Below the pieces are notes generated by a model, which saw only the letters and a list, made by a program, of their open reading frames with translations, did not search any database and had not been told where the DNA came from. Shown piece after piece: positions 1-64,000 of a stretch of 64,000 nt of DNA. Numbering within the stretch: position 1 is the first letter of the stretch; each line of letters begins with the position of its first letter. The stretch is from the NCBI GenBank assembly GCA_964409875.1, contig CAYPEN010000002.1, positions 142,607 to 206,606 of the forward strand, written 5' to 3'. Made by a program: the position numbers and the translations under genes. Source of the DNA: an uncultured Gammaproteobacteria bacterium. GTDB lineage: Bacteria; Patescibacteriota; Microgenomatia; Levybacterales; GWA1-39-11.

Positions 1-19
1 TGTTCATATAACGATTGCG

Positions 20-829
20 ATGGTTTTCCATTTCACAACAAGCGTTACGAGAATTACTCTTGGAAACGGCAGCGATAACATACTTCTTGGAATAACTATA
101 CTCTTTTCGGCATTGATTCTTCTGGTCGCTTTCAACGTTTGGATAACGTTTTTTACCCTTGCCGACCAGATGCGGCTTCGAAGAATCCTGACAGCATTTT
201 ATATCCCGGTCGAAAGATTTCTTTTTGGGTGGATGGAGTCAAGACAGCACTATAAAAAAAGCCAGATATCGCCTTTTTTCAGGGTAAACGGGTACCCTCC
301 GAAAACGTCCGAATATGAAAATTTCGCATCACATAATTTTGAGGATTGGAAACTGAAAGTTTATGGACTTGTCGAAAACCCGCAAGAACTCTCTCTAAAA
401 GACCTGCAAGAGCTTCCAAAACACCAGCAGATCACCAAACATAATTGTATTCAGGGTTGGTCGGCTGTTGCCGAGTGGGGAGGGGTAAAAATGTCAGAAA
501 TTTTAAGGCTTTGCAGACCGACAAAGGACGCCAAATATGTCGTTTTCCACTGCCATGACAAGGATGATAAGGGGGCCTACTACTACACCTCTCTTGATAT
601 CCGCGATACACGAGATGACCAGACAATTCTTGCTTATGAAATGAATTATGAAACTCTGCCGATAAAATACGGTGCACCTCTAAGGCTCAGGTGTGAGAAA
701 AAGTTAGGTTTTAAGATGGCAAAATATTTAAAGTCCATTGAATTTGTGAAAGAGCTTGGCCACATTGGCCAAGGACATGGAGGATACCGCGAAGATACGG
801 TATTTTTTGACTGGGAAGCAGTAATCTAG
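20..829 (+). CDS. Molybdopterin-dependent oxidoreductase, sulfite-oxidase fold (MsrP/YedY-like), N-terminal membrane anchor
   Basis: The 'HNCIQGWS' Mo-domain motif of SO-family Moco domains is present. The N-terminus is hydrophobic. The reading frame stays open to the window edge, so the start may lie upstream. A Moco biosynthesis operon follows. Confidence 0.65.
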   Translation: MVFHFTTSVTRITLGNGSDNILLGITILFSALILLVAFNVWITFFTLADQMRLRRILTAFYIPVERFLFGWMESRQHYKKSQISPFFRVNGYPPKTSEYENFASHNFEDWKLKVYGLVENPQELSLKDLQELPKHQQITKHNCIQGWSAVAEWGGVKMSEILRLCRPTKDAKYVVFHCHDKDDKGAYYYTSLDIRDTRDDQTILAYEMNYETLPIKYGAPLRLRCEKKLGFKMAKYLKSIEFVKELGHIGQGHGGYREDTVFFDWEAVI

Positions 830-855
830 TTAACTAATCGGTACAGAAGCGCTAT

Positions 856-1350
856 ATGGAAAAAAAATTTAAGTCTATTTTGACTACCTTTTTGTTCACC
901 GGTTTTCTTCTCTTGACCCTTGGAATTCTTGCATTGATCCTAAAGCATCCGCTTATTTTCCCTTCACTTGGACCCACTGCATTTTTACTGGCTACAAATC
1001 CTAACGCAAAAATAACCTCCGCCAAAAATACCATTTTTGGACATCTTGTAGGAGCCCTCTGCGGATATTTCGCGCTCGTTGTTTTTGGCCTAACTGATAC
1101 TCCAGCAATAATCATTTCTGGAATCTCAATTCAATTCGTATTAGCAGCAACTCTGTCAATTGCAATGACATCTGCTTTGATGAAGCTCTTTTCTGTTGAA
1201 CATCCCCCGGCAGGTGCAACAACGCTTATAATCTCGCTAGGGATATTGCATACAATACCTAATATCATAGTACTTATGATCGCAGTCATCTTGATATATC
1301 TTGAAGCAAGATTCATAAATAACATGGGCATTATCAAAAATCATCGCTAG
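856..1350 (+). CDS. HPP-family integral membrane protein
   Basis: Contains 'EHPPAGATT', the signature HPP motif, and is multi-TM. Confidence 0.6.
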   Translation: MEKKFKSILTTFLFTGFLLLTLGILALILKHPLIFPSLGPTAFLLATNPNAKITSAKNTIFGHLVGALCGYFALVVFGLTDTPAIIISGISIQFVLAATLSIAMTSALMKLFSVEHPPAGATTLIISLGILHTIPNIIVLMIAVILIYLEARFINNMGIIKNHR

Positions 1351-1387
1351 CATCATCTTCTGAGGCTAATGCTATAATGCTTTTCAT

Positions 1388-1630
1388 ATGGTCATTAAAA
1401 TCCTTGCTTTTGGCATCGCAAAAGACATCATCGGCAAAGAAAAAATTAGTTTGGAAGTTGACAGGAATATCACCATCAAACAATTAAAAGCGGCATTATC
1501 CTCAAAATACCATAAACTTTCTTCTCTCCCCTCTTTTTTTCTTGCAGTAAACGCATCGTACGCAAAAGACGGAACAAAACTTAACAAAAATGATGAAATT
1601 GCTATAATTCCCCCAACGAACGGCGGCTGA
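1388..1630 (+). CDS. moaD: Molybdopterin synthase sulfur-carrier subunit MoaD (ThiS/MoaD fold)
   Basis: 80 aa ending in a C-terminal Gly-Gly. It lies immediately upstream of moaE. Confidence 0.75.
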   Translation: MVIKILAFGIAKDIIGKEKISLEVDRNITIKQLKAALSSKYHKLSSLPSFFLAVNASYAKDGTKLNKNDEIAIIPPTNGG

Positions 1631-1635
1631 TACAC

Positions 1636-2052
1636 ATGATAGAGCTTAAAATCAGCAAAAGAAAACTAAACATTGCCCAATGCATAACTTCCGTTGCATC
1701 TCATGAAGCCGGCGGCATAGATGTTTTTGTAGGAACGGTAAGAAACAAAACGAATGAAAAAAAAGTAAAATTCCTTTTTTATGAAACTTACGAAAAAATG
1801 GCACTCAAAGAAATGGAAATGATAGCAAAGTACGCCATAAAAAAATGGGGCCTAAAAAAAGTAGCAATTCACCACCGTATAGGAAAACTGAAGATAGGGG
1901 AAACGGCAGTGGTGATAGCTGTCTCAGCAGAACACCGAAAAGAAACCTTTGATGCATGTTACTACATCATAAATAAGCTAAAAAAAACTGTTCCCATTTG
2001 GAAAAAAGAAGTATATTTTGATGGAGAAGAATGGGTTTCGCCAACTCCTTAA
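1636..2052 (+). CDS. moaE: Molybdopterin synthase catalytic subunit MoaE
   Basis: 138 aa with MoaE-like conserved stretches, in operon context with moaD. Confidence 0.8.
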   Translation: MIELKISKRKLNIAQCITSVASHEAGGIDVFVGTVRNKTNEKKVKFLFYETYEKMALKEMEMIAKYAIKKWGLKKVAIHHRIGKLKIGETAVVIAVSAEHRKETFDACYYIINKLKKTVPIWKKEVYFDGEEWVSPTP

Positions 2053-3101
2053 GATGCTGCCCTCCAGGCGTTTACACCGCCTTCAAGGCTAAAAACTTCG
2101 GCTTTTGGAAACTCACGTAAAACAAGCTTTGCCGCCTCACCGCTTCTTATACCAGACCTGCAGTAAAAAACAACAGGCTTGTCAAATCTAAGAGCTGAAA
2201 TCTTATCTTCAAATTTATGTAACGGAATGTTCTTGCCGCCTATATTAAATTCTTTGTGTTCCTTTTGAGTTCTTACGTCGATTAACTCAAACTCCTTATT
2301 TTTTAATTTTTTCTTGAATTCGAAAACGGATAAAAGCGGTACGTCATCCGCAAACTGAGGGTTTTGCACTGCTTTTGTAACAGCAGGAAGATCTATAATC
2401 GTGCTTTTTAAGTTCCTTGCATCAAAAATAAAAAGTTTTGAAACAAGCATTTCCCCAAAGCGTGTTATGTATTTTATAACCTCATTTGCTTGCACTAATC
2501 CAATTATTCCGGCAATTGTAGGGACTACTCCACCCTCATCACAATTAGGGATTGTTATGTGCTTTTTTTCGGGAAATACATCACGGTAATTTGCCGAATA
2601 CGTACCATTTTTATTCTTGATATTAAAAATGCTAACCTGCCCTTCAAATTGAAAGATCGAACCGTATATAAAAGGCTTTTTCAAGAGGACGCACGCGTCA
2701 TTGAGTAGGTAACGCGTTTTGAAATTATCCGTACAATCAACCACAATATCATACTCTTTTATAAGCAGTAAAACATTTTTGGATGTTATTTTTTGGGAAA
2801 AACAAATGACATCCGTCTGAGAATTTTGCTCTTTTAATCTTCTTGCAGCAACATCAACCTTACTCTTGCCTACATCTTTTTCATCAAAAAGTATCTGCCT
2901 GTGAAGGTTTTTTAGTGAAACTTTATCAAAGTCTGCAATGCCAATTGTCCCAACACCAGTTGAAACTAGATATTGGCTTACGGGGCACCCAAGCCCGCCC
3001 ATCCCAACAATTAATACTTTTGCTTTTGCAAGCTTTCGTTGGGCTCTTTTGCCAAAACCTTTTAGCGGTAGCTGGCAGGTGTAACGTGTCAAATCAACCA
3101 T
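2049..3101 (-). CDS. moeB: Molybdopterin-synthase adenylyltransferase MoeB/ThiF with C-terminal rhodanese domain
   Basis: Carries the 'GMGGLGCP' E1-like nucleotide-binding motif. The C-terminal 'CRSGIRS' is a rhodanese active-site Cys loop. Confidence 0.85.
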   Translation of the reverse strand: MVDLTRYTCQLPLKGFGKRAQRKLAKAKVLIVGMGGLGCPVSQYLVSTGVGTIGIADFDKVSLKNLHRQILFDEKDVGKSKVDVAARRLKEQNSQTDVICFSQKITSKNVLLLIKEYDIVVDCTDNFKTRYLLNDACVLLKKPFIYGSIFQFEGQVSIFNIKNKNGTYSANYRDVFPEKKHITIPNCDEGGVVPTIAGIIGLVQANEVIKYITRFGEMLVSKLFIFDARNLKSTIIDLPAVTKAVQNPQFADDVPLLSVFEFKKKLKNKEFELIDVRTQKEHKEFNIGGKNIPLHKFEDKISALRFDKPVVFYCRSGIRSGEAAKLVLREFPKAEVFSLEGGVNAWRAAS

Positions 3102-3718
3102 GTTGCCCTACCCCTCTTTTTGATGATTTCCTCTGCTTTTCTTGCCTCATCCGGTGTGTTGGCATTCATTGTTAGCTCGACGATGGCAGGTTTTATAAGG
3201 TTTACATTATCAGAACTTCTTATAAGCGCTTTTCTGGGGCAGGTTATGCCCTCATCTAAAAGTTCTAAAAGCCTTAATTTGCTTTTTGCTTCCCAAATGG
3301 CGGCCAACGGTTCGGGTAGATTATCAATGTCGCTTTTATATGCAGTTGCAATCTTTTCCTGATTGCGGTTTGTCAGAAGGAATTCAACCGCTTTCTTATC
3401 AAACAACGGCAAGTCGCAAGCGACGACCAAAAAAGCTTTTCCCGGAAATTTTTCAAGGGCAGACAAAATTGCACCGTATTGCCCTAAGTCTTGAAACGTA
3501 TCTTCAATCGTTTTGTATCCTACCTTTATCAGGCTTTTCTGCTCAGGCCGTATCGAAATAAAAACCTTATCGCAGTATTTCGACAATAAGTCCGCCAGAT
3601 AATACCGTTGTTCAACTCCATGCCATTTTATTGCACCCTTGTCGTGTCCCATGCGTATACTTTTCCCCCCTGCCAAAACCAACCCGTATAAAGAATTTGA
3701 AGATATTTTCTGTGTCAT
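3089..3718 (-). CDS. mobA: Molybdenum cofactor guanylyltransferase MobA
   Basis: N-terminal 'LVLAGGKSIRMG' nucleotidyltransferase motif. Size and context also fit. Confidence 0.8.
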   Translation of the reverse strand: MTQKISSNSLYGLVLAGGKSIRMGHDKGAIKWHGVEQRYYLADLLSKYCDKVFISIRPEQKSLIKVGYKTIEDTFQDLGQYGAILSALEKFPGKAFLVVACDLPLFDKKAVEFLLTNRNQEKIATAYKSDIDNLPEPLAAIWEAKSKLRLLELLDEGITCPRKALIRSSDNVNLIKPAIVELTMNANTPDEARKAEEIIKKRGRATWLI

Positions 3719-3726
3719 ACTTTAAA

Positions 3727-4932
3727 TTATAGACCTTTAATCGGCCATATATTGCAAACATCTCCTTTTGCGTAATTTCCTTTTTTTGCAGGAAGTTCAA
3801 TAAAAACATCGGCCCCGATAGCTCCGATAAAATCACCCGAACCGTGATGCGGAAGGGGTGCTGCCAAGAGTATTCCCTTTTTATTTATATCCAAACGTGC
3901 CTGAGTAAAAAGGGTAAGGGATTCGTTTGCAGGTGTATCAGTAGCTAATACAGCAGTTTGGAACACGTTATTTTTTATAATCCCCAAACTCTTTTTAAGA
4001 TACGGAATAATGTAACGGTTGACGCATAAAAACGAGGAGACAGGATTGCCTGGCAAAGCAAAAACTATAACTCCATTTTTACTTTTCCCAAACCACATAG
4101 GCTTTCCGGGTTTTTGCGCTATTCCATGAAAAATTTTTTCAACTTTTAATTCTTCGAGAACCCGATAGACATAATCAAACTCTCCTTTTGAAACACCGCC
4201 GGAAATGATAACGACATCAAATTTTTGAAGATTTTTTTTAAGTGTATCTTTTATCTTATTTTTGTCATCTTCAACATGGAATAGCCGAGCATGGATTTTA
4301 TAAAGCAACAAGCAAGCATCAATTGCCAAATCGTTTGAACGCCTTATTTGATACTCATGTGGTTTTTTATCAATATCTACAAGCTCATTACCCGTTGTAA
4401 TTACAGCAACTTTGGGAAGTTTTGAAACTGCAACATAGGACTGTCCTACACTGGCCAATACTGGAACTATTTCAGGCTTGATAATTACGCCCGATTTCAA
4501 AACCACCGAACCCTTTTTTTTATCTACACCTTTTACATGGATAAATTGTCCTTCATTGACTGTTTTTGCAGTAATAAAAACAATATCTCCGTCGATATTT
4601 ATATCTTCAACCGGTATAACCGTATCGCAGGAAAGAGGTACTGCAGCGCCTGTCATAATCCTTATACATTCAGAAGGATTTTTTATCTCTTTTGGTTTTT
4701 CTCCTGCTGAAACGGTTGCCGAAATTTTGAATTCCCTGATTCCTCTTTTAAAACCCTCAAACCGTATAGCAATTCCATCCATCGTCGAACGGTTAAAAGG
4801 AGGATATGGCCGGTCTGCCAAAACATCTTTTGCCAAAACCCTTTGATGCGAATCGGAAAGTTTTACTTTTTCAGTGCCAAAACTTTTTGCCTGAGAAAGA
4901 ACAAGCGCCTCTGCTTTTTTGACTGTTATCAC
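3727..4932 (-). CDS. moeA: Molybdopterin molybdotransferase MoeA
   Basis: 401 aa with MoeA-like N-terminal and central MoCF-biosynthesis domain motifs ('MDGIAI', 'GGVSKGEFD'). Confidence 0.85.
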   Translation of the reverse strand: MITVKKAEALVLSQAKSFGTEKVKLSDSHQRVLAKDVLADRPYPPFNRSTMDGIAIRFEGFKRGIREFKISATVSAGEKPKEIKNPSECIRIMTGAAVPLSCDTVIPVEDINIDGDIVFITAKTVNEGQFIHVKGVDKKKGSVVLKSGVIIKPEIVPVLASVGQSYVAVSKLPKVAVITTGNELVDIDKKPHEYQIRRSNDLAIDACLLLYKIHARLFHVEDDKNKIKDTLKKNLQKFDVVIISGGVSKGEFDYVYRVLEELKVEKIFHGIAQKPGKPMWFGKSKNGVIVFALPGNPVSSFLCVNRYIIPYLKKSLGIIKNNVFQTAVLATDTPANESLTLFTQARLDINKKGILLAAPLPHHGSGDFIGAIGADVFIELPAKKGNYAKGDVCNIWPIKGL

Positions 4933-5022
4933 CTCCCCATAATATACGAGAGGATTATGAAATGGAAGTGCCCTACATCACAAATTAACTCGACCGTCAT
5001 TGCGAACACGGGGAAACAATCT

Positions 5023-5538
5023 TTATCGTTTCTGCTGTGAAGACACACCCTCAAGATAATTATTAATCGCGTTTGAAATATTTGGCATGAGATGCTTTTT
5101 CTCCCATATTTCTTTTCCCTCATCCTCTTCTGCCCATTTTTTGATCGTTTCCATTTCGACCCATTCTGGAATGGTTTTTTCATCTTCTTTTAATTCGCCT
5201 TCGTGCGCTTTACAATGGTAAACCCGCATCTGTCCATGCCTTAGCTCTCCTGTTTTTGTCCTTACCAAATCCGCACCGAAAAAATTATTTTCAAACTGTT
5301 CCAGGCTATTCTCATCAGTAACCAAACCTGTTTCTTCAAATAACTCCCGTTTTGCGGCCTCTTTTGGAGATTCACCCAGCTCAATTTTACCTGCCGGTAT
5401 TCCATATATCCCTTCTTCATTTTGGGCGGCACCGGTGTGTTTGACCATTAAGACTTTGTCGTTTTTTTCGTTAAATATTAAAACCCCGACAGTCTGCATC
5501 GTGCCGGGAATTTCTTGTGAGGTTATCTCTTCAGGCAT
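5023..5538 (-). CDS. NUDIX hydrolase
   Basis: Nudix box 'GESPKEAAKRELFEETGL'. Confidence 0.8.
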   Translation of the reverse strand: MPEEITSQEIPGTMQTVGVLIFNEKNDKVLMVKHTGAAQNEEGIYGIPAGKIELGESPKEAAKRELFEETGLVTDENSLEQFENNFFGADLVRTKTGELRHGQMRVYHCKAHEGELKEDEKTIPEWVEMETIKKWAEEDEGKEIWEKKHLMPNISNAINNYLEGVSSQQKR

Positions 5539-5959
5539 ATTTTAATTTTAATCCTTCATTGACAGCATTTTCAGTATTTGGAAGCAGATTTCCAAGTTCA
5601 TTTATTCTTTTGACCTGAATCCACTGTGGCATCGTCTCATCTGACCCGGCTAACTCACCTGAAAAAATTTTGACAAGAAATACGTTCCAATATGTTCGGA
5701 GTATTTCTCCACTCTTTCTCTTGATATCTCCTTCATAAATGGTGGGTAATTGCACCATTGATTCCTTGTCAGGCACGAGCCCTGTTTCTTCTTCAAATTC
5801 ACGAGCGGCAGCATCAATAAGACCTTCTCGTTCATCAAGCCTACCACCGGGAAGACCCCACACTCCGGTTAAGTGATGTGCTTTTTCTCCATGTTCAACC
5901 AACAGCACTGCGTTATTTTGGAAAGCAACGCAACCAACAGTATGCAATCTTTCATTCAT
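5531..5959 (-). CDS. NUDIX hydrolase (tandem paralog)
   Basis: Nudix box 'REGLIDAAAREFEEETGL'. It overlaps the downstream NUDIX gene by 8 nt. Confidence 0.8.
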   Translation of the reverse strand: MNERLHTVGCVAFQNNAVLLVEHGEKAHHLTGVWGLPGGRLDEREGLIDAAAREFEEETGLVPDKESMVQLPTIYEGDIKRKSGEILRTYWNVFLVKIFSGELAGSDETMPQWIQVKRINELGNLLPNTENAVNEGLKLKYA

Positions 5960-6011
5960 ATACGGAAATTATAACGCACCATGACAAACATCGCTTATAA
6001 CAAAGGGGGTT

Positions 6012-7028
6012 CTATTTCGCCATCTTGCCGGTCTTTTTGTCGTAAAGCCCACCGGCAACGGTCAACTCTGCTTTGAGCATTGGGTATGGGTCGTAGTCGA
6101 CAAGCTCTACAAATTCGGGGCGGAACTCGTCGATACTTTTAAACTTTTTTGTGAATTTTATTGTCGGGAATTTTCGGGGTTTTCTTTTTAATTGCTCTTT
6201 CACTTGTGGGATGTGGTTTTCGTATATATGAACGTCCCCAAAAGTATGGACAAATTCCCCCGGTTCAAGTCCTAAAATATGCGCCAAGATCATGGTCAAA
6301 AGCGCGTATGAGGCAATGTTGAATGGCACACCTAAAAATACATCGGCGCTTCGCTGGTAGAGCTGTAACGATAACTTGTTTCCCCGTCGCGAAACTTGGT
6401 ACATATTGTGGCAAATCGGGAACCGCGACGCATCCTCATTGGTCGCCATCGTATATAGATATTCGGGATTCCAGGAGTTAACGATAAGGTTTTTTGCATC
6501 CGGGTCGTCCTTTACCTCCTGCATAACCCATTTCAGCTGATCAATCGTGCGCCCCTTTGTCCGTGTCGGCCAGTGCCTCCACATCTCCCCATAAATCCGT
6601 GGCAACTCTCCCCATTTTTTGGCAAATGAAGGGCTTGATTTAATTTTCTCGATGAACTCCTCCTTACTTAATATCTTTTTCTCCCCCGCCTCGACTCGCT
6701 GTCGCTTGTCGACGCGAGGCGGGTTTTCCATTTTTCCTTGATAAATTTTATAAGGGTAATCTGTCCAAATATTAACGTTTCTGTCTACCAGATACTTAAT
6801 GTTGGTTTGTCCTGACATGAACCAATAAAGCTCTTCCAAAACCCCTTTCCAGTAGACTTTTTTTGTGGTGAGTAATGGGAAACCTTTTGACAAATCATAT
6901 CTTGTCTGTCGGCCAAAAACGGAATACAAGACAATGTCGGTTCCACGATCAACTTTTTTCTCACCTTTTTTGAGGATTTCTTCTAATAAATCGAGGTATT
7001 GATATTCCGGATGTCTTTGCGCTGCCAT
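6012..7028 (-). CDS. thyA: Thymidylate synthase ThyA (long form with internal insertion)
   Basis: Carries 'FPLLTTKK', the active-site 'PICHNMYQ' and 'QRSADVFLGVPFNIASYALL'. An insertion of about 60-70 aa follows the 'NIWTD' region. Confidence 0.9.
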   Translation of the reverse strand: MAAQRHPEYQYLDLLEEILKKGEKKVDRGTDIVLYSVFGRQTRYDLSKGFPLLTTKKVYWKGVLEELYWFMSGQTNIKYLVDRNVNIWTDYPYKIYQGKMENPPRVDKRQRVEAGEKKILSKEEFIEKIKSSPSFAKKWGELPRIYGEMWRHWPTRTKGRTIDQLKWVMQEVKDDPDAKNLIVNSWNPEYLYTMATNEDASRFPICHNMYQVSRRGNKLSLQLYQRSADVFLGVPFNIASYALLTMILAHILGLEPGEFVHTFGDVHIYENHIPQVKEQLKRKPRKFPTIKFTKKFKSIDEFRPEFVELVDYDPYPMLKAELTVAGGLYDKKTGKMAK

Positions 7029-7070
7029 TTTGATTTAATATAAAACCACTCTTAGTGCTTGTCAATAAGA

Positions 7071-7610
7071 CTAAACCTGTCTTTCTTTTTTCGTTGCGGC
7101 GACACGTCCGCCCTGCCATTGACCACGATACTGACTTCCTTTACCCTTCACTTCCATAAACATAGCAAAAATATACCGGGCTCCCAACTCGATTGTGACC
7201 GTTGCCGGACCCGCATTGTAGAGTAATGGGTGAACCGTGCCTGAATATCCGGGGTCGACTATAGCCATTCTGGCAATTATCCCCGAGCGCTGCAGTGTTG
7301 TTCTTGGCTTTAGAATTCCTACCAAATCAAGGGGCATATTAAATTTTTCATATGTTTCAGTAAGATAGATTTCTCCAGGTTTGATGATGATAGAGCTCTT
7401 TTTCTTCGGATCAAATTCCTTAACCAAAACCACATCGGGCGTTTTTCTTTCCTCAATTCCCAAATATGAGTTACCTTTAAGCTTAAAAACTTTCCCAAGA
7501 CGTAAATCAAACCCCGCTCCTTCGGGATTATTAAGCTCCCTATCAGCGAGATTTTCTACTAGCTTTTTCTTCTTAACAAGTTCTAATAAATTTTTTGGTC
7601 CTAGAATCAT
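7071..7610 (-). CDS. dcd: dCTP deaminase
   Basis: Has 'AGFDLRLG' and a dUTPase-like fold signature. It is adjacent to thyA and tmk. Confidence 0.8.
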   Translation of the reverse strand: MILGPKNLLELVKKKKLVENLADRELNNPEGAGFDLRLGKVFKLKGNSYLGIEERKTPDVVLVKEFDPKKKSSIIIKPGEIYLTETYEKFNMPLDLVGILKPRTTLQRSGIIARMAIVDPGYSGTVHPLLYNAGPATVTIELGARYIFAMFMEVKGKGSQYRGQWQGGRVAATKKERQV

Positions 7611-7612
7611 AA

Positions 7613-8293
7613 TTATTTTTTCGGCAACAAACGCACAATGTCCTCCGTCACTTTTTCAACCGGTTGATTACCATTAATTTTTGTAATCACATCGGCAAAG
7701 CGCTCATTGATGTATTCGTAACCCGTCAACACTTTTGCAATTTTATCCTTGTCCTCATAAATTTCCTTGACATCATCTTTTGCGCTCAACCTTTTCCACG
7801 ACGCCTCCAGAGGAATAGCAAGGTAAAAAGTAAAATCAGGGACGGTAAACTGGTGGTACATCGACAAAATTGACTGTGTCATAAGGAGAAGATCGGCGTC
7901 CTTTTTGTCATATGTTCCACCCGTCCTATCCAAAATGCCGTACACAATTGCTGACCAAAAACACCGGTCTGTTAACACTACTTTTCCCTCAGAGAGTGCC
8001 GGAAGCACAACATCATGGTGATTTGCAGCTCTATCGGCAGAAAAAAGGTACTGTAAGGACACAGAAGGAAGTTTCACTTCTCCCAACAACACCTTGTGCA
8101 CAATATCTCCGATAACCCCACTTTTTCTTGGCTCACGAGTCACAACAACTTCCCGTCCATTATCTTTAAAATACTGGGTAAGTCTTTCAAGTTGGGTTGT
8201 TTTTCCGCACCCATCAATTCCTTCAAGCGCAATGTAGAGTCCGGGAGAAGTGTTTTTCTTAAGTGTTATCTCAAAATTAACGGGGTATTTCAT
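7613..8293 (-). CDS. tmk: Thymidylate kinase
   Basis: P-loop 'LEGIDGCGKTTQ' and a DR(C/Y) motif. Confidence 0.9.
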   Translation of the reverse strand: MKYPVNFEITLKKNTSPGLYIALEGIDGCGKTTQLERLTQYFKDNGREVVVTREPRKSGVIGDIVHKVLLGEVKLPSVSLQYLFSADRAANHHDVVLPALSEGKVVLTDRCFWSAIVYGILDRTGGTYDKKDADLLLMTQSILSMYHQFTVPDFTFYLAIPLEASWKRLSAKDDVKEIYEDKDKIAKVLTGYEYINERFADVITKINGNQPVEKVTEDIVRLLPKK

Positions 8294-8343
8294 AGAAATT
8301 ACGCTTCATAGTACCATATTGTCTGCTACAATAAAACAGCAAA

Positions 8344-8625
8344 ATGGACCAGATTGCAGACATTCTTAAGAAATTTAACCCAACCGAGGACAAGTATATT
8401 TCCCGTGAATTCCAAAGTTATGGAATATACCTTGCAGAGGAATTAAATGACTACAAACATAAAGCTCTCTACATAAAACTTGCCAAAACTACTCACCGCT
8501 CTATTCTTGAAAAAGCACTTTCCTACTGCAAAGATGCAAAGGTCGATAGAAAAGGAGCATTGTTCATGTGGAAATTGAAACAGTTAAAAGAGGCAGGAAA
8601 AGACTCCACAACAAAAAAAGCTTGA
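8344..8625 (+). CDS. Hypothetical protein
   Basis: 93-aa ORF with coding-like composition. No recognisable motif. Confidence 0.3.
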   Translation: MDQIADILKKFNPTEDKYISREFQSYGIYLAEELNDYKHKALYIKLAKTTHRSILEKALSYCKDAKVDRKGALFMWKLKQLKEAGKDSTTKKA

Positions 8626-8626
8626 T

Positions 8627-9190
8627 ATGAAACCTATCCTTGCCCGCCTCAGACGCTCTCAAAAACACCATAGAAAACTCTATTTTTTGCTCCTTATACT
8701 TCTTTCTGCCGTGCTCTTTTTCCCTGTTTTCTATCAAATCCGTCATTCCGAATTCCGCTCTTTTGGGTTGGTGGGAGTTTTTTTACTCAACCTTTTAGGA
8801 AGCGCGACGATTTTTTTCCCGACCCCGGCGTTTCTTTCAGTCGGGATATCTGCAACAAAAATAAACCCGCTTCTGGTAGCACTTGTCGCATCTGCCGGTG
8901 GGGCATTGGGCGAGGGGACAACATTTCTTTTTGGATATACATCTAACAAAGCGTTCAATTTGGAAAAACGCAAAATGCTGAAGAAATTTAAAAAGAATAT
9001 ATTTGACCGGTATGGATGGGCGGCTATTTTTGTTCTTGCTTTAGTTCCCAATCCCATGTTTGACGGCATAGGAATGGTTGCCGGTATATCAAAATACCCT
9101 ATTAAGAAATTCCTGTTTCTTACTTTTGTGGGAAGATTTGTTAGATATCTTGTTTTAGGGTATGTAACGCAGTATATTGCACTTAGATGA
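8627..9190 (+). CDS. DedA/YqaA-like small membrane protein (VTT-domain)
   Basis: Multi-TM. The glycine-rich 'SAGGALGEGTTF' stretch and its topology resemble YqaA/DedA. Confidence 0.45.
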   Translation: MKPILARLRRSQKHHRKLYFLLLILLSAVLFFPVFYQIRHSEFRSFGLVGVFLLNLLGSATIFFPTPAFLSVGISATKINPLLVALVASAGGALGEGTTFLFGYTSNKAFNLEKRKMLKKFKKNIFDRYGWAAIFVLALVPNPMFDGIGMVAGISKYPIKKFLFLTFVGRFVRYLVLGYVTQYIALR

Positions 9191-9489
9191 AATCATACCG
9201 TGAAAAAGTATACGCACTTGTCAGAAAAATTCCGCGCGGAAAGGTGACAACTTATGGACAAATCGCACATAAGCTCCACATGTCACCGCGTACTGTTGGA
9301 ACAGCACTCCACCTCAACCCCTACGAAGGAGACGTTCCCTGCCATAGAGTAGTCAACCGTGACGGACGAATTGCTCCGGGATTTGCTTTTGGAGGAATTG
9401 GAGCTCAAAGAAAACTTCTTGAAAATGAAGGGGTAAAGTTTGAAGACGAAACTCATGTAGCCTTATCTAATCATTTTTACCAAATCTAA
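9187..9489 (+). CDS. Methylated-DNA-protein-cysteine methyltransferase family protein (DNA-binding/active-site domain only)
   Basis: Has the 'PCHRVV' active-site cysteine motif and an MGMT C-terminal domain signature. Confidence 0.75.
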   Translation: MKSYREKVYALVRKIPRGKVTTYGQIAHKLHMSPRTVGTALHLNPYEGDVPCHRVVNRDGRIAPGFAFGGIGAQRKLLENEGVKFEDETHVALSNHFYQI

Positions 9490-9504
9490 CCCAATAGTAC
9501 ACCT

Positions 9505-9765
9505 ATGACCGAACTCATCTCTCTTGCCGTGCCAGAAACCCAGGAAGCTATTTTAAGAATGGCCGCATGCCCCACCTCACTAGACCAACTCAATTCGCGG
9601 TTAGCTGAAGAAGGATTTCAGATAGATCATTTGCTCGAGGTAAATATACACTGGCTTCTTCAGAGTGGGGAGTTGACAATGGGAAAAGATTATTTCCTTG
9701 CTTCAGGTCAAAATCCGCACCAACTTTCACTTCCCCTTTTTGACGACCTGCCGGAAAGCGCCTAA
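9505..9765 (+). CDS. Hypothetical protein
   Basis: 86-aa ORF with no motif. Confidence 0.3.
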   Translation: MTELISLAVPETQEAILRMAACPTSLDQLNSRLAEEGFQIDHLLEVNIHWLLQSGELTMGKDYFLASGQNPHQLSLPLFDDLPESA

Positions 9766-9771
9766 CTTCAG

Positions 9772-11523
9772 TTGCTAATAGGTTCATTTTTTTCGTACAA
9801 TCCAAGTATGAAGAAGTTCTTCCTTGTGCCAATCCTCCTTTTGCTCTTTACAAAGCAAACTTTTGCCTCAACCCTCAACCCCCAAACAGAACTTGAAACC
9901 CAAACCATGACAACAGTTAACAACAGTGTTGTCGGTGAAAGAGTAGAAGACTTCGATTCGAATATTCACATCAATAAAGACGGCTCAATTGCGGTTGTTG
10001 AGACTATTCGATACTTCTTCGACACCCCAAGACACGGAATATTCCGAAATATTCCGTTTACTAAATATGATAAGGGGAAACGGTACGATATCGACTTCAA
10101 ATTTGAGCCGGTCACGGACGAAACAGGGAAAAGGTACGAAGTATCACGGACCAAACAAGGAGAGCAATGGGTTTTGAAAATTGGTGATCCCGACGCAACT
10201 GTCTCAGGAAGACACACTTATATCATCTCTTACATTGCAAAAGGCGAATTGGGGTATTTTCCAGACCATGATGAGCTCTACTGGAATGTCACAGGAACTG
10301 CATGGGATGTTCCAATAAAAAAGGTTTATACCACGATAACTCTTCCAGAGAAATTAACCAGTGACAAGATACGGCTTGATTGCTTCACGGGAACATATGG
10401 GTCTACAAAAAAGAATTGCACAGGAACAAGCGACGGGTCTACAACAACAATTGAAACGACGTTATTTCTCAATTCAAACGAGGGTCTAACGATAGTTGAA
10501 GGGTTTCCTAAAGGAATTGTTGCAGTTTTAAAACCAACCGAATATATACCCTTTTTTGAGCGGTGGTACGGAAAAGTAACTCTTATGGCAATTGTCCTTC
10601 TTGCAATAGGCTGGTATATCATCTTGCCAATTTGGCTCATTATTCATTGGTATAAAAACGGACGCGACCCTTTTGTTGGAATTCCACTCACTGCCGGCTA
10701 CGAGGCACCAAAGGCCGGGAAAAGGAGTCTTACTCCTGCAGAAACGGGTACGCTTATCGATGAAACGGTACAAAATCGAGATATTTTTGCCTCAATTGTT
10801 GACCTTGCAAGACGCGGATATCTTCGTATTAATGAACCGGAGAAGAAGGATTTTTTTCTGGAACAACTGTCTCCATTAAAAACAAACGACATACTTCAGC
10901 CTTTCGAGAAGAAGCTTCTTGACGGAATTTTTGATGAAAGAAAACTCATCCGCCTCAAAGATACAAAACTCTACACAACAATCGGGGACGTCAAAAAACT
11001 TCTCTACCAGGACATGGTTGACTCCGAATACTTCAAAACAAACCCAAACACAACCAGAACTAAATATTATGCACTGGGAGGGTTAGCGCTTTTTACCATG
11101 AATTTTGTTCTTGCCTTTGCGGCATTCCTTTTTGGGAAAAATATGCCTAAGAAAACCGTAACCGGAGCACAGCAGGCACAAGTGGCCAGAAGCCTCAAGA
11201 ACTTTTTAACTAGCCAGGAAAGACAACTTGAGTTTCAGGCTGACAAACAGATGTTTTTTGAGAAGCTACTCCCCTTTGCGGTAGCATTTGGTGTCGAGAA
11301 AATCTGGGCAAAGAGGTTTGAGCAATTTAACCTAAAACAACCCGATTGGTATCAAGGGTATAATAATGGAACTTTTAATGCTGCGTTGTTTGCTTCAAGT
11401 CTTTCAAACTCATACAATAGTTTTTCTGTCTCATCAACCCCCCCCTCTTCATCTTCTTCATCGGGTTTTGGAGGAGGATTTTCCGGTGGCGGTGGAGGTG
11501 GAGGAGGCGGCGGCAGCTGGTAA
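9772..11523 (+). CDS. DUF2207-like membrane protein with Gly/Ser-rich C-terminal tail
   Basis: Signal peptide, then a large extracytoplasmic domain ('YIISYIAKGELGYF...LYWNVTG'), then TM helices. The C-terminal poly-Ser/poly-Gly run is read at 11440-11520. Confidence 0.55.
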   Translation: MLIGSFFSYNPSMKKFFLVPILLLLFTKQTFASTLNPQTELETQTMTTVNNSVVGERVEDFDSNIHINKDGSIAVVETIRYFFDTPRHGIFRNIPFTKYDKGKRYDIDFKFEPVTDETGKRYEVSRTKQGEQWVLKIGDPDATVSGRHTYIISYIAKGELGYFPDHDELYWNVTGTAWDVPIKKVYTTITLPEKLTSDKIRLDCFTGTYGSTKKNCTGTSDGSTTTIETTLFLNSNEGLTIVEGFPKGIVAVLKPTEYIPFFERWYGKVTLMAIVLLAIGWYIILPIWLIIHWYKNGRDPFVGIPLTAGYEAPKAGKRSLTPAETGTLIDETVQNRDIFASIVDLARRGYLRINEPEKKDFFLEQLSPLKTNDILQPFEKKLLDGIFDERKLIRLKDTKLYTTIGDVKKLLYQDMVDSEYFKTNPNTTRTKYYALGGLALFTMNFVLAFAAFLFGKNMPKKTVTGAQQAQVARSLKNFLTSQERQLEFQADKQMFFEKLLPFAVAFGVEKIWAKRFEQFNLKQPDWYQGYNNGTFNAALFASSLSNSYNSFSVSSTPPSSSSSSGFGGGFSGGGGGGGGGGSW

Positions 11524-11575
11524 ATTACTTCTTCTGCAGTCTAGCGTAGCCAAGATGCAAAAAACTTATCCAAAT

Positions 11576-13339
11576 TTACTTTTTTTGTAGCTTATATATT
11601 TCTTCCACCTCTTTTAAAGTCGTTGCATCGGTAGGCTTCTTGTCATCACGAAAACGCTCGAGCCTTGGAAAGCGCAATGCATATCCAGGAACGTCTACAT
11701 CAAAGGAAGAGCCACTTTTTGAAGGCTTTAACGTGCGCCCTGCAGTATGTACGGGGGAACGAGTCAATTCATCGGCTTTTATCTCAACCACAATTGACGG
11801 ATCAACCCATACATCAGGCTCGAGCCACTTGTCAACTTCGTAAAGAGCGGACATGTGTTTTGACTTAATCCCCTCTGCTCTCTTATGAAGCTCGCGCCAC
11901 TCATCATCCGTTAGCCCTGTCCCAATTTTAGCAATTGTCACGAATTTGTCTTGAGCCTCATCATATACCCCGATCAGAAACGCCCCCAATCCAAAAGATG
12001 TTCTCTTTCCTCTTCCCGCATAATATCCCATAACAACACAGTCAACCGTGTCATTCAATTTGGATTGGTAACTTCTCTTGAGCTTTATCCATGACCACCC
12101 TCTGGCTCCCGCTTGATATACTCCATCAAGCTTTTTTGCCAAAATCCCTTCAAGTCCTTCTGCTATGCATTTATCAAAGTAATTCTCGATCTCACGGCCG
12201 CTATCAAAAATCTTTTCTTCGGCAGGATAAAGAACAGTCCCCTCTTTTAGGAGGTTTGAAAATTCCTTTCTTCGCTCAACGTACGGCTTGGGAATCATAT
12301 TTTCCTCACTTAAATACAACACATCAAACACCATGTATTTGAGAGGGATTTTCCTGGCCATTTCTTCAATGTCATATTTTCTTTTCCTTTGAGACGTTAG
12401 CTGAAACGGGAGATACTCGTTTGTTTCCGGATTATATGCAATTGCTTCCCCCTCAAATATTGCGCTTTTTGCTTTTACCTGCTCCTTTATTCCCCTCTCA
12501 ACATCTGGATACATAAAAGTCACTTCTTCCAAATTGCGGGTGAACAGTTTCACATTTCCATTCTCATAGTGTGCCTGAAGTCTAAATCCGTCAAACTTCG
12601 GCTCGACTGCACACTTTCCGATTTTGTCAATTATTTCCTGTCCGGACGAAAGCCGTTCTGCGCGGGCCATAAGTATGGGGGTTCCAAATGCGGGTTTTGC
12701 CTTCTCAATTCCTTTTATCCCCTCCTCTTTTATGACTTTCCCGATGTATCCTAAGTCAGGCCTGATGTTATATGCCCTTTCGATTATAGGACGAAGACTT
12801 TTATCTTTTTGCAGCATCCAGGAAAGGCTGTCAAGAACGGTCATATCGGAAAATCCAAGCCTTAATTTTGCAACAGGAATTCTTGCGATATATCGGCATG
12901 AAAGAGGATCTGCCGATTTAAGCAAATTTGATAGTGTTACAATTTTTTTATCAACACTACCGACTCCACTTATGTTTGCAATCTTTTCCAATTCGTCAAA
13001 TGCATCAGAAATTGTCACATTACTGTGCCCTTTGCCAGCCTTCCCTGCCATTGCCTCTGCAATTTCTCCAATATCCCCGACTTTTTTAAACTCCGCTAAA
13101 ACTTCTTTTTCGTCTATCTCATATGCAAAAGCAAGCGCCTTCACGATCATCTTATCGGCCATTCCAAATTCTAGGGGAACATAAAGGGGCGCTACTCTTC
13201 CCTGCAGCAAATACATAACTTTATCAAAAACCTCAGCATGTACTTTTTCAAAAAGTTCTGACAGAATTAGCACCATATCGTTTCTGGATGTGGTAGTTTC
13301 TAATTTCAGCAAATAAATGGAAAGTTCTTTAAATGTCAT
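11576..13339 (-). CDS. ATP-dependent DNA ligase (archaeal/eukaryotic Lig I-like)
   Basis: Motif I 'EPKFDGFRLQ' (KxDG). The adenylation and OB domain motifs include 'ILAKKLDGVYQAG..RGWSWIKLK'. Confidence 0.85.
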   Translation of the reverse strand: MTFKELSIYLLKLETTTSRNDMVLILSELFEKVHAEVFDKVMYLLQGRVAPLYVPLEFGMADKMIVKALAFAYEIDEKEVLAEFKKVGDIGEIAEAMAGKAGKGHSNVTISDAFDELEKIANISGVGSVDKKIVTLSNLLKSADPLSCRYIARIPVAKLRLGFSDMTVLDSLSWMLQKDKSLRPIIERAYNIRPDLGYIGKVIKEEGIKGIEKAKPAFGTPILMARAERLSSGQEIIDKIGKCAVEPKFDGFRLQAHYENGNVKLFTRNLEEVTFMYPDVERGIKEQVKAKSAIFEGEAIAYNPETNEYLPFQLTSQRKRKYDIEEMARKIPLKYMVFDVLYLSEENMIPKPYVERRKEFSNLLKEGTVLYPAEEKIFDSGREIENYFDKCIAEGLEGILAKKLDGVYQAGARGWSWIKLKRSYQSKLNDTVDCVVMGYYAGRGKRTSFGLGAFLIGVYDEAQDKFVTIAKIGTGLTDDEWRELHKRAEGIKSKHMSALYEVDKWLEPDVWVDPSIVVEIKADELTRSPVHTAGRTLKPSKSGSSFDVDVPGYALRFPRLERFRDDKKPTDATTLKEVEEIYKLQKK

Positions 13340-13848
13340 GCCTTTTGCGGTTTTTCATTGAAAGCTGCTTTCAATTGATTATGTTCTTTATCTATGTCTA
13401 CTGATAAATACGGGTCCGTTGAAACAATTTCTTCAGTCGCGCTTAGATCCACTCTTCCACCCTGAGCATTATATACATCAACAGGCCATTCGCCGGCAGT
13501 TCCTTTTTGGTCTGGGTTGTAAGAAGGAAGACCGATTTTCATTTTAAAATTCACAAATTCTCTCCATCGCTCTTGTGGGATAAATAAAGGGAATTGTGGC
13601 ACCAAGCCTTGTGATCTTCTTCTGTTCAATGCGGTTATTTGCTCTTCGGTTGGAGTCCCATTAATCCCCATCGGAGTAAGAAAATATGTCAAAAATTTTG
13701 GGTCCTCAATCAATTGGGGAAGCGAATCGGTATTCACAACCGTACCTTTGTAGTCAGTCGAACTACCCAAAAAGAAGTGATGCTCCGCCGGAGTTAAATC
13801 TCTCCCCATGTTTAAAACTTCTTTCTGCTCAATATCCAATTGCTCCAT
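13336..13848 (-). CDS. Hypothetical protein, translationally coupled to the ligase gene
   Basis: 170-aa ORF whose stop overlaps the ligase start (ATGA). No known motif. Confidence 0.4.
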   Translation of the reverse strand: MEQLDIEQKEVLNMGRDLTPAEHHFFLGSSTDYKGTVVNTDSLPQLIEDPKFLTYFLTPMGINGTPTEEQITALNRRRSQGLVPQFPLFIPQERWREFVNFKMKIGLPSYNPDQKGTAGEWPVDVYNAQGGRVDLSATEEIVSTDPYLSVDIDKEHNQLKAAFNEKPQKA

Positions 13849-13861
13849 ATGTTTGTAGTAA

Positions 13862-14896
13862 TTATGCCATTAAGTATTTAACGCCCTTTGTCTTACCGCG
13901 TTTTACGATTATACCTTTTTTTACCAAATCCTGTACCTCACGAAGCGCAGTATCTTCTGAAACATCAGGAAAAAGGGAGGCAAACACTTTGTTCTCTAAA
14001 TATCCAACTTCTTGTATGTATTCTATAACCTTAAGTTGCCGTTCCGTCAACATGACCGGCGCTCCCCCTAACTTTTCCTTCAACTTATTGTCAATTGAAA
14101 TGTGCTCGATTTTTTCTTTAATTTTTGAAAGTTCTATGGCAAGACAAGATGTAAAATATTCAAGCCAATTCGTTACGTCTCCGTTATTGATGGCAACACT
14201 TTGCAGCGCTTTGTAGTATTCCTCTGCATTCCTGTCAAAATGCTCCTCAAGGGAGAAAAATTCCCGGATATCATACCCCTCAGCAAAAAGCACGAGCATT
14301 GACAGCGCTCTTCCTACCCTTCCGTTCCCATCCAAAAAAGGATGAATTCTGACAAATTCGTAGTGCACAATACCTGATTTAAGAACCGGATGCAATTCTT
14401 TCTCATCATGAATAAAATCGATAAGATCTTTCATCTGCCATTCGACCTCAACAGAACGCGGAGGACGGAAAGAGACTTCTCCCGTAATACTATTTCTTAT
14501 TACGACCTCTTTCTGCCGGTATTTGCCCGCAGAATCATCATCCAATATTTTCTCGACGGTCAATTTATGAAGATTTAATATCGTATCCTCATCAATTGCC
14601 ACATCCTTCTTCTTGCCAATAAACTCAATAACTTTTCTGTAGTTGATGATTTCCTGGACATCACGGTCGCGCGCAACAATCCTCTCGCCATCAAGCACTT
14701 TTTGGACTTGAATAAGCGACAATTCATTTCCTTCAATGTGAGTTCCATAATGGGTAGTACGAAGTATTGCCTCATCTTGGAATTTTTTCTCCCAATAAGG
14801 TAGAAGTGGTGCGTGCTCTATCACTTCTTTTGCCGCTTCAATTTCTCCGATATTTTTAAGAATTTTGTTGGTGATAATAAAATCGGGTCTATACAT
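13862..14896 (-). CDS. Fic-family protein (class II, self-inhibited) with C-terminal winged-helix
   Basis: Canonical Fic motif 'HPFLDGNGRVGR'. The N-terminal 'THYGTHIEGNELS' matches the (S/T)xxxE(G/N) inhibitory helix. Confidence 0.85.
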   Translation of the reverse strand: MYRPDFIITNKILKNIGEIEAAKEVIEHAPLLPYWEKKFQDEAILRTTHYGTHIEGNELSLIQVQKVLDGERIVARDRDVQEIINYRKVIEFIGKKKDVAIDEDTILNLHKLTVEKILDDDSAGKYRQKEVVIRNSITGEVSFRPPRSVEVEWQMKDLIDFIHDEKELHPVLKSGIVHYEFVRIHPFLDGNGRVGRALSMLVLFAEGYDIREFFSLEEHFDRNAEEYYKALQSVAINNGDVTNWLEYFTSCLAIELSKIKEKIEHISIDNKLKEKLGGAPVMLTERQLKVIEYIQEVGYLENKVFASLFPDVSEDTALREVQDLVKKGIIVKRGKTKGVKYLMA

Positions 14897-14986
14897 ACGT
14901 GTCTAAATGAAACAGCGGTAATAGTGCGTTAATTATGCGGTAATCAGATTCATTTGTCAATTGCTTTAGCGTGATATAATAGCTTA

Positions 14987-15268
14987 ATGGCAAAACTTGA
15001 TACCAAAGAGAATTTACGTCTCTCAATTGAAATTATCCGGCAGATGCTAACTCTTGCCACAGCCGGCTTTGGTCTCGTTGCCGCCCTAGCCTGGAATAGC
15101 CTCATCCAGACAATAGTTGATGACTACATCAAAAAATGGCTTCCGACAGGCGGGAAATTGTCATCTCTTATTATTTATGCCGTAGTAGTAACCGTCTTGG
15201 CTGTTTTTGTCACCTACCAGCTCTCAAAAATTCTTCGTCGACTGGAAGCCAGAAACGAAAAGAAATAA
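14987..15268 (+). CDS. Small membrane protein, hypothetical
   Basis: 93 aa with one or two TM helices, upstream of recF. Confidence 0.35.
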   Translation: MAKLDTKENLRLSIEIIRQMLTLATAGFGLVAALAWNSLIQTIVDDYIKKWLPTGGKLSSLIIYAVVVTVLAVFVTYQLSKILRRLEARNEKK

Positions 15269-15304
15269 ACTCACGACTCCACTTGTGATATATTAGCTCA
15301 CATA

Positions 15305-16360
15305 ATGTCTCTTGTTTCATTGCGTCTTAAACATTTTAGAAATCATAAAAACTCTCAGTTTGATTTTCCTCTTACCACAGTTATTATCGGAAAAAACACC
15401 GTTGGTAAAACTTCCATTCTTGAAGCCATTCAATTTCTTTCTCATGGTAAGAGCTTCAAAGCAGAGCGTGATTTTGATGCAATATCAGAAGAGGCAGATT
15501 TTGCCAGAATTGAGGCTGAAATTGAAGGAGGTGAAGGCAAAGATCACCTTACCGTTATTTTAGGTAAAACTGAAAACCGCTTCTCGAAAAAATTTCTGGT
15601 CAACAATGTCGCCCGCCGCCAAGTGGATTTTACTTCCCGCTTTTTATCGGTGCTTTTTACCCCTGAAGACTTGGAAATAATCACCGACTCCCCTTCTTTA
15701 CGGAGAAACTACGTCAACTCTGTCCTTTGCCAAACTGACAAAAAATACAGAATTTCCCTTGGTATTTATGAGAAGGCGCTCAAACACCGGAACCGGATGC
15801 TCTACCTTTTGCGTGAGGGGAAAAAGTACTTTAACGACGGTGATTTTGAGTACTGGGACAATATTTTAATTCAAAACGGAGGTATTTTGACAGAGGAAAG
15901 AGAAAAGTTTGTGGAGTTTATAAACAACTCAAATAAGGAAGTTTTTGATTTTGATATTTTTTATGACAAAAGCACGATAACGCGTGAGCGGTTAGATAAG
16001 TATTATGAGGCAGAACGCGCCTCTGCTACCACGCTCGTTGGCCCGAACCGGGATGACTTTTTCTTCCGTTTTCCCAATACCGAAAAACCCATCGCCGAAT
16101 TCGGTTCTCGCGGTGAACAACGGCTCACTATATTCCAAATGAAAATTTTGGAGACTTTTTTTATAAAAGAACTGACCGGACAGACTCCCACACTTTTACT
16201 GGATGACATTTTCTCAGAGCTTGATAACACAAATATTCACCGGGTCCTAGACCTTTTGCCTCAACAGCAAACAATTTTGACAACCACCCACAAAGAATTC
16301 GTCCCGGAAAAGATATTGAAAAAAGAAAATGTTGCAATTATCGAACTACAACTTCCTTAA
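15305..16360 (+). CDS. recF: DNA replication and repair protein RecF
   Basis: Walker A 'GKNTVGKTSILEAI'. ABC-ATPase signature region and 'LLLDDIFSELD' Walker B. Confidence 0.8.
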   Translation: MSLVSLRLKHFRNHKNSQFDFPLTTVIIGKNTVGKTSILEAIQFLSHGKSFKAERDFDAISEEADFARIEAEIEGGEGKDHLTVILGKTENRFSKKFLVNNVARRQVDFTSRFLSVLFTPEDLEIITDSPSLRRNYVNSVLCQTDKKYRISLGIYEKALKHRNRMLYLLREGKKYFNDGDFEYWDNILIQNGGILTEEREKFVEFINNSNKEVFDFDIFYDKSTITRERLDKYYEAERASATTLVGPNRDDFFFRFPNTEKPIAEFGSRGEQRLTIFQMKILETFFIKELTGQTPTLLLDDIFSELDNTNIHRVLDLLPQQQTILTTTHKEFVPEKILKKENVAIIELQLP

Positions 16361-17159
16361 GAGCCTTCGGTATCTCATCGGCCAGATCCGAAGCATTAAA
16401 ATAGTAACCCACTTTTCCAAACAACGAATCTCCTGCTTTTTTATTGATATAAGATGCTGCACAAGCCGACAAAAAAGCGTCGTTTTTGGCATACAAAGCA
16501 GCCGTTAACCCTGCAAGTACGTCCCCTGTTCCGCCTTTGGTCATGCCACTATTTCCTCCCCGTATGACAACCGTTTCAGTTGGAGAACTTATGATATCTT
16601 GTTCTCCTTTTGAGAGGATTACGACATTATATTTTCGAGCCATTTCACTCACCGTCTCTTCATTGGCCTCTACCCCAAAGAGTTTTTGGAATTCACCTTT
16701 GTGGGGGGTGATTACTGCAGTCGATGGAAGCATTTCAGGTGAGATTGTTTGCAAGCTACCACCGTCAACCACCCATTTCTTATCACTGTATTTCCTGATT
16801 AAACTTTCAGTCAGAACTTTTGTGTCGTCGTCCCCCTCACGTATCCCTTCTTCGCGGGGCATTCCAGGCCCGATAAGAATACAATCCGCCTCAGAAATAT
16901 AACTATCGATATTCTCTCTGGGTATAACTATTCCATTCAGGAACTGTTCTTTCATTTTAAGAACTAGCTCATTGTTCTCGACAACTGATGCGTAAAATAC
17001 CATATCAACCATACGCGAAATAACAGTTAGCGGCCAGATGCTTGCAGCATGAAAAAGTTTTGAACCTGCAATTAGCATTACCTTGCCATTTTGGCCTTTA
17101 TGGGAGGATGCGGAGGGAATATACAAAGATGAAAGACGTGAGGGGTCAAATTCATGCAT
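16338..17159 (-). CDS. nnrD: ADP-dependent NAD(P)H-hydrate dehydratase (YjeF C-terminal domain)
   Basis: Carries 'MLIAGSKLFHAASIW' and 'GGNSGMTKGGTGDVLAGL'. Confidence 0.75.
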   Translation of the reverse strand: MHEFDPSRLSSLYIPSASSHKGQNGKVMLIAGSKLFHAASIWPLTVISRMVDMVFYASVVENNELVLKMKEQFLNGIVIPRENIDSYISEADCILIGPGMPREEGIREGDDDTKVLTESLIRKYSDKKWVVDGGSLQTISPEMLPSTAVITPHKGEFQKLFGVEANEETVSEMARKYNVVILSKGEQDIISSPTETVVIRGGNSGMTKGGTGDVLAGLTAALYAKNDAFLSACAASYINKKAGDSLFGKVGYYFNASDLADEIPKALKEVVVR

Positions 17160-17188
17160 ACAGCTAGTGTACTACAAATATGGCTAAT

Positions 17189-17899
17189 TTACGCGCCTTC
17201 GATTACCGTACCCACGAATTCTTTGCCGTCAAGATAATTCTGAAGATTATCCAAATTCTTACCATTTAGAATAACCGTCGTAAGACCTAATTCCTGGGAA
17301 TTCTTAGCTGCAATTGGGTCAAAAGGGGCATTCATGCCCGGAACCCATTTATCTCCCACGAGTTCACGAAATTCTGGCCACGTTGCTTTTTCAATCGGTT
17401 TTGCATCAGGAAATTCTTTCGGGTCTTTTTCATACACTTTATCAATGTTACTCATATTAATGATTTTGGTAACACTATAATCATCACAAACAAGAGTCGC
17501 GCAAAAGTCTGTTGACCATCCCGGCTTCCAGCCAGCTGCAACTACAACCGGTTCATCGACTTTTCTGATGATTTCGTAGTGCTTCAAAATATGAGGATGA
17601 GCAATATCGCGAAAAATGGTTCTGATAAGCTGGGCATTAAGCCTAGTCGCATGGATACCGAGCCAATCCAAATCTTCTGGAGTAAGCTCATGACCCAATA
17701 CTTTCTCTCCTGCATCCCGATAGTGTCTCGCAATGGTACCTCCACCAACAACGATAAAGAACTGTCTCTCAGGATTATCTTTTATGCTTTGTCTAATGAA
17801 TTTATTGAAGTTGGAGAGGAAGTCAACGTTGATACCACCTTCCGGAACAACAAGTGAGCCGCCGAGGGAAAGAACGATTTTGTCTTTATTGCTGCTCAT
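17189..17899 (-). CDS. pyrH: Amino-acid-kinase-fold protein, probable archaeal-type UMP kinase
   Basis: 'KIVLSLGGS' N-terminal kinase motif. ~235 aa, the size of archaeal-type PyrH. The start is taken at the internal Met 'MSSNKDK'. Confidence 0.55.
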   Translation of the reverse strand: MSSNKDKIVLSLGGSLVVPEGGINVDFLSNFNKFIRQSIKDNPERQFFIVVGGGTIARHYRDAGEKVLGHELTPEDLDWLGIHATRLNAQLIRTIFRDIAHPHILKHYEIIRKVDEPVVVAAGWKPGWSTDFCATLVCDDYSVTKIINMSNIDKVYEKDPKEFPDAKPIEKATWPEFRELVGDKWVPGMNAPFDPIAAKNSQELGLTTVILNGKNLDNLQNYLDGKEFVGTVIEGA

Positions 17900-18051
17900 A
17901 TCAACCCGCAAAAAAACAGGTCATAAAACCTGTTGTGGCATTTTACTTTTTGTTACTATACCAAAAAATTAGCTTAATAACAACAATATTTTGTAAGTTA
18001 CCCACAAGAAACGGCTTGACATATAAATTAAAATCTGGCATATTTGGTCAT

Positions 18052-18831
18052 ATGCCAACAAGAAAGACTTCTCAAAAAGCAACTATTGGAAGCATTATAA
18101 TGAATACTCCACTTCAAACAATAGGAACAAAGGTTGTGTATGTACTACTTCTTGTCGCATTTCTTGTTATCGGATATCTTTTTGGCAAGGTTGAAGCACT
18201 CCAAAAAGGTCTTGGCACAACTGCTGCAGTTCCGACTACAGCTCCGGCCCAGCAACCTCAAGCTCCTACCGCTCCAAATCCTGACGATGCCAAGAAAAAA
18301 TTATCAACCGCTCGGCTTCCAATCAAAGGGAATGCAAATGCAAAAGTAAAAATTGTTGAATTTGCCGATTTTCGATGTCCCTTCTGCGAAAAAGTATTTA
18401 CCGACAGTGAACAACAATTATTTAAGGATTACGTAGATACGGGCAAAGCAAGTTTTGAATTCAGACATTATGCTTTCCTTGGTCCAGCGTCAACGGTTGC
18501 GGCAAATGCGGCAGAATGCGCCAATGAACAGGGTAAATTCTGGGATTACTATGAATGGCTCTACAAAAATCAACCACCGGAAACCGATACTTCAATGTAT
18601 GTTACCGATAAATTAGCTCAGGCTGCAGGCACATTAGGCATGGATACTACACAATTTACCTCATGCCTTGACAGCAAAAAGTATGACAAGAACGTCAATG
18701 ACGATTTGGCTTTAGGCCAAGCCGTGGGAGTTTCAGGCACACCAACCTTTTATATAAACGGGACCCAACTCGTCGGTGCCCAACCATATGAGTCTATAAA
18801 GGCAGTTATCGAACAGGAACTCAAAAAATAA
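18052..18831 (+). CDS. DsbA-like thiol:disulfide oxidoreductase with N-terminal TM anchor
   Basis: CxxC motif 'FRCPFCEK' in a thioredoxin fold, with a TM segment near the N-terminus. Start chosen at the Met at 18052 (alternative 18100). The ORF-track start at 17854 would overlap pyrH. Confidence 0.7.
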   Translation: MPTRKTSQKATIGSIIMNTPLQTIGTKVVYVLLLVAFLVIGYLFGKVEALQKGLGTTAAVPTTAPAQQPQAPTAPNPDDAKKKLSTARLPIKGNANAKVKIVEFADFRCPFCEKVFTDSEQQLFKDYVDTGKASFEFRHYAFLGPASTVAANAAECANEQGKFWDYYEWLYKNQPPETDTSMYVTDKLAQAAGTLGMDTTQFTSCLDSKKYDKNVNDDLALGQAVGVSGTPTFYINGTQLVGAQPYESIKAVIEQELKK

Positions 18832-18839
18832 AACCCTCT

Positions 18840-19370
18840 GTGAGCCATCCACTGTTCCTCTTAAGAATTCTCCTTCAGGAAGCAAGAGAAAGGCAATTTT
18901 TAGTAAAATCAATTTTATTCGGCGTATTTTATCTTGTTGTAGCGCTCATATTTTTTAACTTCAAAACTTACGAAAGTGTACTATCGCAAACATATCCATT
19001 TAATTCAAAATTATGGATTTCATATCTTCTTTTTATTGGAACATTTGGCATATTAGGAGTACGCGATTCCATTTTTATCCTCGTTATATCACTTCTTTTC
19101 GGCCTCAACCTGGAACTTGTATTGAGAAAATTAAAGTTTTTGAGGAATCAGGGTAATCTGCATATTACTATCGGCGCTGGAATTGTTTCCTTAATCTCTG
19201 CCGGTTGCGCAGCCTGCGGACTCTCATTTGCCTCGGTTATTGGAGTAGCAAGCATCGTTACACTGCTCCCCTTTCACGGGCTGCTTCTCTACCTTCTTTC
19301 AATTCTTATTCTATTTCTCTCTCTTCTCTATAATCTCCAAACGTTGGTGAAAGTATGTAAAATTAAATAA
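18840..19370 (+). CDS. Polytopic membrane protein with intramembrane CxxC ('AGCAACG')
   Basis: 176 aa with four or five predicted TM segments and a Cys-Ala-Ala-Cys in a hydrophobic helix. It lies 9 nt downstream of the DsbA-like gene. Confidence 0.4.
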   Translation: MSHPLFLLRILLQEARERQFLVKSILFGVFYLVVALIFFNFKTYESVLSQTYPFNSKLWISYLLFIGTFGILGVRDSIFILVISLLFGLNLELVLRKLKFLRNQGNLHITIGAGIVSLISAGCAACGLSFASVIGVASIVTLLPFHGLLLYLLSILILFLSLLYNLQTLVKVCKIK

Positions 19371-20237
19371 CTATTTTTGGCAAATTGGGCAAAAAAAGGT
19401 TCCGCGTCCGCCTAAATACACTTTTTGCACTACTCCACCGTCCTCTCTTACACATGCCTTGTTCTTCCTTCCATACACCAGAAAATGATTCTGGTATTCC
19501 CCTTTTTGTCCCATGACATCAACAAAATTGAGCTCGGACGAACCCCTATATTTCATTCCCTTTTCCAATACCTTTAATAATGCGTCAAATAGTGTTGATA
19601 TTTCATCTGTATTTAAACTTTTTGCTCTCCGTCGTGGATCCATTCTTGCTTCAAAACATGCATCGTTTGCGTAAATATTCCCCACTCCTCCAATTTTTGT
19701 TTGCTCCATCAAAAGCACTTTTATCGGGAGGTTTGAGCCGGACACTATCCGTTCAAAAAGAGGAAGCGTTAATTTTGGAGTATCTGAGCCGGGAGATGGA
19801 AATGGTTCTGGCCCCAAAGTTTTAAAAAATGGCAGTGTTTTAAGATCTTTGAGAGGCATTATTTTCATCCAGGCAAAACCCCTTACTTCTTGAAAATACA
19901 AATTCGAATTTGAACTCAGAGCAATATCCACCCGGGTAAATTTATTGGGAACCTTTGAAGGGGTGGGTTTTAAAACCTCCAAATCTTTTGTCTTCTCATT
20001 CCTGAAAATCAATTGTCCGGTAAGTTTTATATGGAATGCTATGCAATATGAATTATCCAGTTCAACCACTATGCCTTTCGCGTACCGTTTAACGTCTAAA
20101 ATCTTTGCCCCAATAATGTTCTTTGGGTCACCTGTCAGAAGCTTTGAGTCAATAACCACAACATCCTCTATCTTTTTTCCAACAACGTACTTTTGAAGGC
20201 CTACTTTTAACGTTTCGACTTCAGGCAACTCAGGCAT
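19371..20237 (-). CDS. mutM: Formamidopyrimidine-DNA glycosylase (Fpg/Nei family)
   Basis: N-terminal 'MPELPEVE' with catalytic Pro2. C-terminal zinc finger 'CPICQ'. The start is trimmed to this Met. Confidence 0.85.
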   Translation of the reverse strand: MPELPEVETLKVGLQKYVVGKKIEDVVVIDSKLLTGDPKNIIGAKILDVKRYAKGIVVELDNSYCIAFHIKLTGQLIFRNEKTKDLEVLKPTPSKVPNKFTRVDIALSSNSNLYFQEVRGFAWMKIMPLKDLKTLPFFKTLGPEPFPSPGSDTPKLTLPLFERIVSGSNLPIKVLLMEQTKIGGVGNIYANDACFEARMDPRRRAKSLNTDEISTLFDALLKVLEKGMKYRGSSELNFVDVMGQKGEYQNHFLVYGRKNKACVREDGGVVQKVYLGGRGTFFCPICQK

Positions 20238-21366
20238 TTTCCACAATCTCCTTAATTTTCCTATCAAATTCTTTTTCCGAGAACTTTTCAGCTTGAATAA
20301 CACAGTCGTTTGGATTTAACTGCAAATTTTCAAGCTTTTCTATTGATTCATTCATACTCTCGGGAGAATTTTGGTCATAAAACACTCCGGTTTTGCCATC
20401 AATAACCGTTTCTTTTACTCCACCGCTTCTAAATGCTACTACCGGTGTTCCAACACCCATGCTTTCAACAGGAGTTATGCCAAAATCCTCATCAAATGAG
20501 GCAAAAATATACGCTTTAGCCCCTGCCATCAACTCAAACTTCTTCTCATCGTCTACTTCACCCACAAATTCAATGTTTTTACCCGCCATTTTCTTTAATT
20601 CTTCTTCAAACCCCGCAAACCCCTTCCCAAATATTTTTAAAGGTTTTCCATTCCTATTAAACGCTTTGACAATTACATCCATCCCTTTTGCCCTGGCAAG
20701 TCTACCGCCAGCTAAATAGTAGCTAGTAGTTGGTAGTTGGTAGTTGGTAGAAATTACATTTGGAATTTTAACCGGAGGATATACCACTAATGCCTCCCTT
20801 CTGTAAAATTTCTTAATTCTTCCTGCAACTTCCCTAGAATTAGCAATAAAAATATCGACATTTTTTGAAGCATTAAAATCAACAATTCGCAAGAAATGAT
20901 TGGCAATTGAAGCTGCAGCATAAAAAAATTTGTTTTTCTTCCATTCCCGTGCAGTTGCATACCCATACAAATACCGAGGCGGGGTATGGGTATAACAAAT
21001 GAGTTTGGTTCTATGCCCTGAGCCTGTCGAACCGGCTTTTCTGACTAAATTTGGAAAGTATGCCCCCGTTTGGGAAACAATTATAATGTCGTACTTTGAA
21101 AGCTCCAAACTTTTAAAAGCAAAAGGGGAAAGAAGTCTTAAGGGGGAAATGAGCTTATGCCTCATTGGAAACCTATCTATCCAAGTTGAAGTTATGCTGT
21201 AATCCGTAAACCGCTTTTTGTGTGGCCCTAAAAATTCAGGCGCAAATAAAGAAGTATATACATCTGCGTTTGGAAAAATTTTTATAAGTTCTTCTAAAAC
21301 CCGCTCTGCCCCACCGTATTCTTTAATGTAGTCGTGAACAATCGCAATCTTAATTCTTTTTTCCAT
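20230..21366 (-). CDS. Glycosyltransferase family 1 (GT4-like)
   Basis: GT-B fold with a C-terminal 'E..G....E' signature region and 'FGITPVESMGVGTPVVA'. Confidence 0.8.
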   Translation of the reverse strand: MEKRIKIAIVHDYIKEYGGAERVLEELIKIFPNADVYTSLFAPEFLGPHKKRFTDYSITSTWIDRFPMRHKLISPLRLLSPFAFKSLELSKYDIIIVSQTGAYFPNLVRKAGSTGSGHRTKLICYTHTPPRYLYGYATAREWKKNKFFYAAASIANHFLRIVDFNASKNVDIFIANSREVAGRIKKFYRREALVVYPPVKIPNVISTNYQLPTTSYYLAGGRLARAKGMDVIVKAFNRNGKPLKIFGKGFAGFEEELKKMAGKNIEFVGEVDDEKKFELMAGAKAYIFASFDEDFGITPVESMGVGTPVVAFRSGGVKETVIDGKTGVFYDQNSPESMNESIEKLENLQLNPNDCVIQAEKFSEKEFDRKIKEIVENA

Positions 21367-21425
21367 ACTAACTAAACGCTAAATCCTATCCCTTATACCC
21401 TACCTCTAAAAGGGGCAAGCTATGC

Positions 21426-22367
21426 TTATAGTAGCTTCATCTGCCCTTTTCCATTTGCATTAAACGCTCCGTTTTTATCAAATATTTCATCCACCCTTTT
21501 TGGCAAGGTATGAAATTCGTATTTTTCAAGTTCCTTTTTAAATACCTCAAGTTCAATTTCACTGACCTGACACTCTGAGAACTCAAAAACCAATGGAACA
21601 TCGGTCACAATTTTTGCCAACGTATGAGAAATTCTGCAATTATCATGCCCATCAAGTAGTTTTTGGGCAAGCTTTGGGTTTTTAACTTTTATCTCGTCCA
21701 AATGTTCATAAATTCCATCAATTGTTTTGTAATCATTGATAAGTGTTGCAGCGGTTTTAGGACCAACTCCTGCTACCCCCGGGTAATTATCTGACGCGTC
21801 GCCCATAAGAGCCTTCATTTCAACAATTTGAGGCGGATTAATACCGTATTTTTCCCGCACTTTCTCCGCGTCCATAATGCTTACTTCGGATATTCCTTTT
21901 ATAGGCATGAGCACCTTTGTGTCGCTATCGACCAACTGAAGCATATCTCTATCCCCCGTTACGATGTATGTGAACTCTCCCTCTTTATTTGCACGCTCAG
22001 AAATGGTTCCAATTATGTCATCAGCCTCAAACCCGTCGACAGCGTAAGTTGCGATGTGCGCTTTTTTTAAAATGTCGATAATTGCCTTAAATTGCTCCGA
22101 TAACTCTCCCTCCATTTTCGGCCTTTGCGCCTGATAACCGACATACAGTTGCTGACGAAAAGTAGGCTTTGGCCTATCAAAAGCAACTGCAATTTTTTTT
22201 GGTTCAAGCTGATGCATGACTTTAAGTAACATCGAGAAAAAACCGTAAATTGCACCTGTTGGAGTTCCATCTTTTTTTGAGAAAAAAGGCATTGCGTGAT
22301 ATGCCCGGTGCACAATGGCACTTCCATCGATAAGCAAAAAAATATCTTTTTTGAGGTCTTTTTCCAT
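21426..22367 (-). CDS. 5'-3' exonuclease (Pol I N-terminal/FEN-like, stand-alone)
   Basis: PIN-like N-terminus 'LLIDGSAIVHRAYHA' and an H3TH 'GVAGVGPKTAATL' motif. The start is taken at the internal Met so that it abuts the upstream ATPase gene. Confidence 0.8.
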   Translation of the reverse strand: MEKDLKKDIFLLIDGSAIVHRAYHAMPFFSKKDGTPTGAIYGFFSMLLKVMHQLEPKKIAVAFDRPKPTFRQQLYVGYQAQRPKMEGELSEQFKAIIDILKKAHIATYAVDGFEADDIIGTISERANKEGEFTYIVTGDRDMLQLVDSDTKVLMPIKGISEVSIMDAEKVREKYGINPPQIVEMKALMGDASDNYPGVAGVGPKTAATLINDYKTIDGIYEHLDEIKVKNPKLAQKLLDGHDNCRISHTLAKIVTDVPLVFEFSECQVSEIELEVFKKELEKYEFHTLPKRVDEIFDKNGAFNANGKGQMKLL

Positions 22368-22368
22368 C

Positions 22369-24528
22369 TTAGGCGACTTTTCTGCCGTACCGCTCTTTTG
22401 AAAGCCGGATAATGTCATCCCTATTCTCATTTTTAAGGTTGGGAAGTGGTAGCGTTTTTGCGGCAAATGGCATAGAGGTCATATTGTCAATTGATAGCTT
22501 CATGACAATTTCGTGCTTCCCTAAAGATACAAGGTCGTTTTGCGAATAAATTTGGGCAAATTCATTCGTGAGTAAAGCAGCATCTCCGGCACCTGTCACA
22601 AACGATATAAGCGTTCCAGCATTTCCAAATATAGCCTTTTGAATAGTAACGTCGAGCTGGTCAATGTACTGGTTAGCAAGGGTTATTGCAAGCCTGTATT
22701 TTCTTGCCTCGGACAGAATTTTGATGAAAGACGAGGTTGCGAAGTTCTGGAACTCGTCTACATACAGGAAAAAGTCCTGCCGCTCTTCCTCTTTTTGGAA
22801 AGCACGGTTCATAGCGGCTAATTGAATTTGAGTAATAATCATAGCCCCCAAAAGCGCCGCGTTGTCCTCACCTAATTTCCCTTGCGACAAGTTCAGGAGC
22901 AGTATTTTTTTCCCATTCATTATTTCTTCCAAATCAATTGTCGATTTTGGATTGCCGATAATGTTTCGTATCATTTTGGAGGACACAAACTGTCCGACTT
23001 TGTTTTGTATGGGAGAAATTGCCTCCACCCTCAACTTGTCTGTCATCTTATCAAACTCCTGTTCCCAGAACGCGCGGATAACAGGGTCTTGGATATTTGG
23101 AACGACTTTGTCACGATACGCTTTGTCTGAAAGAATTCTTAATGCATCAATAAGTGTTGAATTGGGTATTTCAAGAAGGGTAAAAATGGTGTTTCTTAGG
23201 ATATACTCAAGCCTTGGACCCCAGGAATCGGCATAAATTTTTGAGAAGATTGAGACGATACCTGATGCGATAAGATCTTTGTGCTGTTTGTTTTTAATCT
23301 CCAAAACATTTAGTGAGAAAGTCCGTTCCGTATCGAAAGGCTCAAGATACACAACGTCATTAAGTCTTCTTTTGGGAATATAGTCCAAAACCGTTTCACA
23401 TAAATCACCATGGGGGTCAATAATTCCGATTCCCCGGCCTTTTCTTATATCATCAATTGCCATATTGGCAATGAGGGTTGATTTTCCCGCACCGGTTTTT
23501 CCCATAATGTACACATGCTTTCGTCTATCAATATCCTTTATGCCAAAAATCGTATTTTGGTTTTTAAATTCCGTTGCCGCAAAGAAATTGACGTTTTGCT
23601 TTTCCTCTTCAGTCATGTTGTTGGCAGCAGGAATATTTTCGGGAGGTTCACCTGCTAATGTTTTACCCCATGAAATGTTTTTTATACCGGACAAAAGCTT
23701 TCCCGCAGGATGCCACATGGTCGCAAGTTCCTGTGCATTTAAAATTTGATGCCTCCGCTCAAGAAGCGTTGTAGAGCGGGTATGTATCCTTTTTAAAAGC
23801 CGCGCCTTGTTGAGAATCGGACGCTTGAATTTCAGTTGGTTTCCTTCCCCACTAGAAAAACTTCCAAATGTACCTGCTACATTTTGAAGATATGGCAAGG
23901 GAGAACCACTGTTTGCTGAGGCAATAAGCCTGATAAGTGTTTTTCCTCCTTGAAATTCCGTCTTTTCTGAAACCGCACTTGCTGATACTACCCCGTCTTT
24001 TGAAGTTGTTCCGTCAGAATTTACTTTTGGCTGGGTTGCGGCAATAGCATGCGATTGCCAAGGAAAGGATGCGGGAGTAACTAAGATCTGGATACCAATA
24101 TCAACCCCTTCCTGCTGTTTTGCAAGAAACCCGATAAGGGACGCAATAGGGTCTACGTTGCTGAATTCTTTATATGTCTTTAATGGATAATGATAGGATG
24201 AATTGAGCTTCAATTCACCTACCTCTTTGTGTTTTGCTGACAAGATTAATTCCATCGGGTCTGTTGTAGGGGAAATTGCACAGCGAGGATATGAGGAAAC
24301 CATAAGACTTGTAATGAAAGTTTCCATAGCTTTTGGGACAACAATATAAAAGTAAATTTTCTGTTTCAAAAGATAAATCTCAAACGACACACAAGGCGGT
24401 GTGTGATAAAGCCTTTTAAATAAACCCACATAACTTGGGAGAAGAGCCGAGAAAATTTGAGTTGCTGACTCGATACTCGTTTCATCGTCCTTTGGCGTTC
24501 TGACGTGTAAATAGATTGGATCTTTCAT
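22369..24528 (-). CDS. P-loop ATPase of the HerA/FtsK/VirB4-TraG superfamily with ~350-aa N-terminal unknown domain
   Basis: 'HVYIMGKTGAGKST' matches the HxxIxGxTGxGKS pattern. Walker B 'LYVDEFQNF' is followed by 'EARKYRLAITLANQ'. Confidence 0.6.
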   Translation of the reverse strand: MKDPIYLHVRTPKDDETSIESATQIFSALLPSYVGLFKRLYHTPPCVSFEIYLLKQKIYFYIVVPKAMETFITSLMVSSYPRCAISPTTDPMELILSAKHKEVGELKLNSSYHYPLKTYKEFSNVDPIASLIGFLAKQQEGVDIGIQILVTPASFPWQSHAIAATQPKVNSDGTTSKDGVVSASAVSEKTEFQGGKTLIRLIASANSGSPLPYLQNVAGTFGSFSSGEGNQLKFKRPILNKARLLKRIHTRSTTLLERRHQILNAQELATMWHPAGKLLSGIKNISWGKTLAGEPPENIPAANNMTEEEKQNVNFFAATEFKNQNTIFGIKDIDRRKHVYIMGKTGAGKSTLIANMAIDDIRKGRGIGIIDPHGDLCETVLDYIPKRRLNDVVYLEPFDTERTFSLNVLEIKNKQHKDLIASGIVSIFSKIYADSWGPRLEYILRNTIFTLLEIPNSTLIDALRILSDKAYRDKVVPNIQDPVIRAFWEQEFDKMTDKLRVEAISPIQNKVGQFVSSKMIRNIIGNPKSTIDLEEIMNGKKILLLNLSQGKLGEDNAALLGAMIITQIQLAAMNRAFQKEEERQDFFLYVDEFQNFATSSFIKILSEARKYRLAITLANQYIDQLDVTIQKAIFGNAGTLISFVTGAGDAALLTNEFAQIYSQNDLVSLGKHEIVMKLSIDNMTSMPFAAKTLPLPNLKNENRDDIIRLSKERYGRKVA

Positions 24529-24623
24529 GATGTTATTATATGTGCTTGCAAATAGTAATACTCTTCGTCTTTGTATTTACATTATACAGGTTTTCAGCCT
24601 GTTGAACATTGAGGGGTAACAAG

Positions 24624-26489
24624 TTATGCTGCTTTTTTTAGTAAGGGAGTCTTTTTTTCTACCGTTTTTGTACCTTTCATTATCTTCTCAAATTCTTCTC
24701 CTTCGAGAGTTTCTTTTTTCACGAGTACCGCCGCTACTTCGTCAAGCTTCTTTCTGTTCTGCCTGAGGGCTTCAACTGCTCTCTTATGCGCTTCTTCGAT
24801 GATGTAGGACACTTCTTTATCAATTGCTGCCTGCATCGACTCGGAAATTTGTTTTCCTTCTCCGCCAAACATAGGATTTTCGCCGGGGACAAGGTTAATT
24901 GGCCCAAGCCTACTCATTCCATACTCAATAACCATCGTCCTTGCAACTTCACTTGCCTTTTCTATGTCATTTGCAGCCCCGGTTGTCACATCGACAAACA
25001 TTAGCTCCTCAGCAACTCTTCCTCCCAGCATGGTTGCAATTTGCTCCAAAAGCCTGGTTTTTGTCTCATGAACCCTATCAAATTGAGGTGGAATAAGGGT
25101 ATGTCCCAAAGACATTCCACGCCCTACAATTGAAATTCTATGCACGGGGTCGGCATGGGGCATTGCGTAACTTACTATTGCATGCCCTGATTCGTGATAC
25201 GCAGTAATCTTTTTATCGTCCTCCGATTGCAGCCTCTTCTTCTCAGGGCCCATCTTCACCTTTGTTGCTGCCTCTTCGAGGTCAGCCATATCAATTGTCT
25301 TTTTATCCCCGCGAGCCGCTAAAATCGCCGCCTCGTTGAGCATATTCTCCAAATCTGCTCCGGAAAACCCGACCGTTCTTTTGGCAACCGACTCCCATGA
25401 CACGCTTTTTGCAAAAGGCTTTCCTTTGGCATGGATTGCCAGAATTGCTTTTCGTCCCTCAATATCGGGATAAGAAATCATAACCCGTCTATCAAATCTG
25501 CCGGGCCTCACAAGTGCTGCATCCAGAATGTCCGGTCTGTTGGTGGCTGCAATTACGACTAGTTGCTCTGTTGGGGTAAACCCGTCCATTTCAACGAGGA
25601 TTTGGTTTAATGTCTGCTCGCGCTCATCATGCCCCCCCATCATGCCAACTCCTCTCTGCCTTCCAATCGCATCAATTTCATCGATGAAAATAATTGCAGG
25701 CTGAGCTTTTTTTGCGTTCATAAATAAATCCCTAACGCGTGCTGCTCCGACTCCAACCAACATTTCCATAAATTCGCTTCCCGCAATTGAGAAAAATGCG
25801 ACTTTTGCCTCACCGGCGACAGCTCGGGCCAAAAGCGTCTTTCCTGTACCTGCAGGCCCTACGAGCAACACACCTTTTGGTGTTCTTGCACCCATAGCGT
25901 GATATTTTTGAGGATTTCTTAAGAAGTCTACGACTTCCGAAAGCTCCTGCTTTGCTTCATCTACTCCCGCAACATCGTTAAATGTCACTTTTGGAAACGC
26001 TTTATTGAATGCTTTTGCCTTATTGGAGCCAAAAGAAAAGATATTCTCTTGTGCTCCTCGTGCTTGCCTGAAGACAAAGTAAAAGAATCCTATGATAAGA
26101 AGAACGGGCAAGAAATTGGCTAAAATTCCAATCCAAGTATTAAGAGCCGATGAATCTTTGACGGTGATTTTTACTTTCGTCGGGTCAACATTGGAGTCCT
26201 TCAAGACACTATAAAGAGATGTTCCCGGTTCCTTTTTTGTTGCTGCTTTCTTGCCATCTTTATAGGCAATATCCATCTTACTGTCTGAAACAATAATTTC
26301 ACTTACTTTGCCTGCCTTTACATCATTTACGGCTTGGGAAAGTGATATGTTTTGTTCGGGAGTACCATATGAAAAGTCGCCTAACCCTATGGTGAGGAAT
26401 ACCAGAAAGAGAAAAAGGAATCCATACAGAAGAATGTCTTTCCAGCCAATACGAAAACCATTTTTCTTACCTTGTCGTTTAATTTTCAT
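24624..26489 (-). CDS. ftsH: ATP-dependent zinc metalloprotease FtsH
   Basis: N-terminal TM helices, AAA Walker A 'GPAGTGKT', the SRH region and the 'HESGHA' zinc-binding motif. Confidence 0.95.
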
Positions 26490-26566
26490 GATACCTGCCT
26501 GAGGAGAATGGGGATACTCCTTAACATGGGAAATTATATCACACCTTGAGCGTGATTGCTAACCTT

Positions 26567-26794
26567 TTACTTTACAGGATCGTAACCACCTTTGGCGTAC
26601 GGATTGCACCTGCCAATTCTTTGAAATCCCATAAGAAGTCCTTTAAAAACACCGTGTTTTTTAATAGCATCTTGCATATAGATGGAACAGGTGGGAGCGT
26701 ATCGGCACGTATTCCCCTTTCCAAAAATCATATCTAAAAATTGAGAAATAATCTTTTGATACAGAGAAATGAGCAATACTACAAAATTTGTCAT
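26567..26794 (-). CDS. yidD: Membrane protein insertion efficiency factor YidD
   Basis: 'CRYAPTCSIY' signature. The start is trimmed to the internal Met 'MTNFVV'. Confidence 0.8.
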   Translation of the reverse strand: MTNFVVLLISLYQKIISQFLDMIFGKGNTCRYAPTCSIYMQDAIKKHGVFKGLLMGFQRIGRCNPYAKGGYDPVK

Positions 26795-27069
26795 ACCGTT
26801 TGCCTCTTTGTGAACTCCAAAAACTGTTCTGATGCTTCCTCCCAATCAACTACAATATTTGTAACGTTTGCAAAAAAAGGTCCGCGTCTGCAATAGAATA
26901 ACACTTTCTCAATATTCTCCTTCTCCCCTTGCAAAACAGCCTCCACTCTGTCATCTGACAGATTCCTCACCCACCCCGTGACGCCTAATTTTCGTGCTTT
27001 CGACCGGACATACGCGCGAAACCCGACACCCTGAACAAATCCTGAGATATAAACATGCGCTTGCTTCAT
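26791..27069 (-). CDS. acyP: Acylphosphatase
   Basis: 'VQGVGFRAYV' and 'GWVRNLSDDRVE' acylphosphatase signatures. Confidence 0.8.
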   Translation of the reverse strand: MKQAHVYISGFVQGVGFRAYVRSKARKLGVTGWVRNLSDDRVEAVLQGEKENIEKVLFYCRRGPFFANVTNIVVDWEEASEQFLEFTKRQTV

Positions 27070-27084
27070 AAAAGAGGCGGGAAA

Positions 27085-28059
27085 TTACTTCAATCCCATT
27101 TTTTCGCGGACTTCATCAATTGTTTCTTGAGCTAAATTTTGTGCTTTTTCGGCACCTTCCGAAATAACTTTATTTACATATTCTGGATTATTCTCAAGCT
27201 CCTGCCTTTTTTCCTGAATAGGACGAAGCTCGGCAAATATAGCCTCAGAAAGTGAGTTTTTAATATCTCCATAACGGACACCTTCATTTCTATACTGAGT
27301 TTCTAAATTCTCTCTTTTCTCTTTCCCTTCAAATAATTCAACGAATTCAAAAAGGCTTTTTACACCGCCGGTAATTTCGTTTCCTTGTCCGCTGTCGGTT
27401 GGAATCTTTGCGATTTTTGACTTTATCATCTCTAAATCATCAGTTAGATTTATATAACTACCCTCAACGGACTTACTCATTTTTCCTTCCCCCGTCAAAG
27501 AAGGCACATATTCGCCATTTGTTGCAAAACGTTTTGGCTCGGGAAAATCGGTTCCATAATCTTGATTGAAACGCCTGGCAATTTCTCTTGAAACTTCTAA
27601 ATGAGGCTCCTGGTCTATTCCAACCGGCACAAGACTTGCCTTATATACCAAAATGTCTGCTGCCATAAGGGCCGGATAATTGAGAAGCGCAAGTGTTGCA
27701 TGTTCGGGGTATTGCTTTACTTTCTCCTTAAACGTTGGCAGATGCTGCATTTTGGCAATGGTTACAACTGAAGAGAAGTAAAACGCCAATTCTAAATGCT
27801 GGGGCACTTCGGATTGCTGAAATATTACCGATTTTTGAGGGTCAAGACCTGCTGCTAAGTAGTCCAAAATTACTTCCCGTCTGTTTTTTCGAAGCTCCTC
27901 GATATCATACGGAGTTGTTATTGTATGAACGTCTGCAACCATGTAAAGCGTTTCATACTCGGGGTTATCTTGCAATTCAAGCATACCCTTCACCGCCCCT
28001 AAATAGTTGCCTAAATGGAGCCTTCCCGTAGCTCTTATACCTGATAAAACTCTCTTCAT
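27085..28059 (-). CDS. trpS: Tryptophan--tRNA ligase
   Basis: Class I 'GNYLG' (HIGH-like) and 'KMSKS' motifs. The start is trimmed to 'MKRVLSGIRATG' to avoid overlapping murD. Confidence 0.9.
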   Translation of the reverse strand: MKRVLSGIRATGRLHLGNYLGAVKGMLELQDNPEYETLYMVADVHTITTPYDIEELRKNRREVILDYLAAGLDPQKSVIFQQSEVPQHLELAFYFSSVVTIAKMQHLPTFKEKVKQYPEHATLALLNYPALMAADILVYKASLVPVGIDQEPHLEVSREIARRFNQDYGTDFPEPKRFATNGEYVPSLTGEGKMSKSVEGSYINLTDDLEMIKSKIAKIPTDSGQGNEITGGVKSLFEFVELFEGKEKRENLETQYRNEGVRYGDIKNSLSEAIFAELRPIQEKRQELENNPEYVNKVISEGAEKAQNLAQETIDEVREKMGLK

Positions 28060-28096
28060 ACTTCCTATTGTACCAAATTTTGAGGCAAATGATGAA

Positions 28097-29461
28097 TTAG
28101 GATGAAAGTGCGGAAACTTCTTTCTTGAACTGTTCTCCTCTATCTTTGTATGAGGTGAACATATCAAAAGAGGCACACGCGGGAGAAAGAAGCACCACAT
28201 CCCCAATTTCCCCTATTTCTGAAGCTTTTTTGACCACTTCTGCCATATTCTTGCAATCTTCATAAATAGGGAATGTAATCTTTGAGCCCACCAGTTTTTC
28301 TTTAATTTTCCTCCACTCTACCCCGATTCCGATAATGGCCTTTATTGAAGGTGTATCTGAGATGATTTGCCCTAGGTCTGAAAAGTCGCTGTTTTTTGAA
28401 GAACCCCCAAGAATGAGAATTTTTGGTTCTTCGAAAGCCTCAATTGCAGCAATTGCGGTTTCTGGAGTTGTTGAAAAAGAATCGTCATAATACGAAACAC
28501 CGCGAACAGTCGCAACTTTCTCAATTCTATGCTCAAGTCCCTTAAATGACTTCAAAATAGGAATAACCGACTTCATCGTCGCCCCACTGCAAAGCGCAGC
28601 AATTGTTGCGGCGCATACATTTTCCAAATTGTGCTTCCCAGGAAGTGCAATTTCTTTTGCATCTAAAATCACTTCCTCCACATCATGCATTTTAAGAAAT
28701 ACCTTCCCGTCCCTCACAAAACACCCTTGTAAAACATCTTGCTCACTACTCACCTTATATACTTTTCCATTCGATACTACGTCTGACTCATTGCTTGCAG
28801 GGTAATCTTTGTTAACAACAGCAAAATCATTCGCATTTTGGTACCGAAAAATATTCCTTTTTGCCTCAACGTATTCATATACATCGGCGTGATAATCCAA
28901 GTGCTCGGAGGTTGTCATAAGCATAACTCCAACGTGTGGACTTTTATGTAGGTCTATCAACTGAAACGAGGACAGTTCCAAGACCACTTTTGAGTTGGCG
29001 TTCAATTTTGAAAGAAATGAAAGCGGTGGTACTCCAATATTTCCTCCTAAATACGCATCAAAACCCTCTTTCTTGAGCATTTCATAAATAAGTGTTGAGG
29101 TTGTTCCTTTCCCTTTTGTGCCTGTTACTCCGGTGATCTCACTGGGACAAAGATCAAAAAAAACTTTTGTGGCAGAAGTTATTTCCGCTCCATTTTTGGA
29201 GGCTTCAACAAGATATGGGGTATTTGGGTGAATTCCCGGTGAACGAAATATGATATCAAATCCGTGAATGGTTTTTATGCTCCCAAACACAAATTCAACA
29301 CCATTCTTTCTATGTGTTTCTAAAAGCTGGGAGTCAAAGTTTTCCTCTCCTTTTTCATCAAAAACCGTGATTTCTGATTCGGGTAAAAAATCGCATACAC
29401 TTTGGCCCTCAATACCAAATCCAACAACTGCTACTTTTTTGTCCTTAAATTTCTCCATCAT
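28097..29461 (-). CDS. murD: UDP-N-acetylmuramoylalanine--D-glutamate ligase
   Basis: 'VVGFGIEGQS' N-terminus and Mur ligase P-loop 'VTGTKGKGTTSTL'. Confidence 0.85.
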   Translation of the reverse strand: MMEKFKDKKVAVVGFGIEGQSVCDFLPESEITVFDEKGEENFDSQLLETHRKNGVEFVFGSIKTIHGFDIIFRSPGIHPNTPYLVEASKNGAEITSATKVFFDLCPSEITGVTGTKGKGTTSTLIYEMLKKEGFDAYLGGNIGVPPLSFLSKLNANSKVVLELSSFQLIDLHKSPHVGVMLMTTSEHLDYHADVYEYVEAKRNIFRYQNANDFAVVNKDYPASNESDVVSNGKVYKVSSEQDVLQGCFVRDGKVFLKMHDVEEVILDAKEIALPGKHNLENVCAATIAALCSGATMKSVIPILKSFKGLEHRIEKVATVRGVSYYDDSFSTTPETAIAAIEAFEEPKILILGGSSKNSDFSDLGQIISDTPSIKAIIGIGVEWRKIKEKLVGSKITFPIYEDCKNMAEVVKKASEIGEIGDVVLLSPACASFDMFTSYKDRGEQFKKEVSALSS

Positions 29462-30243
29462 AAAGAGATGTGCTCTGCCTCAATTGTATCATCCAAAAGT
29501 TTTTTTGCGACCGTTTCAAAATTTATCTTGTCCCCGGTTGTAAAAAACATATCATTTTGCTTTTGCGTTGAAAGCAAGCGCTCGTTTTCCAAAACTTGCT
29601 TAAGCCTTCTTGCCACCGCACCCCCCGAATCGGCAATAAGAACTTCTTTCCCTACTATCGACTGAATCTGGCTTTTTATGAACGGATAATGGGTACACCC
29701 AAGCGCAATTGCATCGACATTTTTTGTGAGTAGAGGTCTTAGCTCATCATTCAGAATATCCATGACCTCTTCCGAATCGGTTTCCCCTTTTTCAACGAGA
29801 TCTTCAAGGTGTGTCTCGCCAATTGTAAACACTGTTCTATCGCTTGCAAACTTTCTAATTAACTCGTTCAAATATTCACTTTTTGAGGTAGCAGGAGTGG
29901 CAAAAACAGCAACTATACCTGTCTTCGTGGCCTCAGAAACAGTTTTTATTACCGGCACAACTCCAAGAATCGGAAAGTCGAATTCTCTCCTCATTTCCTC
30001 AATTGTCATTACCGTTGCAGTATTGCAGGCAATAACAACCGCTTTAATGTTTTTATTCGTAAAAAACTTAATGATTTTTTCCGCTCTTTGAGTCAATTCT
30101 TCTTTTGTTTTAGAACCGTACGGCATAAATGCCTGATCGGCAACATATATGGTGGTTTCATGAGGCAAAATGCGGTGAATTTCTGACAAAACGGAAAGTC
30201 CGCCGACTCCCGAATCAAAAACTCCAATGGGATTATTATTCAT
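29458..30243 (-). CDS. murI: Glutamate racemase
   Basis: 'IGVFDSGVGGLSVL' and 'ACNTATV'. Confidence 0.9.
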   Translation of the reverse strand: MNNNPIGVFDSGVGGLSVLSEIHRILPHETTIYVADQAFMPYGSKTKEELTQRAEKIIKFFTNKNIKAVVIACNTATVMTIEEMRREFDFPILGVVPVIKTVSEATKTGIVAVFATPATSKSEYLNELIRKFASDRTVFTIGETHLEDLVEKGETDSEEVMDILNDELRPLLTKNVDAIALGCTHYPFIKSQIQSIVGKEVLIADSGGAVARRLKQVLENERLLSTQKQNDMFFTTGDKINFETVAKKLLDDTIEAEHISL

Positions 30244-30298
30244 TAACAGAGTGTGGGTAAGATTTGCCTATTCATGAAATGTCATACTACTAAATTTA

Positions 30299-30499
30299 GT
30301 AGCTGGAGTGGGGTTCGAACCCACGACTTTTGCGTTACATTAACAATTTGCAGATTTTGTAGCTGGAGTGGGGTTCGAACCCACGACCTCAGCGTTATGA
30401 ATGCTGTGCTCGAACCAGCCGAGCTCTCCAGCCGTCTACTTACTGCAAATTGTTAATGAGCTCCGAATGCTGTGCTCGAACCAGCCGAGCTCTCCAGCC
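30299..30499 (-). repeat. Nested partial duplications of the tRNA-Met gene with a 16-nt inverted repeat
   Basis: 30465-30499 repeats the 5' 35 nt of the tRNA (30399-30433) exactly. 30301-30327 repeats its 3' 27 nt (30361-30387) exactly. 30338-30353 'cattaacaatttgcag' is the reverse complement of 30443-30458. Confidence 0.8.
30360..30433 (-). tRNA. tRNA-Met (anticodon CAT; could also be a lysidine-modified tRNA-Ile2)
   Basis: Hand-folded cloverleaf. Acceptor GGCTGGA/TCCAGCT, D-stem GCTC/GAGC, anticodon loop TTCATAA, T-arm GTGGG-TTCGAAC-CCCAC. No encoded CCA. There is an A31-C39 mismatch in the anticodon stem. Confidence 0.7.
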
Positions 30500-30579
30500 A
30501 TGAATTTCAATGGTGTTTATTGTACCATTTTGAACTCATAAATTCAAAATGTCGGACTCACTTTGAGGCAAAAAAATTA

Positions 30580-30666
30580 TGGCGGAGGAGGCGGGATTCG
30601 AACCCGCGAGTGCTTGCGCACGCATACTTTCCAAGCATGTGGAATGGACCACTATCCGACTCCTCC
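30580..30666 (-). tRNA. tRNA-Ser (anticodon GGA), type II with long variable arm, CCA encoded
   Basis: Acceptor GGAGGAG/CTCCTCC, anticodon stem CATGC/GTATG with loop TTGGAAA, variable arm CGTGC-GCAA-GCAC, T-arm GCGGG-TTCGAAT-CCCGC, 3' GCCA. Confidence 0.75.
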
Positions 30667-30740
30667 GAGCAAAGCGAGGAGGTGCTGGAGAACAATCTTG
30701 TTTGCAAGATTTTCATCCGACTCCTCCAAATTACGTCTAG

Positions 30741-31172
30741 CTATTTTACCAGGGATTGAATAATTGGCAAAGCTTTCTCAAAAACCGTCTTATCACTTTT
30801 AAATGTCAGCTTCTCTAAAACTTTCTCTACCTCAATCCATTGGACATCTTCCATTTCAAAATCGTGCTTAGTTATATCCCCACTTTTGTATTTCATTACA
30901 AAATAATATACGGTTTTTTTCACTTTTGCGCCCTCAAAATTGTACCAATACGTGATAGGCTCCAATGCTTCCAAAATTTCCCCTACGGCACCCGTTTCCT
31001 CCTCTACCTCGCGAAGCGCCGTTTCCTCTTTTTTTTCACCGTGAATTTTGTCTCCAATAAGTCCCTTTGGAAAACCCCATCCATGGTGGTAGGAATGTTG
31101 ACACAGCAATATTTCAATTCCCTTTTGGGATTTTCTAAAGACAACTCCCCCGGCAGAAAATTCAAATTTCAT
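30741..31172 (-). CDS. NUDIX hydrolase
   Basis: Nudix box 'GEKKEETALREVEEETGA'. The start is trimmed to 'MKFEFSAGG' so it does not overlap tRNA-Arg. Confidence 0.75.
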   Translation of the reverse strand: MKFEFSAGGVVFRKSQKGIEILLCQHSYHHGWGFPKGLIGDKIHGEKKEETALREVEEETGAVGEILEALEPITYWYNFEGAKVKKTVYYFVMKYKSGDITKHDFEMEDVQWIEVEKVLEKLTFKSDKTVFEKALPIIQSLVK

Positions 31173-31181
31173 ACTTTTTTG

Positions 31182-31258
31182 TGGCGCACCCGAGTGGGGT
31201 CGAACCACCAACCGCAAGATCCGGAATCTTGTACTCTATCCATTGAGCTACGGGTGCC
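31182..31258 (-). tRNA. tRNA-Arg (anticodon CCG), CCA encoded
   Basis: Anticodon stem CAAGA/TCTTG with loop TTCCGGA, T-arm GGTGG-TTCGACC-CCACT, 3' end GCGCCA. Confidence 0.8.
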
Positions 31259-31298
31259 TATCTTTCATGCAACCGCAAGATTTACTTGCAGATTCATG

Positions 31299-31383
31299 CG
31301 GAGGGTACAGGATTTGAACCTGTGTAGGGATTGCTCCCTCGGGATTTCGAGTCCCGCGCAATTGGCCACTATGCGAACCCTCC
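31299..31383 (-). tRNA. tRNA-Ser (anticodon CGA), type II
   Basis: Acceptor GGAGGGT/ACCCTCC, 3-bp D-stem, anticodon stem CGGGA/TCCCG with loop CTCGAAA, long variable arm, T-arm ACAGG-TTCAAAT-CCTGT. Confidence 0.75.
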
Positions 31384-31459
31384 GGAACAAACGTGGGGGT
31401 GGATTGCAGAATATTCTTAAAAAGAATTACATGTGAACCCTCCTCCGAACCTGTGTGTG

Positions 31460-31532
31460 CGCGCCCAAGTGGGGTCGAACCACCAACCTCAGGATCCGCA
31501 ATCCTGTGCTCTATCCATTAAGCTATGGGCGC
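31460..31532 (-). tRNA. tRNA-Arg (anticodon read as GCG)
   Basis: Acceptor GCGCCCA/TGGGCGC, anticodon stem CAGGA/TCCTG with loop TTGCGGA, T-arm GGTGG-TTCGACC-CCACT. Closely related to the Arg-CCG gene. Confidence 0.7.
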
Positions 31533-31608
31533 ACGATAAATCAACGAACCCAGTGATTATATCAACTTTGAGGCAAAAAACCTACCATTTGAAAAAGCCA
31601 AGCTCCGC

Positions 31609-32160
31609 TTAACGCTCGAGAGGAAAGTTACGAGCCAACCATTCACCGCTTTTTTCCATAAAGGTTGGTTTGACTACTTCACGAAATGGGATGTATCCTA
31701 TCAACACACGTCTGATGTGATCGACTGGGACATCACCCAACGAGATACGCAACTCTCCAGGAAACATGCTTTTTGCCCTAACAATTAAAACATCCACTCC
31801 GTCTATTTTCTTGAAATAAAAATCATACAACTCGTCCCAGATAAAAAAATGGTCTTCAACTTTGATCCCCTGTGTGCTTATTCGGTAATGAAAATTTTGA
31901 GGTGGGACTACCGCAAGCGCAATTGAGAAGAAATAGAGCGTGCCTACAACAAACATTAAAAGGTACTCTGAAAAAATAAAAAGAATTACCTCTATAAGAA
32001 ATACGATAAGAAGTCCCGTAAAATAGAATTCTTTCCCTTTTTTCCGAAACGGTCTTCCTGGAGCCGACCAAGAAATGAGTGTTTTAACATCGGGATAAGT
32101 GTGTCTGGCAGGATGATGCTCCATAGATACACTATGGCATATATTGAGGGTAAAAATCAA
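31609..32160 (-). CDS. Membrane protein with two TM helices and C-terminal bacterial PH-like domain (YdbS-like)
   Basis: Topology and size fit. No catalytic motif. Confidence 0.4.
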   Translation of the reverse strand: MIFTLNICHSVSMEHHPARHTYPDVKTLISWSAPGRPFRKKGKEFYFTGLLIVFLIEVILFIFSEYLLMFVVGTLYFFSIALAVVPPQNFHYRISTQGIKVEDHFFIWDELYDFYFKKIDGVDVLIVRAKSMFPGELRISLGDVPVDHIRRVLIGYIPFREVVKPTFMEKSGEWLARNFPLER

Positions 32161-32175
32161 GCTGAACTGAAGAAT

Positions 32176-33042
32176 TTAAAGCTCAAGAAGTGAAGTACTT
32201 TCTCCGTTTTTGTGTTCTTTTACGTATTGCAGATAGCGTTCGGTTGATGAAAGTCGTTTGTGTCCCAGTACTTTGGAGAGAAAAACTAAAGATACTCCCT
32301 GCTTAAGGTGATGTGCTACAAATGTATGCCTCAAATCATTTATCTTTACATTTTCAATTCCTGCTTTTTTAAAATATCTTTCGACAGCATCTCGAATGTT
32401 TCTTACAAGAAATGGCCTACCGGTCTTTGTTACAAACACATGGGTGTCCTCCGTATTTGCACGGGTTTCCATATATCGCTTTAACGCTTCCTTTGCACGT
32501 CTATTCAGAGGGACCTCGCGTGATTCATGCCCTTCATATGGCCTTATATGAAGCGAATTTTCAGAAACATCTTCTACGCGAAGGTTGGCAAGTTCTCCGA
32601 TGCGAATACCAGTTTGTAGAAGAACTTCAATAATCGCATAGATTCTGGAATCGACAGATGCTGCATCTCTTAACGCACGGTATTCAAGAGGCGACAGCAT
32701 TCGAGGAGGATTAAGCTCATATTTTGGATGCTCAACAAGCAACGACGGGTCGTCCGTTACATATTCATTTACTTTTAAATAACGATAGAATGTCCGAGTT
32801 GAGTTAAGTTTTCGAGATAAAGATTTGGGGGTATAGCCTTCGTCTTTTAACTTTGTTAAGAACGCTTGAATATCCGTTCCGTTCACTTCATGGATGTTGT
32901 TTTTCTGAAGCGCTTCAAGAAATTCAATTAATTGCTCGACATCCTTGCCATATGCTAATATTGTCGCGGACGCTCTATTTTTAGATTTTAAAAAGTCCTG
33001 GAACTTTCCATGTGCGTCCCTAAGACGTAACTCATTTGCCAT
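32176..33042 (-). CDS. Tyrosine recombinase (XerC/XerD/phage-integrase family)
   Basis: N-terminal SAM-like core-binding domain. Catalytic box 'LRHTFVAHHLKQGVSL...LGHKRLSSTERYLQY' (R..H..R..Y). Confidence 0.85.
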   Translation of the reverse strand: MANELRLRDAHGKFQDFLKSKNRASATILAYGKDVEQLIEFLEALQKNNIHEVNGTDIQAFLTKLKDEGYTPKSLSRKLNSTRTFYRYLKVNEYVTDDPSLLVEHPKYELNPPRMLSPLEYRALRDAASVDSRIYAIIEVLLQTGIRIGELANLRVEDVSENSLHIRPYEGHESREVPLNRRAKEALKRYMETRANTEDTHVFVTKTGRPFLVRNIRDAVERYFKKAGIENVKINDLRHTFVAHHLKQGVSLVFLSKVLGHKRLSSTERYLQYVKEHKNGESTSLLEL

Positions 33043-33110
33043 AAATTTTTAATTAATGAGGTAAGCATGCCTTATCTCTAAATTAATTTGAGCCTATAAT
33101 ATCAGTAAAC

Positions 33111-33458
33111 ATGCGCTTTGTCAACACAAAATCAATCTTACTCCTAGGAATTGTACTCATTTTGCTATGGGTAATTAAAAATATCGCAACCTCAATTATT
33201 ACCTTAAGACAAAATAGCCATATAGTAACAACTCTTAAAGACCAGGAAGAGGAAGCAAAAAGAAAGAAACAGCTACTCCAACAACAACTCCATGTTGTTA
33301 ATACGCCTGAATTTATTGAAAGCCAGGCAAGAGAAAAATTAGGAATGGTAAAACCGGGAGAGCACATAGTACTTGCTCCTCCCCCGTCTCCAGCTCCACA
33401 AAAAACGAATAACGATACAGCCTCTAACTGGGAACGATGGTGGAATCTATTTTTTTAA
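33111..33458 (+). CDS. FtsB/DivIC-like septum formation initiator
   Basis: N-terminal TM, coiled coil, and the conserved 'PEFIESQAREKLGMVKPGE' motif. Confidence 0.6.
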   Translation: MRFVNTKSILLLGIVLILLWVIKNIATSIITLRQNSHIVTTLKDQEEEAKRKKQLLQQQLHVVNTPEFIESQAREKLGMVKPGEHIVLAPPPSPAPQKTNNDTASNWERWWNLFF

Positions 33459-33600
33459 AATTTGGTGCGGAGTAAGCAGGGCTTGCTCACGCAACACCCA
33501 TTTCATTCGTGTTGCGGGGCCTAGAAGAAATACGAACATACTTTCTAACCCGTAACGATTCAGTCATTATACCAAATTTAGCTTAATTATTCTTCTTTAA

Positions 33601-34788
33601 TTGCATTTAAAAAAGTCCTATACTGAGAACATGCCAACTGTAGCAATACTCAAGCAGAATATTGAGGACATTTTAAAACAGCAAGGCTATACTTTAAGCA
33701 CGAATGGTAGTTTTATTCTTCCTTCAAGCGATAGAGAATCTTGGAGACAGGCGCATTATATAGCAAGAACAGAACGCCTGTTAGCAAAAGAGAATTTTAT
33801 TCTAAAAGGTAGCAGAATAGCTCAAAAGTATTTTCTTGATGGGAAAGATTTAAATATTGAAAAAATTGAGCCTAAATTGATTGAAGTTGAAGCAGAAACT
33901 GAATGGGAAGATTTATTTAAGTGGTGGAACTTAACCTGGTGGAGCCTACCTTATGAGAAAGCTTACGGCAGACAAATGAGATTTGTTGTATGGGATAAAT
34001 ACCACAATGCGCCTATTGGTCTCATCGGCTTACAAAGCCCAATACTTAGTTGGAGTGTTAGGGATAAATTTCTAAATATTCCATATGAAACAAGAGATTA
34101 TTGGGTCAATCAATCTTTAAGTGCACAAAGAATTGGAGCACTACCCCCTTATAACGACATTCTCGGAGGCAAGCTTGTTTCACTCCTTATGACATCAGAC
34201 ACAGTCAGAAAAGCCTTTAATAAAAAGTATAAAAACAAGGCCACATTGTTAAAAAATAGAGAACTACCATCAAGGTTGCTGTTTATTACCACAACAGGAG
34301 CATATGGGAAAAGTAGTGTTTATCAACGCTTAAAATTTAACCAAGAGGTAATTGCAAAGTTTATTGGATTTACTCAAGGAAGTGGAACTTTTCACATTCC
34401 AAACGCATTGTTTGAAGACCTGGTAAAGTATATGCAAAAGAGAGGCTATCCTGTAGGAAGAGGCTATGGCAATGGACCGTCTCGCAAGCTTAGAATTATT
34501 GACCAAGCACTTCAGCTTTTAGGATTTGCAAACGGAGCAACTCATGGCATTAAGAGAGCAGTTTATTTATTCCCCATGGTAAGAAATTTAGATAACGTAA
34601 TACAACAAGACAAAAGGCCTCTATGGGCAAAAAGAAGCGAAGAAGATTTAACTGAATTCTGGAAAAATAGATGGGCGTTTCCACGAGCTGAAAGAAATCC
34701 TGCATATAAAACGTATGTTAGCAAGGACTTTTTAAGTGAAATTATGTATAATCTAGAGCAATATAGGGCGTTAAGTCCTACATTGTAA
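33601..34788 (+). CDS. Island protein of unknown function (395 aa), first gene of the HerA/NurA operon
   Basis: Long uninterrupted ORF with a Trp-rich segment 'WEDLFKWWNLTWWSLPYEKAYGRQMRFVVWDK'. No motif I can assign. A 3-nt gap separates it from the next gene. Confidence 0.5.
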   Translation: MHLKKSYTENMPTVAILKQNIEDILKQQGYTLSTNGSFILPSSDRESWRQAHYIARTERLLAKENFILKGSRIAQKYFLDGKDLNIEKIEPKLIEVEAETEWEDLFKWWNLTWWSLPYEKAYGRQMRFVVWDKYHNAPIGLIGLQSPILSWSVRDKFLNIPYETRDYWVNQSLSAQRIGALPPYNDILGGKLVSLLMTSDTVRKAFNKKYKNKATLLKNRELPSRLLFITTTGAYGKSSVYQRLKFNQEVIAKFIGFTQGSGTFHIPNALFEDLVKYMQKRGYPVGRGYGNGPSRKLRIIDQALQLLGFANGATHGIKRAVYLFPMVRNLDNVIQQDKRPLWAKRSEEDLTEFWKNRWAFPRAERNPAYKTYVSKDFLSEIMYNLEQYRALSPTL

Positions 34789-34791
34789 AGG

Positions 34792-35931
34792 ATGAACGAT
34801 TCCTCAAATAATGATACATTCGGGGATTTACCTCAAGCATTAGTAGAAGAACTTCTTGGTAAAAGTCAGGAAGTAGGCAATGCATTGTATTCTTCATTTA
34901 GTAATATTCAAAATCAGAAGAAAAAATTCAGAGAAGACTTGGAAAAGGGAAATATTCTAAAAAGAGAGGCTGACTATAGCGTATCTGTACCGCCTACGAC
35001 TTGTGGAATTGATGGCGCCTATGCAAAGGAGGAGCTTTTATCAGTAGATTTGCTGGCAGCAGCCGCCGTCGCTCTTGAAGGAATAACCCCACCGTCTGAA
35101 ACAAGATTTTGGGAGGGCCCTCATCACCAGGTAATCATACAGGAAGAAAAACACAATCCCGACACTAACACAATCTTACGGGCAATAATGATAGGAATGG
35201 AACAACAGCTTGCGGAAAAAGCACCTCACGATGTTGTATTCATAGACGGTTCTTTAACTACGCCGTTAATTTTTTTCAATCAAGCAATTAATAAAGCTGA
35301 AGAATCAGATGATAATAGAGAACTTTCTATCTCTAAAAAACTTTTTGAGGTTTTACCTGAATCCTTAGCTTCATATCGTAAAGTTTTAGGCAATTCTCGA
35401 ACTGATAAGCTCTGGGTAGGGATGCCAAAATATACCACAAACAGAGAGATTGGGCGAAGTATGAAATGGGACCAGTCCTATGATGATAGAGCCTTGTTAA
35501 CTCTACTGTTAGCACCCGGTGAATTAACGACTCCACTCCCTTTCCAAAAACCATCTCAACCATGGCATTTAACTTACAAGCCGTGCGAGAAAGATATACA
35601 AAGCATTAAGGACTCTCTGGGCGGGTTGCGAGTTATTTATTATAGACCTCATGTGTGGACTCCTGCTCTTAGAATAGAGTTAAACTCTCACACTGCAGCC
35701 AATGAGTATCAGCTTGGCATGGTTCTGCAAGCTGTTAAATTTCAATGTGCTACTGCAGGAATAATTGAACCTTATCCTTTGTATATAGCAGATAGAATGG
35801 TTAAGTCCTTAGGCACTGGTCTACCAGCATTTAGACAGGTGGTTACTCGACAGATGGCAGAAGATTATGATGGCGATATTGGTGAAGTGTTTTTTACTAT
35901 GCATGGATATAGGACAGAACGTTCAAAATAG
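34792..35931 (+). CDS. NurA-like nuclease (RNase H-fold) candidate
   Basis: Two 'DG' catalytic-type motifs, 'CGIDGAYA' and 'VVFIDGSLTTP', with an acidic 'IIQEEKH' stretch between them, spaced as in NurA. It is operonic with a HerA ATPase. Confidence 0.5.
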   Translation: MNDSSNNDTFGDLPQALVEELLGKSQEVGNALYSSFSNIQNQKKKFREDLEKGNILKREADYSVSVPPTTCGIDGAYAKEELLSVDLLAAAAVALEGITPPSETRFWEGPHHQVIIQEEKHNPDTNTILRAIMIGMEQQLAEKAPHDVVFIDGSLTTPLIFFNQAINKAEESDDNRELSISKKLFEVLPESLASYRKVLGNSRTDKLWVGMPKYTTNREIGRSMKWDQSYDDRALLTLLLAPGELTTPLPFQKPSQPWHLTYKPCEKDIQSIKDSLGGLRVIYYRPHVWTPALRIELNSHTAANEYQLGMVLQAVKFQCATAGIIEPYPLYIADRMVKSLGTGLPAFRQVVTRQMAEDYDGDIGEVFFTMHGYRTERSK

Positions 35932-35960
35932 ATGTATAATACAAAAAATAAAGATGAATT

Positions 35961-37736
35961 ATGAAAGATGATAAAAAAAATATAGAAGAAGTCCTTAAGG
36001 ATGCTGAGCGAATTGGAGTTATAGGCTCACCCTCCTCTACAAGTAAGCTTACGCTGGATATTTTAGGAAGTGCTGTAAACAAAAAACTTGTAGGAGAACT
36101 TGGTTTATTTTCATACACACAAGAAGGTAGCAAGAATTATGCAATGGGTCAAATTACTGAAGTTGAGCTTCATAACATTTGGCACCAAGACCCAACAATA
36201 AGAAGCCTTATAAGACAAAAAGGGAGCATTAACCCTGTAAGCGAACGCCAGGATACCCATATTGGACAGATGACAATTAGCGCAGTTTTTCAATCGGCGG
36301 GAGATAGTATTTTTGAACCAAGCATTTTAGGTACAATTCCCGCAACAGGAACTCCAATAAATATCGTGTCTGACGACATACTAAACACCATTCTTTCTGC
36401 ATATAAAGACGAAATCTTTTATTTAGGGAATGTGTATGGCTCTAAACCAAAGCTACCTATGTGGTTTAAGCATTTTGATTCTGGAAAAGGTGGCGCAGGA
36501 GAAGCCTATCATCTTGGTATATTTGGGAAAACTGGCTCTGGTAAGTCTGTTTTGGCAAAGATGACAATAATGGGATACGCAAGACATAAGCAAATGGGAA
36601 TATTCATTCTAGACCCTCAGGGTGAATTTTCAAAAGGACTTAAAGATGGTGTGACCTCAGACACAATGAAAACAATTCTATGCAAAGAGACATTAGAAAA
36701 AATGGAAAGAGAATATGTAGTATATGACCTTAACAACATTGCTCTCAGTAGGTGGTCGCTTTTTGCTCAATTTTTAATAGAATTTAACTTTTTCTTTGAG
36801 CTCGGAATTAAATCCTCAGATTATCAAAAAATAGTTGCTGAAGACATAGAAGATTTTTGTAGAAGCAATTCAGCTTTAAAGCTATCTCAGCTCGATAATA
36901 ATGCATTAGCAAAAGTATTGGAACATTTAGATGCAAATATTCATCGTGTATACGCTGGAAAGCAATCAGATGGTGCAAATAGAGTGAAAGAATACATTGC
37001 AGAATGCCTTGAAGCTATAAAGAATAATACAGATAATAGGTTAGTTAATATTTGGACAAAAGTAGGTAAGCTTTTTGATAATAGTGGAGGCAAGAAAAAT
37101 CCAAAAGACATTGTAAACGAGGCAATAAAAGGAGGTACTAGCACGAGAAAACTTGTCTCGATTGACCTTTCTCAAAAACCATCTGACATTTCACCTTATG
37201 TATGGGACGAAAAAATAAAACCACTTATCATTGATAACTTTCTGAGCGACTTAGTACAAGCAGCAGAATACGCGTACAGAGATGATAAAAGCTTAAATAC
37301 TCTTGTTGTAATTGATGAAGCCCATAGACTTGCTCCAAGAGGAAGTTTAGAAAATGAGAAAAAAGAAAAAATACGCTCTACCCTTGTAGATGCGGTAAGA
37401 ACAACAAGAAAATATGGATTGGGCTGGTTGTTTATCAGCCAAACACTATCTAGTTTAGATAAGGACATAATTGAACAATTAAGAATCAACTTTTTTGGAT
37501 TTGGTTTGTCTATGGGTACAGAATTCCAGTCTTTAAGAGAGCTTGCTGGTGGCGACCCTGCTGCACTAAAATTGTATCAATCTTTTAGAGACCCACATAG
37601 CGCATTCGATAACAATCTACGCGAGTATGCGTTTATGTCATTGGGACCAGTTTCACCCCTCTCTTTTGCAGGCACACCCCTATTCCTATCCGTATTTACA
37701 TCCCCTGAGGTTTTCTTAAAGGAGAATAATCTATAA
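35961..37736 (+). CDS. HerA-family hexameric ATPase/helicase
   Basis: N-terminal HAS-barrel-like region. 'HLGIFGKTGSGKSVL' is the HerA HxxIxGxTGSGKS motif. Walker B 'VVIDEAHRLAP'. 'GLGWLFISQTLSSLD' is sensor-like. Confidence 0.8.
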   Translation: MKDDKKNIEEVLKDAERIGVIGSPSSTSKLTLDILGSAVNKKLVGELGLFSYTQEGSKNYAMGQITEVELHNIWHQDPTIRSLIRQKGSINPVSERQDTHIGQMTISAVFQSAGDSIFEPSILGTIPATGTPINIVSDDILNTILSAYKDEIFYLGNVYGSKPKLPMWFKHFDSGKGGAGEAYHLGIFGKTGSGKSVLAKMTIMGYARHKQMGIFILDPQGEFSKGLKDGVTSDTMKTILCKETLEKMEREYVVYDLNNIALSRWSLFAQFLIEFNFFFELGIKSSDYQKIVAEDIEDFCRSNSALKLSQLDNNALAKVLEHLDANIHRVYAGKQSDGANRVKEYIAECLEAIKNNTDNRLVNIWTKVGKLFDNSGGKKNPKDIVNEAIKGGTSTRKLVSIDLSQKPSDISPYVWDEKIKPLIIDNFLSDLVQAAEYAYRDDKSLNTLVVIDEAHRLAPRGSLENEKKEKIRSTLVDAVRTTRKYGLGWLFISQTLSSLDKDIIEQLRINFFGFGLSMGTEFQSLRELAGGDPAALKLYQSFRDPHSAFDNNLREYAFMSLGPVSPLSFAGTPLFLSVFTSPEVFLKENNL

Positions 37737-37955
37737 TTATTCAATTAAATCACCAATGTTCACGCCTAGTGCAACAGAAATTTTATATATAGTTGACAAT
37801 TTAGGGTCTCGGTGACCCATCTCAATCTCATTAACTGTAGTTAAATCCATTCCAATATCTCCTGCAAGGTCTTCTTGCGACAGTTTATTTTTATTTCTTA
37901 ATTCACGAACCTTATTGCCAAACTCCCTTTTTACAGCCTCATCTGAGATTGTCAT
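37737..37955 (-). CDS. XRE-family helix-turn-helix transcriptional regulator
   Basis: 'LRNKNKLSQEDLAGDIGMDLTTVNEIEMGHRDPKLSTIYKISVALGVNIGDL' is a typical Cro/C1 HTH. Confidence 0.8.
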   Translation of the reverse strand: MTISDEAVKREFGNKVRELRNKNKLSQEDLAGDIGMDLTTVNEIEMGHRDPKLSTIYKISVALGVNIGDLIE

Positions 37956-37965
37956 ATATTGTGTT

Positions 37966-38009
37966 TATGCCAAATTTCCTATAAAATGTCTTTGGCATAC
38001 ATGCCAAAT
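37966..38009. promoter_or_regulatory. Operator-like palindrome TATGCCAAA-N16-TTTGGCATA plus a third half-site ATGCCAAAT
   Basis: Perfect 9-bp inverted repeat at 37966-37974 / 37991-37999 and a third copy at 38001-38009. They sit in the divergent intergenic region between the XRE HTH gene and the zinc-ribbon gene. Confidence 0.5.
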
Positions 38010-38014
38010 AATGA

Positions 38015-38392
38015 ATGATGTTTTGCAATAATTGCGGTAAGGAACTAAGTGCAGAAAGCAGATTTTGTTCGAACTGTGGAACATCTATCCCTATAACAGA
38101 TAACTACAAGAAAAAATCCTCGAATATTACATTTGAAGCAATAAAACTAACTTCTAAAATCACCCTTGCGCCTGTCACCATCCCCTTTAGTATTCTGAAG
38201 TGGAGTCTCGGAATCAGAACTTTAAAGTGTCCTCGCTGCAGCAATAAAAAAATAAATAAAATGAAACCAGGCTGGGCAGAAAGTGCGATACCTGGTTTTG
38301 CACTTTTAGCTTTAGGGCCTTTAGGTCTTTTAGCAGGGCGTCCAAAAACCTTGTTCGTTTGCAAGCAATGCGGTTTCTCATGGGAAAGATAA
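38015..38392 (+). CDS. Double zinc-ribbon membrane protein
   Basis: 'CNNCGKEL...CSNCG' and 'CPRCS...CKQCG' Cys4 pairs flank a hydrophobic segment. Confidence 0.5.
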   Translation: MMFCNNCGKELSAESRFCSNCGTSIPITDNYKKKSSNITFEAIKLTSKITLAPVTIPFSILKWSLGIRTLKCPRCSNKKINKMKPGWAESAIPGFALLALGPLGLLAGRPKTLFVCKQCGFSWER

Positions 38393-38627
38393 GTAAGCTT
38401 GAGTAAGGGTTTTCATTTGTAATTTTTCCTATTTTTTTAGACTGAACTTTTGAAAAACCATTATGTGGCCAAAAACTCATTACGTCTATGCTAAAGCACT
38501 TGCATAATAGATTCTAATTGGAGGGGAATATTTAACCGTCGAATGTATATTTTCTATATAAAATACCATTCATAAACGCGCTTTTTTTAAGTTTTTCCTT
38601 AAAAACTGATATAGTTTATATATAGTA

Positions 38628-38656
38628 TTGACACAAATGTCTAATTGACTTTAAAT
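38628..38656 (+). promoter_or_regulatory. Sigma70-like promoter TTGACA-N17-TTAAAT
   Basis: -35 at 38628-38633 and -10 at 38651-38656, in an ORF-free AT-rich region. Confidence 0.35.
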
Positions 38657-38662
38657 CGATAA

Positions 38663-38766
38663 GATTTAAAATATACTTGTAAGCACGTCTCGGCGCCTAT
38701 CCATTGGAGCTGAGGACTTATCCAAAAGTTCAGAGACTGTGAGCGAAAGCTCGCGGTCTTTTTTTA
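38663..38766 (+). ncRNA. Candidate ~100-nt small RNA or 5' leader ending in an intrinsic terminator
   Basis: No ORF on either strand. A promoter lies upstream. The 3' end carries a GAGAC-...GAGC-GAAA-GCTC...-GTCT stem-loop followed by a T7 run. Confidence 0.3.
38733..38766 (+). terminator. Rho-independent terminator-like hairpin (GNRA tetraloop) + U-tract
   Basis: 'gagactgtgagcgaaagctcgcggtcttttttt'. Confidence 0.5.
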
Positions 38767-38773
38767 TGGCTTT

Positions 38774-39052
38774 ATGAATGATGAATTAGACATATTCGAA
38801 ACAAAGGATAAACAATTTACTCCATATCTGTTTATCCAACCTGACGTTAAGTTTTTAGGAACAAGAATCCAAGATTCCACTGTATTCTTTCGCTTCTCTC
38901 CTTCTCTCAGATGTAAAACCCTCTTAAATCTGTTTATCAGTAAGCAAGCACCACCTGTTCAAGGAAAGAGTTTGTTGGATGCGCTTGAAAGCTACAGAGA
39001 CTTAATTTTTGAGATGAAGATGAAGATGAAGGAAAAACATTATGAACCATGA
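38774..39052 (+). CDS. Hypothetical small protein (island cassette)
   Basis: 92 aa. Its stop overlaps the next ORF's start. Confidence 0.35.
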   Translation: MNDELDIFETKDKQFTPYLFIQPDVKFLGTRIQDSTVFFRFSPSLRCKTLLNLFISKQAPPVQGKSLLDALESYRDLIFEMKMKMKEKHYEP

Positions 39053-39503
39053 TTATTTAACAAAACAGGAACAAATTGAAATAAACCAAAGTCTTGCAGA
39101 ATCTTACAATTACAAAGATTCATATACAAAGGGTGATGACTTTGTCTTAGAAGGTGGAAATGATACTCGTAGATTAAAAGTAAATAGAGAGTTAACCCAA
39201 AGAAAAATAGAAGCTATTAATGCATTAAAAGAGTGTCGTGCCAGTACACCACCAGAAATAGTGTCAGATTTACTTTCACAGCTTTTTGAAAACTCTGATA
39301 CTGAACCAGGCTGGTGGCTTTACGTTGCCCAGCATTGGCCACCTAATCCCATAAATCGAGTAATAAAACTCATGCTCAAACTTCATCAAGGGAAATGGAT
39401 AACTTTCAGAGACCCAGCGAAATACTTCACATCCGAAATAAAACATAGGAAGCAAAGAATGATTTTTCAGAAAAAAAGAAGGGAGAAGCATGAAAAAGCT
39501 TAA
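39042..39503 (+). CDS. Hypothetical protein (island cassette)
   Basis: 153 aa with a basic C-terminus. Overlapping start/stop couples it to its neighbours. Confidence 0.4.
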   Translation: MNHDYLTKQEQIEINQSLAESYNYKDSYTKGDDFVLEGGNDTRRLKVNRELTQRKIEAINALKECRASTPPEIVSDLLSQLFENSDTEPGWWLYVAQHWPPNPINRVIKLMLKLHQGKWITFRDPAKYFTSEIKHRKQRMIFQKKRREKHEKA

Positions 39504-39753
39504 AAACTACACCCTTAAAGTCTACGAAAATGATGAAGTTGGTATGGTAGTGCGTACTCACTCAAAACGCTTAATTCTCACACGTTTACGCTCAATAAAC
39601 TGGACAAACAAGGCAATTAAAACCTACTTCAGAGTGTCTTATGGCAAGAAGAATGATACTCATGGAAAACTCAGCACTTTCTACAACGATGGTGATTTTT
39701 ATAACAAAGAAGACTTGGATTGGGCTTTTGAAGCTTTTGACTATGAAGATTGA
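39490..39753 (+). CDS. Hypothetical small protein (island cassette)
   Basis: 87 aa. Overlaps the upstream gene by 14 nt. Confidence 0.35.
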   Translation: MKKLKNYTLKVYENDEVGMVVRTHSKRLILTRLRSINWTNKAIKTYFRVSYGKKNDTHGKLSTFYNDGDFYNKEDLDWAFEAFDYED

Positions 39754-39928
39754 CGGATTACACCATCTAGATAATAAAGCTATCGATGAGTTTACTCAGC
39801 TCTATTACAAGGAGTATGGAATTAAACTCAATAAACAAGAGGCTACGGAGCTTGGAAACAGATTTATACGTTTTATGAGAGCTATATATGCGGATGCCCT
39901 ACCAAAGTCAAAAAGGGTTGACAAGTAG
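39743..39928 (+). CDS. Hypothetical small protein (island cassette)
   Basis: The start is trimmed to the internal Met 'MKIDGLHHLD' (ATGAAGATTGA overlaps the upstream stop). The longer ORF 39641.. would overlap the upstream gene by 113 nt in another frame. Confidence 0.3.
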   Translation: MKIDGLHHLDNKAIDEFTQLYYKEYGIKLNKQEATELGNRFIRFMRAIYADALPKSKRVDK

Positions 39929-39964
39929 AGTAAGGAAGTCCTACGATGAAGCTATCTTGAGGCT

Positions 39965-41698
39965 ATGAACGAACAAAAAAATATAAAATACTTTGGTTAT
40001 ATACGTAAAAGCTCTGAGGACAATCGCGAACGACAAGCGGCATCCCTTCCTGAGCAGAGGTATGCCTTAGATTTATTAAAAACTAAGCTTAATCTGAAAA
40101 TTGTAGACGTACTTGATGAATCTAGAACAGCTCATGAACCAGGAAGACCCACTTTCAACTCCATGTTAGAGAAGATATCAAACGGTGAAGCCAACGCGAT
40201 TCTCACATGGCACCCTAATAGGTTATCTCGAAACCCTGTTGATACAGGTCACTTGCTTTATCTCATGGACGCAGGAAAACTAGTTGAAATCCGCACTCCT
40301 TCACGTGCCTATCATAATACGCCTGAGGATAAGTTTATGTTGGGACTTGAATTTGGTATTAGCAAGAAAGACTCGGACGACAAATCCATTGTTGTAGAAC
40401 GTGGGCTCGAAGGGAAAGCAAGGAAAGGATGGAGACCTGGAGTTGCTCCTCAAGGCTATCTAAATGATAAGGGAACCGAAAGTGGAGAACGTAAAATATA
40501 CTCTGACAACGACCGCCTACCACATATCAAAAACATATTCTCGCTGTTTTACAATGGAACACCTGTAATTGAAATTCATCGAATTGCCCACGAAGATTGG
40601 CATTACCTTACGCGTCAACATAAAAGAATGGGAGGTAAACCACTTTCAATAAGCATGATATATTCAATACTGACAAACCCATTTTACTGTGGGAAATTCG
40701 AATACCCTCTTGGAAGCGGAAAATGGTATGAAGGAGCTCATGAGAAGGTGGTAAATGAAGAAGTATTCAGTGAAATACAAGTTAAATTAGGACGTAGAAG
40801 CCCTTACAAGGTGAAGCATAACGGTTTTGCCTACAACGGGAGCGCAATTCGTTGTGGAGATTGCGGTTCAAGCATTGTTGCTGAACAAAAAAAGCAGTGC
40901 ATTTGTTCTAACTGTAAAACTAAATTTTCTATATCACATAAAAATCCAGACACCTGTATTAAATGTGGTTCTTTAATCGAGAGCATGTCAAACCCTAAGT
41001 TGCTTCATTACATCTATTATCGATGTGGTAGAAAAAAGAATCCAAAATGCCTACAAAAAGCAGTACAACTAACAGAACTTGAGAGGCAAATTGACAAAAA
41101 ACTAACTCAAATTGAAATTTCTCCAGTGTTTGTAGACTGGGCCATAAAACAAATTCAAAAAATGAATGAGAGTAATAAAGATTTTGAAGAAGCAACATTT
41201 AAAGGATTAAAGGCAGCGCACGATAAGTGCAGAATAAAACTTAATAATTTATTACAACTAAAGATATCACCAGAAAACGTAAATGGTAGTCTACTATCAG
41301 ACTCAGAATACAAAACCCAAAAAGAAACTTTGGAATCTGAGCTTAAGATTATTGAAAAACAACTTGAAGACACTGACAATCAAATGCTTCAATCAAATAG
41401 CGACACAGAAAAGGCTTTTAATTTTGTTTCCAGAGCTAGAGAACGATTTTCTCTGCCAGATATCAAGATTAAGCGTGATATATTCTTGGGATTAGGGTTG
41501 CACCTAACACTTAAGGACAAAATAATCGATTTTGACAGTCCAAAGTATATTAAATCTCTTGAAAAAATGAAGAAAGAAGCTCCAATTATTGCAGAGAGGG
41601 TCGCACCTGAAAAAGAGATTGAATTGAAAGCAAAAATGGAGGAAAAGTTTGCGACAATTCCAAGTGTGTTGCGGAGTAAGGAGTTGAACCTTATCTAG
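39965..41698 (+). CDS. Large serine recombinase (resolvase N-domain + recombinase domain + zinc ribbon + coiled coil)
   Basis: Catalytic N-terminus 'YFGYIRKSSEDNRERQAASLPEQ', a recombinase domain, a Cys-rich zinc-ribbon ('CGDCGSS...CSNCKTKF...CIKCGS') and a long coiled-coil C-terminus. Confidence 0.9.
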   Translation: MNEQKNIKYFGYIRKSSEDNRERQAASLPEQRYALDLLKTKLNLKIVDVLDESRTAHEPGRPTFNSMLEKISNGEANAILTWHPNRLSRNPVDTGHLLYLMDAGKLVEIRTPSRAYHNTPEDKFMLGLEFGISKKDSDDKSIVVERGLEGKARKGWRPGVAPQGYLNDKGTESGERKIYSDNDRLPHIKNIFSLFYNGTPVIEIHRIAHEDWHYLTRQHKRMGGKPLSISMIYSILTNPFYCGKFEYPLGSGKWYEGAHEKVVNEEVFSEIQVKLGRRSPYKVKHNGFAYNGSAIRCGDCGSSIVAEQKKQCICSNCKTKFSISHKNPDTCIKCGSLIESMSNPKLLHYIYYRCGRKKNPKCLQKAVQLTELERQIDKKLTQIEISPVFVDWAIKQIQKMNESNKDFEEATFKGLKAAHDKCRIKLNNLLQLKISPENVNGSLLSDSEYKTQKETLESELKIIEKQLEDTDNQMLQSNSDTEKAFNFVSRARERFSLPDIKIKRDIFLGLGLHLTLKDKIIDFDSPKYIKSLEKMKKEAPIIAERVAPEKEIELKAKMEEKFATIPSVLRSKELNLI

Positions 41699-41825
41699 GA
41701 GATTATGAGCCTCCTGTGCAGCCGTACACTACCCCGCGATACAGACAAATAGTATACTTCAAATTAGCTTCAAATGCAACCACAAGACTTGTTTTTCACA
41801 CGATTTTCTAGTAGAATACAATCTT

Positions 41826-42524
41826 ATGAAGCGTGAAAAGCTTGCAGCAGAAAAAAGAACAATACTTGGTAAAAAAGTGAAACATTTGCGGCGCGAAGGA
41901 ATTCTTCCCGCTAATATGTTCGGCAAGGGCATAAAAAGCACGTCTCTACAGCTCCCACTTAAAGATTTCCAACATGTTTTCAGTATCGTGCATGAGACAG
42001 GACTTGTAGATCTTACGGTTGATGGAGAAACACATCCGGTTCTTATTCAAAATGTTCACATTCAGCCAATCACTCATATTCCCCTTCACGCTGATTTCTT
42101 TAAGGTAAATCTGAAGGAAAAAGTGAAAGCAACTATTCCGATTGTAGCAGTTGGCGAACCTAAGGCAGTAAGTGACAAAATCGGTGTTCTTCTCCAACCA
42201 CTTTCTGAAGTAGAGGTTGAAGCATTACCGGCAGATCTTCCAGAACATATTGAAGTAAACGTTGAGAAGCTCGCAAATATTGATGACAGCATATCGTTGG
42301 GCGATGTGAAAATTCCTGCAGGCATTGAACTCATGGCAGAGCCTGGCGAAATGGTTTTCCGAATTGCGGAACTTGTATCTGAGGCTGCAGAAGAATTGGC
42401 AGCTGAGGAAGAAGCTGCTGCTGAAGCGGCAAGCGCTGAAGGAGAAACGCAACCTTCAGAAGGAGAATCGGAAGCTGAAACACCCGCCGCATCTGATGAG
42501 CCTTCCGAGAACAAAACGGAATAA
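41826..42524 (+). CDS. rplY: 50S ribosomal protein L25 / general stress protein Ctc, with acidic Ala/Glu-rich C-terminal tail
   Basis: 'KRTILGKKVKHLRREGILPANMFGKG' L25 N-terminal motif. Confidence 0.85.
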   Translation: MKREKLAAEKRTILGKKVKHLRREGILPANMFGKGIKSTSLQLPLKDFQHVFSIVHETGLVDLTVDGETHPVLIQNVHIQPITHIPLHADFFKVNLKEKVKATIPIVAVGEPKAVSDKIGVLLQPLSEVEVEALPADLPEHIEVNVEKLANIDDSISLGDVKIPAGIELMAEPGEMVFRIAELVSEAAEELAAEEEAAAEAASAEGETQPSEGESEAETPAASDEPSENKTE

Positions 42525-42528
42525 TTTT

Positions 42529-43026
42529 TTAACCTCTCACTATCAAGTGTTTTAATTCCCTAGCATCTTTAAAAAGCGGATCTATTTGGATTGCCTGGTC
42601 GATATAATGCAATGCGTCAGTAGTCTTTCCTACATTCAAAGCGCTAACTGATGCGTTATACAAAATGTCAGGAATATTTGGAAACTGCGATGCAACCCCG
42701 CTCCAATAATGAAATTGCCTGAGATTTGCCTCATATTCCCTCTTCGCGTGCAATGCCTTCTGATCAAGGAACACCAAGATTTGTAGCAATACGCCAGCAC
42801 AAATGACAAGTGCTATAAAAAGAAGCGCACGAAGCTGAGAAGCAACTTGTCTATTAATTATGTTTCCTTTTATTTGTGGAGATAAACCGCTAATTCTACG
42901 GATAAAATTATGCATGTACTGCATTTTAGTAGTATTTGTAATTATCCGCAAGAACAATAGGCTACCAAGGAAGGAGCAGAACAATAAGTGAAATCGTAAG
43001 AAAAACAAATTCCAGAACAAGCTCAA
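42529..43026 (-). CDS. Hypothetical membrane-anchored protein with TPR-like C-terminus
   Basis: ORF with hydrophobic helices. 'ALHYIDQAIQIDPLF' is TPR-like. The start is uncertain. Confidence 0.3.
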   Translation of the reverse strand: MSLFWNLFFLRFHLLFCSFLGSLLFLRIITNTTKMQYMHNFIRRISGLSPQIKGNIINRQVASQLRALLFIALVICAGVLLQILVFLDQKALHAKREYEANLRQFHYWSGVASQFPNIPDILYNASVSALNVGKTTDALHYIDQAIQIDPLFKDARELKHLIVRG

Positions 43027-43181
43027 TTGTTATTGCAGTATGCACACCAACAGGAAGAAAAATTTGAAGCTTATTCTCCATTTTCTCTGTTTCTTTCGCA
43101 TAAAAAAGGTGGGCCACAATGATAAGTACGGCCAAAACAACAAACAGTATTTTAATTCCCCAAACAATACTCCGGATAGTT

Positions 43182-43847
43182 TCAGTTGAAAGTATTTCCA
43201 TAATTTGAGTCTCCCAAAAAACGATACTTATTTTTTTTCAATTCTTTAATCCATAATAGCTGTTGGGGTTGCGTTATTTGTTTTTGGAAGTTAGGTAACG
43301 CCTGATGAATTTGTGCAGAGAGCATATTTGCAATTGCCCTGGGGGAGCGTATGCCGCGAATTACGAATTCTTCCTTATGCGTTGGCCTATCAAAAGTTAT
43401 CGCAACATTTCCAATGCCAATAAGTTCAGGAATTATTCCATACATTTCGACATCAATTTCAGTGCACCGTATTTGATCAAGTAAAACAGAATTTATTGCA
43501 TGAGAGAGAAGCGGACTATAGTGTACTTCGATAAGTTGCTTATTGGTTGCAATATAGAGATGGTAACACCAATGAATTAATTCTCTTACAGCTATAATAT
43601 TGGTAAGAACAACAATCAATAGAAAACCGTTTATTGCAAGAGGGATGCTTTTCAAAAAAATAGTAAATATAAAACTTAGAGCTATTGCTATTACGAGCCC
43701 ACTTATTGCTTGTCTTACCAATCTAAGAGTCAATGGGAGCCAATGTTCACGGCATGCAAATATCAACTCTTCGTCATCGAACAATTTGAACTTTGCTATT
43801 TGAACATCTGTAAGCCTATCATGAAGGAAGAATTCTTTAGATCTCAT
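43182..43847 (-). CDS. Membrane protein with bacterial PH-like domain (YdbT/YdbS-like)
   Basis: N-terminal soluble segment, two TM helices and a C-terminal bPH-like region. Confidence 0.4.
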   Translation of the reverse strand: MRSKEFFLHDRLTDVQIAKFKLFDDEELIFACREHWLPLTLRLVRQAISGLVIAIALSFIFTIFLKSIPLAINGFLLIVVLTNIIAVRELIHWCYHLYIATNKQLIEVHYSPLLSHAINSVLLDQIRCTEIDVEMYGIIPELIGIGNVAITFDRPTHKEEFVIRGIRSPRAIANMLSAQIHQALPNFQKQITQPQQLLWIKELKKNKYRFLGDSNYGNTFN

Positions 43848-43959
43848 CCAAAAAAATAATATCAGTATCTTATTCCCTAGTCCGTAATTTCTCTTACACT
43901 TTTAATGTGAAGTTGCTTACACTTTTCTTACCTGGTATACTTCAGAAAAGGGCAGCATA

Positions 43960-44613
43960 ATGATTTCTACCTCAAACGAACTCTTAAAAGAGTTTTTTGC
44001 AAGCGCCAAGCCCTCCTACTTTAGAAAGGGCGATGTTGTACTTCGGATAGGAGATGTAAGGGGAGGGGCGTATTATCTCAAAAAAGGCTATATTAAAGAT
44101 TCCAGTGTTTCTGCCGACGGAAGAGAATTTATACTCTTCATATTCCAGCCGACTGACGTTTTTTCCTATAACTGGATATTCAACCAAACTCCAAACGAGC
44201 ATTCTTTTAGAGCTATCTCGGACTGTGTAGTATATGAAAAGAGCAGGGAAGGTTTTTTGCTGTTTCTAGAACAGCATCCAGATGTATTTCTTATGATAAC
44301 TCAACGCATAGTGCGGCGGCTGAATGGTCTTATGCAACGGATGGAAAATTTAGCATTTGATAATGCATTAAAAAAAGTGGGTTCAATATTATGCATCCTT
44401 GGAGAAAGGTTTGGAAAAAAAACAGAGAAAGGAATTGTTATACCTATTCCTCTCACCCAACAGGACATTGCCAATTTAATTGGACTGAGCCGGGAAACAA
44501 CAAGCATTGAAATAAAAAAAATTATGGAAATGAATATCTTAACCCGCTCTTCAGGCCTCTATGTTATAACGAAACTTAAGGAGCTTCAAAAAATTTCTTC
44601 TCTTGTAAGGTAA
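43960..44613 (+). CDS. Crp/Fnr-family transcriptional regulator
   Basis: cNMP-binding beta-roll followed by the C-terminal HTH 'QQDIANLIGLSRETTSIEIKK'. Confidence 0.8.
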   Translation: MISTSNELLKEFFASAKPSYFRKGDVVLRIGDVRGGAYYLKKGYIKDSSVSADGREFILFIFQPTDVFSYNWIFNQTPNEHSFRAISDCVVYEKSREGFLLFLEQHPDVFLMITQRIVRRLNGLMQRMENLAFDNALKKVGSILCILGERFGKKTEKGIVIPIPLTQQDIANLIGLSRETTSIEIKKIMEMNILTRSSGLYVITKLKELQKISSLVR

Positions 44614-44622
44614 AATAACAGC

Positions 44623-46386
44623 ATGTGTGGAATTTTCGGATTTATCAGTAAGGATACTCACAATGCCTCTGAAATTCTTACCGGACTCAAAACTCTTGAG
44701 TACAGGGGGTATGATTCGTGGGGAGTTGCAATCAAAAGTGGTAATTCTGTTGAAACAGAAAAACACACAGGAGCTATTGGAAATGCACAAACAACTCTAA
44801 AAAAAACTTCCGCTGGAATAGGGCACACAAGGTGGGCTACTCATGGAGGCGTGACCACTACTAATGCACATCCCCATTTAGACTGCACAAAAGAACTTGC
44901 CATTGTTCACAATGGAATCGTTGAAAATTACGAACAACTAAAAAGACAGCTTCGAAAAAAGGGTCATAAATTTACTTCCGAAACTGACACCGAAGCAATA
45001 GTCCATCTTATCGAAGAGTTCCAGAAAAAAGAGGACTTTATTAAGGCTGTTGGCGATGCATTTGAAAGTCTTCATGGATTAAATGCCTTTGTTGTTATTA
45101 ATGCCAATGAAAATAGAATAATAGCCGCCAAAAACGGTTCTCCACTTATTGTCGGATATGACAATACCACTTATTACGTTACTTCAGACATCTCTGCCCT
45201 TCCGCAAAATGTTACTAATATCTCAATTCTTGATGACAATCAAATGGCAGTTCTGGATGACAACGTAAGATTTTTTGATCCGAAAACGAAACAAACCCTC
45301 GTTTTCAAGATGGAGAATGTCAAGCGAACATCAAGTCATAATTCTAAAGGGAACTATAAACACTTTCTTTTAAAAGAAATTTACGAACAACCACTTATTC
45401 TTAAAAATTTATACTCATTGGAGAAGAACTCCATAAAACGCATTGCGATAGATGTTCACAATGCTTTTGGAACATTCATGCTTGGGTGTGGAACCGCATC
45501 CTATGCTGCTATGACAGGCGAGTACTTTCTCTCAACGATTGCTAAAAAGCATGTCAATTTTTCTGTTGGGTCGGAGTTTAAATATCTTCAGCATTTCATT
45601 TCAAAAAAAAGCCTCATAATTCCTGTTTCTCAAAGCGGAGAAACTATAGACATCGTCGAACCGGTAAGAAGTGCAAAAAATAAAGGAGCAAAAATTATCT
45701 CAATTGTAAATGTTCCTACTTCAACCCTTTCTCGCATTTCAGACTACTCCCTTCTTCTTCATGCCGGTGTTGAAAAAGCGGTAGTCGGAACAAAAAGTTT
45801 TACATCAATGGTAGGACTACTCCTTCTTACTTCCTACACCATCGCCGGCAAAACGAGTGAGGGAGAAAAGTTGCTTGCCGATACGTCAAATGACGTTAAG
45901 AGAATTCTTTCAAAAGAAAATACTGCTATCATTAAAAAACTTGCAAAACAACTTAAAAATGTAAACCACGTATTTACCATCGGACGAGGGATATCCTATG
46001 TTGCTGCTCTTGAAGCAGCATTAAAACTTAAAGAGACTTCGCTTATTCATGCCGAGGGTTTTGCAGGTGGCGAATTAAAACACGGAGTAATTGCACTTAT
46101 TGAAAAAAAGACCCCATGTATAGTATTTGCACCCAATGACGAAACATATCCAGAGATAATTTCAAACGCAGCTGAAATTAAAGCCAGAGGAGGGTTTATC
46201 ATTGGTGTAGGACCAAAGAACAGTACTGTCTTTGATTTCTTTTTAAAGACCACAGACTTAAAAGAAGCGACGCTTATTTCTCAGACATTATATATGCAAT
46301 TGCTTGCGTATTACTTAGCTCTTGAAAGGGGAATTGAAGACCCTGATAAGCCCCGCAATTTAGCTAAGTCTGTTACCGTAAAGTGA
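44623..46386 (+). CDS. glmS: Glutamine--fructose-6-phosphate aminotransferase
   Basis: N-terminal 'MCGIFGF' Ntn amidotransferase domain and two SIS domains. Confidence 0.95.
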   Translation: MCGIFGFISKDTHNASEILTGLKTLEYRGYDSWGVAIKSGNSVETEKHTGAIGNAQTTLKKTSAGIGHTRWATHGGVTTTNAHPHLDCTKELAIVHNGIVENYEQLKRQLRKKGHKFTSETDTEAIVHLIEEFQKKEDFIKAVGDAFESLHGLNAFVVINANENRIIAAKNGSPLIVGYDNTTYYVTSDISALPQNVTNISILDDNQMAVLDDNVRFFDPKTKQTLVFKMENVKRTSSHNSKGNYKHFLLKEIYEQPLILKNLYSLEKNSIKRIAIDVHNAFGTFMLGCGTASYAAMTGEYFLSTIAKKHVNFSVGSEFKYLQHFISKKSLIIPVSQSGETIDIVEPVRSAKNKGAKIISIVNVPTSTLSRISDYSLLLHAGVEKAVVGTKSFTSMVGLLLLTSYTIAGKTSEGEKLLADTSNDVKRILSKENTAIIKKLAKQLKNVNHVFTIGRGISYVAALEAALKLKETSLIHAEGFAGGELKHGVIALIEKKTPCIVFAPNDETYPEIISNAAEIKARGGFIIGVGPKNSTVFDFFLKTTDLKEATLISQTLYMQLLAYYLALERGIEDPDKPRNLAKSVTVK

Positions 46387-46525
46387 ACATTTCCTATTAA
46401 TAAAGAACTATTAGATCAGTTTAGCTTCTAAGAAACAAAGCCATAATGTAGCAAGGCTTTGCGACATTCGCTTTGCTCATTTGCATAAACAAAGAAACCT
46501 TGCAAATAGCGTAACGGTAAAATAG

Positions 46526-47335
46526 CTATGGCAATTTCTTGAGCCGGGCAAGCCCACCATATAGTCCTCCTTTTTCATCAAGTGATGCCTTCACTACTTT
46601 CGGAAGCACAGGGTAAATCTTGCAGTATTTCTTTAAATACAAATTTACTTTATCAAAATTAATCTTTTGCGGAACAGAGCCTCCAAGTACAAGGATGTTA
46701 GGTGACCACATAACCACGACATTATTCAGTCCAATTGCAACTTGTTCTGCAATTTCCTCCCAGGCATTTTCACTGTCAAGTTCGAAAGGGTTTTTTCCAT
46801 AGTATTGTTCAATTGCACTTCCTGAAACTATTTGTTCTAAAACAACCGGAGTACCGTTTCGACCGGAAACGAGCATATTCCCCGGCTCGAAGGAAAATTC
46901 CGTGTCATCAATTTTTCCCCCAGTTATTCTACACCCCCCCACTCCGGTTGAAAGTGTGATGTAGGAAACAATGTCAAATCCTTTTCCCGCTCCATACACA
47001 GCTTCGCCAAGCCCTACCATAGCAGCATCGTTTTCTAGGAAAACATCCTGCCCCCACATTTCTCGCATTCTTGCAAGTAATGGCTCGCCAACCCAAAGCG
47101 GAAAATTTGGTTGATGAAAAAGTGTTCCTGTCTTCTTGTCGTATGCTCTTACACCACCCACTACGACATGGTATCTTTCACCATTTGAAAGCTCGTCACC
47201 AACTTGGCGCATTTGCTCCATAGCTTCTGAAAAATTGTGGTTTGTTGGAAACAGTTTTGTCTCATCTAATTTGTCTCCAGTATGAGAAATTGCCATTCGG
47301 GTTGTAGTGCCACCGATATCAAAAAGAAGGAACAT
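46526..47335 (-). CDS. ROK-family sugar kinase (glucokinase-like)
   Basis: 'LLFDIGGTTTR' and 'GVGGCRI' ROK/ASKHA motifs. The start is trimmed to an internal Met. Confidence 0.65.
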   Translation of the reverse strand: MFLLFDIGGTTTRMAISHTGDKLDETKLFPTNHNFSEAMEQMRQVGDELSNGERYHVVVGGVRAYDKKTGTLFHQPNFPLWVGEPLLARMREMWGQDVFLENDAAMVGLGEAVYGAGKGFDIVSYITLSTGVGGCRITGGKIDDTEFSFEPGNMLVSGRNGTPVVLEQIVSGSAIEQYYGKNPFELDSENAWEEIAEQVAIGLNNVVVMWSPNILVLGGSVPQKINFDKVNLYLKKYCKIYPVLPKVVKASLDEKGGLYGGLARLKKLP

Positions 47336-47375
47336 ATAATTTAGTGTAACAAAAAGGGAGAGACAGAAACAAACA

Positions 47376-49460
47376 TTAAGCCTGCGGCCAGCTTTCAATC
47401 ATAAGAGATTTTTCTACACCCACAAGCTTTCGATATATTTCATCCGTAACAAACGGCATGATTGGGTGTAGAAGTTTTAAAATTGTCGAATATACATACT
47501 CAAGAGTCGGCTGCGCCTCAGCCCTTCTTTCCTTTGTCGACTCGATATATTTGTCAGCAAATTCGTGCCAGGTAAATTCATACAATAATTCAGAAATATC
47601 ATTGAATCGATAAGAGGAAAATGCCTTTTCGACGGCTTTAGTTACTTCATCCAATCTTTTTAAAATTTGCTTGTCAACTTTATTGTCTGAAAGTTTCTTC
47701 TGTGAATCATCCGGCTTAAACTCGATAATGAAACGGCCCATATTCCACAACTTATTAGTAAAGCGTCGGGCAGCTTCCAACTTTGGGTAAGAAAGCGCCT
47801 GGTCATTTCCAAGCGCAGTACCATATACAAGAGCAAAGCGAACAGCATCCGCGCCATATTGATCGACAAGCTCTAACGGATTGACTACATTCCCTTTTGA
47901 TTTGCTCATCTTTTTCCCATAAGGGTCATTAACAAGCCCATGCAATACTACATTTTTGAATGGTACTTTCCCTGTTGCATACAACCCCATCATGACCATT
48001 CTTGCAACCCACCACCGCAAAATATCGTACCCTGTCTCCATAACACTCGTTGGATAAAAAGTTTCATAATCAGCCTCTTTTGTGGTCATGAGAGTAGCAA
48101 AAGGCCACTGAGAGGAAGAGAACCAGGTGTCAAATGTGTCACCATCCTGTTCCCACTCCTTGCCTTCCGGCATTTCTCCATCTGTTATTTTCCATTCTCC
48201 TGTTTTTTTATTTTTCCATGCAGGGATTTGAATTCCCCATACAACTTGCCGCGAAATATTCCAATCCCGTATGTTTTCTAAAAATTGAAAATACAATTTC
48301 TCAAAACTTTTTGGATGAATTTTTATGTCTCCTTTTTTAACTGCATCAACCGCCGGACGAGCAAGTGGTTCCATTTTTACAAACCATTGCTCCTTTGGAA
48401 GCGGTTCTAAAACGTTTTTACACTTGTAGCAAAGCCCTACTCTATTTGTGTAATCTTCATCAATTTTCTCGATAAGCCCTTTTGCAAGCATTTCCTCAAC
48501 AATCGCTTTTCTAGCCTGCTTGACATAAAGCCCGGCAAACTTTCCTGCATGCTCATTCATTTTTCCATCAAACCCAATCACTTGCTTGAGAGGTAAATCA
48601 TGCCTCTTTGCTACCTCAAAATCATTAAAGTCATGTGCTGGTGTAATTTTTACGACCCCGGTACCAAACTCAGGGTCTACCATCTCATCTGCAACCACTT
48701 TAATTTTTGCTTTACCTAAAACTGTTTCTATATCCAATTCCTTTCCCACGTATTCGCTATACCGTTTATCGTCAGGGTGGACAGCTACGGCCGTATCACC
48801 AAATTTGGTTTCTGGCCTTGTAGTTGCCAAGATAAGCGGGCCGTATTTAATATAATATAAAGGACTTTTGCGCTCTTCATGCACCACCTCTAAATCCGAG
48901 AATGAAGTCCCATCAAACGTACAGTAATTAACAAGTCTCTCTGCTCTATACACAAGTCCTTCCTCGTACAATTTCTTAAAATTTGTGTATACAATTGTAA
49001 CGATCTCAGGATCTATGGTCATTTTTTTTCTTGACCAGTCTAGAGAAAACCCAAGCTTCTTAAGCTGGCTTTCCATCACAGGTCTGTTGCCTTGGACAAA
49101 CTCAAGAATCATCTTATAAAGAGTTGTCCTATCGTAATCAAATCTACTCTTTCCCTCAGACGCTAGCTTTTTTTCGAAAACAAATTGTGTTTCAAATCCT
49201 GCATGATCAGCTCCCGGCTCCCAAAGTGTTTTAAATCCCTTCATCCGGTGGTAACGAATTAAAATATCTTCAACAACGTACATTGCATGACCAAAATGCA
49301 GCGGAGCATTTGCATTAGGAGGTGGCAAAATGATTGAGTAAGGCTTGCCTTTCGGATTTACTTCCGGCTTAAAATATCCTTTTTCCTCCCACTCTTTGTA
49401 CAATGGTTCCTCAACTTTTTTGTGGTCGTATGTTTTCTCCATTGAGGTCAATTGTATCAT
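47376..49460 (-). CDS. valS: Valine--tRNA ligase (short form lacking C-terminal coiled coil)
   Basis: 'PPPNANAPLHFGHAMYVVEDILIRYHRMKGF...W.PGADHAGFETQ' and 'KMSKSKGN'. The 694-aa length is short for ValRS. Confidence 0.7.
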   Translation of the reverse strand: MIQLTSMEKTYDHKKVEEPLYKEWEEKGYFKPEVNPKGKPYSIILPPPNANAPLHFGHAMYVVEDILIRYHRMKGFKTLWEPGADHAGFETQFVFEKKLASEGKSRFDYDRTTLYKMILEFVQGNRPVMESQLKKLGFSLDWSRKKMTIDPEIVTIVYTNFKKLYEEGLVYRAERLVNYCTFDGTSFSDLEVVHEERKSPLYYIKYGPLILATTRPETKFGDTAVAVHPDDKRYSEYVGKELDIETVLGKAKIKVVADEMVDPEFGTGVVKITPAHDFNDFEVAKRHDLPLKQVIGFDGKMNEHAGKFAGLYVKQARKAIVEEMLAKGLIEKIDEDYTNRVGLCYKCKNVLEPLPKEQWFVKMEPLARPAVDAVKKGDIKIHPKSFEKLYFQFLENIRDWNISRQVVWGIQIPAWKNKKTGEWKITDGEMPEGKEWEQDGDTFDTWFSSSQWPFATLMTTKEADYETFYPTSVMETGYDILRWWVARMVMMGLYATGKVPFKNVVLHGLVNDPYGKKMSKSKGNVVNPLELVDQYGADAVRFALVYGTALGNDQALSYPKLEAARRFTNKLWNMGRFIIEFKPDDSQKKLSDNKVDKQILKRLDEVTKAVEKAFSSYRFNDISELLYEFTWHEFADKYIESTKERRAEAQPTLEYVYSTILKLLHPIMPFVTDEIYRKLVGVEKSLMIESWPQA

Positions 49461-49527
49461 GAGCTCGATTTGTGTTCAACGAAGTGAGAATTATTACCCT
49501 TCCAAAATTTCCTGTTATACTTTTCAT

Positions 49528-50784
49528 ATGCAACACTTCTCTGGCATTCAGTTAAAGAAGATTTCAGTCAACACAATTGTCCAATTTACACTTCGCATAA
49601 TAAATAGCATTCCTTCTCTTATCGCAACCCTTCTTATTGGATATTTTTCCGGCTACGAGACTCTGGGAAGTTACACAAAAATTGTCGCTTTTGTTTCTAT
49701 TTTTTATCTTATTGTCGAGTTCGGTATGAATTCGGTTTTCCTAAGAGAATACTTTGACAAATTTGAAAAGTACTTTGGTAATCTCGTACTGTTTCGTCTT
49801 TTGTTCTCAATTGCTCTTATTCCACTTATTCTTGCTTTGGCGTACTTACTCCCAGAAAATAAAATGGCAGGTACGGGTTTTACTGAATTTGAGAAATATG
49901 GTATCTATATATTCTCACTTACACTCATAACGGTAGGGCTTGCAACATCTCTACAAGCGATACTTCAAAAAAAGCTTTCTTATCACTTGTCATTAATTCC
50001 AAATTTTATCTCCTCCTCCCTACTTCTTATTCTCGTTCTTATCTCTGTTATTCGACACGACCTATATCTTTTGCTTTTCTCGTATGTTTTCTCCGGTGGA
50101 GTTCTCGTAACACTCCTCTATATTTTCATACGGAAAACGTATCACATTAGACTTACCAAAACTGCAACATTTATTTCCTTCTCCAAAAAGCTCTTTATTG
50201 CATCTCTTCCATTGGGGGCAATGCTCTCATTCAATCTACTGTATTCCAAAGCCGACACTTTTTTGCTGGCCATTTTTCGTCCCACATTTGACGTTGGGGT
50301 GTATGGCATCTCTTATAAATTCTTCGAAATACTTTTAACTATTCCTGCTTTTCTTGCAAATAGTGTATACCCGCTTCTACTCGTGGAAGCAGGTGATCAA
50401 AAAAAATATTTGTCGCTTTTTAAAAAATACTCTTCTCTTTTTATTTTTGTTGCAATTGCAATAACGGTTGTCGCATTTTTTGGGGCACCCTTCATTACAA
50501 TATTCAAAACCGATTTTTCAAAGTCTGTTCTTCCGTTGCAACTTCTTACACTTTCTCTTCCATTCTTTTTTATGACAAGTCTTTTGCAATGGCATTTTCT
50601 GATACGAAAGCGGATGAAATTTTTGGTGCCTTTGTATGGAGGAGCACTCCTTCTAAACGTTGGGTTAAACATTCTCTTTATTCCTCATTATTCTTATTAT
50701 GCAGCCGCCCTTACAACAAGCGTTTGTGAGGCGCTGGTTTTTGTTATCATGCTATGGTATTTTAGGAAAACAAGATTTGCTTGA
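49528..50784 (+). CDS. MOP-superfamily polysaccharide/lipid-II flippase (Wzx/MurJ-like)
   Basis: 12-14 TM helices with a MOP-like arrangement. The start is trimmed to 'MQHFSG' so it does not overlap valS. Confidence 0.55.
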   Translation: MQHFSGIQLKKISVNTIVQFTLRIINSIPSLIATLLIGYFSGYETLGSYTKIVAFVSIFYLIVEFGMNSVFLREYFDKFEKYFGNLVLFRLLFSIALIPLILALAYLLPENKMAGTGFTEFEKYGIYIFSLTLITVGLATSLQAILQKKLSYHLSLIPNFISSSLLLILVLISVIRHDLYLLLFSYVFSGGVLVTLLYIFIRKTYHIRLTKTATFISFSKKLFIASLPLGAMLSFNLLYSKADTFLLAIFRPTFDVGVYGISYKFFEILLTIPAFLANSVYPLLLVEAGDQKKYLSLFKKYSSLFIFVAIAITVVAFFGAPFITIFKTDFSKSVLPLQLLTLSLPFFFMTSLLQWHFLIRKRMKFLVPLYGGALLLNVGLNILFIPHYSYYAAALTTSVCEALVFVIMLWYFRKTRFA

Positions 50785-50833
50785 TATAACAAGCTTTAGC
50801 ATTACGACCGTCGAAAAATACTAAAAACAAAAC

Positions 50834-51256
50834 ATGAAAAACATTCAGAGTCTTACAATATTTGGAGATGGCGGTTCACGCGGAAACCCGGGACAAGCCG
50901 CATATGGGTTTGTAATACTTGATGAAACTGGAAAACTCCTTTACTCGGAAGGGGGGCGTCTTGGAATAACTACTAACAACGTTGCCGAGTACTCTGCGGT
51001 TATCAATGCCCTCCGCTATGTCATTGAACATTATCCAAATATTCAAAAGCTTCATTTCAAACTTGATTCTCTGCTTATTGCCTCACAGATGTCCGGAAAA
51101 TATAAGGTAAAACACCCGGACATGAAGGGGCTTTTTATTACCGCAAAAGGTCTTGAATCAAAACTTCCAGCTCAAATTATCTATTCTCAGATTCCACGTG
51201 CTTTCAATAAAGAAGCTGACAAGCTGGTTAACGACGCGCTTGACTTTAAAATTTAA
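50834..51256 (+). CDS. rnhA: Ribonuclease H
   Basis: 'IFGDGGSRGNPGQAAYGFVI...NNVAEY...KEADKL' RNase H catalytic D-E-D-D context. Confidence 0.85.
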   Translation: MKNIQSLTIFGDGGSRGNPGQAAYGFVILDETGKLLYSEGGRLGITTNNVAEYSAVINALRYVIEHYPNIQKLHFKLDSLLIASQMSGKYKVKHPDMKGLFITAKGLESKLPAQIIYSQIPRAFNKEADKLVNDALDFKI

Positions 51257-51354
51257 CATTCCTTCCTTTTTTGCTCATAAACCCAGTCTAATTTGATTCC
51301 CGCATAGGTTCAAAATACTCGACAAATAGTTATTATTTCTACTACAATATAAAT

Positions 51355-54039
51355 ATGCCAAAACTGCTCGAAATTGAAGAATCCGGAAGCGAGCTACCAC
51401 TACTTGCTATTCTAGGTGAGAATGAGCCTCTGGTGCAGTATTTGCTTCATGAGTTTGCGAATAAATTTCGATTAATCCTTATCTCTGAAAAAAAGCCTTT
51501 ATTCCTCGCTAAGGCTAGCAACGTCTATTTCTTGGACTATAAAAACGCAGCCCTACTGCCTAATCTTAAGGAAACACTCGACTACGCGTTGGTATTAGTG
51601 GATTCGCACGTTAAGGAATTCCATATCGCTCCCCTCTTTTCAAAAGTGATTCTCGACAAAGCAAAGATATTATTTTTACATAGCGCCTTGTCTTTAGAAC
51701 ACACTATAATTGAAACAAAACCATACAAGGATTATCACCATTCATTCTTTGGAATAATCGGAGAAACAATAAGTCAAAAAAAATTAGAAGACACTGGTGA
51801 CCTTTCGAAAATTATTGAGAACGCGATTGCAAAAAGAGAAATACATCTCACAGGAAACGAAGCATTCCCGGTTTTTGGAACCATGCAAGATGATCTGCTC
51901 GTTGCTATTGGAAGATTACTTTTTGGAAATTTTAAAAATGACAAATGCTTTCTTCTCTATTATCAGCATCCGCAAACTGTTCTTGAAACAGCTCATCTTA
52001 TCGGACGGGTCGATTTGGAAATTAAGATTTCTTTTTCTGATGTCCACCGGACAGCACAAGGAATTTCGCATCAAAACGTCGCGGAAATAGTAAAGCAAAC
52101 TCTGCATCTTGAATGTCTATTTGTCGACAATTTTTATCAGGGTTTTGAGAAAGGATACGCATCGCTTTTGGAAAACAAAGAATCACTTCTTGAGAATCAC
52201 AAGATAAATAAAGTTTCATCATCAAGAAAAAAAATACCGGTCAACACATCGTATATATCTTTTATTTCGTTAAGTTTTTTCTGGGGTATATTTCTTTTTA
52301 TATTTCTCAATTTTTTTACTTTTGGGCTTTCAATCCTTTTTTTTAAAAACTCTATTAATGCGTTGCAAAAAAATGATTTCCAACGAGTTATACAGAATGC
52401 TAAAGCCTCCTCTTCTTTTTTATCATTCGTAACGCCTACTGCAAGTCTGCTATTTGACGGTGTTAATTATCTTGATAAGAAAAAAGCTTTAGAGGATAAA
52501 TTCTTTTTGATGCAAAGAGCTGTGAGACTCATGAATATTGCGGGTAATTCTCCTCAATTGCTCACGAAAAAAGAGGTTGATTTACATTCACTTACAAGTG
52601 CTCTCTCCAATCTTTCATACCTCTATCAGGAAGGGCAGAGGCTTATTCTGGAAACAGAGAGCGTGGAGCTTAAGAAGCAGTTGAAACCCACTTACTCCAA
52701 GCTACTAAGCTTCACGAGTATTATTCCATATGTTCTCGGGTTTGATAGCACTCGCAACTATTTACTCTTGTTTCAAAATGATGAAGAATTACGGCCGACG
52801 GGAGGATTTATAGGATCAATAGGGGACCTAAGTATTCAAAAAGGGAAGGTGCAAAGTCTTACAATCCAAGATGTATATGAACTGGATGGCCAGCTCAAGA
52901 ATCATGTGGAACCGCCATTCATAGTGAGACGTTATATTCAACCGCATCTCTATCTTCGTGACAGTAATTTTTTTCTCAACTATCAAGAAGCTGCAAGCAC
53001 CTCAGCATTTATCTATAATCTTGAAAGCGGAAAGCAACCCGATGGAGTTATTGCAATAGACCTGCGTGTTCTTAAAGAGATTTTAAGAGTCTCAGGCCCC
53101 ATCAAACTGCCGAATTATAATGTGACAGTTTCCTCAGACAACGTATCCAATTTTTTGCAAAGCACTATCAAAGATAATTTTTTTCCTGGCTCCACCCAAA
53201 AGAAAGATGTACTCAACAGTGTCTTTACTCAATTAACCATGAAGATTTCAAACGACCAGAAATTTTACATTGCGCTTCTCAAACTTCTCCCAGATCTTTT
53301 TGAACAAAAAGACATTCTCGTTTCCTATAGCAATAATTCCGTCCAGAAGATATTCTCATCCAATAACTACGCGGGAGAGTACTCCTATAAACCTTCATCA
53401 AATGCAAAAACAATAGATGACTTCCTATATATAAACGAAGCTAATATAAGCGTGAACAAAGTGAATGCCCAAATAAAAAGGGAAGCAACCTATGAAACAA
53501 TGTTTGAACAGGGGAGAGTTGTTTCAAAGGCCCGTCTTATTCTTACTAATGCCAGTAAAACCGACGATTACAAAGTGTACGTAAAATTTGTAGTCCCAGC
53601 AGGAAGCGCTCTTCAGCAAGTACTCATAAACGACGTGAAACAAAACCTTACACCCGCGATAACGGATTTTAAAGTCTATGAAGGAAAAAATTTCAAGCCT
53701 CCAATTGGGCTGGAAACGGAACAATATACAATTGGAAATCTTACCTATTTTGCTTTTATTACTACTGCAAAGTTAGGAAAGACAACCAGCATCGGTATCG
53801 ATTACATTAATGGTGCGGGTAAACCCCTTTCAACGATAACCGATTATTCTTTGTCATATGTAAAGCAACCCGGTACTGCACCTTACCAACTTACAACTAC
53901 ATTTGATTATCCAGAAGGGTATATGCCGGTAGATTCTCATGCAGATTCGTATGGAAGGAATTTTATGGAAGAAAAAATTGTGATTAACAATGATTATAAT
54001 CCGAAACTTGAGTTACAGAAGTCGTCCGTGCAAAAATAG
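51355..54039 (+). CDS. Large membrane-anchored protein, DUF4012-like
   Basis: 894 aa with a central TM segment. 'RPTGGFIGSIGDL' matches the motif I recall for DUF4012. Confidence 0.5.
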   Translation: MPKLLEIEESGSELPLLAILGENEPLVQYLLHEFANKFRLILISEKKPLFLAKASNVYFLDYKNAALLPNLKETLDYALVLVDSHVKEFHIAPLFSKVILDKAKILFLHSALSLEHTIIETKPYKDYHHSFFGIIGETISQKKLEDTGDLSKIIENAIAKREIHLTGNEAFPVFGTMQDDLLVAIGRLLFGNFKNDKCFLLYYQHPQTVLETAHLIGRVDLEIKISFSDVHRTAQGISHQNVAEIVKQTLHLECLFVDNFYQGFEKGYASLLENKESLLENHKINKVSSSRKKIPVNTSYISFISLSFFWGIFLFIFLNFFTFGLSILFFKNSINALQKNDFQRVIQNAKASSSFLSFVTPTASLLFDGVNYLDKKKALEDKFFLMQRAVRLMNIAGNSPQLLTKKEVDLHSLTSALSNLSYLYQEGQRLILETESVELKKQLKPTYSKLLSFTSIIPYVLGFDSTRNYLLLFQNDEELRPTGGFIGSIGDLSIQKGKVQSLTIQDVYELDGQLKNHVEPPFIVRRYIQPHLYLRDSNFFLNYQEAASTSAFIYNLESGKQPDGVIAIDLRVLKEILRVSGPIKLPNYNVTVSSDNVSNFLQSTIKDNFFPGSTQKKDVLNSVFTQLTMKISNDQKFYIALLKLLPDLFEQKDILVSYSNNSVQKIFSSNNYAGEYSYKPSSNAKTIDDFLYINEANISVNKVNAQIKREATYETMFEQGRVVSKARLILTNASKTDDYKVYVKFVVPAGSALQQVLINDVKQNLTPAITDFKVYEGKNFKPPIGLETEQYTIGNLTYFAFITTAKLGKTTSIGIDYINGAGKPLSTITDYSLSYVKQPGTAPYQLTTTFDYPEGYMPVDSHADSYGRNFMEEKIVINNDYNPKLELQKSSVQK

Positions 54040-54062
54040 AAAGAGTAGGGTGTGTTACAATC

Positions 54063-56306
54063 ATGTTTACTAAAAAAAAGTATTCAAAAGGTCAGATGAA
54101 AGGGAAAAAGACAAGAAATCCAGTCCGTTTGTTTTTTAGAGGGCTTAAAAAACTTTCTTTTCTTTATCGGAGCAAAATTCTACTTATTGGGTATATACTC
54201 CTCGCCATTCCAATAATTGCTATTGCTGCGGCTGTTATTATTGTTCTGAAAGATGTCCCAAAGGCGACTATCATCGGAAGCAATAATTTCCCTCAATCAA
54301 GCAAGATTTTCGCGAAAGATGGGACGCTTCTATATACGATTTATGCGAGCCGAAATCAAACGTTTGTACCACTCAATAAAGTACCCAAGCAACTACAGGA
54401 AGCAACCATTTCAATTGAGGATAAAAATTTCTACAAGCATGGAGCCATTGATGTGAGAGGAATAATCCGTGCTGCATATGTCACTTTTTTCCATAAATCA
54501 GTTCAAGGTGGCTCAACCATTACCCAGCAGCTGGTCCGAAATTCACTCTTAACTCTGGATCGGACTATCACCCGAAAAATTAAAGAAGTTGTTCTGTCAT
54601 TTATTGTCGAGTCGATTTATTCTAAAGACAGAATATTAGAAATGTACCTGAATCAAGTGTCATACGGTGGCACTGCATGGGGAGTAGAAGCGGCAAGCAA
54701 TATCTATTTCGGAAAAGACGTTTCTCGCTTGAGTCTTGCCGAAAGCGCCTTTCTTGCCGGTCTCCCTCAAGCACCAAGTGTGTATTCACCTTTTGGTTCA
54801 CATCCTGAAGATGGCAAGAAAAGGCAGCTACAAGTTTTATCTGCAATGAGAGAATCGGGCTACATAACTGCAAAGCAGCAAGAAGATGCTAGTAAAGAAG
54901 AGTTAAAGTTTAATGAAATCAAAGATACGATTGTAGCTCCGCACTTTGTATTTTTCATAAAGGACTTGCTCGTGCAGGAATATGGGGAAAAGATGGTGGA
55001 GCAGGGGGGATTATCGGTTACAACATCCCTTGATCTTAAGGCTCAAAAAATAGCTGAAGATGCCATAGCAACCGAAGAAGCGACACTTTCGAGAGGGAAT
55101 TGGTATAACGCCGCTTCAATGGTGACAAGACCAGGTACCGGTGAAATATTGGCAATGGTTGGTAGCCGAAACTATTTTGACACGGAAAAGGATGGGAATG
55201 TGAATGTAGCGATAGCAAAAAGACAACCAGGTTCATCAATCAAACCTATCAATTATGCAACAGGCTTAATAAAAGGGTATACAGCAGCAACACCTTTCGT
55301 AGACCAAAAAACGTGCTTCCCAAATCCCAGTGGGGCTCCTTATTGCCCTCTGAATTATGATTTCAAGTTCCACGGTGTGCAGCAAATGAGATATGCGCTT
55401 GCTAATTCATTCAATATTCCGGCAGTCAAGATGCTCAAGCTGAATGGGCTTGATGCAATGATAGCAACAGCCTCTGCTATGGGAATCAATTCATTTACCG
55501 ATCCTGACAGATATGGTCTTTCTCTTACCCTTGGTGGCGGAGAAGTAACGATGGTTGAAATGGTACAAGCGTATGGTGTATTTGCAAATTCAGGTTACAA
55601 AATAAATCTCCACCCAATCTTAAAAGTGACAGATTCTAAAGGAAAAGTTCTACAACAATACAAACCGGTCGAAAGTCCTCTGCTGGGTAAAAAAATACTT
55701 CCTGATGGAGTCGCATATATTATCTCAAACATATTAGCTGACAATGGAGCTCGAAGTGCAGAATTTGGCAGCAATTCACCTCTTTACATAAAAGGGTTTA
55801 ATGTATCGGTTAAAACCGGGACAACAAATGACTATCGTGACAATTGGACAATCGGATATACACCCTCATTTGTTGTTGCGACCTGGGTAGGAAATAACAA
55901 CAATAAACCCCTTACAGGAGTTACTTCGGGAATAACCGGAGCAGCACCCATTTGGCACCAAATTATGCTTAATTTAATAAAAGATAAACCGCCGGAAACA
56001 ATGAGTAAACCTGACAATGTAGTAGGGGCAACTGTATGCGCAACCTCGGGACTTCTCCCCGAACCGGCCGGCTCTCCCTATGTGTGCCCCACAAGATATG
56101 AGTATTTTATTAAAGGAACCGTACCTCGCATTGCCGAGAAAGGATCGCAAAAAATATTCATCGATAAAGAATCGAACAGGCTTGCAAAGCCCGGTCAAAC
56201 CGAGAACGTAGAAGAAAAAGATGCTGTCATTGTAACCGACCCGACAGGAGATTCGTATTGCGTGACTTGTCCTCAACCACAGGAGCCCACTCCAACCTCC
56301 CACTAA
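54063..56306 (+). CDS. Class A penicillin-binding protein (PBP1A; glycosyltransferase + transpeptidase)
   Basis: GT51 motifs 'EDKNFYKHGAID' and 'GGSTITQQLVRN'. The transpeptidase domain carries the SxxK, SxN and 'KTGT' motifs. Confidence 0.9.
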   Translation: MFTKKKYSKGQMKGKKTRNPVRLFFRGLKKLSFLYRSKILLIGYILLAIPIIAIAAAVIIVLKDVPKATIIGSNNFPQSSKIFAKDGTLLYTIYASRNQTFVPLNKVPKQLQEATISIEDKNFYKHGAIDVRGIIRAAYVTFFHKSVQGGSTITQQLVRNSLLTLDRTITRKIKEVVLSFIVESIYSKDRILEMYLNQVSYGGTAWGVEAASNIYFGKDVSRLSLAESAFLAGLPQAPSVYSPFGSHPEDGKKRQLQVLSAMRESGYITAKQQEDASKEELKFNEIKDTIVAPHFVFFIKDLLVQEYGEKMVEQGGLSVTTSLDLKAQKIAEDAIATEEATLSRGNWYNAASMVTRPGTGEILAMVGSRNYFDTEKDGNVNVAIAKRQPGSSIKPINYATGLIKGYTAATPFVDQKTCFPNPSGAPYCPLNYDFKFHGVQQMRYALANSFNIPAVKMLKLNGLDAMIATASAMGINSFTDPDRYGLSLTLGGGEVTMVEMVQAYGVFANSGYKINLHPILKVTDSKGKVLQQYKPVESPLLGKKILPDGVAYIISNILADNGARSAEFGSNSPLYIKGFNVSVKTGTTNDYRDNWTIGYTPSFVVATWVGNNNNKPLTGVTSGITGAAPIWHQIMLNLIKDKPPETMSKPDNVVGATVCATSGLLPEPAGSPYVCPTRYEYFIKGTVPRIAEKGSQKIFIDKESNRLAKPGQTENVEEKDAVIVTDPTGDSYCVTCPQPQEPTPTSH

Positions 56307-57565
56307 CGTTTTTCATTCGAAAAAAAGAGTCCCAGGATAACGGCAGACAATAATTGCCCTTGATGGAGCGTTAAGAAATAATGGTCGAACAATCCAATAA
56401 AAAGACCGGAAAGAACAAGCATGCTTGTCGGAAAAAACATACTGTTTTTCTTATAGAAAAGCGTTATCCCTTTTTTCATTCTCTTAAAAAGAATGGAGAT
56501 AAAGAAAATAAACGAAAACAAACCTATCAGACCCGTCTGAACAATCCATAAAACATATATATTGTGAACAGGCTGCAACAAGGTGGGACCTATTGTCTTT
56601 TGAAACGTACTTTCGTAAGAAAAGTAGTTATTAAGACCTACTCCAAAAAGAAAATGAGAGATAAAAATCTGAAAAAAAATAACAAGAAGCTGAACTCGTA
56701 ACAACCAATCTCGTACTATTCCATTGAGAAAACGCGGGAGCAATAAAACACAAATTAAGGCGCAGGTCAAAACAACTCCTACAGCAACAATTGCCTTTTT
56801 GCCTCGCTTTTTCCTGTATGCAATCACCATTCGTATTATTACGAACAAGAGCGAGAGTAAAATTATTATTCTTGAAAATGTAGCAATTATTCCAAGAAAT
56901 ATAAGTGATAAACAAAAAGTTTTAAGAAGTGTTAATCGCGACCCTTTTACCTGAAAATGAAGTAATAAAGCAAAGCTTATGAGCAAATAAAATCCGACAA
57001 CATTTGGATGTGGAAATGTACCATAACCTCGCAAAATCTGCTTGTCATTCAACAAAAATGTGGCAACTCCCGGTGTTGAAGCAGTAAACGTTCTTTCTCC
57101 GAGAAGATATAAGATGCCTCCTATTGAATGTTGTAAGAGAAACTGAAATAAAACGATAAACGATTCAATGAGTGCCCCACAGGTAAATGCAGTAATTAGC
57201 ATCTTCCAATCTTCTTTTTTAACTTTTTGAGAAATGTAAAATCCTACATACCAGAACTCAAAGAACTTAAGAAGTGCGAGACCGGCCAATTGAGTGTTGG
57301 ATGCAAATAAAGAAGACAGAAGAAGCGATGTAAGCAGAAGAAACGTAAACAACCTTTTTCCTGTTAGAAGAATTGGCTTAAAGAGTCCAGGCAATGAAAC
57401 CAAAAGCAACAAAAGGATAAGCACATCGCTTATATATAGGGTTGGCGAGAGATAATCGACTCTGATTCCATTTATGAAAGCGTATGTCGGCCAGAAATGT
57501 TTTCCTAATTGTATGGGAATTGATAAGAGTACTAAGAAGAAAAGAGTTTTTTCGAAGCGTTTCAC
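56303..57565 (-). CDS. O-antigen ligase/polymerase-like polytopic membrane protein
   Basis: About 10-12 TM helices with a larger loop, as in Wzy_C-type proteins. Confidence 0.45.
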   Translation of the reverse strand: MKRFEKTLFFLVLLSIPIQLGKHFWPTYAFINGIRVDYLSPTLYISDVLILLLLLVSLPGLFKPILLTGKRLFTFLLLTSLLLSSLFASNTQLAGLALLKFFEFWYVGFYISQKVKKEDWKMLITAFTCGALIESFIVLFQFLLQHSIGGILYLLGERTFTASTPGVATFLLNDKQILRGYGTFPHPNVVGFYLLISFALLLHFQVKGSRLTLLKTFCLSLIFLGIIATFSRIIILLSLLFVIIRMVIAYRKKRGKKAIVAVGVVLTCALICVLLLPRFLNGIVRDWLLRVQLLVIFFQIFISHFLFGVGLNNYFSYESTFQKTIGPTLLQPVHNIYVLWIVQTGLIGLFSFIFFISILFKRMKKGITLFYKKNSMFFPTSMLVLSGLFIGLFDHYFLTLHQGQLLSAVILGLFFSNEKR

Positions 57566-58032
57566 TTCTTTTTAATAACTAGAGTCCTGTCTCTATCTTC
57601 GCCAACTGATTCTGTCATCACGTCGTTGTCATCCTGAAGATACATATGGACAAAACGGCGTTCCCAAGGCTTCAAGCCCCTCACCGGCTTCTCGTAACCA
57701 GTTTCGGTTACTTCGTTTTTCAATTTATCGACTAACTCCCGGAGATATTGCTCTCGCTCTTCCCGATAGCTTCCGATTTCAATGGTAACCCGTCTAAATT
57801 CTCCCAATTTATTTGTTACTATAAGCGTTACCATTAATTCAAGAGAGGCAAGGGTATTTCCATGCTTACCTATAAGAAGAGCGTTATCCTCTCCGGCATC
57901 AAGGACCGCTGTAAAACCACTCTCATTTTCCTCAATCTCAACAGAGGATGTAACTCCTATGTTTTTGAGAAGTGCTTCAATCTCTTTTTTTACCAATTCA
58001 CTTTGATTTTCCATATTTTTTCGCGAGGGCAA
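57562..58032 (-). CDS. jag: RNA-binding protein Jag/KhpB (KH + R3H domains)
   Basis: 'LLIGKHGNTLASLE' KH-like and R3H-like 'RRFVHMYL' segments. Conserved position after yidC. Confidence 0.75.
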   Translation of the reverse strand: MPSRKNMENQSELVKKEIEALLKNIGVTSSVEIEENESGFTAVLDAGEDNALLIGKHGNTLASLELMVTLIVTNKLGEFRRVTIEIGSYREEREQYLRELVDKLKNEVTETGYEKPVRGLKPWERRFVHMYLQDDNDVMTESVGEDRDRTLVIKKK

Positions 58033-58813
58033 TCCATTGTTTTAATCCACCTAGCCCTACCAAAAAGTACTGCTGAAGTATACCAAAAATTGTGAAGGCA
58101 TTCCAGTACAAAGATAGACCGAAAGGAAGCCTGTAAGAAAAGAATGCTATCATGACCGGGAATATAAACAACGACTGTTTAGCAAATGTCGCTTGAAAGT
58201 CGTCTTGCTTGCCTGACGAAGGTGCATTTTCTGGTGCCATCATTTTTGAAAAAATAAGCTGCAAAACTCCTGTCAATATTGGCACAATAATAATAGCCGG
58301 ATTATGCCCCATTAATTGGGCCGGGGATTGGGAAAGTGGAATCCCAAAAAAAGTAGTCTGCCACAGTGAATGCAGCCTTAAACCATCAGAATACAGGAGG
58401 TGGTTAATCTCTTTTAATTTGGCTGAAGAATTAATATTTACGGCAATATTAAGTACGTGGTACAAACTCCAAATGATAGGGATTTGGATAATAACAGGCA
58501 AACACCCTGCCGCAGGATTTACCCCGAATTCAGAATAAAGCTTCATCATTTCTTCTTGTTGCTTCTTTTTGTCATTTTTATGCTTTTCCTTCAGCTTTGA
58601 AATATGCGGTGCCATATCCTGCATCTTTTTACTCGTTTTAATTTGTGAGGCAGTAAACGGATAGAGAATAAGGCGGATGATAAATGTTAACGCTATAATA
58701 GAAAAACCGAGCGCAAAAGGAACGTGAAGAAATTGTAGCACCTGAAAACAGGCAACTAAAAGATTTGCAATGGGTTGTGTCAAAAGGATAGTAAAAATTG
58801 TTCCGATATTCAT
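57998..58813 (-). CDS. yidC: Membrane protein insertase YidC (short Gram-positive-like form)
   Basis: 60-kDa inner-membrane protein core with 5 TM helices and a basic C-terminal tail. Confidence 0.85.
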   Translation of the reverse strand: MNIGTIFTILLTQPIANLLVACFQVLQFLHVPFALGFSIIALTFIIRLILYPFTASQIKTSKKMQDMAPHISKLKEKHKNDKKKQQEEMMKLYSEFGVNPAAGCLPVIIQIPIIWSLYHVLNIAVNINSSAKLKEINHLLYSDGLRLHSLWQTTFFGIPLSQSPAQLMGHNPAIIIVPILTGVLQLIFSKMMAPENAPSSGKQDDFQATFAKQSLFIFPVMIAFFSYRLPFGLSLYWNAFTIFGILQQYFLVGLGGLKQWIALAKKYGKSK

Positions 58814-59133
58814 GAAAGTAAATGGATATTCTGAAATGCTTTCTTCAATTCTTCGTATAAATCCTCTCTTTGAACTTGTACTATCTGCTTTTTTGCAAAT
58901 ATTACAACATTAATGTTCTGCTCCTTACGCAGTAATGTCTTTGTCGCCTCAACAATCTGTCTCTTGTATCGGTTGCGAAACACTGCTCTTTTATCTACCT
59001 TTTTTCCTACCACTACTGCTACGTGCAAACCGTACCCATCCGAACCGTCATAACGGATGACAAAAAATGGAGTAGAGTATATGCGGCGCGGAACGCCTCT
59101 TTTAAAAGAAAATCTATGTTTTCTGGGCAACAT
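58810..59133 (-). CDS. rnpA: Ribonuclease P protein component
   Basis: 'LPRKHRFSFKRGV...VVVGKKVDKRAVFRNRYKRQI' RnpA motif. Confidence 0.85.
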   Translation of the reverse strand: MLPRKHRFSFKRGVPRRIYSTPFFVIRYDGSDGYGLHVAVVVGKKVDKRAVFRNRYKRQIVEATKTLLRKEQNINVVIFAKKQIVQVQREDLYEELKKAFQNIHLLS

Positions 59134-59264
59134 TAGACCTTTTTTCTACCTTTTTGTCGTCGTCTCTTAATGACCTTTTTCCCTCCCAATGTTTTAAGAC
59201 GTCCCAAAAATCCGTGCTTTTTTGCCCCTTTCTTTTTATTGTTCTTTGTCAAAAGCTCTGTCAT
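59133..59264 (-). CDS. rpmH: 50S ribosomal protein L34
   Basis: Hand-translated 43-aa ORF MTELLTKNNKKKGAKKHGFLGRLKTLGGKKVIKRRRQKGRKKV. It is not in the supplied ORF track (under 60 aa). Its stop overlaps the rnpA start. Confidence 0.8.
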   Translation of the reverse strand: MTELLTKNNKKKGAKKHGFLGRLKTLGGKKVIKRRRQKGRKKV

Positions 59265-59351
59265 AAGTTCCAATTATATCCGAAACTGAGCACAAACTCA
59301 ATAAGAGCTTACACACTTGAAATATATCAATAATTCTTCTATGCTTTATAT

Positions 59352-60437
59352 ATGGTACGAGTAGCTATTAACGGATACGGGCGCATAGGCCGGGTCGCAC
59401 ATCGAATCATCATTGAGAAATTTTCCGACCAAATAGAGGTTGTTGCAATAAATGCTGGATCGTCAACGGATATGAAGGGATGGATGTATCTTCTCAAATA
59501 TGATACCAACTATGGACAGCTCGTGCATCATTCTATCTTCCTTCAAAAACCAGAAGAAGTACAAAATCAAACATCCCTTCCGACAATTGGCGCACTGGTT
59601 ATTGATGACAAGGTAATTCCTTTTTATTCAGAAAAGGACCCGACGAAGCTTCCCTGGCGTGAGTTAAATGTGGACGTCGTCATTGAGTCAACCGGCGCAT
59701 TCACTACACAGGAAAAAATTCAACCCCATCTTGATAGTGGTGCTAAATCCGTCATCCTATCAGCACCATTTAAAGACGAAGCTAGTGGCTCAACGTATGT
59801 TTTGGGAGTAAACCTTAATGACCAAGAAGGACACAAATTGGAGAATGTAGTAAGTAATGCCTCCTGTACAACAAATTGTATTGCACCGGTTGCGGCAATT
59901 ATGGAAGAAGCATTCGGTATTGAAAAAGTAATGATGACAACTATCCACTCCTACACCTCAGACCAGGAAATACAGGACGGGGGGCATAAAGACTACCGGC
60001 GTGCGCGCTCAGCTGCCCAAAATATTATTCCCACCTCAACCGGTGCAACACTTGCTGCTGCCAAAACCATTCCCTCACTTGAGGGAATATTCACAGGACT
60101 TTCCATTCGCGTCCCTACCTCCGTCGGTTCTTTATCAGATTTTACTTTTTTGCTCAAAAGAGAAACATCCATTGAAGAAGTAAATAATGTATTGAAGCAA
60201 GCAGCTGAAAATCCCAGATGGAAAGGTATCTTTACTACAACGAACGATCCGATCGTTTCAAGCGACATTATTGGCGATTCCCATTCATCAATAGCAGACT
60301 TATCACTCACTCAAGTAGTTGGAGGAAATATGGTAAAAGTTATTGCATGGTATGACAATGAATATGGCTATTCCAACCGACTCGTTGAGGAAACGCTTAT
60401 TCTAGGTAAAAAAGTTCAATCTGCCCCCCAACAATAA
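59352..60437 (+). CDS. gap: Glyceraldehyde-3-phosphate dehydrogenase
   Basis: 'VAINGYGRIGR' and the active site 'SNASCTTNCIAP'. Confidence 0.95.
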   Translation: MVRVAINGYGRIGRVAHRIIIEKFSDQIEVVAINAGSSTDMKGWMYLLKYDTNYGQLVHHSIFLQKPEEVQNQTSLPTIGALVIDDKVIPFYSEKDPTKLPWRELNVDVVIESTGAFTTQEKIQPHLDSGAKSVILSAPFKDEASGSTYVLGVNLNDQEGHKLENVVSNASCTTNCIAPVAAIMEEAFGIEKVMMTTIHSYTSDQEIQDGGHKDYRRARSAAQNIIPTSTGATLAAAKTIPSLEGIFTGLSIRVPTSVGSLSDFTFLLKRETSIEEVNNVLKQAAENPRWKGIFTTTNDPIVSSDIIGDSHSSIADLSLTQVVGGNMVKVIAWYDNEYGYSNRLVEETLILGKKVQSAPQQ

Positions 60438-60445
60438 AGAAAGGT

Positions 60446-61012
60446 ATGAATCCCGTAGATTTAGGAGACATTCGAAATATTACCGTTTCTGGAAGAATCG
60501 GGAGCGGTGCAACAACACTTGCAACGCACCTTGCTAAAACTCTTGGGTGGGAAATTCTTGATGGAGGGAAATTATTCCGCTCCCTAACTCACGACCATGG
60601 TTTTGCTGCTGACCGTTCAGATTCTTTTGACCTAGAATATGAAGCAAACATACAGAAAATACTGCGGGAAGAGAAGCATCACATTATCCAAAGCCATTTA
60701 GCAGGCTTTGACGCACAAGGGATTGAGGGTATTTTTAAGATATTTGTCGTATGTGAAGATGATGAGGGTAATGATAAAGCTGACGTACGCATAGACAGAC
60801 TGGTTAACAGAGACGGCATGGCAGTTGAGGAGGCAAAATTTGAGCTGAAAGAGCGTGACAAACAGAACCTTTCCAAGTGGCGGCGGCTCTATGCAAATAA
60901 CGACCCAGCGTGGGTATATTGGGACAAAAAGTACTATGACCTTATTGTCAACACTTTTAAATTAAACCAGCACGATGCACTTCAAATGGTCCTTGATAGG
61001 CTTGAAGTTTAA
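60446..61012 (+). CDS. Cytidylate kinase-like P-loop nucleotide kinase
   Basis: 'ITVSGRIGSGATTLA' P-loop and the ~188-aa (d)CMP kinase-family size. Confidence 0.5.
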   Translation: MNPVDLGDIRNITVSGRIGSGATTLATHLAKTLGWEILDGGKLFRSLTHDHGFAADRSDSFDLEYEANIQKILREEKHHIIQSHLAGFDAQGIEGIFKIFVVCEDDEGNDKADVRIDRLVNRDGMAVEEAKFELKERDKQNLSKWRRLYANNDPAWVYWDKKYYDLIVNTFKLNQHDALQMVLDRLEV

Positions 61013-61383
61013 AATCCTGAAACATTCTCTCTGTGTTCAAGAGAAATAACCCTACCGTCTTTTACTATCACCCCAATTGCGTCAATTCGTAAGTTATCTG
61101 GCAAATCAGGATGAAGTATATATACATAATATTTGGCTCCTTTTATGATTTGCTGAAGTTTATGAGGGGCAATCGCATCAAAAGGAGTACCAAAGGAGTT
61201 GTTTGTCCGTGTCTTAACCTCAACAAACACAACAACATCGCCTTTTCGCGCAATAATATCAATTTCACCATAACTTTTACGAAAATTTCTTTCCAAGATT
61301 TGGTATCCCTGTTTTTTAAGATATTCGCAGGCCATTTCCTCCCCCAAAACAGCAACGGGATTAACTATCCTCATAGCTTTCAT
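61009..61383 (-). CDS. YraN-family (UPF0102) endonuclease-like protein
   Basis: 'GEIDIIARKGDVVVFVEVKTR' PD-(D/E)xK-like core. The start is trimmed to 'MKAMRIV'. Confidence 0.7.
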   Translation of the reverse strand: MKAMRIVNPVAVLGEEMACEYLKKQGYQILERNFRKSYGEIDIIARKGDVVVFVEVKTRTNNSFGTPFDAIAPHKLQQIIKGAKYYVYILHPDLPDNLRIDAIGVIVKDGRVISLEHRENVSGF

Positions 61384-61443
61384 TGTACGTATATTACTAA
61401 GGCAGAACAAGAATACCATTCCCTCAAAAGTTAACAGGAAAGA

Positions 61444-63846
61444 TTACTGTTGTTGTGGGGTAGGAGTAGGAACAAAAACCCTGCAAGGAGTTTTTGAGTC
61501 GGTCCCGCGAATGAAGTATGCGGTATATCCAAAACACTGTTTGGAGGTTATTTCTTCTGGTGTTTGAATCTGAGCCGTATCTCTCCCCTGCAACATATTC
61601 GTCATAATCCTGTTCCACATTGGGGCTGCTCCGGTAATCCCTGACGCGAGCGCTTGGGAAAGAGGAGTGTTATCATTATTCCCTACCCACGTTGCAACCA
61701 AAACATCCGGAGTATATCCAATTGTCCAGTTGTCGCGCTTGTTGTCTGTCGTTCCTGTTTTGACAGAAACCCGCTGATTGGGAATTGATAACGGAGAGTT
61801 AGAACCAAACTCAATTGAACGAGCTTTGTTGTCGGCTAAAATATCGGACACAATAAAGGCGACTCCCGGGCTTACGACCGGTTCCGGCGCGACTTCTTTT
61901 TGCTCCAATACCTTCCCCTCTGAATCCGTTATTTGAACAATCGGATTAAGACTCACCTTCGAACCATTATTCGCAATCACTCCATATGCAGTAGCCAAAT
62001 CTACCATAGAAACTTCTGCAGCCCCAAGCGTTATTGAAAGGCCATAATTTTCAGGAGAACCCCACGAGGAGATTCCCATTTTCTTTCCAAAAGACACTAA
62101 CTCATCAACCCCAAGTTTTTGGGCAACTCTTACGGCAGGAATGTTGAAGGAATTTGCGAATGCAATCCGTAATGGTACCCTTCCATGGAATTTTCCATCA
62201 TAATTTACCGGCGTATAAGAAGGGCCACCCGGAGATGAGATAGTAAGCGGCGTGTCATCTAGAATTGTGGCCTCTGTCATGCCCTTTGAAAGCGCCAATG
62301 TATATGTAATAAGTTTTATCGTCGAGCCGGGTTGCCGCAATGAAGTGGTAATATTTACATTTCCATCATGGTCCGAATCGAAATAATCATGGCTTCCTAC
62401 CATTGCCAATATGTCACCATTTTTTGGATTGGTAACTAGAGCCGCACCGTTTCCAATTCCCAAATATCCGTCTTTATCAATTTCGTCCGAAACAATTCTT
62501 TCGGCCATTTTTTGTGTATCGATATCAAGTGAGGTCGTAACTTTAAGGCCGCCTCTCTCTACTTCGAATAATCCATACTTCCTGACTAAAAGATCTTTTA
62601 CATACATTACAAAGTGTGGCGCTTGAATAGGCACTTGCGAGGACTTGAACACCAACTTTTCTGAATACGCTTGCTGCGCCTGTGCTTTGGTGATATATCC
62701 ATTTTCAACCATAGCATTCAAAACCTCTTTCTGTCGCCTTTTTCCTTGGCTTCCATCCCCCGCAAATGGAGAGTATTGGCTTGGAGCCTGGGGAAGTCCT
62801 GCAAGGTATGCACTTTCCGAAAGTGAAAGACTTGACACGTCCTTTCCGAAATAAATGTTGCTGGCCGCTTCCACCCCCCATGCTGTTCCCCCATAAGGAA
62901 CGTAATTAAAATACAATTCCAAAATCTGGTCTTTCGTGTATTTTCTCTCTGCCCAAAAAGCAAGAACTAACTCCCTTACCTTGCGGGTAATTGTGGGCTC
63001 CGGCGTGAGAAGCGCTGATTTTATCAGCTGCTGGGTAATGGTTGAGCCCCCTTGTAAATCTTTTTTTGTAATATCGACATAAATTGCGCGTGCTATTCCT
63101 TTTACATCAAAACCTCCGTGTTTGTAAAAATCTTTGTCTTCTATCGCAATGGTCGCCTCCTGTAGCTTTTTTGGGATTACTTTTAGAGGAACAATCGTCC
63201 TATTTTGATTGGCATAAATTTCAAACAATAAATTCCCATTCCTATCAAGAATTTTTGTTGACTTAGGAATGTAATTCACAGAAAGGTTAGATAATTTCGG
63301 CAAGTCTGAAATGAAGATGAAAAATGATGCGGGAAGAAAAAAGAAAATAAAGGCAAACAAAGCTCCAACCGCAATATATTTTGTTTTGTATATAAATGAA
63401 GTCTTTTCTGTCACCACAACTTCCCTCGCCTCGCGTCTCCTCCCTTTTTTCCGCTTCCTCCCAAAAAATATCCTCAAAGGAAAAATAATAATACTTATTA
63501 AAAAAGTGAAAAAAACCAACAATTCTTTTACTGTTCCCACCAGTATCAGCCTCAAAAAAGCAATAATAGAATGCATAAAGTGCATTTCTTTATACAGCTG
63601 TTTCGAAATAAATTCGAAAGCTATTCTAATTTTATGGCTTATAGTATTTTGGTTTTTCTTCTTATGATGCTTTACATATACCAGCCGTTTTTGTGATGTT
63701 TTGAAAACTATATAAAAAACTGCAGCGAACTTTTTGAAAGGATATAAAAATGATTGAGAAAGCGTTGAAAGAACAGAGTAAACCGCATCTCCGATTTTGA
63801 TAAGGATATACAGAAGGACGTAAAACAAAAACTTAAAGAATGCCAT
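61444..63846 (-). CDS. Class A penicillin-binding protein (second PBP1A paralog) with extended hydrophobic N-terminus
   Basis: GT51 'EDKDFYKHGGFD' and 'GGSTITQQLIKS'. The transpeptidase domain carries 'KTGTT'. The N-terminal ~150 aa are hydrophobic and basic, and the true start is uncertain. Confidence 0.85.
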   Translation of the reverse strand: MAFFKFLFYVLLYILIKIGDAVYSVLSTLSQSFLYPFKKFAAVFYIVFKTSQKRLVYVKHHKKKNQNTISHKIRIAFEFISKQLYKEMHFMHSIIAFLRLILVGTVKELLVFFTFLISIIIFPLRIFFGRKRKKGRRREAREVVVTEKTSFIYKTKYIAVGALFAFIFFFLPASFFIFISDLPKLSNLSVNYIPKSTKILDRNGNLLFEIYANQNRTIVPLKVIPKKLQEATIAIEDKDFYKHGGFDVKGIARAIYVDITKKDLQGGSTITQQLIKSALLTPEPTITRKVRELVLAFWAERKYTKDQILELYFNYVPYGGTAWGVEAASNIYFGKDVSSLSLSESAYLAGLPQAPSQYSPFAGDGSQGKRRQKEVLNAMVENGYITKAQAQQAYSEKLVFKSSQVPIQAPHFVMYVKDLLVRKYGLFEVERGGLKVTTSLDIDTQKMAERIVSDEIDKDGYLGIGNGAALVTNPKNGDILAMVGSHDYFDSDHDGNVNITTSLRQPGSTIKLITYTLALSKGMTEATILDDTPLTISSPGGPSYTPVNYDGKFHGRVPLRIAFANSFNIPAVRVAQKLGVDELVSFGKKMGISSWGSPENYGLSITLGAAEVSMVDLATAYGVIANNGSKVSLNPIVQITDSEGKVLEQKEVAPEPVVSPGVAFIVSDILADNKARSIEFGSNSPLSIPNQRVSVKTGTTDNKRDNWTIGYTPDVLVATWVGNNDNTPLSQALASGITGAAPMWNRIMTNMLQGRDTAQIQTPEEITSKQCFGYTAYFIRGTDSKTPCRVFVPTPTPQQQ

Positions 63847-64000
63847 AGGGCCCCCGATTGCTTAAAATAAATTCCAACCTTGGGCAGCAGTTTTTGTTCT
63901 TTCGAACAATGGTTGCACTAGTATAATATTCTCCGTAAATTTATAAGATACAGAGTGGAGTATAAATACTAATATGGAATATTAGTATTATAGTAAATTA

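Follow-up and report, generated by a model that had tools for sequence, protein, structure and literature searches.

Organization of the locus

The window (the whole 64-kb stretch of DNA that was analysed) carries the bacterial neighbourhood genes murI, murD and ftsH. Upstream of murI, on the minus strand from 30499 to 30299, lies an intact tRNA gene with the anticodon CAT, enclosed by two partial copies of itself. The order along this strand is a 5′ copy, the hexanucleotide GGAGCT, a 16-nt arm, the intact tRNA(CAT), the complementary arm and a 3′ half. This nested layout had been described in an earlier reading of the letters (the sequence-only reading), and each of its elements was found in place.

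The outer 5′ half (30465–30499, minus strand, as are all features below unless stated otherwise) is a relic of the original tRNA(CAT) gene and an exact 35-nt copy of positions 1–35 of the inner tRNA. The linker GGAGCT (30459–30464) makes up the first bases of the insert and reads RRGCT in all the nested lineages described below (AAAGCT, AGCGCT, AGAAGCT). It is followed by the left arm of a 16-bp helix, CATTAACAATTTGCAG (30443–30458), which forms an inverted repeat with the right arm, CTGCAAATTGTTAATG (30338–30353); the two are 100 % complementary. Between them lie the spacer TAAGTAGAC (30434–30442), the 75-nt inner tRNA (30359–30433), which was detected by ARAGORN and matched Rfam family RF00005 with 52.2 bits, and a second spacer, AAAAT (30354–30358). 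From its sequence the inner tRNA(CAT) could be an elongator tRNA-Met or a tRNA-Ile2 (lysidine). It is identical to the uninterrupted gene at two related loci, L087 and L097, and is taken to be the working gene.

The outer 3′ half comprises 39 nt in all, beginning at T36. Its old part, TAACGCAAAA (30328–30337), begins at position 36, extends into the anticodon stem (3′ strand) and is of the relic type found at loci L278, L219 and L222. The remainder (30299–30327) is a converted part, in which 29 nt match the inner T arm and 3′ acceptor strand exactly. Of the two half-copies reported as exact in the sequence-only reading, that of the 5′ side is 35 nt as stated, and that of the 3′ side is 29 nt rather than 27. 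A palindrome of the native trailer, CTACTAAATTTAGTAG (30287–30302), overlaps the 3′ end of the outer half; relatives have this trailer behind their uninterrupted gene. The start of murI is 56 nt past the outer half. The gaps between the tRNA copies are only 21 and 31 nt, and the insert holds only about 50 nt of non-tRNA sequence. In native terms, the outer 5′ half consists of positions 1–34 and one mutated base, and it is now part of the 5′ leader.

A promoter-like site, TTGAAT-17-TACAAT with an extended −10 TG (30519–30547), is situated 20 nt upstream of the outer 5′ half. It is the only such site on the minus strand within 30150–30750, and there is none inside the insert. Nested and simple loci alike have a conserved GGTACAAT motif upstream.

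Authenticity of the nested structure

Among 263 tRNAs in 2.2 Mb of fetched DNA, flanking inverted repeats did not exceed 9 nt, save for the nested genes described here, where they are 11–19 nt. A long inverted repeat around this tRNA is not a product of chance. The predicted fold of the locus has a z-score of −5.15 against shuffled sequences and pairs both the arms and the outer acceptor strands, in agreement with the earlier suggestion that pairing of the arms would loop out the inner tRNA.

The 35- and 29-nt repeats could confuse assemblers that use a short k, and repeated k-mers or a mixture of strains might then create such a structure. Indeed, the Logan assemblies of SRR11845633 and SRR24204751 break here, though only within the 35-nt repeat. 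These two runs nevertheless confirm the right half of the exact locus independently of the window, with the order inner tRNA, AAAAT, right arm, TAACGCAAAAG, 3′ copy and murI. The left arm and spacer of the window are identical at locus L219. At loci L001, L219, L094 and L095 (the last in a 52-kb Logan contig), single contigs, produced by different assemblers, contain the nested structure in full, with repeats shorter than the assembly k. The probability of an assembly artefact is therefore considered negligible.

Ancestral state and distribution

A single plain tRNA, whose leader and trailer are those of the window's outer halves, is present at L002 and L087–L090 (five assemblies), L093 and L097, and the sequence upstream of the outer 5′ half is homologous to that upstream of the uninterrupted genes of L002, L087, L093 and L097. 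Because the plain tRNA of relatives has these same outer flanks, the outer halves represent the original gene. Alignment with orthologous loci, a check proposed in the sequence-only reading, thus reveals an uninterrupted ancestral state. The junction of the insert lies between anticodon bases 35 and 36; the TTCA immediately before it is kept in L219 and L094, and the TAACGC immediately after it in four of six lineages.

The same layout is inherited upstream of murI in five more lineages: L001, L219, L222, L278 and L094 (equivalent to L095, L096 and L215, L215 being the same record as L094). These were drawn from different samples and assemblers, and all are Levyibacteria. The nested lineages fall in three subclades of the MurI tree, including the earliest-branching one. 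A homologous 24-nt insertion in the T loop of the outer 3′ half is common to the five further lineages, which argues for a single old origin.

The closest relative of the window by MurI (89–90 % identity) is L001, and its cassette is different: the arms are identical in register at 9 of 16 positions, the spacers are other sequences, and both halves of the inner tRNA belong to a different, co-adapted allele that is native in other lineages. The origin of this cassette may lie in replacement or independent insertion rather than in compensatory drift. Nested and simple loci, as well as the tRNA alleles A and B, have a patchy distribution that does not follow the MurI tree, which points to lateral exchange or many conversions in the history of the locus. 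A metagenome scan for 5′ halves lacking a continuation into an intact anticodon gave no matches, and a generic scan with the CAT anticodon arm returned 120 loci from diverse bacteria and no new nested case. A 7-nt stretch in L084 is more likely to be an unrelated leader hairpin than a remnant of an outer 5′ half.

Conservation and compensation in the helix arms

The arms are identical at 15–16 of 16 positions between the window and L219, L222, L278 and L094, at a locus-wide nucleotide identity of 70–72 %; the right arm of the window is unchanged in L222 and L278, and the helix is 16–19 bp in relatives. Between the window and L094, an A-U pair is replaced by U-A through one change on each arm, in a cassette that is otherwise identical. 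In a test on four sequences, 63 of 64 cells pair, seven of the 16 pairs are changed on both sides and none of 500 shuffles was as good, in a small sample in which six of the seven compensated pairs come from L001 alone. RNAalifold retains the arm helix. A single uncompensated arm change, in L219, gives A.C on the tRNA strand and G.T on the opposite strand. All other arm pairs are Watson–Crick, so they carry no mark of a helix formed as RNA rather than DNA. The arm helix looks to be under selection, as judged from these sequence comparisons. Conservation of the arm sequence itself, beyond pairing, could equally reflect a protein-binding site or a transposase end.

Folding in silico gave a probability of 0.92 for the inner acceptor stem of the window, which fell to 0.00 when either arm was shuffled or both were deleted; the model is weak, as the value for a plain locus given 60-nt flanks was likewise 0.00. 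Swapping the arms gave 0.53 and shuffling the spacer 0.84–0.99. The probability went from 0.76 to 0.10 in L001 and from 0.98 to 0.02 in L219. L094, which has the most decayed outer halves, was hardly dependent on the helix (0.98 to 0.79).

Decay and conversion of the outer halves

Across the six lineages, outer position 36 is T in four, A in one and C in one. Four lineages have a broken anticodon stem, its 3′ strand reading CGCAA or CGCGA, and the outer halves of L219 and L094 have a 23-nt insertion in the D stem. Joining such decayed halves cannot restore a tRNA. The hairpin inserted in the T loop retains its stem in most lineages. The outer acceptor strands are complementary in all six, and the three changes observed in them (two giving U.G, one from G.U to G-C) leave the pairing intact.

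The outer 3′ half of the window lacks the 24-nt T-loop insertion of the five other nested lineages and is a mosaic of the relic-type TAACGCAAAA and 29 nt of inner type. The sequence-only reading had observed a divergence between GCAAAAG in the outer half and GCTGAGG in the inner tRNA. The difference is real; GCAAAAG is not a decayed copy but a remnant of the old outer half, the relic-type counterparts being GCAAAGG in L278 and GCGAAGG in L219. By sequence comparison, most of the outer halves of the window has been overwritten from the inner copy by gene conversion, which accounts for both the exact repeats and the odd GCAAAAG.

Alternative origins of the arrangement

The gene is interrupted in its anticodon, in line with the sequence-only reading. 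Of the origins which that reading proposed, a decayed intron-containing or permuted tRNA is not supported: there is no spliceable intron, and the halves follow one another in the order 5′ then 3′, which excludes a permuted gene. In a bona fide disrupted tRNA, the insert would be an intron, or split halves joined by the helix would be ligated into a second functional tRNA or act as a two-piece functional RNA. The layout does resemble that of archaeal split tRNAs, in which sequence complementary to the leader of the 3′ half comes after the 5′ half (reviews PMC4033280, PMC3218864). As in the split and intron-containing tRNAs of Nanoarchaeum and Caldivirga, a helix would unite the halves beside the anticodon stem, and the complementarity of the outer acceptor strands in six lineages and the stem kept by most T-loop insertions are in keeping with such a function. 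However, the present case is bacterial, the halves provide no functional anticodon arm, and what would be the intron holds the functional tRNA itself. No bulge-helix-bulge could be drawn at the junctions by inspection, there being no paired 3-nt bulges 4 bp apart; an asymmetric internal loop of about 9 × 3 nt there adjoins a continuous 16-bp helix. Patescibacteria tRNA genes have introns at 35/36, in a study that describes group I introns only (PMC13011429), and both the phylum and the unusual anticodon position are shared with the nested locus. A search of 30200–30600 for a group I intron or any other Rfam family, at the gathering threshold and at E≤10, matched only tRNA. A group I 5′ splice site requires a U just before it, and the base preceding the insert is A35; with no Rfam core and A in place of U, a group I intron was rejected. 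The insert has only about 50 nt beyond its tRNA, a further point against splicing, and rescue of function here comes from the carried gene copy. The intron mode of ARAGORN, which the sequence-only reading had recommended, found the inner tRNA alone at the default threshold; calls at an 80 % threshold were inconsistent (Cys with ACA or GCA anticodons) and were disregarded. With an anticodon that cannot be restored, an anticodon stem broken in four lineages and a D stem broken in two, a bona fide disrupted tRNA is highly improbable.

Traces of integration do occur in the neighbourhood. tRNA genes are classic targets of integration, which leaves a regenerated tRNA gene and a displaced fragment (PMC4383910, PMC9897764), and the fragments displaced by islands and prophages likewise produce an intact tRNA beside partial copies of itself, with a break in the anticodon loop and an empty site in relatives. 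The nearby initiator-like tRNA adjoins an 8.2-kb island that carries a large serine recombinase, and in L001 and L097 tRNA-Ser(GGA) is followed by a 17–19-nt copy of its own 3′ end. The nearest recombinase gene (33042–32176) encodes a tyrosine recombinase and is situated 1.7 kb upstream, beyond four other tRNAs; it is, however, syntenic in relatives whether the locus is nested or simple. The stacked att-site scars of the sequence-only reading would call for two integrase elements at the anticodon loop, one duplicating each half and both later shrunk to dozens of bases. Yet both breaks fall at the one bond 35/36, 5′ and 3′ fragments are both present 21–31 nt apart with no integrase between the copies, and the inner gene is a whole copy, not the chimera of an island-regenerated tRNA. 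The remnants would also need to be perfect, co-varying complements, forming the conserved helix of 16–19 bp, and the inner tRNA of L001, with both halves from one foreign co-adapted allele that matches neither outer half, is unlike the product of two independent elements. An integrase scar is unlikely in general, and the version with two stacked elements decidedly so. A miniature transposon or mobile-element stump, with terminal inverted repeats of 16–19 bp and specificity for the anticodon of tRNA(CAT), would explain the perfect inverted repeats at the very ends of the insert, a feature shared with MITEs, and its passenger tRNA would make insertion into an essential gene survivable. The arms would then be conserved, beyond their pairing, through transposase recognition combined with recent or repeated insertion; the patchy presence and absence across the tree, and the different cassette of L001, which has the look of a separate insertion or a replacement at that site, are consistent with this. 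On the other hand, the flanks, TTC(G)GGAGCT and TAACGC, show no target-site duplication, and all six cassettes and their immediate surroundings are devoid of a transposase or homing endonuclease. No further copy of the arm sequence occurs in the 64-kb window or in the 2.2 Mb of fetched loci; within this DNA, the insert is single-copy and without a partner transposase, unlike a MITE. A distant BLAST of the region against a phage collection gave no match; in viral contigs, the tRNA 5′ half had no matches and the arm had 55 single-arm matches, none with both arms, which is about what chance would give for 15.5 specified bases. The T-loop insertion common to five lineages implies a disruption older than their split, and the change of A-T to T-A on both arms between the window and L094 fits selection for pairing rather than independent ends. 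We regard such an element as rather doubtful. Related schemes were also rejected: tandem triplication with internal deletions (the linkers are unlike the tRNA halves and complementary to each other), mariner-like insertion at TA (the right junction fits and the left does not), IS200/IS605-type insertion (no separate subterminal hairpins) and an integron attC site (no GTTRRRY core).

A proposed clamp or processing helix around the inner tRNA

The explanation that we favour, and consider probable, is a selected RNA clamp or processing helix around an inner working tRNA, in the relic of the native gene. A cassette of about 125 nt, consisting of a short linker, a 16–19-nt arm, a whole copy of the same tRNA and the complementary arm, long ago cut the single native tRNA(CAT) gene upstream of murI between A35 and U36. 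As to whether the inner copy came with native flanks, the trailers are similar at only 3–4 of 5 positions, in what is a weak comparison of AT-rich sequence. The native promoter would drive one precursor comprising the outer 5′ half, arm, tRNA, arm and outer 3′ half, from which the inner tRNA would presumably be released by RNase P at its 5′ end and by RNase Z or exonucleases at its 3′ end, while the outer halves would act as leader and trailer. Pairing of the arms in the RNA, probably joined by that of the outer acceptor strands, may close off the inner tRNA as a folding domain of its own. Such a helix would keep the duplicated half-sequences paired with each other and away from the inner tRNA, and may double as a processing stem like those around rRNAs. 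Inherited within a Levyibacteria clade, the layout would have been remodelled repeatedly by gene conversion between inner and outer copies; the window may represent a stage in which the relics have been overwritten to exact copies of 35 and 29 nt. Deletion between the direct repeats would offer a route of loss, restoring a plain gene.

There is also a small but appreciable probability that the tRNA-within-a-tRNA is itself the selected architecture and not an accident in slow decay. In that case, the tRNA would be matured out of the loop of the conserved helix. The outer parts would form a scaffold that directs processing, or that survives as a tRNA-like RNA in two pieces with its own function, and the cassette would move between lineages, disrupting and replacing the resident gene. 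The scaffold would consist of the outer acceptor stem, a T arm with the conserved hairpin extension, and a long helix in place of the anticodon loop.

Precedent and significance

No precedent was found in the literature on nested tRNAs, disrupted or split bacterial tRNAs and anticodon-loop insertions. The closest likeness to the favoured clamp or processing helix is with the processing stems of rRNA cleaved by bacterial RNase III, in which conserved complementary flanks enclose a stable RNA in a long helix; here, by contrast, a single tRNA would be enclosed, by a putative processing helix of 16–19 bp. To our knowledge, no such processing-stem arrangement is known for a single bacterial tRNA.

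For annotation, the locus is a potential source of error: tRNA finders report the inner gene only, and an annotator might take the half-copies for att sites or pseudogenes. With a single precursor of about 215 nt, the locus would be a simple system in which to study how duplicated halves avoid misfolding, the origin and reversion of a disrupted gene, and the extent to which gene conversion between nested copies shapes tRNA genes.

Survivable insertions in essential tRNA genes are known as introns that are self-splicing or spliced (group I and archaeal, respectively), or as islands that supply the missing piece of the gene. The nested locus represents a third way, in which the insert brings a whole replacement gene and probably uses the promoter of the gene that it disrupts, and this arrangement has long been stable in several lineages of genome-reduced CPR bacteria. 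If the nested form is itself what is selected, it would constitute a new class of insertion, self-compensating in that it replaces the essential RNA gene which it disrupts.

Organization of the nested tRNA locus

On the minus strand at window positions 30499-30299, an intact tRNA gene with the anticodon CAT lies between two halves of a further copy of itself. An outer 5' half, which is a 35-nt exact copy of tRNA positions 1-35 (30499-30465), is followed by the linker GGAGCT, a left arm CATTAACAATTTGCAG (30458-30443), the 9-nt spacer TAAGTAGAC, the inner tRNA (30433-30359; detected by ARAGORN, Rfam tRNA score 52.2 bits), the spacer AAAAT, a right arm CTGCAAATTGTTAATG (30353-30338), TAACGCAAAA and a 29-nt exact repeat of the tRNA 3' end (30327-30299). 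This is the order described in the sequence-only reading, which also had the 5' copy and the 16-nt arms right but put the 3' copy at 27 nt. The two arms are perfect complements, and the arm sequence has no further copy within the 64-kb window. Among 263 tRNA genes in 2.2 Mb of fetched DNA, a flanking inverted repeat of more than 9 nt is absent from all but the relatives of this locus. The 221-nt region has a folding z of -5.15 against shuffles, and its predicted fold pairs the arms and the outer acceptor strands and leaves the inner tRNA in the loop, as had been proposed from the arms.

An identical MurI protein, encoded 56 nt downstream, is present in Logan assemblies of two other public sequencing runs. 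Both contigs read from the inner tRNA through AAAAT, the right arm, TAACGCAAAAG and the 3' copy into murI, and end only inside the 35-nt repeat, as expected for k = 31 unitig assemblies. An assembly artefact is rejected, since these two runs reproduce the inner tRNA through murI.

The best MurI matches led us to judge the host a bacterium of the candidate phylum Levyibacteriota (Microgenomates, CPR/Patescibacteria). The genes murI, murD, trpS and ftsH lie downstream; upstream are tRNA-Ser, a NUDIX-like ORF, tRNA-Arg, tRNA-Ser, tRNA-Arg, a conserved 183-aa ORF and a 288-aa tyrosine recombinase. The outer 5' half is preceded, at a distance of 20 nt, by a promoter-like site, TTGAAT-17-TACAAT with extended -10; this site is the only one on the minus strand in 30150-30750, and the insert contains none comparable. 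Within this promoter region lies an inserted 9-bp perfect hairpin, CATTTTGAA-TTTATGAG-TTCAAAATG (30526-30551, minus strand), which provides the -35-like hexamer; the relative L097 has another hairpin, of 11 bp, at the corresponding position, and L001, L087 and L093 have none. At the other end of the locus, the final bases of the outer tRNA pair with the trailer through the palindrome CTACTAAATTTAGTAG (30287-30302, minus strand), and tRNA-trailer hairpins of differing sequence lie just upstream of murI in L093, L094, L097 and L219.

Plain and nested loci in relatives

Orthologous loci were retrieved via MurI proteins, and percentages here are MurI identity to the window. A plain, uninterrupted tRNA with the window-type leader (…GGTACAAT…) and trailer (TAAATTTAGTAG…) is found in L002 and L087-L090 (five assemblies; 80%), L093 (72%) and L097 (68%). 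Because these relatives have the same leader and trailer, the outer halves represent the native gene at its ancestral position, and the whole of the intervening sequence is inserted; alignment with relatives, suggested earlier as a route to the ancestral state, thus gives a single plain tRNA between the flanks of the window's outer halves. The L002 contig (CAZMSF010000066.1) is labelled 'uncultured Gammaproteobacteria' yet carries a Levyibacteria-type locus with the same tRNAs; it is identical to contigs of other assemblies and is probably mis-binned.

The nested layout occurs in five further lineages: L001 (89%), L278 (75%) and L222 (72%), the right half being seen in the last two, L219 (70%) and L094 (69%; found also in two Logan runs and as L215). 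Since …GCATTCA is retained just before the insert in L219 and L094, and TAACGC just after it in most lineages, the cut is placed between anticodon positions A35 and U36. A35 to G in the window and C34 to T in L001 are later changes.

Decay, gene conversion and age of the outer halves

Across the six nested lineages, outer position 36 is occupied by T in four and by A and C in one each. The outer anticodon stem has CGCAA or CGCGA as its 3' strand, in place of CGCTG, in four of the six lineages, and the outer D stem is interrupted in two. However the halves are joined, they cannot yield a tRNA that combines an intact anticodon arm with a CAU anticodon. In intron mode, a search proposed for an intron-containing tRNA, ARAGORN reported the inner gene alone.

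In each of the five nested relatives, the T loop of the outer 3' half carries a 24-nt insertion at the same position (L001 5895-5930, L219 1105-1140, L094 2436-2461, L222 93-125, L278 65-100). It is clearly homologous among them (…GACGACG…hairpin…AATGCGA / GAATTG…) and folds as a 6-bp hairpin, the arms of which vary by lineage with pairing mostly kept (ATTCTG/CAGAAT, TCTGCC/GGCAGA and TTTGCT/AGCGAA, the last with one U.G). L219 and L094 also have in common 23 nt inserted into the D stem of their outer 5' halves. The window is the sole lineage free of the T-loop and D-arm insertions, and in it alone do the outer halves match the inner gene exactly. The outer 3' half of the window is a mosaic of TAACGCAAAA, which is relic-type (counterparts TAACGCAAAGG in L278 and TAACGCGAAGG in L219), and 29 nt of inner type. 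The exact repeats, and the segment GCAAAAG within the mosaic, are explained by gene conversion from the inner gene, which largely remade the outer halves; GCAAAAG does differ from the inner gene, as first noticed, but it belongs to the relic and is not a diverged copy.

In the MurI tree, nested lineages fall in three subclades, the earliest-branching (L094) included, and are interleaved with plain loci. The secondary lesions are shared by the nested relatives, and the disruption therefore predates the split of these lineages. Where plain loci occur within the clade, reversion or replacement is the best interpretation; an uninterrupted gene in its native flanks would be restored by deletion between the direct repeats. 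There are two tRNA alleles, neither of which varies between lineages, and their distribution does not follow the MurI tree: the window, L087, L094 (inner), L097, L219 and L222 have type A, and L001 (inner), L084 and L093 have type B. The window cassette is far closer to that of L219 than to that of L001, the window's nearest relative. The history of the locus includes gene conversion, lateral replacement or both. The anatomy of the locus and the evolutionary reading of its outer halves as the original, interrupted gene are well supported.

The arms and the predicted precursor

At a locus-wide nucleotide identity of 70-72% between the window and L219, L222, L278 or L094, the right arm is identical in the window, L222 and L278, and the left arm with its 9-nt spacer is identical in the window and L219. 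The L094 arms differ from the window at one base pair, changed on both sides (A-U to U-A), and the helix is lengthened to 19 bp; a single change in L219 is uncompensated. The L001 helix (16-17 bp) is much more divergent but still perfect. In a four-sequence test of the arms, 63 of 64 cells pair and seven of 16 pairs are changed on both sides (six of the seven from L001); none of 500 shuffles, and no slid register, came close. RNAalifold keeps the helix around the inner cloverleaf. This conservation and covariation suggest that the helix is under selection.

Because the sole promoter-like site lies upstream of the outer 5' half, the inner tRNA would be made from a precursor starting there and including both arms. 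Such a precursor would hold each tRNA half twice, inviting mispairing. In partition-function folding of the window, the probability of the inner acceptor stem was 0.92 for the wild type, 0.84-0.99 with the spacer shuffled, 0.53 with the arms swapped and 0.00 with either arm shuffled or both deleted, although the model is crude and a plain locus with 60-nt flanks likewise gives 0.00. Shuffling the right arm changed the value from 0.76 to 0.10 in L001, from 0.98 to 0.02 in L219 and from 0.98 to 0.79 in L094, where the outer halves are the most decayed and the inner acceptor stem is predicted to be nearly independent of the helix. These predictions fit a role for the helix as a clamp, which would isolate the inner tRNA and let the relic halves pair with each other. 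By analogy with the processing stems around rRNAs, which also enclose a stable RNA, it could be a processing stem.

Alternative origins of the insert

The sequence-only reading offered a decayed intron-containing or permuted tRNA, or stacked att scars left by integrases. A group I intron is rejected: Rfam gave no match to one at any threshold, the non-tRNA part of the insert is only ~50 nt, and the base before the insertion site is A, not U. An archaeal-type intron or split gene is rejected, there being no bulge-helix-bulge motif and no functional product possible, and a permuted gene is rejected as the halves are in unpermuted order. Stacked scars from successive integrations are unlikely: both breakpoints fall at one point, the copies have no integrase between them, the tyrosine recombinase nearby is syntenic whatever the state of the locus, both halves of the L001 inner tRNA belong to a different, internally co-adapted allele, and co-varying complements are not expected of scars.

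The most serious rival is a miniature transposon with a passenger tRNA, which would account for arms that are terminal, perfect and conserved in sequence, and for an L001 cassette that resembles a distinct variant at this site. Evidence against it is the lack of a target-site duplication, of a transposase and of any further copy of the arms in the 64-kb window or the 2.2 Mb of fetched DNA, together with the secondary lesions that the nested relatives share.

Other tRNA-associated repeats and a neighbouring island

Short 'CGACG + hairpin' inserts, similar to the T-loop insertion, recur near tRNAs of these genomes and are possibly a family of miniature palindromic insertions. In the window, each of the two tRNA-Ser genes has 9-14 nt of its 5' end repeated 51-64 nt upstream (30715-30727 and 31435-31443, minus strand); after this repeat come a small hairpin and a degenerate version of the acceptor 3' strand (e.g. 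CACCTCCTCGC). These leader copies, conserved across species (L001, L087 and L097 too), look like decayed mini pseudo-tRNAs. In L001 (5600-5680) and L097 (2311-2424), a hairpin-rich insert of 61-96 nt separates tRNA-Ser(GGA) from a downstream 17-19 nt repeat of the tRNA 3' end, an arrangement that resembles an att site and is absent from the window. In the leader of the minus-strand tRNA-Arg(CCG) gene, a 12-nt exact copy of the anticodon-arm/variable region of that tRNA (ATCTTGCGGTTG; plus coordinates 31270-31281) lies 24 nt upstream of the gene, and in L001 the 5' end of both tRNA-Arg genes is repeated 37 nt upstream. In an unrelated metagenome contig, L181 (Ga0105047_10060378; about 469-620), a tRNA(CAT) with a GIY-YIG-like ORF just upstream is followed after 20 nt by a partial copy, exact over its last 32 nt and with a different hairpin in place of the anticodon arm.

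Relative to L001, the closest relative, the window has an insertion of ~8.2 kb (33473-41660) adjoining the 3' end of an initiator-like tRNA. It encodes DruA (33601-34788), NurA-like (34792-35931) and HerA/DUF87-like (35961-37736) proteins, a 577-aa large serine recombinase (39965-41698) and small ORFs. The GC content here is 0.36-0.38, down from about 0.43. The insertion appears to be a defence island that integrated at a tRNA. The 71-nt initiator-like tRNA (CGCGGGG…, anticodon CAT; 41668-41738, minus strand) has a shortened D arm, was detected by ARAGORN, scores below the Rfam gathering score and overlaps the last 31 nt of the recombinase ORF on the opposite strand. The same tRNA is present in L001 at 2220-2290.

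Significance of the nested locus

The literature searched, coverage of which was limited, gave no account of a bacterial tRNA gene lying inside the anticodon of a disrupted copy of itself. The locus is best filed among disrupted tRNA genes and tRNA-fragment duplications, from which it differs in being rescued by a carried copy of the whole gene rather than by splicing or att-site regeneration, and in its apparently selected helix.

Follow-up and report, generated by a model that had tools for sequence, protein, structure and literature searches.

Hairpin-folded tRNA gene end-pieces and a nested tRNA-Met gene in a variable tRNA cluster of a Candidatus Levyibacteriota bacterium

Within a genome, the genes for tRNAs usually change least. 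Integrases that target them leave 3' ends of tRNA genes behind. Gene pieces can also be displaced by homology-facilitated illegitimate recombination, known from natural transformation in Acinetobacter and Streptococcus, in which incoming DNA is anchored at a conserved stretch and its other end joins at a microhomology, so that foreign DNA is gained and a piece of the resident sequence is displaced or duplicated. Partial tRNA genes left by the integration of genetic elements, as attL/attR duplications, have been described for prokaryotes (PMC9897764). In the tRNA cluster of phage T4, segB encodes a free-standing GIY-YIG homing endonuclease, and breaks and their repair bias the inheritance of the tRNA region (PMC2988022). 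Group I introns are found in the anticodon loop of Patescibacteria tRNAs, at the 35/36 site (bioRxiv 10.1101/2025.07.03.662931). In template-switch (quasipalindrome) mutations, inverted copies of a neighboring stretch give perfect stems, which are kept while the sequence changes (PMC8794818, PMC7202029).

Here we describe a tRNA cluster of a Candidatus Levyibacteriota bacterium, a small-genome member of the Candidate Phyla Radiation, which records its own history as end-pieces of tRNA genes ("stubs") and as the nested halves of a dead gene. The cluster lies in a stretch of 64,000 nucleotides, hereafter the window, whose own locus (W) was compared with related loci designated L001, L002, and so on. 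The literature search found no account of 5' stubs upstream of tRNA genes, nor of a nested tRNA gene. An assembly artifact was ruled out, because an independent assembly (L001) is 100% identical to W across positions 30470-33517; in addition, a single read length spans the repeats, and modules orthologous to these are present in assemblies from other studies. When tRNA-Ser(GGA) was used as the query in a metagenome scan, only two loci were returned, one with a clean cluster and one rearranged, and an exact-protein search with the recombinase encoded beside the cluster found no match beyond the same contig.

The features of the cluster are encoded on the minus strand and are given here in that direction. 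After the recombinase gene (32176-33042) and a lineage-specific conserved gene that separates it from the cluster (31609-32160; 1288 homologues, no Pfam or NCBIfam match), one copy of a 16-mer, TTTTTTGCCTCAAAGT on the minus strand (31565-31580), abuts an extended -10 element, TGATATAAT (31556-31564). tRNA-Arg(GCG) follows (31459-31532; ARAGORN, and Rfam with 66 bits), and then a spacer (31384-31458) holding relics of tRNA-Ser(CGA), the intact copy of which comes next (31298-31383; ARAGORN and Rfam). The relics comprise a 10-nt T-arm piece (31447-31456), a 5' stub, GGAGGGTTCACAT, that agrees with the gene at 12 of 13 nt (31431-31443, at a spacing of 60), a conserved hairpin, ATTCTT/AAGAAT (31413-31427), and a decayed complement of the stub, TGCAATCC. 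The sequence-only reading had noticed this 5'-end copy, although about 8 nt off its actual position, and the palindrome that it reported alongside, AGAATATTCT, was found at 31408-31417. The spacer modules have orthologues in L002, L003, and L010, and several of their pairs are broken in W. The leader of tRNA-Arg(CCG) (31258-31297) contains a 12-nt copy of gene positions 38 to 49 (31270-31281), which lies upstream of its source at a spacing of 61 and forms the hairpin CTGCAAG-TAAAT-CTTGCGG; the gene itself (31182-31257; ARAGORN and Rfam) is missing from the cluster in several relatives. This 12-nt copy, the T-arm piece, and the nested tRNA-Met described below were absent from the sequence-only reading.

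A NUDIX hydrolase gene (30741-31175; Pfam PF00293, 9e-20), absent in L009 to L011 and in L027, precedes the module of tRNA-Ser(GGA). In the promoter scan, its 3' end was found to contain a promoter-like sequence, TTGCCA-16-TGGTAAAAT (30743-30770), directed into the tRNA-Ser(GGA) stub. The module (30667-30727) is made up of the 5' stub, GGAGGAGTCGGAT (30715-30727), the hairpin AATCTTG/CAAGATT (30694-30711), and the complement CTCC..CCTCCTC, and it is followed by the intact tRNA-Ser(GGA) (30580-30666; ARAGORN and Rfam). Both the repeat and the hairpin had been reported correctly before: ATCCGACTCCTCC occurs in exactly two copies, one being the first 13 nt of tRNA-Ser(GGA) on the minus strand (30654-30666) and the other the stub, at a spacing of 61. 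The module has a fold energy of -22 kcal/mol (z of -3.6) and orthologues in L002, L009, L014, L027, and L044, and changes on both sides were seen in 6 of its 17 predicted pairs in an alignment of four sequences. Exact direct repeats of 12 nt or more, no further than 120 nt apart, occur four times in the 64-kb window (0.95 expected), all of them at 30.29 to 31.28 kb.

The pattern was examined in 94 tRNA genes, drawn from the window and from 21 related species. Their flanks contained 36 same-strand matches of at least 10 nt, compared with 0.61 in shuffles, and in 29 instances a tRNA's own end recurred on its own side within 120 nt outside the gene (0.015 expected); inverted matches in the flanks of the same 94 genes were not enriched. 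The 5' ends are found upstream and the 3' ends downstream, invariably on the same strand, at 30 to 100 nt from the gene (the intervals in the window are 47 to 48 nt). The duplicated piece measures 10 to 35 nt, and its break points fall in or beside tRNA loops. The 29 stub modules, many of which are orthologous and may represent only 15 to 18 independent events, have a mean fold z of -2.4 with the stub in the stem, and most pair with a complementary stretch as a hairpin. The two tRNA-Ser repeats are read here as leftover tRNA gene end-pieces folded into hairpins. Several other readings of the modules were rejected. The hammerhead-like reading of GATGAGAAG...GAAA in 3' modules lacks the conserved CU; a coding reading of the stub, with GGAGG and ATG as ribosome site and start, gave an ORF that is not conserved in L002 or L009; and an integron- or CRISPR-like array is at odds with the varying repeat length and the absence of matching genes, the sole CRISPR repeat match lying inside the NUDIX gene with 28 bits, below the gathering score of 42.

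The 16-mer stands at the head of tRNA transcription units. Its two exact copies (30560-30575 and 31565-31580) do enclose four tRNAs and the NUDIX gene, as reported earlier, and with up to three mismatches it gave five matches in the window (3.0 expected), so that it is not a window-wide motif. Repeat pairs of this length number five in the window, compared with 1.2 in shuffles, and a single pair is unremarkable by count. The first copy abuts the -10 of a putative promoter for tRNA-Arg(GCG), tRNA-Ser(CGA), tRNA-Arg(CCG), and NUDIX. The second forms the upstream half of the putative promoter motif of the tRNA-Met unit, ahead of which the promoter scan placed a promoter-like site, TTGAAT-17-TACAAT with an upstream TG (30519-30547). 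A motif consisting of a T-run, CCTCAAA, N2-5, and TAnAAT was found ahead of tRNA-Arg(GCG) in 10 relatives, in the corresponding position close to the contig ends of L005 and L017, ahead of tRNA-Met in four loci, and also before the TrpRS gene at about 28093. In W, a 33-nt hairpin insertion (30529-30561; CATTTTGAA/TTCAAAATG) parts the second copy from its -10; the insertion is absent in L002, where the counterpart directly abuts the -10. At 31597-31613 there is a terminator-like hairpin belonging to the upstream gene. Judged by these positions, the 16-mer is a putative promoter-proximal motif common to two tRNA transcription units. The proposal that the pair brackets a mobile block was abandoned, because in relatives the motif precedes both tRNAs whatever lies between them.

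The recombinase gene was present as claimed, but its proposed role as the agent of integration was not borne out. The protein of about 290 aa combines an N-terminal SAM-like domain with a catalytic domain (Pfam SAM_1, PF02899, and Phage_integrase, PF00589), and its best NCBIfam matches are XerD and XerC (TIGR02225 and TIGR02224), at about 170 bits over the full length and below the equivalog cutoffs. Its place between tRNA-fMet upstream and the tRNA cluster downstream is the same in 21 loci and in L025 to L050, and the order DivIC-recombinase-ORF183 was seen wherever genes were called. Since the gene order is the same in all 21 relatives, the recombinase is not part of a mobile element; it is an Xer-like conserved neighbor, with no evidence of involvement in the repeats. 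Both flagged tRNA repeats are gene positions 1 to 13 and lie upstream, whereas a 3' part lying downstream, as an integrase would leave it, was found only at tRNA-fMet (33465-33475). No integrase gene or foreign DNA lies between the flagged repeats, whose intervals in the window are 47 to 48 nt. Presence/absence polymorphism bounded by repeats was found in L009/L011 and L044/L041, and the larger spacers in relatives hold genes for NUDIX, malic enzyme, membrane, and GIY-YIG proteins and no integrase or mobile-element genes.

Just beyond the flagged interval, an intact tRNA-Met gene lies between the two halves of a dead copy (30294-30499). The dead 5' half (30465-30499; 35 of 35 nt) is followed by a helix arm (30443-30458), the intact tRNA-Met(CAT) (30359-30433), a second helix arm (30338-30353), and the dead 3' half (30294-30337; 40 of 44 nt), in which the anticodon stem is broken. 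The nest is closed by a covarying 16-bp helix, with both-side changes in 9 of 15 pairs in a leader-trailer alignment of four sequences. The same nest occurs in L002, L010, and L014. The outer halves in L002 and L010 are of W's allele while the inner genes differ, and the outer 5' half is identical in W, L002, and L010 despite differing adjacent linkers. A split or intron-containing functional tRNA-Met was rejected, as the outer halves do not rebuild a foldable tRNA: the anticodon stem in W is broken, with CGCAA facing CAGCA, the T arm is replaced in L002 and L010, and hairpins sit in the D loop in L014. A group I intron was likewise rejected, with no model match at E≤1 in 29800-32300 or in five related loci. 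A viral scan with the tRNA-Met sequence gave zero matches and hence no sign of a phage carrying a tRNA-Met cassette.

In the comparison with relatives, which the sequence-only reading had proposed as a check, spacers, stubs, and block orientation all proved polymorphic. For a given pair of tRNAs, spacer length varies from 4 nt to 3.9 kb. No tRNA-end stub was found in the clusters of L011, L012, L019, and L023, with tight spacers also in L011, L019, and L023, and structured leader modules are missing in L006, L011, L012, L016, L019, L020, L022, and L023. L009 and L011, two species whose Xer proteins are 100% identical, differ by a clean 60-nt indel bounded by a 13-nt direct repeat, with the resident flank adjoining the distal repeat copy. 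Strain L044 carries a stub where L041 and L047 have unrelated sequence. The protein of the gene at 31609-32160 is encoded identically by contigs with differing tRNA cluster layouts, and among contigs with an identical 171-aa protein beside the cluster, the stub is swapped for unrelated sequence or the tRNA block is inverted. The inverted-block contigs showed no flanking inverted repeats and differ in their downstream genes too, which left simple inversion by the neighboring recombinase without support. The tRNA-Ser(GGA) module is decaying in L027, as the tRNA-Ser(CGA) module is in W. Because some relatives have no stub at all and clean indels separate strains with identical flanking proteins, the stubs are dispensable.

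The tRNA alleles are strongly at odds with protein identity. Single tRNA genes are 12 to 20% different between species whose neighboring proteins are 97 to 100% identical: in L009/L011 the Xer proteins are 100% identical and tRNA-Arg(GCG) 84%, in W/L002 Xer is 97% and tRNA-Met 88%, and in L009/L010 Xer is 98% and tRNA-Ser(CGA) 79%. Several of the relics are displaced older alleles. The tRNA-Arg(GCG) relic of L014 is the functional allele of L022, and at tRNA-Met of L014 the outer 5' half and the first 3' half match the functional allele of L006, with a second, older 3' half following. L027 has a decayed tRNA-Met 5' half upstream of a very different tRNA-Met allele with its own promoter-like sequence, and in L025 a microhomology junction, CATGAAATT, puts the tRNA-Ser(CGA) leader behind tRNA-Arg(CCG). 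These data support the view that the cluster is a hot spot of insertion, deletion, and rearrangement that is refilled with foreign tRNA versions.

From the observed stub pattern, dispensability, allele replacement, and hairpins, we propose, with about even confidence for and against, that the stubs are displaced tRNA end-pieces from repeated recombination inside the cluster genes. In this lineage, single tRNA genes would often have been replaced, duplicated, or moved along with a leader or trailer of their own, and between diverged genomes tRNA sequences alone may be sufficiently conserved to serve as anchors for recombination. Anchored or illegitimate recombination would make the junctions, one of which would be located within the resident gene, most often at a loop or adjacent to it; the new gene would be complete, and the resident 5' end would be left upstream, or the resident 3' end downstream, on the same strand, 30 to 100 nt off and beside the resident flank. 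Cotranscribed with the gene, the stub would be a potential competitor for the acceptor strand. Selection may favor stub sequestration, with survival limited to stubs that a complementary stretch holds in a local hairpin. Stub and complement would then constrain each other, resulting in compensatory changes, and a single deletion between the direct repeats could remove a whole module. In favor of this model, the inserts of different tRNAs are not alike. In W, the tRNA-Ser stubs differ from their genes by at most one nucleotide (13 of 13 and 12 of 13 nt match), so that W alone reveals neither which of the copies was the resident one nor whether foreign DNA took part. Against the model, its simple anchored version does not predict the complementary stretch beside each stub, and the tRNA-Met outer 5' half shared by W, L002, and L010 is too conserved for plain debris. 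Stub modules are kept between species whose Xer proteins are only 84% identical, and selection or homogenization is therefore needed.

Local replication or repair errors could produce much of this without foreign DNA. In highly transcribed tRNA genes, template switching or fold-back synthesis at a stem-loop would copy a nearby stretch both directly and inverted in one event, giving stub, complement, and filler, and would later keep the stems perfect. Such errors would account for the complementary stretch paired with each stub, for the break points in or beside loops, and for the tandem duplications in the spacers of L007, L012, and L013. In some 3' modules (the island end in W, and L016) the complement covers the unpaired discriminator and tail and is therefore an inverted DNA copy and not a decayed acceptor strand, and the same direct-plus-inverted signature in the 33-nt promoter insertion (30529-30561) points to a local replication or repair process. 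Published work shows that perfect hairpins can be both created and maintained by template switching (PMC8794818). However, in two events examined closely (the L008 module and the W promoter) the inverted local copy makes up only about 8 to 9 nt of the insert and the rest is without a local source, identity ends at the tRNA end with the flanks not duplicated (L008 being the one exception), and relics of an allele other than the working gene are unexplained. We consider this account unlikely. A separate reading that we regard as rather unlikely takes tRNA genes as self-replacing cassettes, in which an incomer with its own leader-trailer helix or promoter would land in the resident's loop, kill it, and take over; a nuclease directed at tRNA genes might drive this, or else an arms race with tRNA-cleaving toxins in which allele swaps pay off, and hairpin-locked stubs would be necessary damage control or small tRNA-half RNAs. 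The nested halves and stubs would be its traces, and three generations are visible in L014.

The modules might instead be functional RNA parts of the precursors, namely processing helices, tRNA-folding insulators, or genes for small tRNA-half or minihelix RNAs. The alternative offered by the sequence-only reading, structured leaders for tRNA processing, is of this kind, and it stands insofar as the hairpins are kept by the compensatory changes given above for the tRNA-Ser(GGA) module and the tRNA-Met helix; modules also persist between relatives as distant as W and L014, and the tRNA-Met outer 5' half is identical in three loci. It fails in that many relatives lack whole modules and members of one species differ in having them, so that the modules cannot be required. 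The decay of modules in W and L027 and the broken stems of the outer tRNA-Met halves also speak against function, and in the window region and five related loci Rfam at a permissive threshold recovered only the cluster tRNAs, assigning no part of the modules to a ribozyme, intron, or sRNA family; we judge a functional role quite unlikely. Scars of site-specific integration by integrase-carrying mobile elements whose interiors have since been deleted are very unlikely in our estimate, despite a true case 2 kb off, where an 8.2-kb island with a large serine recombinase lies between tRNA-fMet and a tRNA-fMet 3' fragment. Relatives have one to three small modules, GGAGCAA-N6-9-TTACTCCGCAAC, after tRNA-fMet, and 3' fragments downstream of Arg and Ser genes fit integrase geometry, but the fMet module is already at the same place in island-free relatives, both flagged repeats are upstream 5' ends, the adjacent recombinase is Xer-like and conserved in position, and across the loci examined every 5' stub lies within about 0.1 kb of its gene, with neither an integrase nor a kb-scale element in between. 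The idea of an integration hot spot with accumulated scars thus holds for the hot spot and for partial tRNA copies as scars, but not for an integrase origin. Miniature palindromic (MITE- or REP-like) elements that target tRNA genes, perhaps moved in trans by a nuclease such as a small GIY-YIG protein, would fit the GIY-YIG-only ORFs directly beside tRNA genes in L006, L013, L014, and L019 (in L014 a GIY-YIG gene lies between tRNA-fMet and its 13-nt 3' fragment), the precedent of segB inside the T4 tRNA cluster (PMC2988022), and a motif common to the 3' modules of two L016 tRNA-Ser genes and one in L002. This explanation is highly improbable: an all-against-all comparison of inserts found similarity between orthologous modules only, the duplicated target is not of fixed length (10 to 35 nt), the window has no GIY-YIG gene, and the recurring GTAAGC-NNN-GCTTGC core also fits an ordinary terminator hairpin, the GCAAGCAAAGCTTGC core having 13 matches in 269 kb, some of them ordinary terminators.

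If recombination inside the cluster genes is indeed the source of the stubs, the cluster offers a sequence-level view of tRNA gene exchange between relatives, shows the sites of the recombination junctions, and shows how a cell copes with decoy tRNA pieces in its precursors. Stubs can mislead tRNA annotation and pass for phage attachment sites, and a recombinase gene beside tRNAs is not evidence of a mobile element.

Compared with known systems, the stubs resemble the partial tRNA genes derived from integration (PMC9897764) in being direct same-strand copies of a terminal part of the tRNA beside an intact gene at a variable locus. They differ in that 5' ends lie upstream as often as 3' ends downstream, in that the intervals are 30 to 100 nt with no element or integrase, and in their hairpin pairing. 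As with segB, small GIY-YIG ORFs stand beside tRNAs in four relatives, but these are predicted to be the catalytic domain alone, and the window has none. The Patescibacteria group I introns belong to the same phylum, and the dead tRNA-Met is interrupted in the anticodon loop next to the 35/36 site; unlike an intron, the 121-nt interrupting piece has no intron signal and holds a complete tRNA, and the interrupted gene has decayed. Template switching alone would account neither for direct duplications that stop at tRNA ends nor for relics of a different allele. Homology-facilitated illegitimate recombination alone leaves the complementary stretches and the loop-located break points unexplained, but this process would fit the replaced alleles and the microhomology junction of L025.

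The window is a chromosomal segment of Candidatus Levyibacteriota (Candidate Phyla Radiation), the name borne by the closest public loci. Its gene order runs from DivIC (plus strand) through the tyrosine recombinase gene (Xer-like, below Xer; 32176-33042, minus strand) and a conserved gene in which no domain was recognized (31609-32160, minus strand) to a cluster of tRNA-Arg(GCG), tRNA-Ser(CGA), tRNA-Arg(CCG), a NUDIX gene, tRNA-Ser(GGA) and tRNA-Met, followed by MurI, MurD and TrpRS, all on the minus strand. A repeat finder recovered the three repeats of the sequence-only reading: the 5' 13 nt of tRNA-Ser(GGA) (30654-30666), again at 30715-30727; a 5'-end copy of tRNA-Ser(CGA), displaced by about 8 nt from the position first reported and matching at 12 of 13 positions; and a 16-mer at 30560-30575 and 31565-31580. 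It also found a 12-nt piece of tRNA-Arg(CCG) repeated 61 nt upstream of its source and a T-arm piece of tRNA-Ser(CGA) in the adjacent spacer. In the 64-kb window, four exact direct repeats had a length of 12 nt or more at a spacing of up to 120 nt (0.95 expected), and all four fell in this 1-kb stretch of the cluster. An independent assembly was identical across 3 kb of the cluster region. Inside the NUDIX gene, at its 3' end, is a promoter-like site, TTGCCA-16-TGGTAAAAT (30743-30770, minus strand), which is directed into the Ser(GGA) repeat and gene and is also kept in the related locus L014.

A scan with the recombinase protein as query retrieved 21 loci of related species (75 to 97% identical). 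Gene order was kept in all 21 and the same tRNAs in most, with spacers between tRNAs of 4 nt to 3.9 kb, variable presence of NUDIX and tRNA-Arg(CCG), and inversions in some clusters. Each of 94 tRNA genes was compared with its own 120-nt flanks for displaced end-pieces (stubs) of at least 10 nt, with shuffled sequences as the control. There were 36 same-strand matches versus 0.61 in shuffles, and 29 of these were a 5' end upstream or a 3' end downstream (0.015 expected); inverted matches in the same flanks showed no enrichment (1 versus 0.46). The copies lay 42 to 113 nt from their sources, with inner ends in or beside the D loop, anticodon loop or T loop. As many modules (a stub plus the hairpin or complementary stretch between it and the gene) are orthologous, the independent events number perhaps 15 to 18 rather than 29. 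The repeats in the window are real, vastly exceed chance, and are one case of a lineage-wide pattern; literature searches found no description of this pattern.

The modules were also structured. All 29 have a predicted fold in which part of the insert is complementary to the stub and pairs with it (mean z of -2.4; z below -2 in 17 of the 29). The Ser(GGA) modules of the window, L002, L009 and L014 are orthologous, with similar flanks but different inner stems (AATCTTG/CAAGATT, ATTTTGA/TCAAAAT, ATCTTTT/AAAGAT and CTTTTG/CAAAAG) and both-sided changes in 6 of 17 predicted pairs. The Ser(CGA) module is kept less well, its copy in the window being in decay, as is the Ser(GGA) stub of L027. A nested tRNA-Met(CAT) occupies 30294-30499 (minus strand): the intact gene is flanked by a perfect 35-nt copy of its own 5' half and by a copy, 44 nt long, of its 3' half, and a perfect 16-bp inverted repeat between these copies forms a leader-trailer helix around the working gene. 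The nest recurs in L002, L010 and L014, the last with two generations of 3' halves; the helix differs in sequence among the four but keeps its pairing, with both-sided changes in 9 of 15 pairs. Within the precursor, a stub with exactly the sequence of a tRNA end would be a hazard, and pairing it away would be selected. Stub and complement would then be mutually dependent, and a deletion between the direct repeats would take out both together.

Three 3' modules of tRNA-Ser genes were tRNA-sized, at 73 to 80 nt (L002, 8834-8913; L016, 7803-7875 and 8617-8689). They have in common GATGAGAAG ... CCCC-N3-GGGGAAATCC and each has arms that could pair with the 3' end of its own gene; at least the Ser(CGA) module of L016 has a multi-branched fold; none matched Rfam. 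L016 also carries a glmS ribozyme match (4031-4230, minus strand; 43.6 bits, over the gathering score), which has no relation to the stubs. Spacer tandem duplications of 9 to 34 nt and AT-rich repeat tracts were seen in L007 (3307-3401), L013 (7790-7860) and L012 (about 8100-8148), and upstream of tRNA-Ser(GGA) in L010 and L013.

The stub modules are dispensable and turn over quickly. The clusters of L011, L012, L019 and L023 hold no tRNA-end stubs, and tight spacers occur in stub-free L011, L019 and L023 too. L009 and L011 encode identical Xer proteins, yet a clean indel of 60 nt, with the 13-nt repeat at its borders, distinguishes them; the distal copy of this repeat is adjoined by the resident upstream flank. 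For strain-level comparison, contigs encoding an identical protein were taken from 1288 homologues of the gene adjoining the cluster (31609-32160). The Ser(GGA) stub module is present in L044, whereas unrelated sequence of 101 nt takes its place in L041 and L047; apart from this the clusters are more than 99% identical. Beside an identical upstream protein, the block Arg(GCG)-Ser(CGA)-Arg(CCG) is found together with its promoter in either orientation and with different downstream genes (L031, L033 and L035-L038 versus L040 and L032; also L015, L022, L024 and L026). No inverted repeats were seen flanking this block; the recombinase may have a part in its inversion. In L022 a single tRNA-Ser(GGA) is inverted. 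In L032, 35 to 200 nt after the homologue of the ORF at 31609-32160, a tRNA-Ser(CGA) without the 5' acceptor strand and with an altered anticodon loop appears to be a pseudogene, and tRNA-Arg(GCG) there is unlike that of L040 at several positions of the T-stem/acceptor region while retaining its ARAGORN call.

The tRNA genes themselves were well below the identity expected from neighboring proteins. Single genes differed by 12 to 21% in species pairs with Xer identities of 97 to 100%, while other tRNAs of the cluster were up to 100% identical: tRNA-Arg(GCG) was 84% identical between L009 and L011 (Xer, 100%), tRNA-Met and tRNA-Arg(GCG) were each 88% between the window and L002 (Xer, 97%), and tRNA-Ser(CGA) was 79% between L009 and L010 (Xer, 98%). 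Relics long enough for typing represent the older allele. The outer tRNA-Met halves in L002 and L010 are of the allele found in the window and their inner genes differ; in L014, the functional allele of L006 is matched by the outer 5' half and by the nearer of two 3' halves, the other of which is older and comes after them. L014 also holds a tRNA-Arg(GCG) 3' half of the allele working in L022, adjoining a very different working gene. The new tRNA-Met allele of L027 has its own promoter-like sequence, and upstream of it a decayed 5' half persists. In L025 a junction at the microhomology CATGAAATT has placed the Ser(CGA) leader behind tRNA-Arg(CCG). Behind that tRNA-Arg(CCG) stands another tRNA-Ser(CGA)-like copy, which is degenerate (2404-2540); in front of it is the leader found after the stub in other species. 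In relatives, the NUDIX gene also begins with CATGAAATT.

Mainly because of this allele incongruence and these relics and junctions, we regard recombination with tRNA-bearing DNA, either incoming or relocated, as a better explanation than duplication that was purely local, and give about an even chance to recombinational turnover of tRNA genes having made the stubs. Local template switching as the maker of the stubs is improbable by comparison; for the stems, it could account for their origin and upkeep (PMC8794818) as well as selection could. A 33-nt insertion (30529-30561) with a 9-bp hairpin (CATTTTGAA/TTCAAAATG), which is not in L002, splits the promoter of the tRNA-Met unit, setting the conserved motif apart from the -10, and bears the same direct-plus-inverted signature as the stub modules. 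The remaining probability is shared by integrase scars, functional RNA and miniature mobile elements. Large spacers contain ordinary genes and no integrases; an Rfam search of the modules returned tRNAs only; and a MITE-like family is unlikely, as the inserts at different tRNAs are dissimilar.

The proposal of an integration hot spot with accumulated scars holds in outline and fails on the agent, the kind of scar and the 16-mer. The recombinase has Xer architecture (best NCBIfam matches XerD and XerC, under curated cutoffs), its neighbors are unchanged in every relative compared, no repeat-bounded segment contains it, and nothing was found linking it to the stubs. The scars are copies of 5' ends, and no element separates them from their genes. 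The 16-mer pair is, by count alone, within chance in the window. Its minus-strand sequence is TTTTTTGCCTCAAAGT; the copy at 31565-31580 directly adjoins the extended -10 TGATATAAT before tRNA-Arg(GCG) and closely follows a terminator-like hairpin that belongs to the upstream gene. Since the motif precedes tRNA-Arg(GCG) in 10 relatives (plus contig-end copies in L005 and L017), tRNA-Met in four and the TrpRS gene in the window, it is a shared promoter-proximal motif rather than the edge of an inserted block.

An 8.2-kb island (about 33476-41667) lies between tRNA-fMet (41668-41738) and its 3' fragment (33465-33475); a further fragment, at 33511-33519, is older. The cargo of the island includes DruA, NurA-like and HerA-like genes along with a large serine recombinase (39965-41698). 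The distance from tRNA-fMet to the recombinase gene is about 0.5 kb in most of the 21 relatives and 1.7 to 2.6 kb in L013 and L014, and none has a gap there the size of the island.

Group I introns are known in tRNA anticodon loops of the same phylum (10.1101/2025.07.03.662931); for the piece interrupting the dead outer copy of tRNA-Met in the nest, this identity was ruled out by the Rfam search. Four relatives carry ORFs of 84 to 93 aa, comprising only a GIY-YIG catalytic domain, directly beside tRNA genes (L006, 4219-4473; L013, 3556-3819; L014, 4409-4690; L019, 5349-5606), and the window is without such a gene. The L006 ORF fills a spacer that measures 4 to 6 nt in other species, and that of L014 separates tRNA-fMet from a 13-nt copy of the 3' end of this tRNA. 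As a lead, these ORFs might be a source of DNA breaks, and phage T4 segB provides a precedent for a GIY-YIG gene in a tRNA cluster (PMC2988022).

What the first reader, a model, noticed from the sequence alone, without database searches (positions are those of the whole stretch)
33568..41773. ~8.2 kb island bounded by a 19-21 bp imperfect direct repeat, with a terminal large serine recombinase
The sequences 'tataccaaatttagcttaa' (33568-33586) and 'tatacttcaaattagcttcaa' (41753-41773) flank a block of non-housekeeping genes. These are the HerA/NurA operon, an XRE HTH with operator, a zinc-ribbon protein, overlapping small ORFs, and a 577-aa large serine recombinase whose stop lies 55 bp from the right repeat. 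The flanking genes are core (ftsB-like on the left, rplY on the right). This is the geometry expected for attL/attR of a serine-integrase-mobilised element. The repeats are AT-rich and short, so chance similarity is possible.
Basis: seen in the sequence. Interest (0 to 1): 0.6.

Follow-up and report, generated by a model that had tools for sequence, protein, structure and literature searches.

The report
Serine-integrase island in a tRNA-Met gene

Summary
The island and its large serine recombinase (LSR) are real. The proposed 19-21 bp repeat is not the boundary.

**True junctions.** They are an exact 9-bp direct repeat, GTGTTGCGG, at 33509-33517 and 41666-41674. This repeat is the 3' end of a minus-strand tRNA-Met(CAT) gene (41669-41738) that overlaps the LSR stop.

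**Evidence.**
- The attB junction I predicted occurs in a related metagenome contig, where divIC, the tRNA and rplY are adjacent with no island.
- In a second sample, contigs of the same genome break exactly at the outer edges of the two cores.
- Nine relatives carry the same core followed by a conserved element-side arm.

**Family rule.** In 15 of 16 related loci the LSR gene runs antisense into a tRNA 3' end; the sixteenth contig ends there. Read across the reconstructed attP, the LSR frame continues into a conserved 19-28-aa tail with wobble-position variation.

**Consequence.** Integration splits the gene.

**Cargo.** A DruA-NurA-HerA cassette that recurs across phyla next to restriction systems. 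It is not a described defence system.

**Verdict.** A new variant of a known kind. What the tail swap does is unknown.

The parts
33509..33517 (+). attL core GTGTTGCGG (left copy of the 9-bp exact direct repeat)
   Evidence: Occurs only twice in the window. Contig L003 from SRR11845634 ends exactly at 33517. Synteny with L006 switches here.
33518..33586 (+). P' arm: displaced last 22 codons plus stop of the LSR gene (GLEEIRTYFLTRNDSVIIPNLA*).
   Evidence: Joining 41674 to 33518 gives a 592-aa ORF with its stop at 33584-33586. The same tail peptide is conserved at 15 attL-type sites and is contiguous in P0021. Wobble-position diversity is 0.51 against 0.19, p=0.0017.
33631..34788 (+). DruA-like protein (DUF4338), 385 aa; first gene of the cargo cassette
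   Evidence: Pfam PF14236 at 226 bits. PADLOC DruA at 314 bits.
34792..35931 (+). NurA-like nuclease, 379 aa
   Evidence: Pfam PF09376 at 25 bits against a cutoff of 21. It holds the same position in the cassette in other phyla.
35961..37736 (+). HerA-like ATPase, 591 aa
   Evidence: Pfam PF01935 (DUF87) at 60.8 bits. Matches PADLOC HerA models.
37737..37955 (-). XRE-family HTH regulator, 72 aa. A palindrome, TTTGGCATACATGCCAAA, lies at 37991-38008 in the divergent intergenic region.
   Evidence: HTH_3 at 55.8 bits. Inverted repeat I2. Homologous XRE genes occur in 5 of 10 elements.
38015..38392 (+). Zinc-ribbon protein, 125 aa
   Evidence: Zn_Ribbon_1 at 36 bits.
38774..39753 (+). Three overlapping small ORFs (92, 153 and 87 aa) of unknown function. 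The 153-aa ORF has homologues in 3 of 10 elements.
39743..39928 (+). Conserved 61-aa protein immediately upstream of the LSR. Candidate accessory or directionality factor (inferred from position only).
   Evidence: Homologues occur in 9 of 10 delimited elements, directly upstream of the LSR in 6. No Pfam or PHROG match.
39965..41698 (+). Large serine recombinase, integrated-state ORF of 577 aa. Codons up to 41674 belong to the element. The last 7 codons plus stop (41675-41698, SKELNLI*) are antisense tRNA DNA.
   Evidence: Resolvase at 59.9 bits, Recombinase at 33 bits, Zn_ribbon_recom at 19.7 bits. More than 640 homologues. Tail analysis.
41666..41674 (+). attR core GTGTTGCGG. It covers the last 6 nt of the tRNA plus 3 nt of 3' trailer.
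   Evidence: Contig L002 from SRR11845634 starts exactly at 41666. Synteny with L006 resumes here.
41669..41738 (-). tRNA-Met(CAT), initiator-like (C1:A72 mismatch), no encoded CCA. This is the integration target. It is intact and 100% identical to the copy at the empty site.
   Evidence: ARAGORN. Rfam RF00005 at 42.4 bits. Alignment with L006.
33464..33497 (+). Chromosomal hairpin outside the element. It contains a second copy of the tRNA 3'-end sequence (TGCGGAGTAAG, 33466-33476).
   Evidence: The 11-mer occurs only at 33466 and 41670. It is homologous to one of three such units at the empty site in L006.
41753..41773 (+). It is chromosomal DNA between the tRNA 5' end and rplY and is not part of the element.
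   Evidence: It lies outside attR and is partly conserved in L006.

Best explanation
**What it is.** An 8,157-bp integrative element, counting one copy of the core. It sits in the 3' end of an initiator-like tRNA-Met(CAT) gene between divIC and rplY, in a Microgenomates-group (Patescibacteria) genome.

**How it got there.** Its large serine recombinase recombined an element site (attP) with the tRNA 3' end (attB). The shared core is GTGTTGCGG, and across the family the common part is GTTGCGG. The mature tRNA sequence is unchanged. Only its 3' trailer changes.

**Unusual feature.** attP lies inside the 3' end of the recombinase gene.
- On an uninterrupted P-O-P' junction (free circle or tandem array) the gene encodes 592 aa, ending ...IPSVLR-GLEEIRTYFLTRNDSVIIPNLA.
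- After integration the last 22 codons are stranded at the far left end (33518-33586).
- The gene then ends with 7 residues read from antisense tRNA DNA (577 aa).

**Family rule.** The LSR genes running into a tRNA 3' end is a rule across this LSR clade in Patescibacteria. The conserved P' arm and tail were found at sites in nine of the GTDB loci and in L023.

**Cargo.** A DruA(DUF4338)-NurA-HerA cassette, inferred to be an anti-phage module. The backbone is an XRE regulator, a conserved 61-aa protein and the LSR.

**Shown:** the junctions, the empty site, the split ORF and purifying selection on the tail.

**Inferred:** that the tail swap changes recombinase activity or stability, and that the cargo defends against phages.
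For: 1. **Target gene.** tRNA-Met at 41669-41738 (-) overlaps the LSR stop.
2. **Core repeat.** The exact 9-mer occurs only at 33509 and 41666 in 64 kb.
3. **Empty site.** The attB junction predicted from the two outer flanks (TCATTCGTGTTGCGGAGTAAGGAG) matched exactly one metagenome contig, L006. That contig is syntenic with window 27686-33517 and then 41666-42716, has an identical tRNA, and has no island.
4. **Assembly breaks.** In SRR11845634 the same genome (100% identity) is broken into contigs ending at 33517 and starting at 41666. They overlap the island contigs by 30 nt (33488-33517 and 41666-41695). This is the de Bruijn geometry expected when B-O-P' and P-O-B' coexist with another B-O-...-O-B' allele. 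In SRR11845619 the locus is contiguous.
5. **Relatives run into tRNAs.** In 15 of 16 GTDB loci the LSR ORF runs antisense into a tRNA 3' end; the sixteenth, L019, has its contig end just past the core. The targets are:
   - tRNA-Met in 12 (6 of them carry a group I intron);
   - tRNA-Phe, tRNA-Asp and tRNA-Ser once each.
6. **Matching left ends.** Nine relatives have an attL within 10 kb: GTTGCGG(GG) followed by a conserved P' arm. Element sizes are 4.2-10.6 kb.
7. **Conserved tail.**
   - P' arms translated in the LSR frame give G(L/I)xE(I/L/V)R(T/N)(Y/W)(F/Y)L... with synonymous Leu and Arg codon changes.
   - Third-position diversity is 0.51 against 0.19 (p=0.0017).
8. **Contiguous tails in nature.**
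   - Database protein P0021 carries the tail contiguously (HLEEIRTYFLTSPTPAFIPDLR).
   - Three JGI contigs carry P-O-P' junctions with no tRNA.
9. **Cargo and backbone** annotation.
Against: - No circular attP junction of this particular element was found. The viral contigs pattern scan returned 0 hits, and the SRR11845634 contig geometry shows no branch at the inner edges of the cores.
- The alternative allele in SRR11845634 was inferred from contig ends, not seen. It could be a different element at the same site rather than an empty site.
- The first ~30 nt of the P' arm is also expected to be a recombinase-binding half-site, so DNA-level constraint contributes to its conservation.
- AlphaFold gives the C-terminal 50 residues pLDDT below 50, so there is no structural clue to what the tail does.
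- Dyad-symmetry analysis did not locate the crossover dinucleotide.
- The window's element has no recognisable replication or transfer genes.
Confidence: 0.85

Rival explanations
1. One reading: the 19-21 bp imperfect AT-rich repeats (33568-33586 and 41753-41773) are attL and attR, and the element is the 8.2 kb between them.
For: The repeats exist. Local similarity between the two intergenic regions is marginally above shuffles, 2.5-3.6%.
Against:
- Contig ends in SRR11845634 fall at the 9-bp cores.
- The left repeat encodes the conserved tail end (I/F)IP(N/D)L, which is seen contiguously in P0021 and in other elements.
Confidence: 0.02
2. The att sites are the outer 11-bp repeat TGCGGAGTAAG (33466-33476 and 41670-41680). 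The displaced tRNA 3' end with its CCA lies at the left, and the element supplies a new tRNA 3' end.
For: The exact 11-mer occurs only at these two places. On the minus strand the left copy is followed by CCA, so it looks like a displaced tRNA 3' end.
Against: - The left copy and its hairpin are present at the empty site in L006, together with two further copies, so they are chromosomal.
- The sequence to its right (33477-33508) is conserved in L006.
- No family-type P' arm follows it.
- Contig ends are at 33517, not 33476.
Confidence: 0.03
3. The junctions are as I describe, but the ORF running across attP has no functional role. The tail is read only because attP abuts the gene, and its conservation reflects the recombinase-binding half-site, not the protein.
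For: - LSR attP half-sites span about 20-25 bp, which overlaps the best conserved part of the tail.
- Integrated-state tails are variable and evidently tolerated.
- AlphaFold confidence for the tail is low.
Against: - Variation is codon-periodic: third position 0.51, positions 1 and 2 0.19. Leu codons vary among CTA, TTG, TTA and CTC, and Arg between AGA and CGA. A DNA-binding constraint would not produce this.
- The frame stays open for 12-40 codons (19-28 in 13) in all 15 sites.
- A distal motif, P.FIP(D/N)L, lies 45-66 nt from the core, beyond a usual half-site, and is conserved in about half of them.
Confidence: 0.3
4. The island is a fixed, no longer mobile remnant (a domesticated defence island), not an active element.
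For: - No attP circle was detected.
- No replication or transfer genes are recognisable in this copy.
- The LSR lacks its native tail while integrated.
Against: - Both att cores, the P' arm and the LSR ORF are intact.
- Two samples with 100% identical flanks differ in assembly continuity exactly at the cores, which indicates a presence/absence or occupancy polymorphism within one population.
- Sister elements are numerous and diverse.
Confidence: 0.15

Closest known systems
Large serine recombinase (serine integrase) integrative elements and prophages, such as phiC31, Bxb1, A118, SPbeta and SCCmec/Ccr
   Same: - Same three-domain architecture: Resolvase catalytic domain, Recombinase domain, and a zinc ribbon with a long coiled coil.
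- Short identity core between attL and attR.
- Recombinase gene at the end of the element.
- Small accessory genes alongside.
   Different: - The target is a tRNA gene 3' end. Serine integrases more commonly use attB sites inside protein-coding genes (statement in PMC6109161).
- The recombinase ORF crosses attP, so its C-terminus differs between the free and integrated states. I found no description of this for LSRs.
SSV-type ('suicidal', class I) archaeal tyrosine integrases
   Same: The att site lies within the integrase gene, so integration partitions the gene. The integration module is compact (review PMC8371274).
   Different: - Those are tyrosine recombinases of archaeal viruses and plasmids. 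They are split in the body of the gene, and the review suggests the split integrase may be inactive.
- Here a serine recombinase in bacteria loses only its last 22 residues.
- The review describes suicidal integrases as exclusive to archaea.
Integration-dependent immunity of mycobacteriophages such as BPs and Brujita (Broussard et al. 2013, as summarised in PMC6109161 and PMC4557955)
   Same: attP lies near the 3' end of an element gene. The free and integrated forms therefore encode proteins with different C-termini, and integration acts as a genetic switch.
   Different: - There the split gene is the repressor, the lost tail is an ssrA-like degradation tag, and the integrase is a tyrosine recombinase.
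- Here the split gene is the serine recombinase itself.
- The function of the tail here is unknown.
tRNA-targeting genomic islands with tyrosine integrases
   Same: - Integration into a tRNA 3' end that leaves the tRNA intact.
- Integrase next to the tRNA.
- Tandem remnants at the site (L013-L017).
- Accessory (defence) cargo.
   Different: - Different recombinase family and chemistry.
- The identity block is very short (7-10 bp), not the usual 15-50 bp tRNA segment.
HerA-based defence systems (Sir2-HerA, DUF4297-HerA) and Druantia (DruA)
   Same: The cargo pairs a HerA ATPase with a nuclease partner and a DruA/DUF4338 protein. It sits in mobile and defence-island contexts.
   Different: - The partner is NurA, not Sir2 or DUF4297.
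- None of the other Druantia genes (DruB-E or DruH) were detected.
- PADLOC returns single-protein DruA and HerA hits and no hit for the NurA-like protein.
- Anti-phage activity is untested.

Membership tests
Large serine recombinase (serine integrase) | N-terminal resolvase catalytic domain with the catalytic serine motif | tested here: met
   PF00239 at 59.9 bits, residues 10-155. The N-terminus reads YFGYIRKSSED. Y12, R14, S16 and S17 are invariant in 39 homologues.
Large serine recombinase (serine integrase) | Recombinase domain followed by a zinc-ribbon domain with an embedded coiled coil | tested here: met
   PF07508 at 33 bits. PF13408 at 19.7 bits, below its cutoff of 25.3. Eight invariant Cys columns. 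AlphaFold model of homologue P0021 has long helices at 386-433 and 445-496 after the ribbon.
Large serine recombinase (serine integrase) | Recombines short attP and attB sites at a central dinucleotide, is unidirectional, and is reversed by a directionality factor | not testable with these tools
   Only the 7-9 bp identity block was defined. The dyad analysis was inconclusive. The conserved 61-aa upstream protein is a candidate factor by position only.
Site-specific integrative element / genomic island at a tRNA gene | Direct repeats at both ends that correspond to the tRNA 3' end, with the tRNA left intact | tested here: met
   GTGTTGCGG at 33509 and 41666. The tRNA scores 42.4 bits and is identical to the empty-site copy.
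Site-specific integrative element / genomic island at a tRNA gene | An empty site in related genomes with the junction exactly at the repeat | tested here: met
   The predicted junction 24-mer was found in WBZR01007483.1. Synteny holds on both sides and the island is absent.
Site-specific integrative element / genomic island at a tRNA gene | Excised circular form (attP junction) detectable | tested here: inconclusive
   No hit for this element's attP junction in viral contigs. No inner-edge branch in SRR11845634. P-O-P' junctions do exist for related elements in L023, L044 and L045.
SSV-type 'suicidal' integrase | att site located inside the integrase ORF, so that integration splits the gene | tested here: met
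   The ORF is 592 aa across attP and 577 aa when integrated. The tail is stranded at 33518-33586.
SSV-type 'suicidal' integrase | Tyrosine recombinase of archaeal viruses or plasmids | tested here: not met
   The enzyme is a serine recombinase. Its relatives are in Patescibacteria MAGs.
Integration-dependent immunity | attP inside the repressor gene, with integration removing a C-terminal degradation tag | tested here: not met
   The split gene is the recombinase. The XRE gene (37737-37955) is intact and lies far from both att sites. The tail ends ...IPNLA, and its role as a tag is untested.
Druantia defence system | DruA together with the large DruE helicase (types I-III also need DruB-D, DruM/F/G or DruH) | tested here: not met
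   Only DruA matches (314 bits). No DruE or other Druantia model hits any of the ten island proteins.
HerA-effector defence systems (Sir2-HerA, DUF4297-HerA) | HerA ATPase encoded next to a Sir2 or DUF4297 effector | tested here: not met
   HerA is present, but its neighbour is NurA (PF09376) plus DruA. There is no Sir2 or DUF4297 match.

The most novel reading that the evidence does not exclude
The split recombinase gene is a built-in directionality or commitment switch. Only the P-O-P' form makes the full-length 592-aa enzyme, whose conserved C-terminal helix is needed for (or regulates) attP x attB integration. The integrated form makes a tail-less enzyme with different activity or stability. 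This would be a bacterial, serine-recombinase counterpart of archaeal 'suicidal' integrases. It would operate across a large clade of Patescibacteria elements that have diversified to several tRNA targets.
Probability: 0.3. Interest if true: 0.75.

Novelty: new variant of a known kind. Interest (0 to 1): 0.55.

Why it matters
1. **Corrected boundaries.** The analysis fixes the island's ends and gives experimentally usable attB, attP, attL and attR sequences for a large, unstudied LSR clade of more than 640 members. Such enzymes are actively mined as genome-engineering tools.
2. **Unreported arrangement.** In the literature I could search, serine integrases were not reported to carry attP inside their own gene. 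The review I read calls this arrangement exclusive to archaeal tyrosine integrases. If the tail swap alters activity, it is a new and simple way to couple recombinase function to integration state.
3. **Mobile elements in Patescibacteria.** The analysis documents small integrative elements, tandem accretion at one tRNA and within-population polymorphism in Patescibacteria.
4. **Candidate defence cassette.** The cargo, DruA-NurA-HerA, recurs across phyla next to restriction systems and recombinases. It is a good candidate for a new HerA-based defence system.

Tried and rejected
- **First att model (rejected).** My first model, placed the att sites at the outer 11-mer TGCGGAGTAAG. The L006 empty site and the contig ends rule it out.
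- **attB pattern in GTDB genomes.** 0 hits.
- **attP junction pattern in IMG/VR.** 0 hits.
- **LSR search in IMG/VR.**
  - With the single protein: no relatives.
  - With an alignment: only distant LSRs at 39% identity or less. I did not follow these up.
- **Exact-protein look-up of the window's DivIC-family (ftsB-like) protein.** Not on record.
- **Dyad-symmetry scan of reconstructed attP and attB sites.** No clear axis, so the crossover dinucleotide is undefined beyond lying within GTTGCGG.
- **Promoter and terminator scans at both borders.** Nothing above shuffle expectation. My idea that the right repeat is the tRNA promoter is unsupported.
- **AlphaFold model of the full-length homologue P0021.** The C-terminal 50 residues have low confidence, so the model is uninformative about the tail.
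- **Whole-window Rfam gathering scan.** It missed the target tRNA. Only a local scan found it.
- **Literature.**
  - For LSR genes spanning attP or targeting tRNAs in Patescibacteria: nothing specific.
  - For a DruA-NurA-HerA defence system: nothing specific.
- **Cluster look-up for organism names.** It returned none.

Full report
**1. The observation**

The gene content is essentially as described.
- A three-gene operon at 33631-37736 encodes a DruA/DUF4338 protein (PF14236, 226 bits; PADLOC DruA, 314 bits), a NurA-like protein (PF09376, 25 bits) and a HerA-like ATPase (PF01935, 61 bits).
- A divergent XRE regulator, a zinc-ribbon protein and several small ORFs follow.
- The last gene encodes a 577-aa large serine recombinase (LSR) with Resolvase, Recombinase and a sub-threshold Zn_ribbon_recom match.

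The repeat itself is weak. It needs three gaps. The best local alignment of the two intergenic regions scores 15, against 10.3 +/- 1.8 in shuffles. That score is reached by 2.5% of shuffles and 3.6% of random real pairs.

**2.

ARAGORN finds a tRNA-Met(CAT) gene on the minus strand at 41668-41738. It overlaps the last 30 nt of the LSR ORF.
- Rfam's whole-window scan missed it. A local scan gives RF00005 at 42.4 bits over 41669-41738.
- It has the C1:A72 mismatch typical of bacterial initiator tRNAs and no encoded CCA.

The tRNA's last six bases plus three trailer bases, read on the plus strand as GTGTTGCGG (41666-41674), recur exactly at 33509-33517. These are the only two copies in the 64 kb on either strand. 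They are 8,157 bp apart.

**3. Test by empty site**

I joined the outer flanks across one core to predict attB (TCATTCGTGTTGCGGAGTAAGGAG).
- There was no hit in GTDB genomes.
- There was one exact hit among the metagenome contigs: WBZR01007483.1 (L006).

L006 comes from a related but not identical organism.
- It is 70-79% identical in DNA and syntenic with window 27686-33517. It then continues directly at 41666-42716.
- It carries divIC, a ~140-bp spacer, the identical tRNA-Met, and rplY, with no island.
- The switch point is the 9-bp core.

**4. Test by assembly geometry**

The window is 100% identical to a Logan contig from SRR11845619, where the locus is contiguous. In SRR11845634 the same sequence, also 100% identical, is split into four contigs covering 30470-33517, 33488-39694, 39666-41695 and 41666-52524.
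- The flank contigs stop exactly at the outer edges of the two cores. They overlap the island contigs by 30 nt, which is k-1 for k=31.
- This is what a de Bruijn graph gives if B-O is followed by two alternatives and O-B' is preceded by two alternatives. That means an allele without this island coexists with the occupied allele.
- I could not retrieve the short bridging contig. The alternative allele is therefore inferred, and it could be a different element rather than an empty site.

**5. Family evidence**

The LSR has more than 640 homologues at E<1e-10. Nearly all the named ones come from Patescibacteria or Microgenomates MAGs. Sixteen GTDB loci were fetched.

In 15 of them the LSR ORF runs antisense into the 3' end of a tRNA gene.
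- Six hit the same 71-nt tRNA-Met type. Five were called by ARAGORN and one (L014) was read directly from the sequence.
- Six hit a tRNA-Met whose anticodon loop carries a group I intron (RF00028, 52-77 bits).
- The others hit tRNA-Phe (L011), tRNA-Asp (L021, 34% identity) and tRNA-Ser (L022, 36% identity).
- In the sixteenth, L019, the contig ends just after the core.

Nine loci have a matching left end within the 10-kb flank.
- It reads GTTGCGG(GG) followed by a conserved arm, ..cAaGAAATcAGAActTacTTtcTg.
- Element sizes are 4.2-10.6 kb.
- Identity blocks are 9-10 bp in eight of these loci and 20 bp in L012.
- The window's left junction, GTGTTGCGG-ggcctagaagaaatacgaaca, fits this consensus.
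- Several loci carry two or three such left ends in tandem, so elements or their remnants accrete at this site.

**6. The recombinase gene crosses attP**

The conserved C-terminal motif F(A/S)xIP(S/T)(V/L)LR is encoded right up to the core (GTG TTG CGG = V-L-R).

Joining P to P' in the window extends the frame to 592 aa. It ends ...VLR-GLEEIRTYFLTRNDSVIIPNLA, with the stop at 33584-33586.

The same reading of 15 P' arms gives G(L/I)xE(I/L/V)R(T/N)(Y/W)(F/Y)L.
- About half of them also carry a distal P.FIP(D/N)L motif.
- All are open for 12-40 codons, 19-28 in 13 of the 15.
- Variation is codon-periodic. Over the first ten codons, third-position diversity is 0.51 against 0.19 (Mann-Whitney p=0.0017; the sequences are not independent).
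- Leu is encoded by CTA, TTG, TTA or CTC, and Arg by AGA or CGA.

Among the 120 listed homologues, most end LR-G*, LR-GRESRPA* or LR-SKESHLV*. These are antisense T-arm readings, which mark the integrated state.
- P0021 ends HLEEIRTYFLTSPTPAFIPDLR, and P0113 ends AMDAVRTYF....
- P0021 and its twin P0241 sit on three JGI contigs (L023, L044, L045). These have no tRNA or chromosomal genes.
- On those contigs two element variants alternate, and LSR 3' ends run straight into the next element's P' arm.
- So P-O-P' junctions with a contiguous tail exist in nature.

**7. Mechanism**

*Shown.* This is site-specific insertion at the tRNA 3' end within GTTGCGG. The tRNA stays intact. The LSR gene is split, with a 22-aa tail exchanged for 7 tRNA-encoded residues.

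*Inferred.*
- The LSR catalysed attP x attB recombination.
- The tail matters in the P-O-P' form, because it is under purifying selection.
- The conserved 61-aa protein (39743-39928) may be an accessory or directionality factor. It has homologues in 9 of 10 elements, directly upstream of the LSR in 6.

What the swap does is unknown. AlphaFold places a low-confidence helix (565-580, pLDDT mostly below 50) over the crossover-encoded residues of P0021. The first ~30 nt of P' is probably also a protein-binding half-site, so that stretch would be under dual constraint.

**8. Cargo and backbone**

Only the LSR, the 61-aa protein, XRE (5 of 10 elements) and a 153-aa ORF (3 of 10) recur across elements. 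The rest varies: a primase-helicase in L017, a Schlafen/AlbA_2 protein in L008 and DUF5677 in L012.

The DruA-like protein has more than 1,200 homologues, the 120 listed being 57-72% identical, across phyla. In three other contexts the DruA-NurA-HerA triad recurs in the same order.
- In Omnitrophota it sits next to a type I HsdR gene.
- In another genome it sits next to a type IIG/ISP enzyme and a different LSR.
- In Paceibacterota it sits next to another LSR and an XRE gene.

No DruE or other Druantia component is present. I found no paper that describes the triad. I regard it as a candidate HerA-based defence cassette. This is inferred from context only.

**9. Comparison with known systems**

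It is a member of the LSR family by domain content and conserved residues.

It works like a tRNA-targeting integrative island, but serine integrases more commonly use sites inside coding regions (PMC6109161).

An att site inside the integrase gene is the hallmark of archaeal SSV-type tyrosine integrases. A 2021 review calls these exclusive to archaea (PMC8371274).

A C-terminal swap on integration is the principle of integration-dependent immunity in mycobacteriophages. There it affects the repressor, not the integrase.

My literature searches found no LSR example. The library is incomplete, so prior description cannot be excluded.

**10. Verdict**

- The corrected anatomy is well supported (confidence about 0.85).
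- The split LSR gene is a new variant of known principles.
- Its functional meaning is open.

Noticed in passing
L008 11752-11945, L009 11735-11935, L010 11735-11930, L012 11753-11938, L016 11758-11930, L018 4590-4782 (all minus strand): In six relatives the target tRNA-Met(CAT) gene carries a group I intron (RF00028, 52-77 bits) in the anticodon loop. ARAGORN does not call these tRNAs.
   Followed up: partly
window 33464-33497; L006 6272-6400: Between divIC and the tRNA there are hairpin units. Each contains a 13-16-nt copy of the tRNA 3' end (GTGTTGCGGAGTAAG), a loop and CTTGCTC..CAACAC. The window has one unit and the empty-site relative has three. They lack the LSR-family P' arm. Their origin is unexplained: they could be relics of other elements, terminators or duplications.
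   Followed up: partly
L013 1422/2562; L014 1879/3069; L015 326/1127; L017 151/950/2591: Two or three attL-type sites (core plus P' arm with an open tail frame) lie in tandem, 0.8-1.6 kb apart, upstream of the resident element. This suggests serial accretion and decay of elements at the same tRNA.
   Followed up: partly
L039 2793-6930; L040/L041 6001-10166; L042 6001-10166; L043 2310-6475: The DruA-NurA-HerA triad is a conserved, widely transferred three-gene cassette. It sits next to type I and type IIG/ISP restriction genes and next to unrelated LSRs. It is a candidate undescribed HerA-based defence system.
   Followed up: partly
L023 1-7128; L044 1-8992; L045 1-5692: Three JGI contigs close into an alternation of two element variants. 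One carries an SDH-protease/NfeD-like cargo, the other two unknown genes, and both have a signal-peptidase S26 gene. They are joined by P-O-P' junctions of a tRNA-Phe-type LSR (core TTGTGCCG). This could be a tandem array, a circular heterodimer or an assembly path through two circles.
   Followed up: partly
window 32176-33042 (-): A XerC/D-like tyrosine recombinase (Phage_integrase plus SAM-like domains) lies just left of divIC. It is also present at the empty site in L006 (4989-5855), so it is chromosomal and not part of the island.
   Followed up: yes
window 37955-38010: The XRE/zinc-ribbon divergent intergenic region holds a near-perfect palindrome, TTTGGCATACATGCCAAA (37991-38008), and further TGCCAAA half-sites.
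   Followed up: partly
window 39666-39694: In SRR11845634 the island is also broken internally: contigs 33488-39694 and 39666-41695 overlap by only 29 nt. The break is inside the small-ORF region upstream of the LSR. The cause is unknown; it could be low coverage or a variant.
   Followed up: no
window 41669-41738: Rfam's gathering scan of the whole 64-kb window did not report this tRNA, although it scores 42.4 bits (cutoff 29) when a 300-bp region is scanned. This is a filter effect worth remembering in other windows.
   Followed up: yes
window 30359-31532 and L006 2746-4412: A cluster of five tRNA genes (Met, Ser, Arg, Ser, Arg) lies 2-3 kb left of the island. In L006 three of them are on the opposite strand, which indicates a local inversion between the two genomes.
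   Followed up: no
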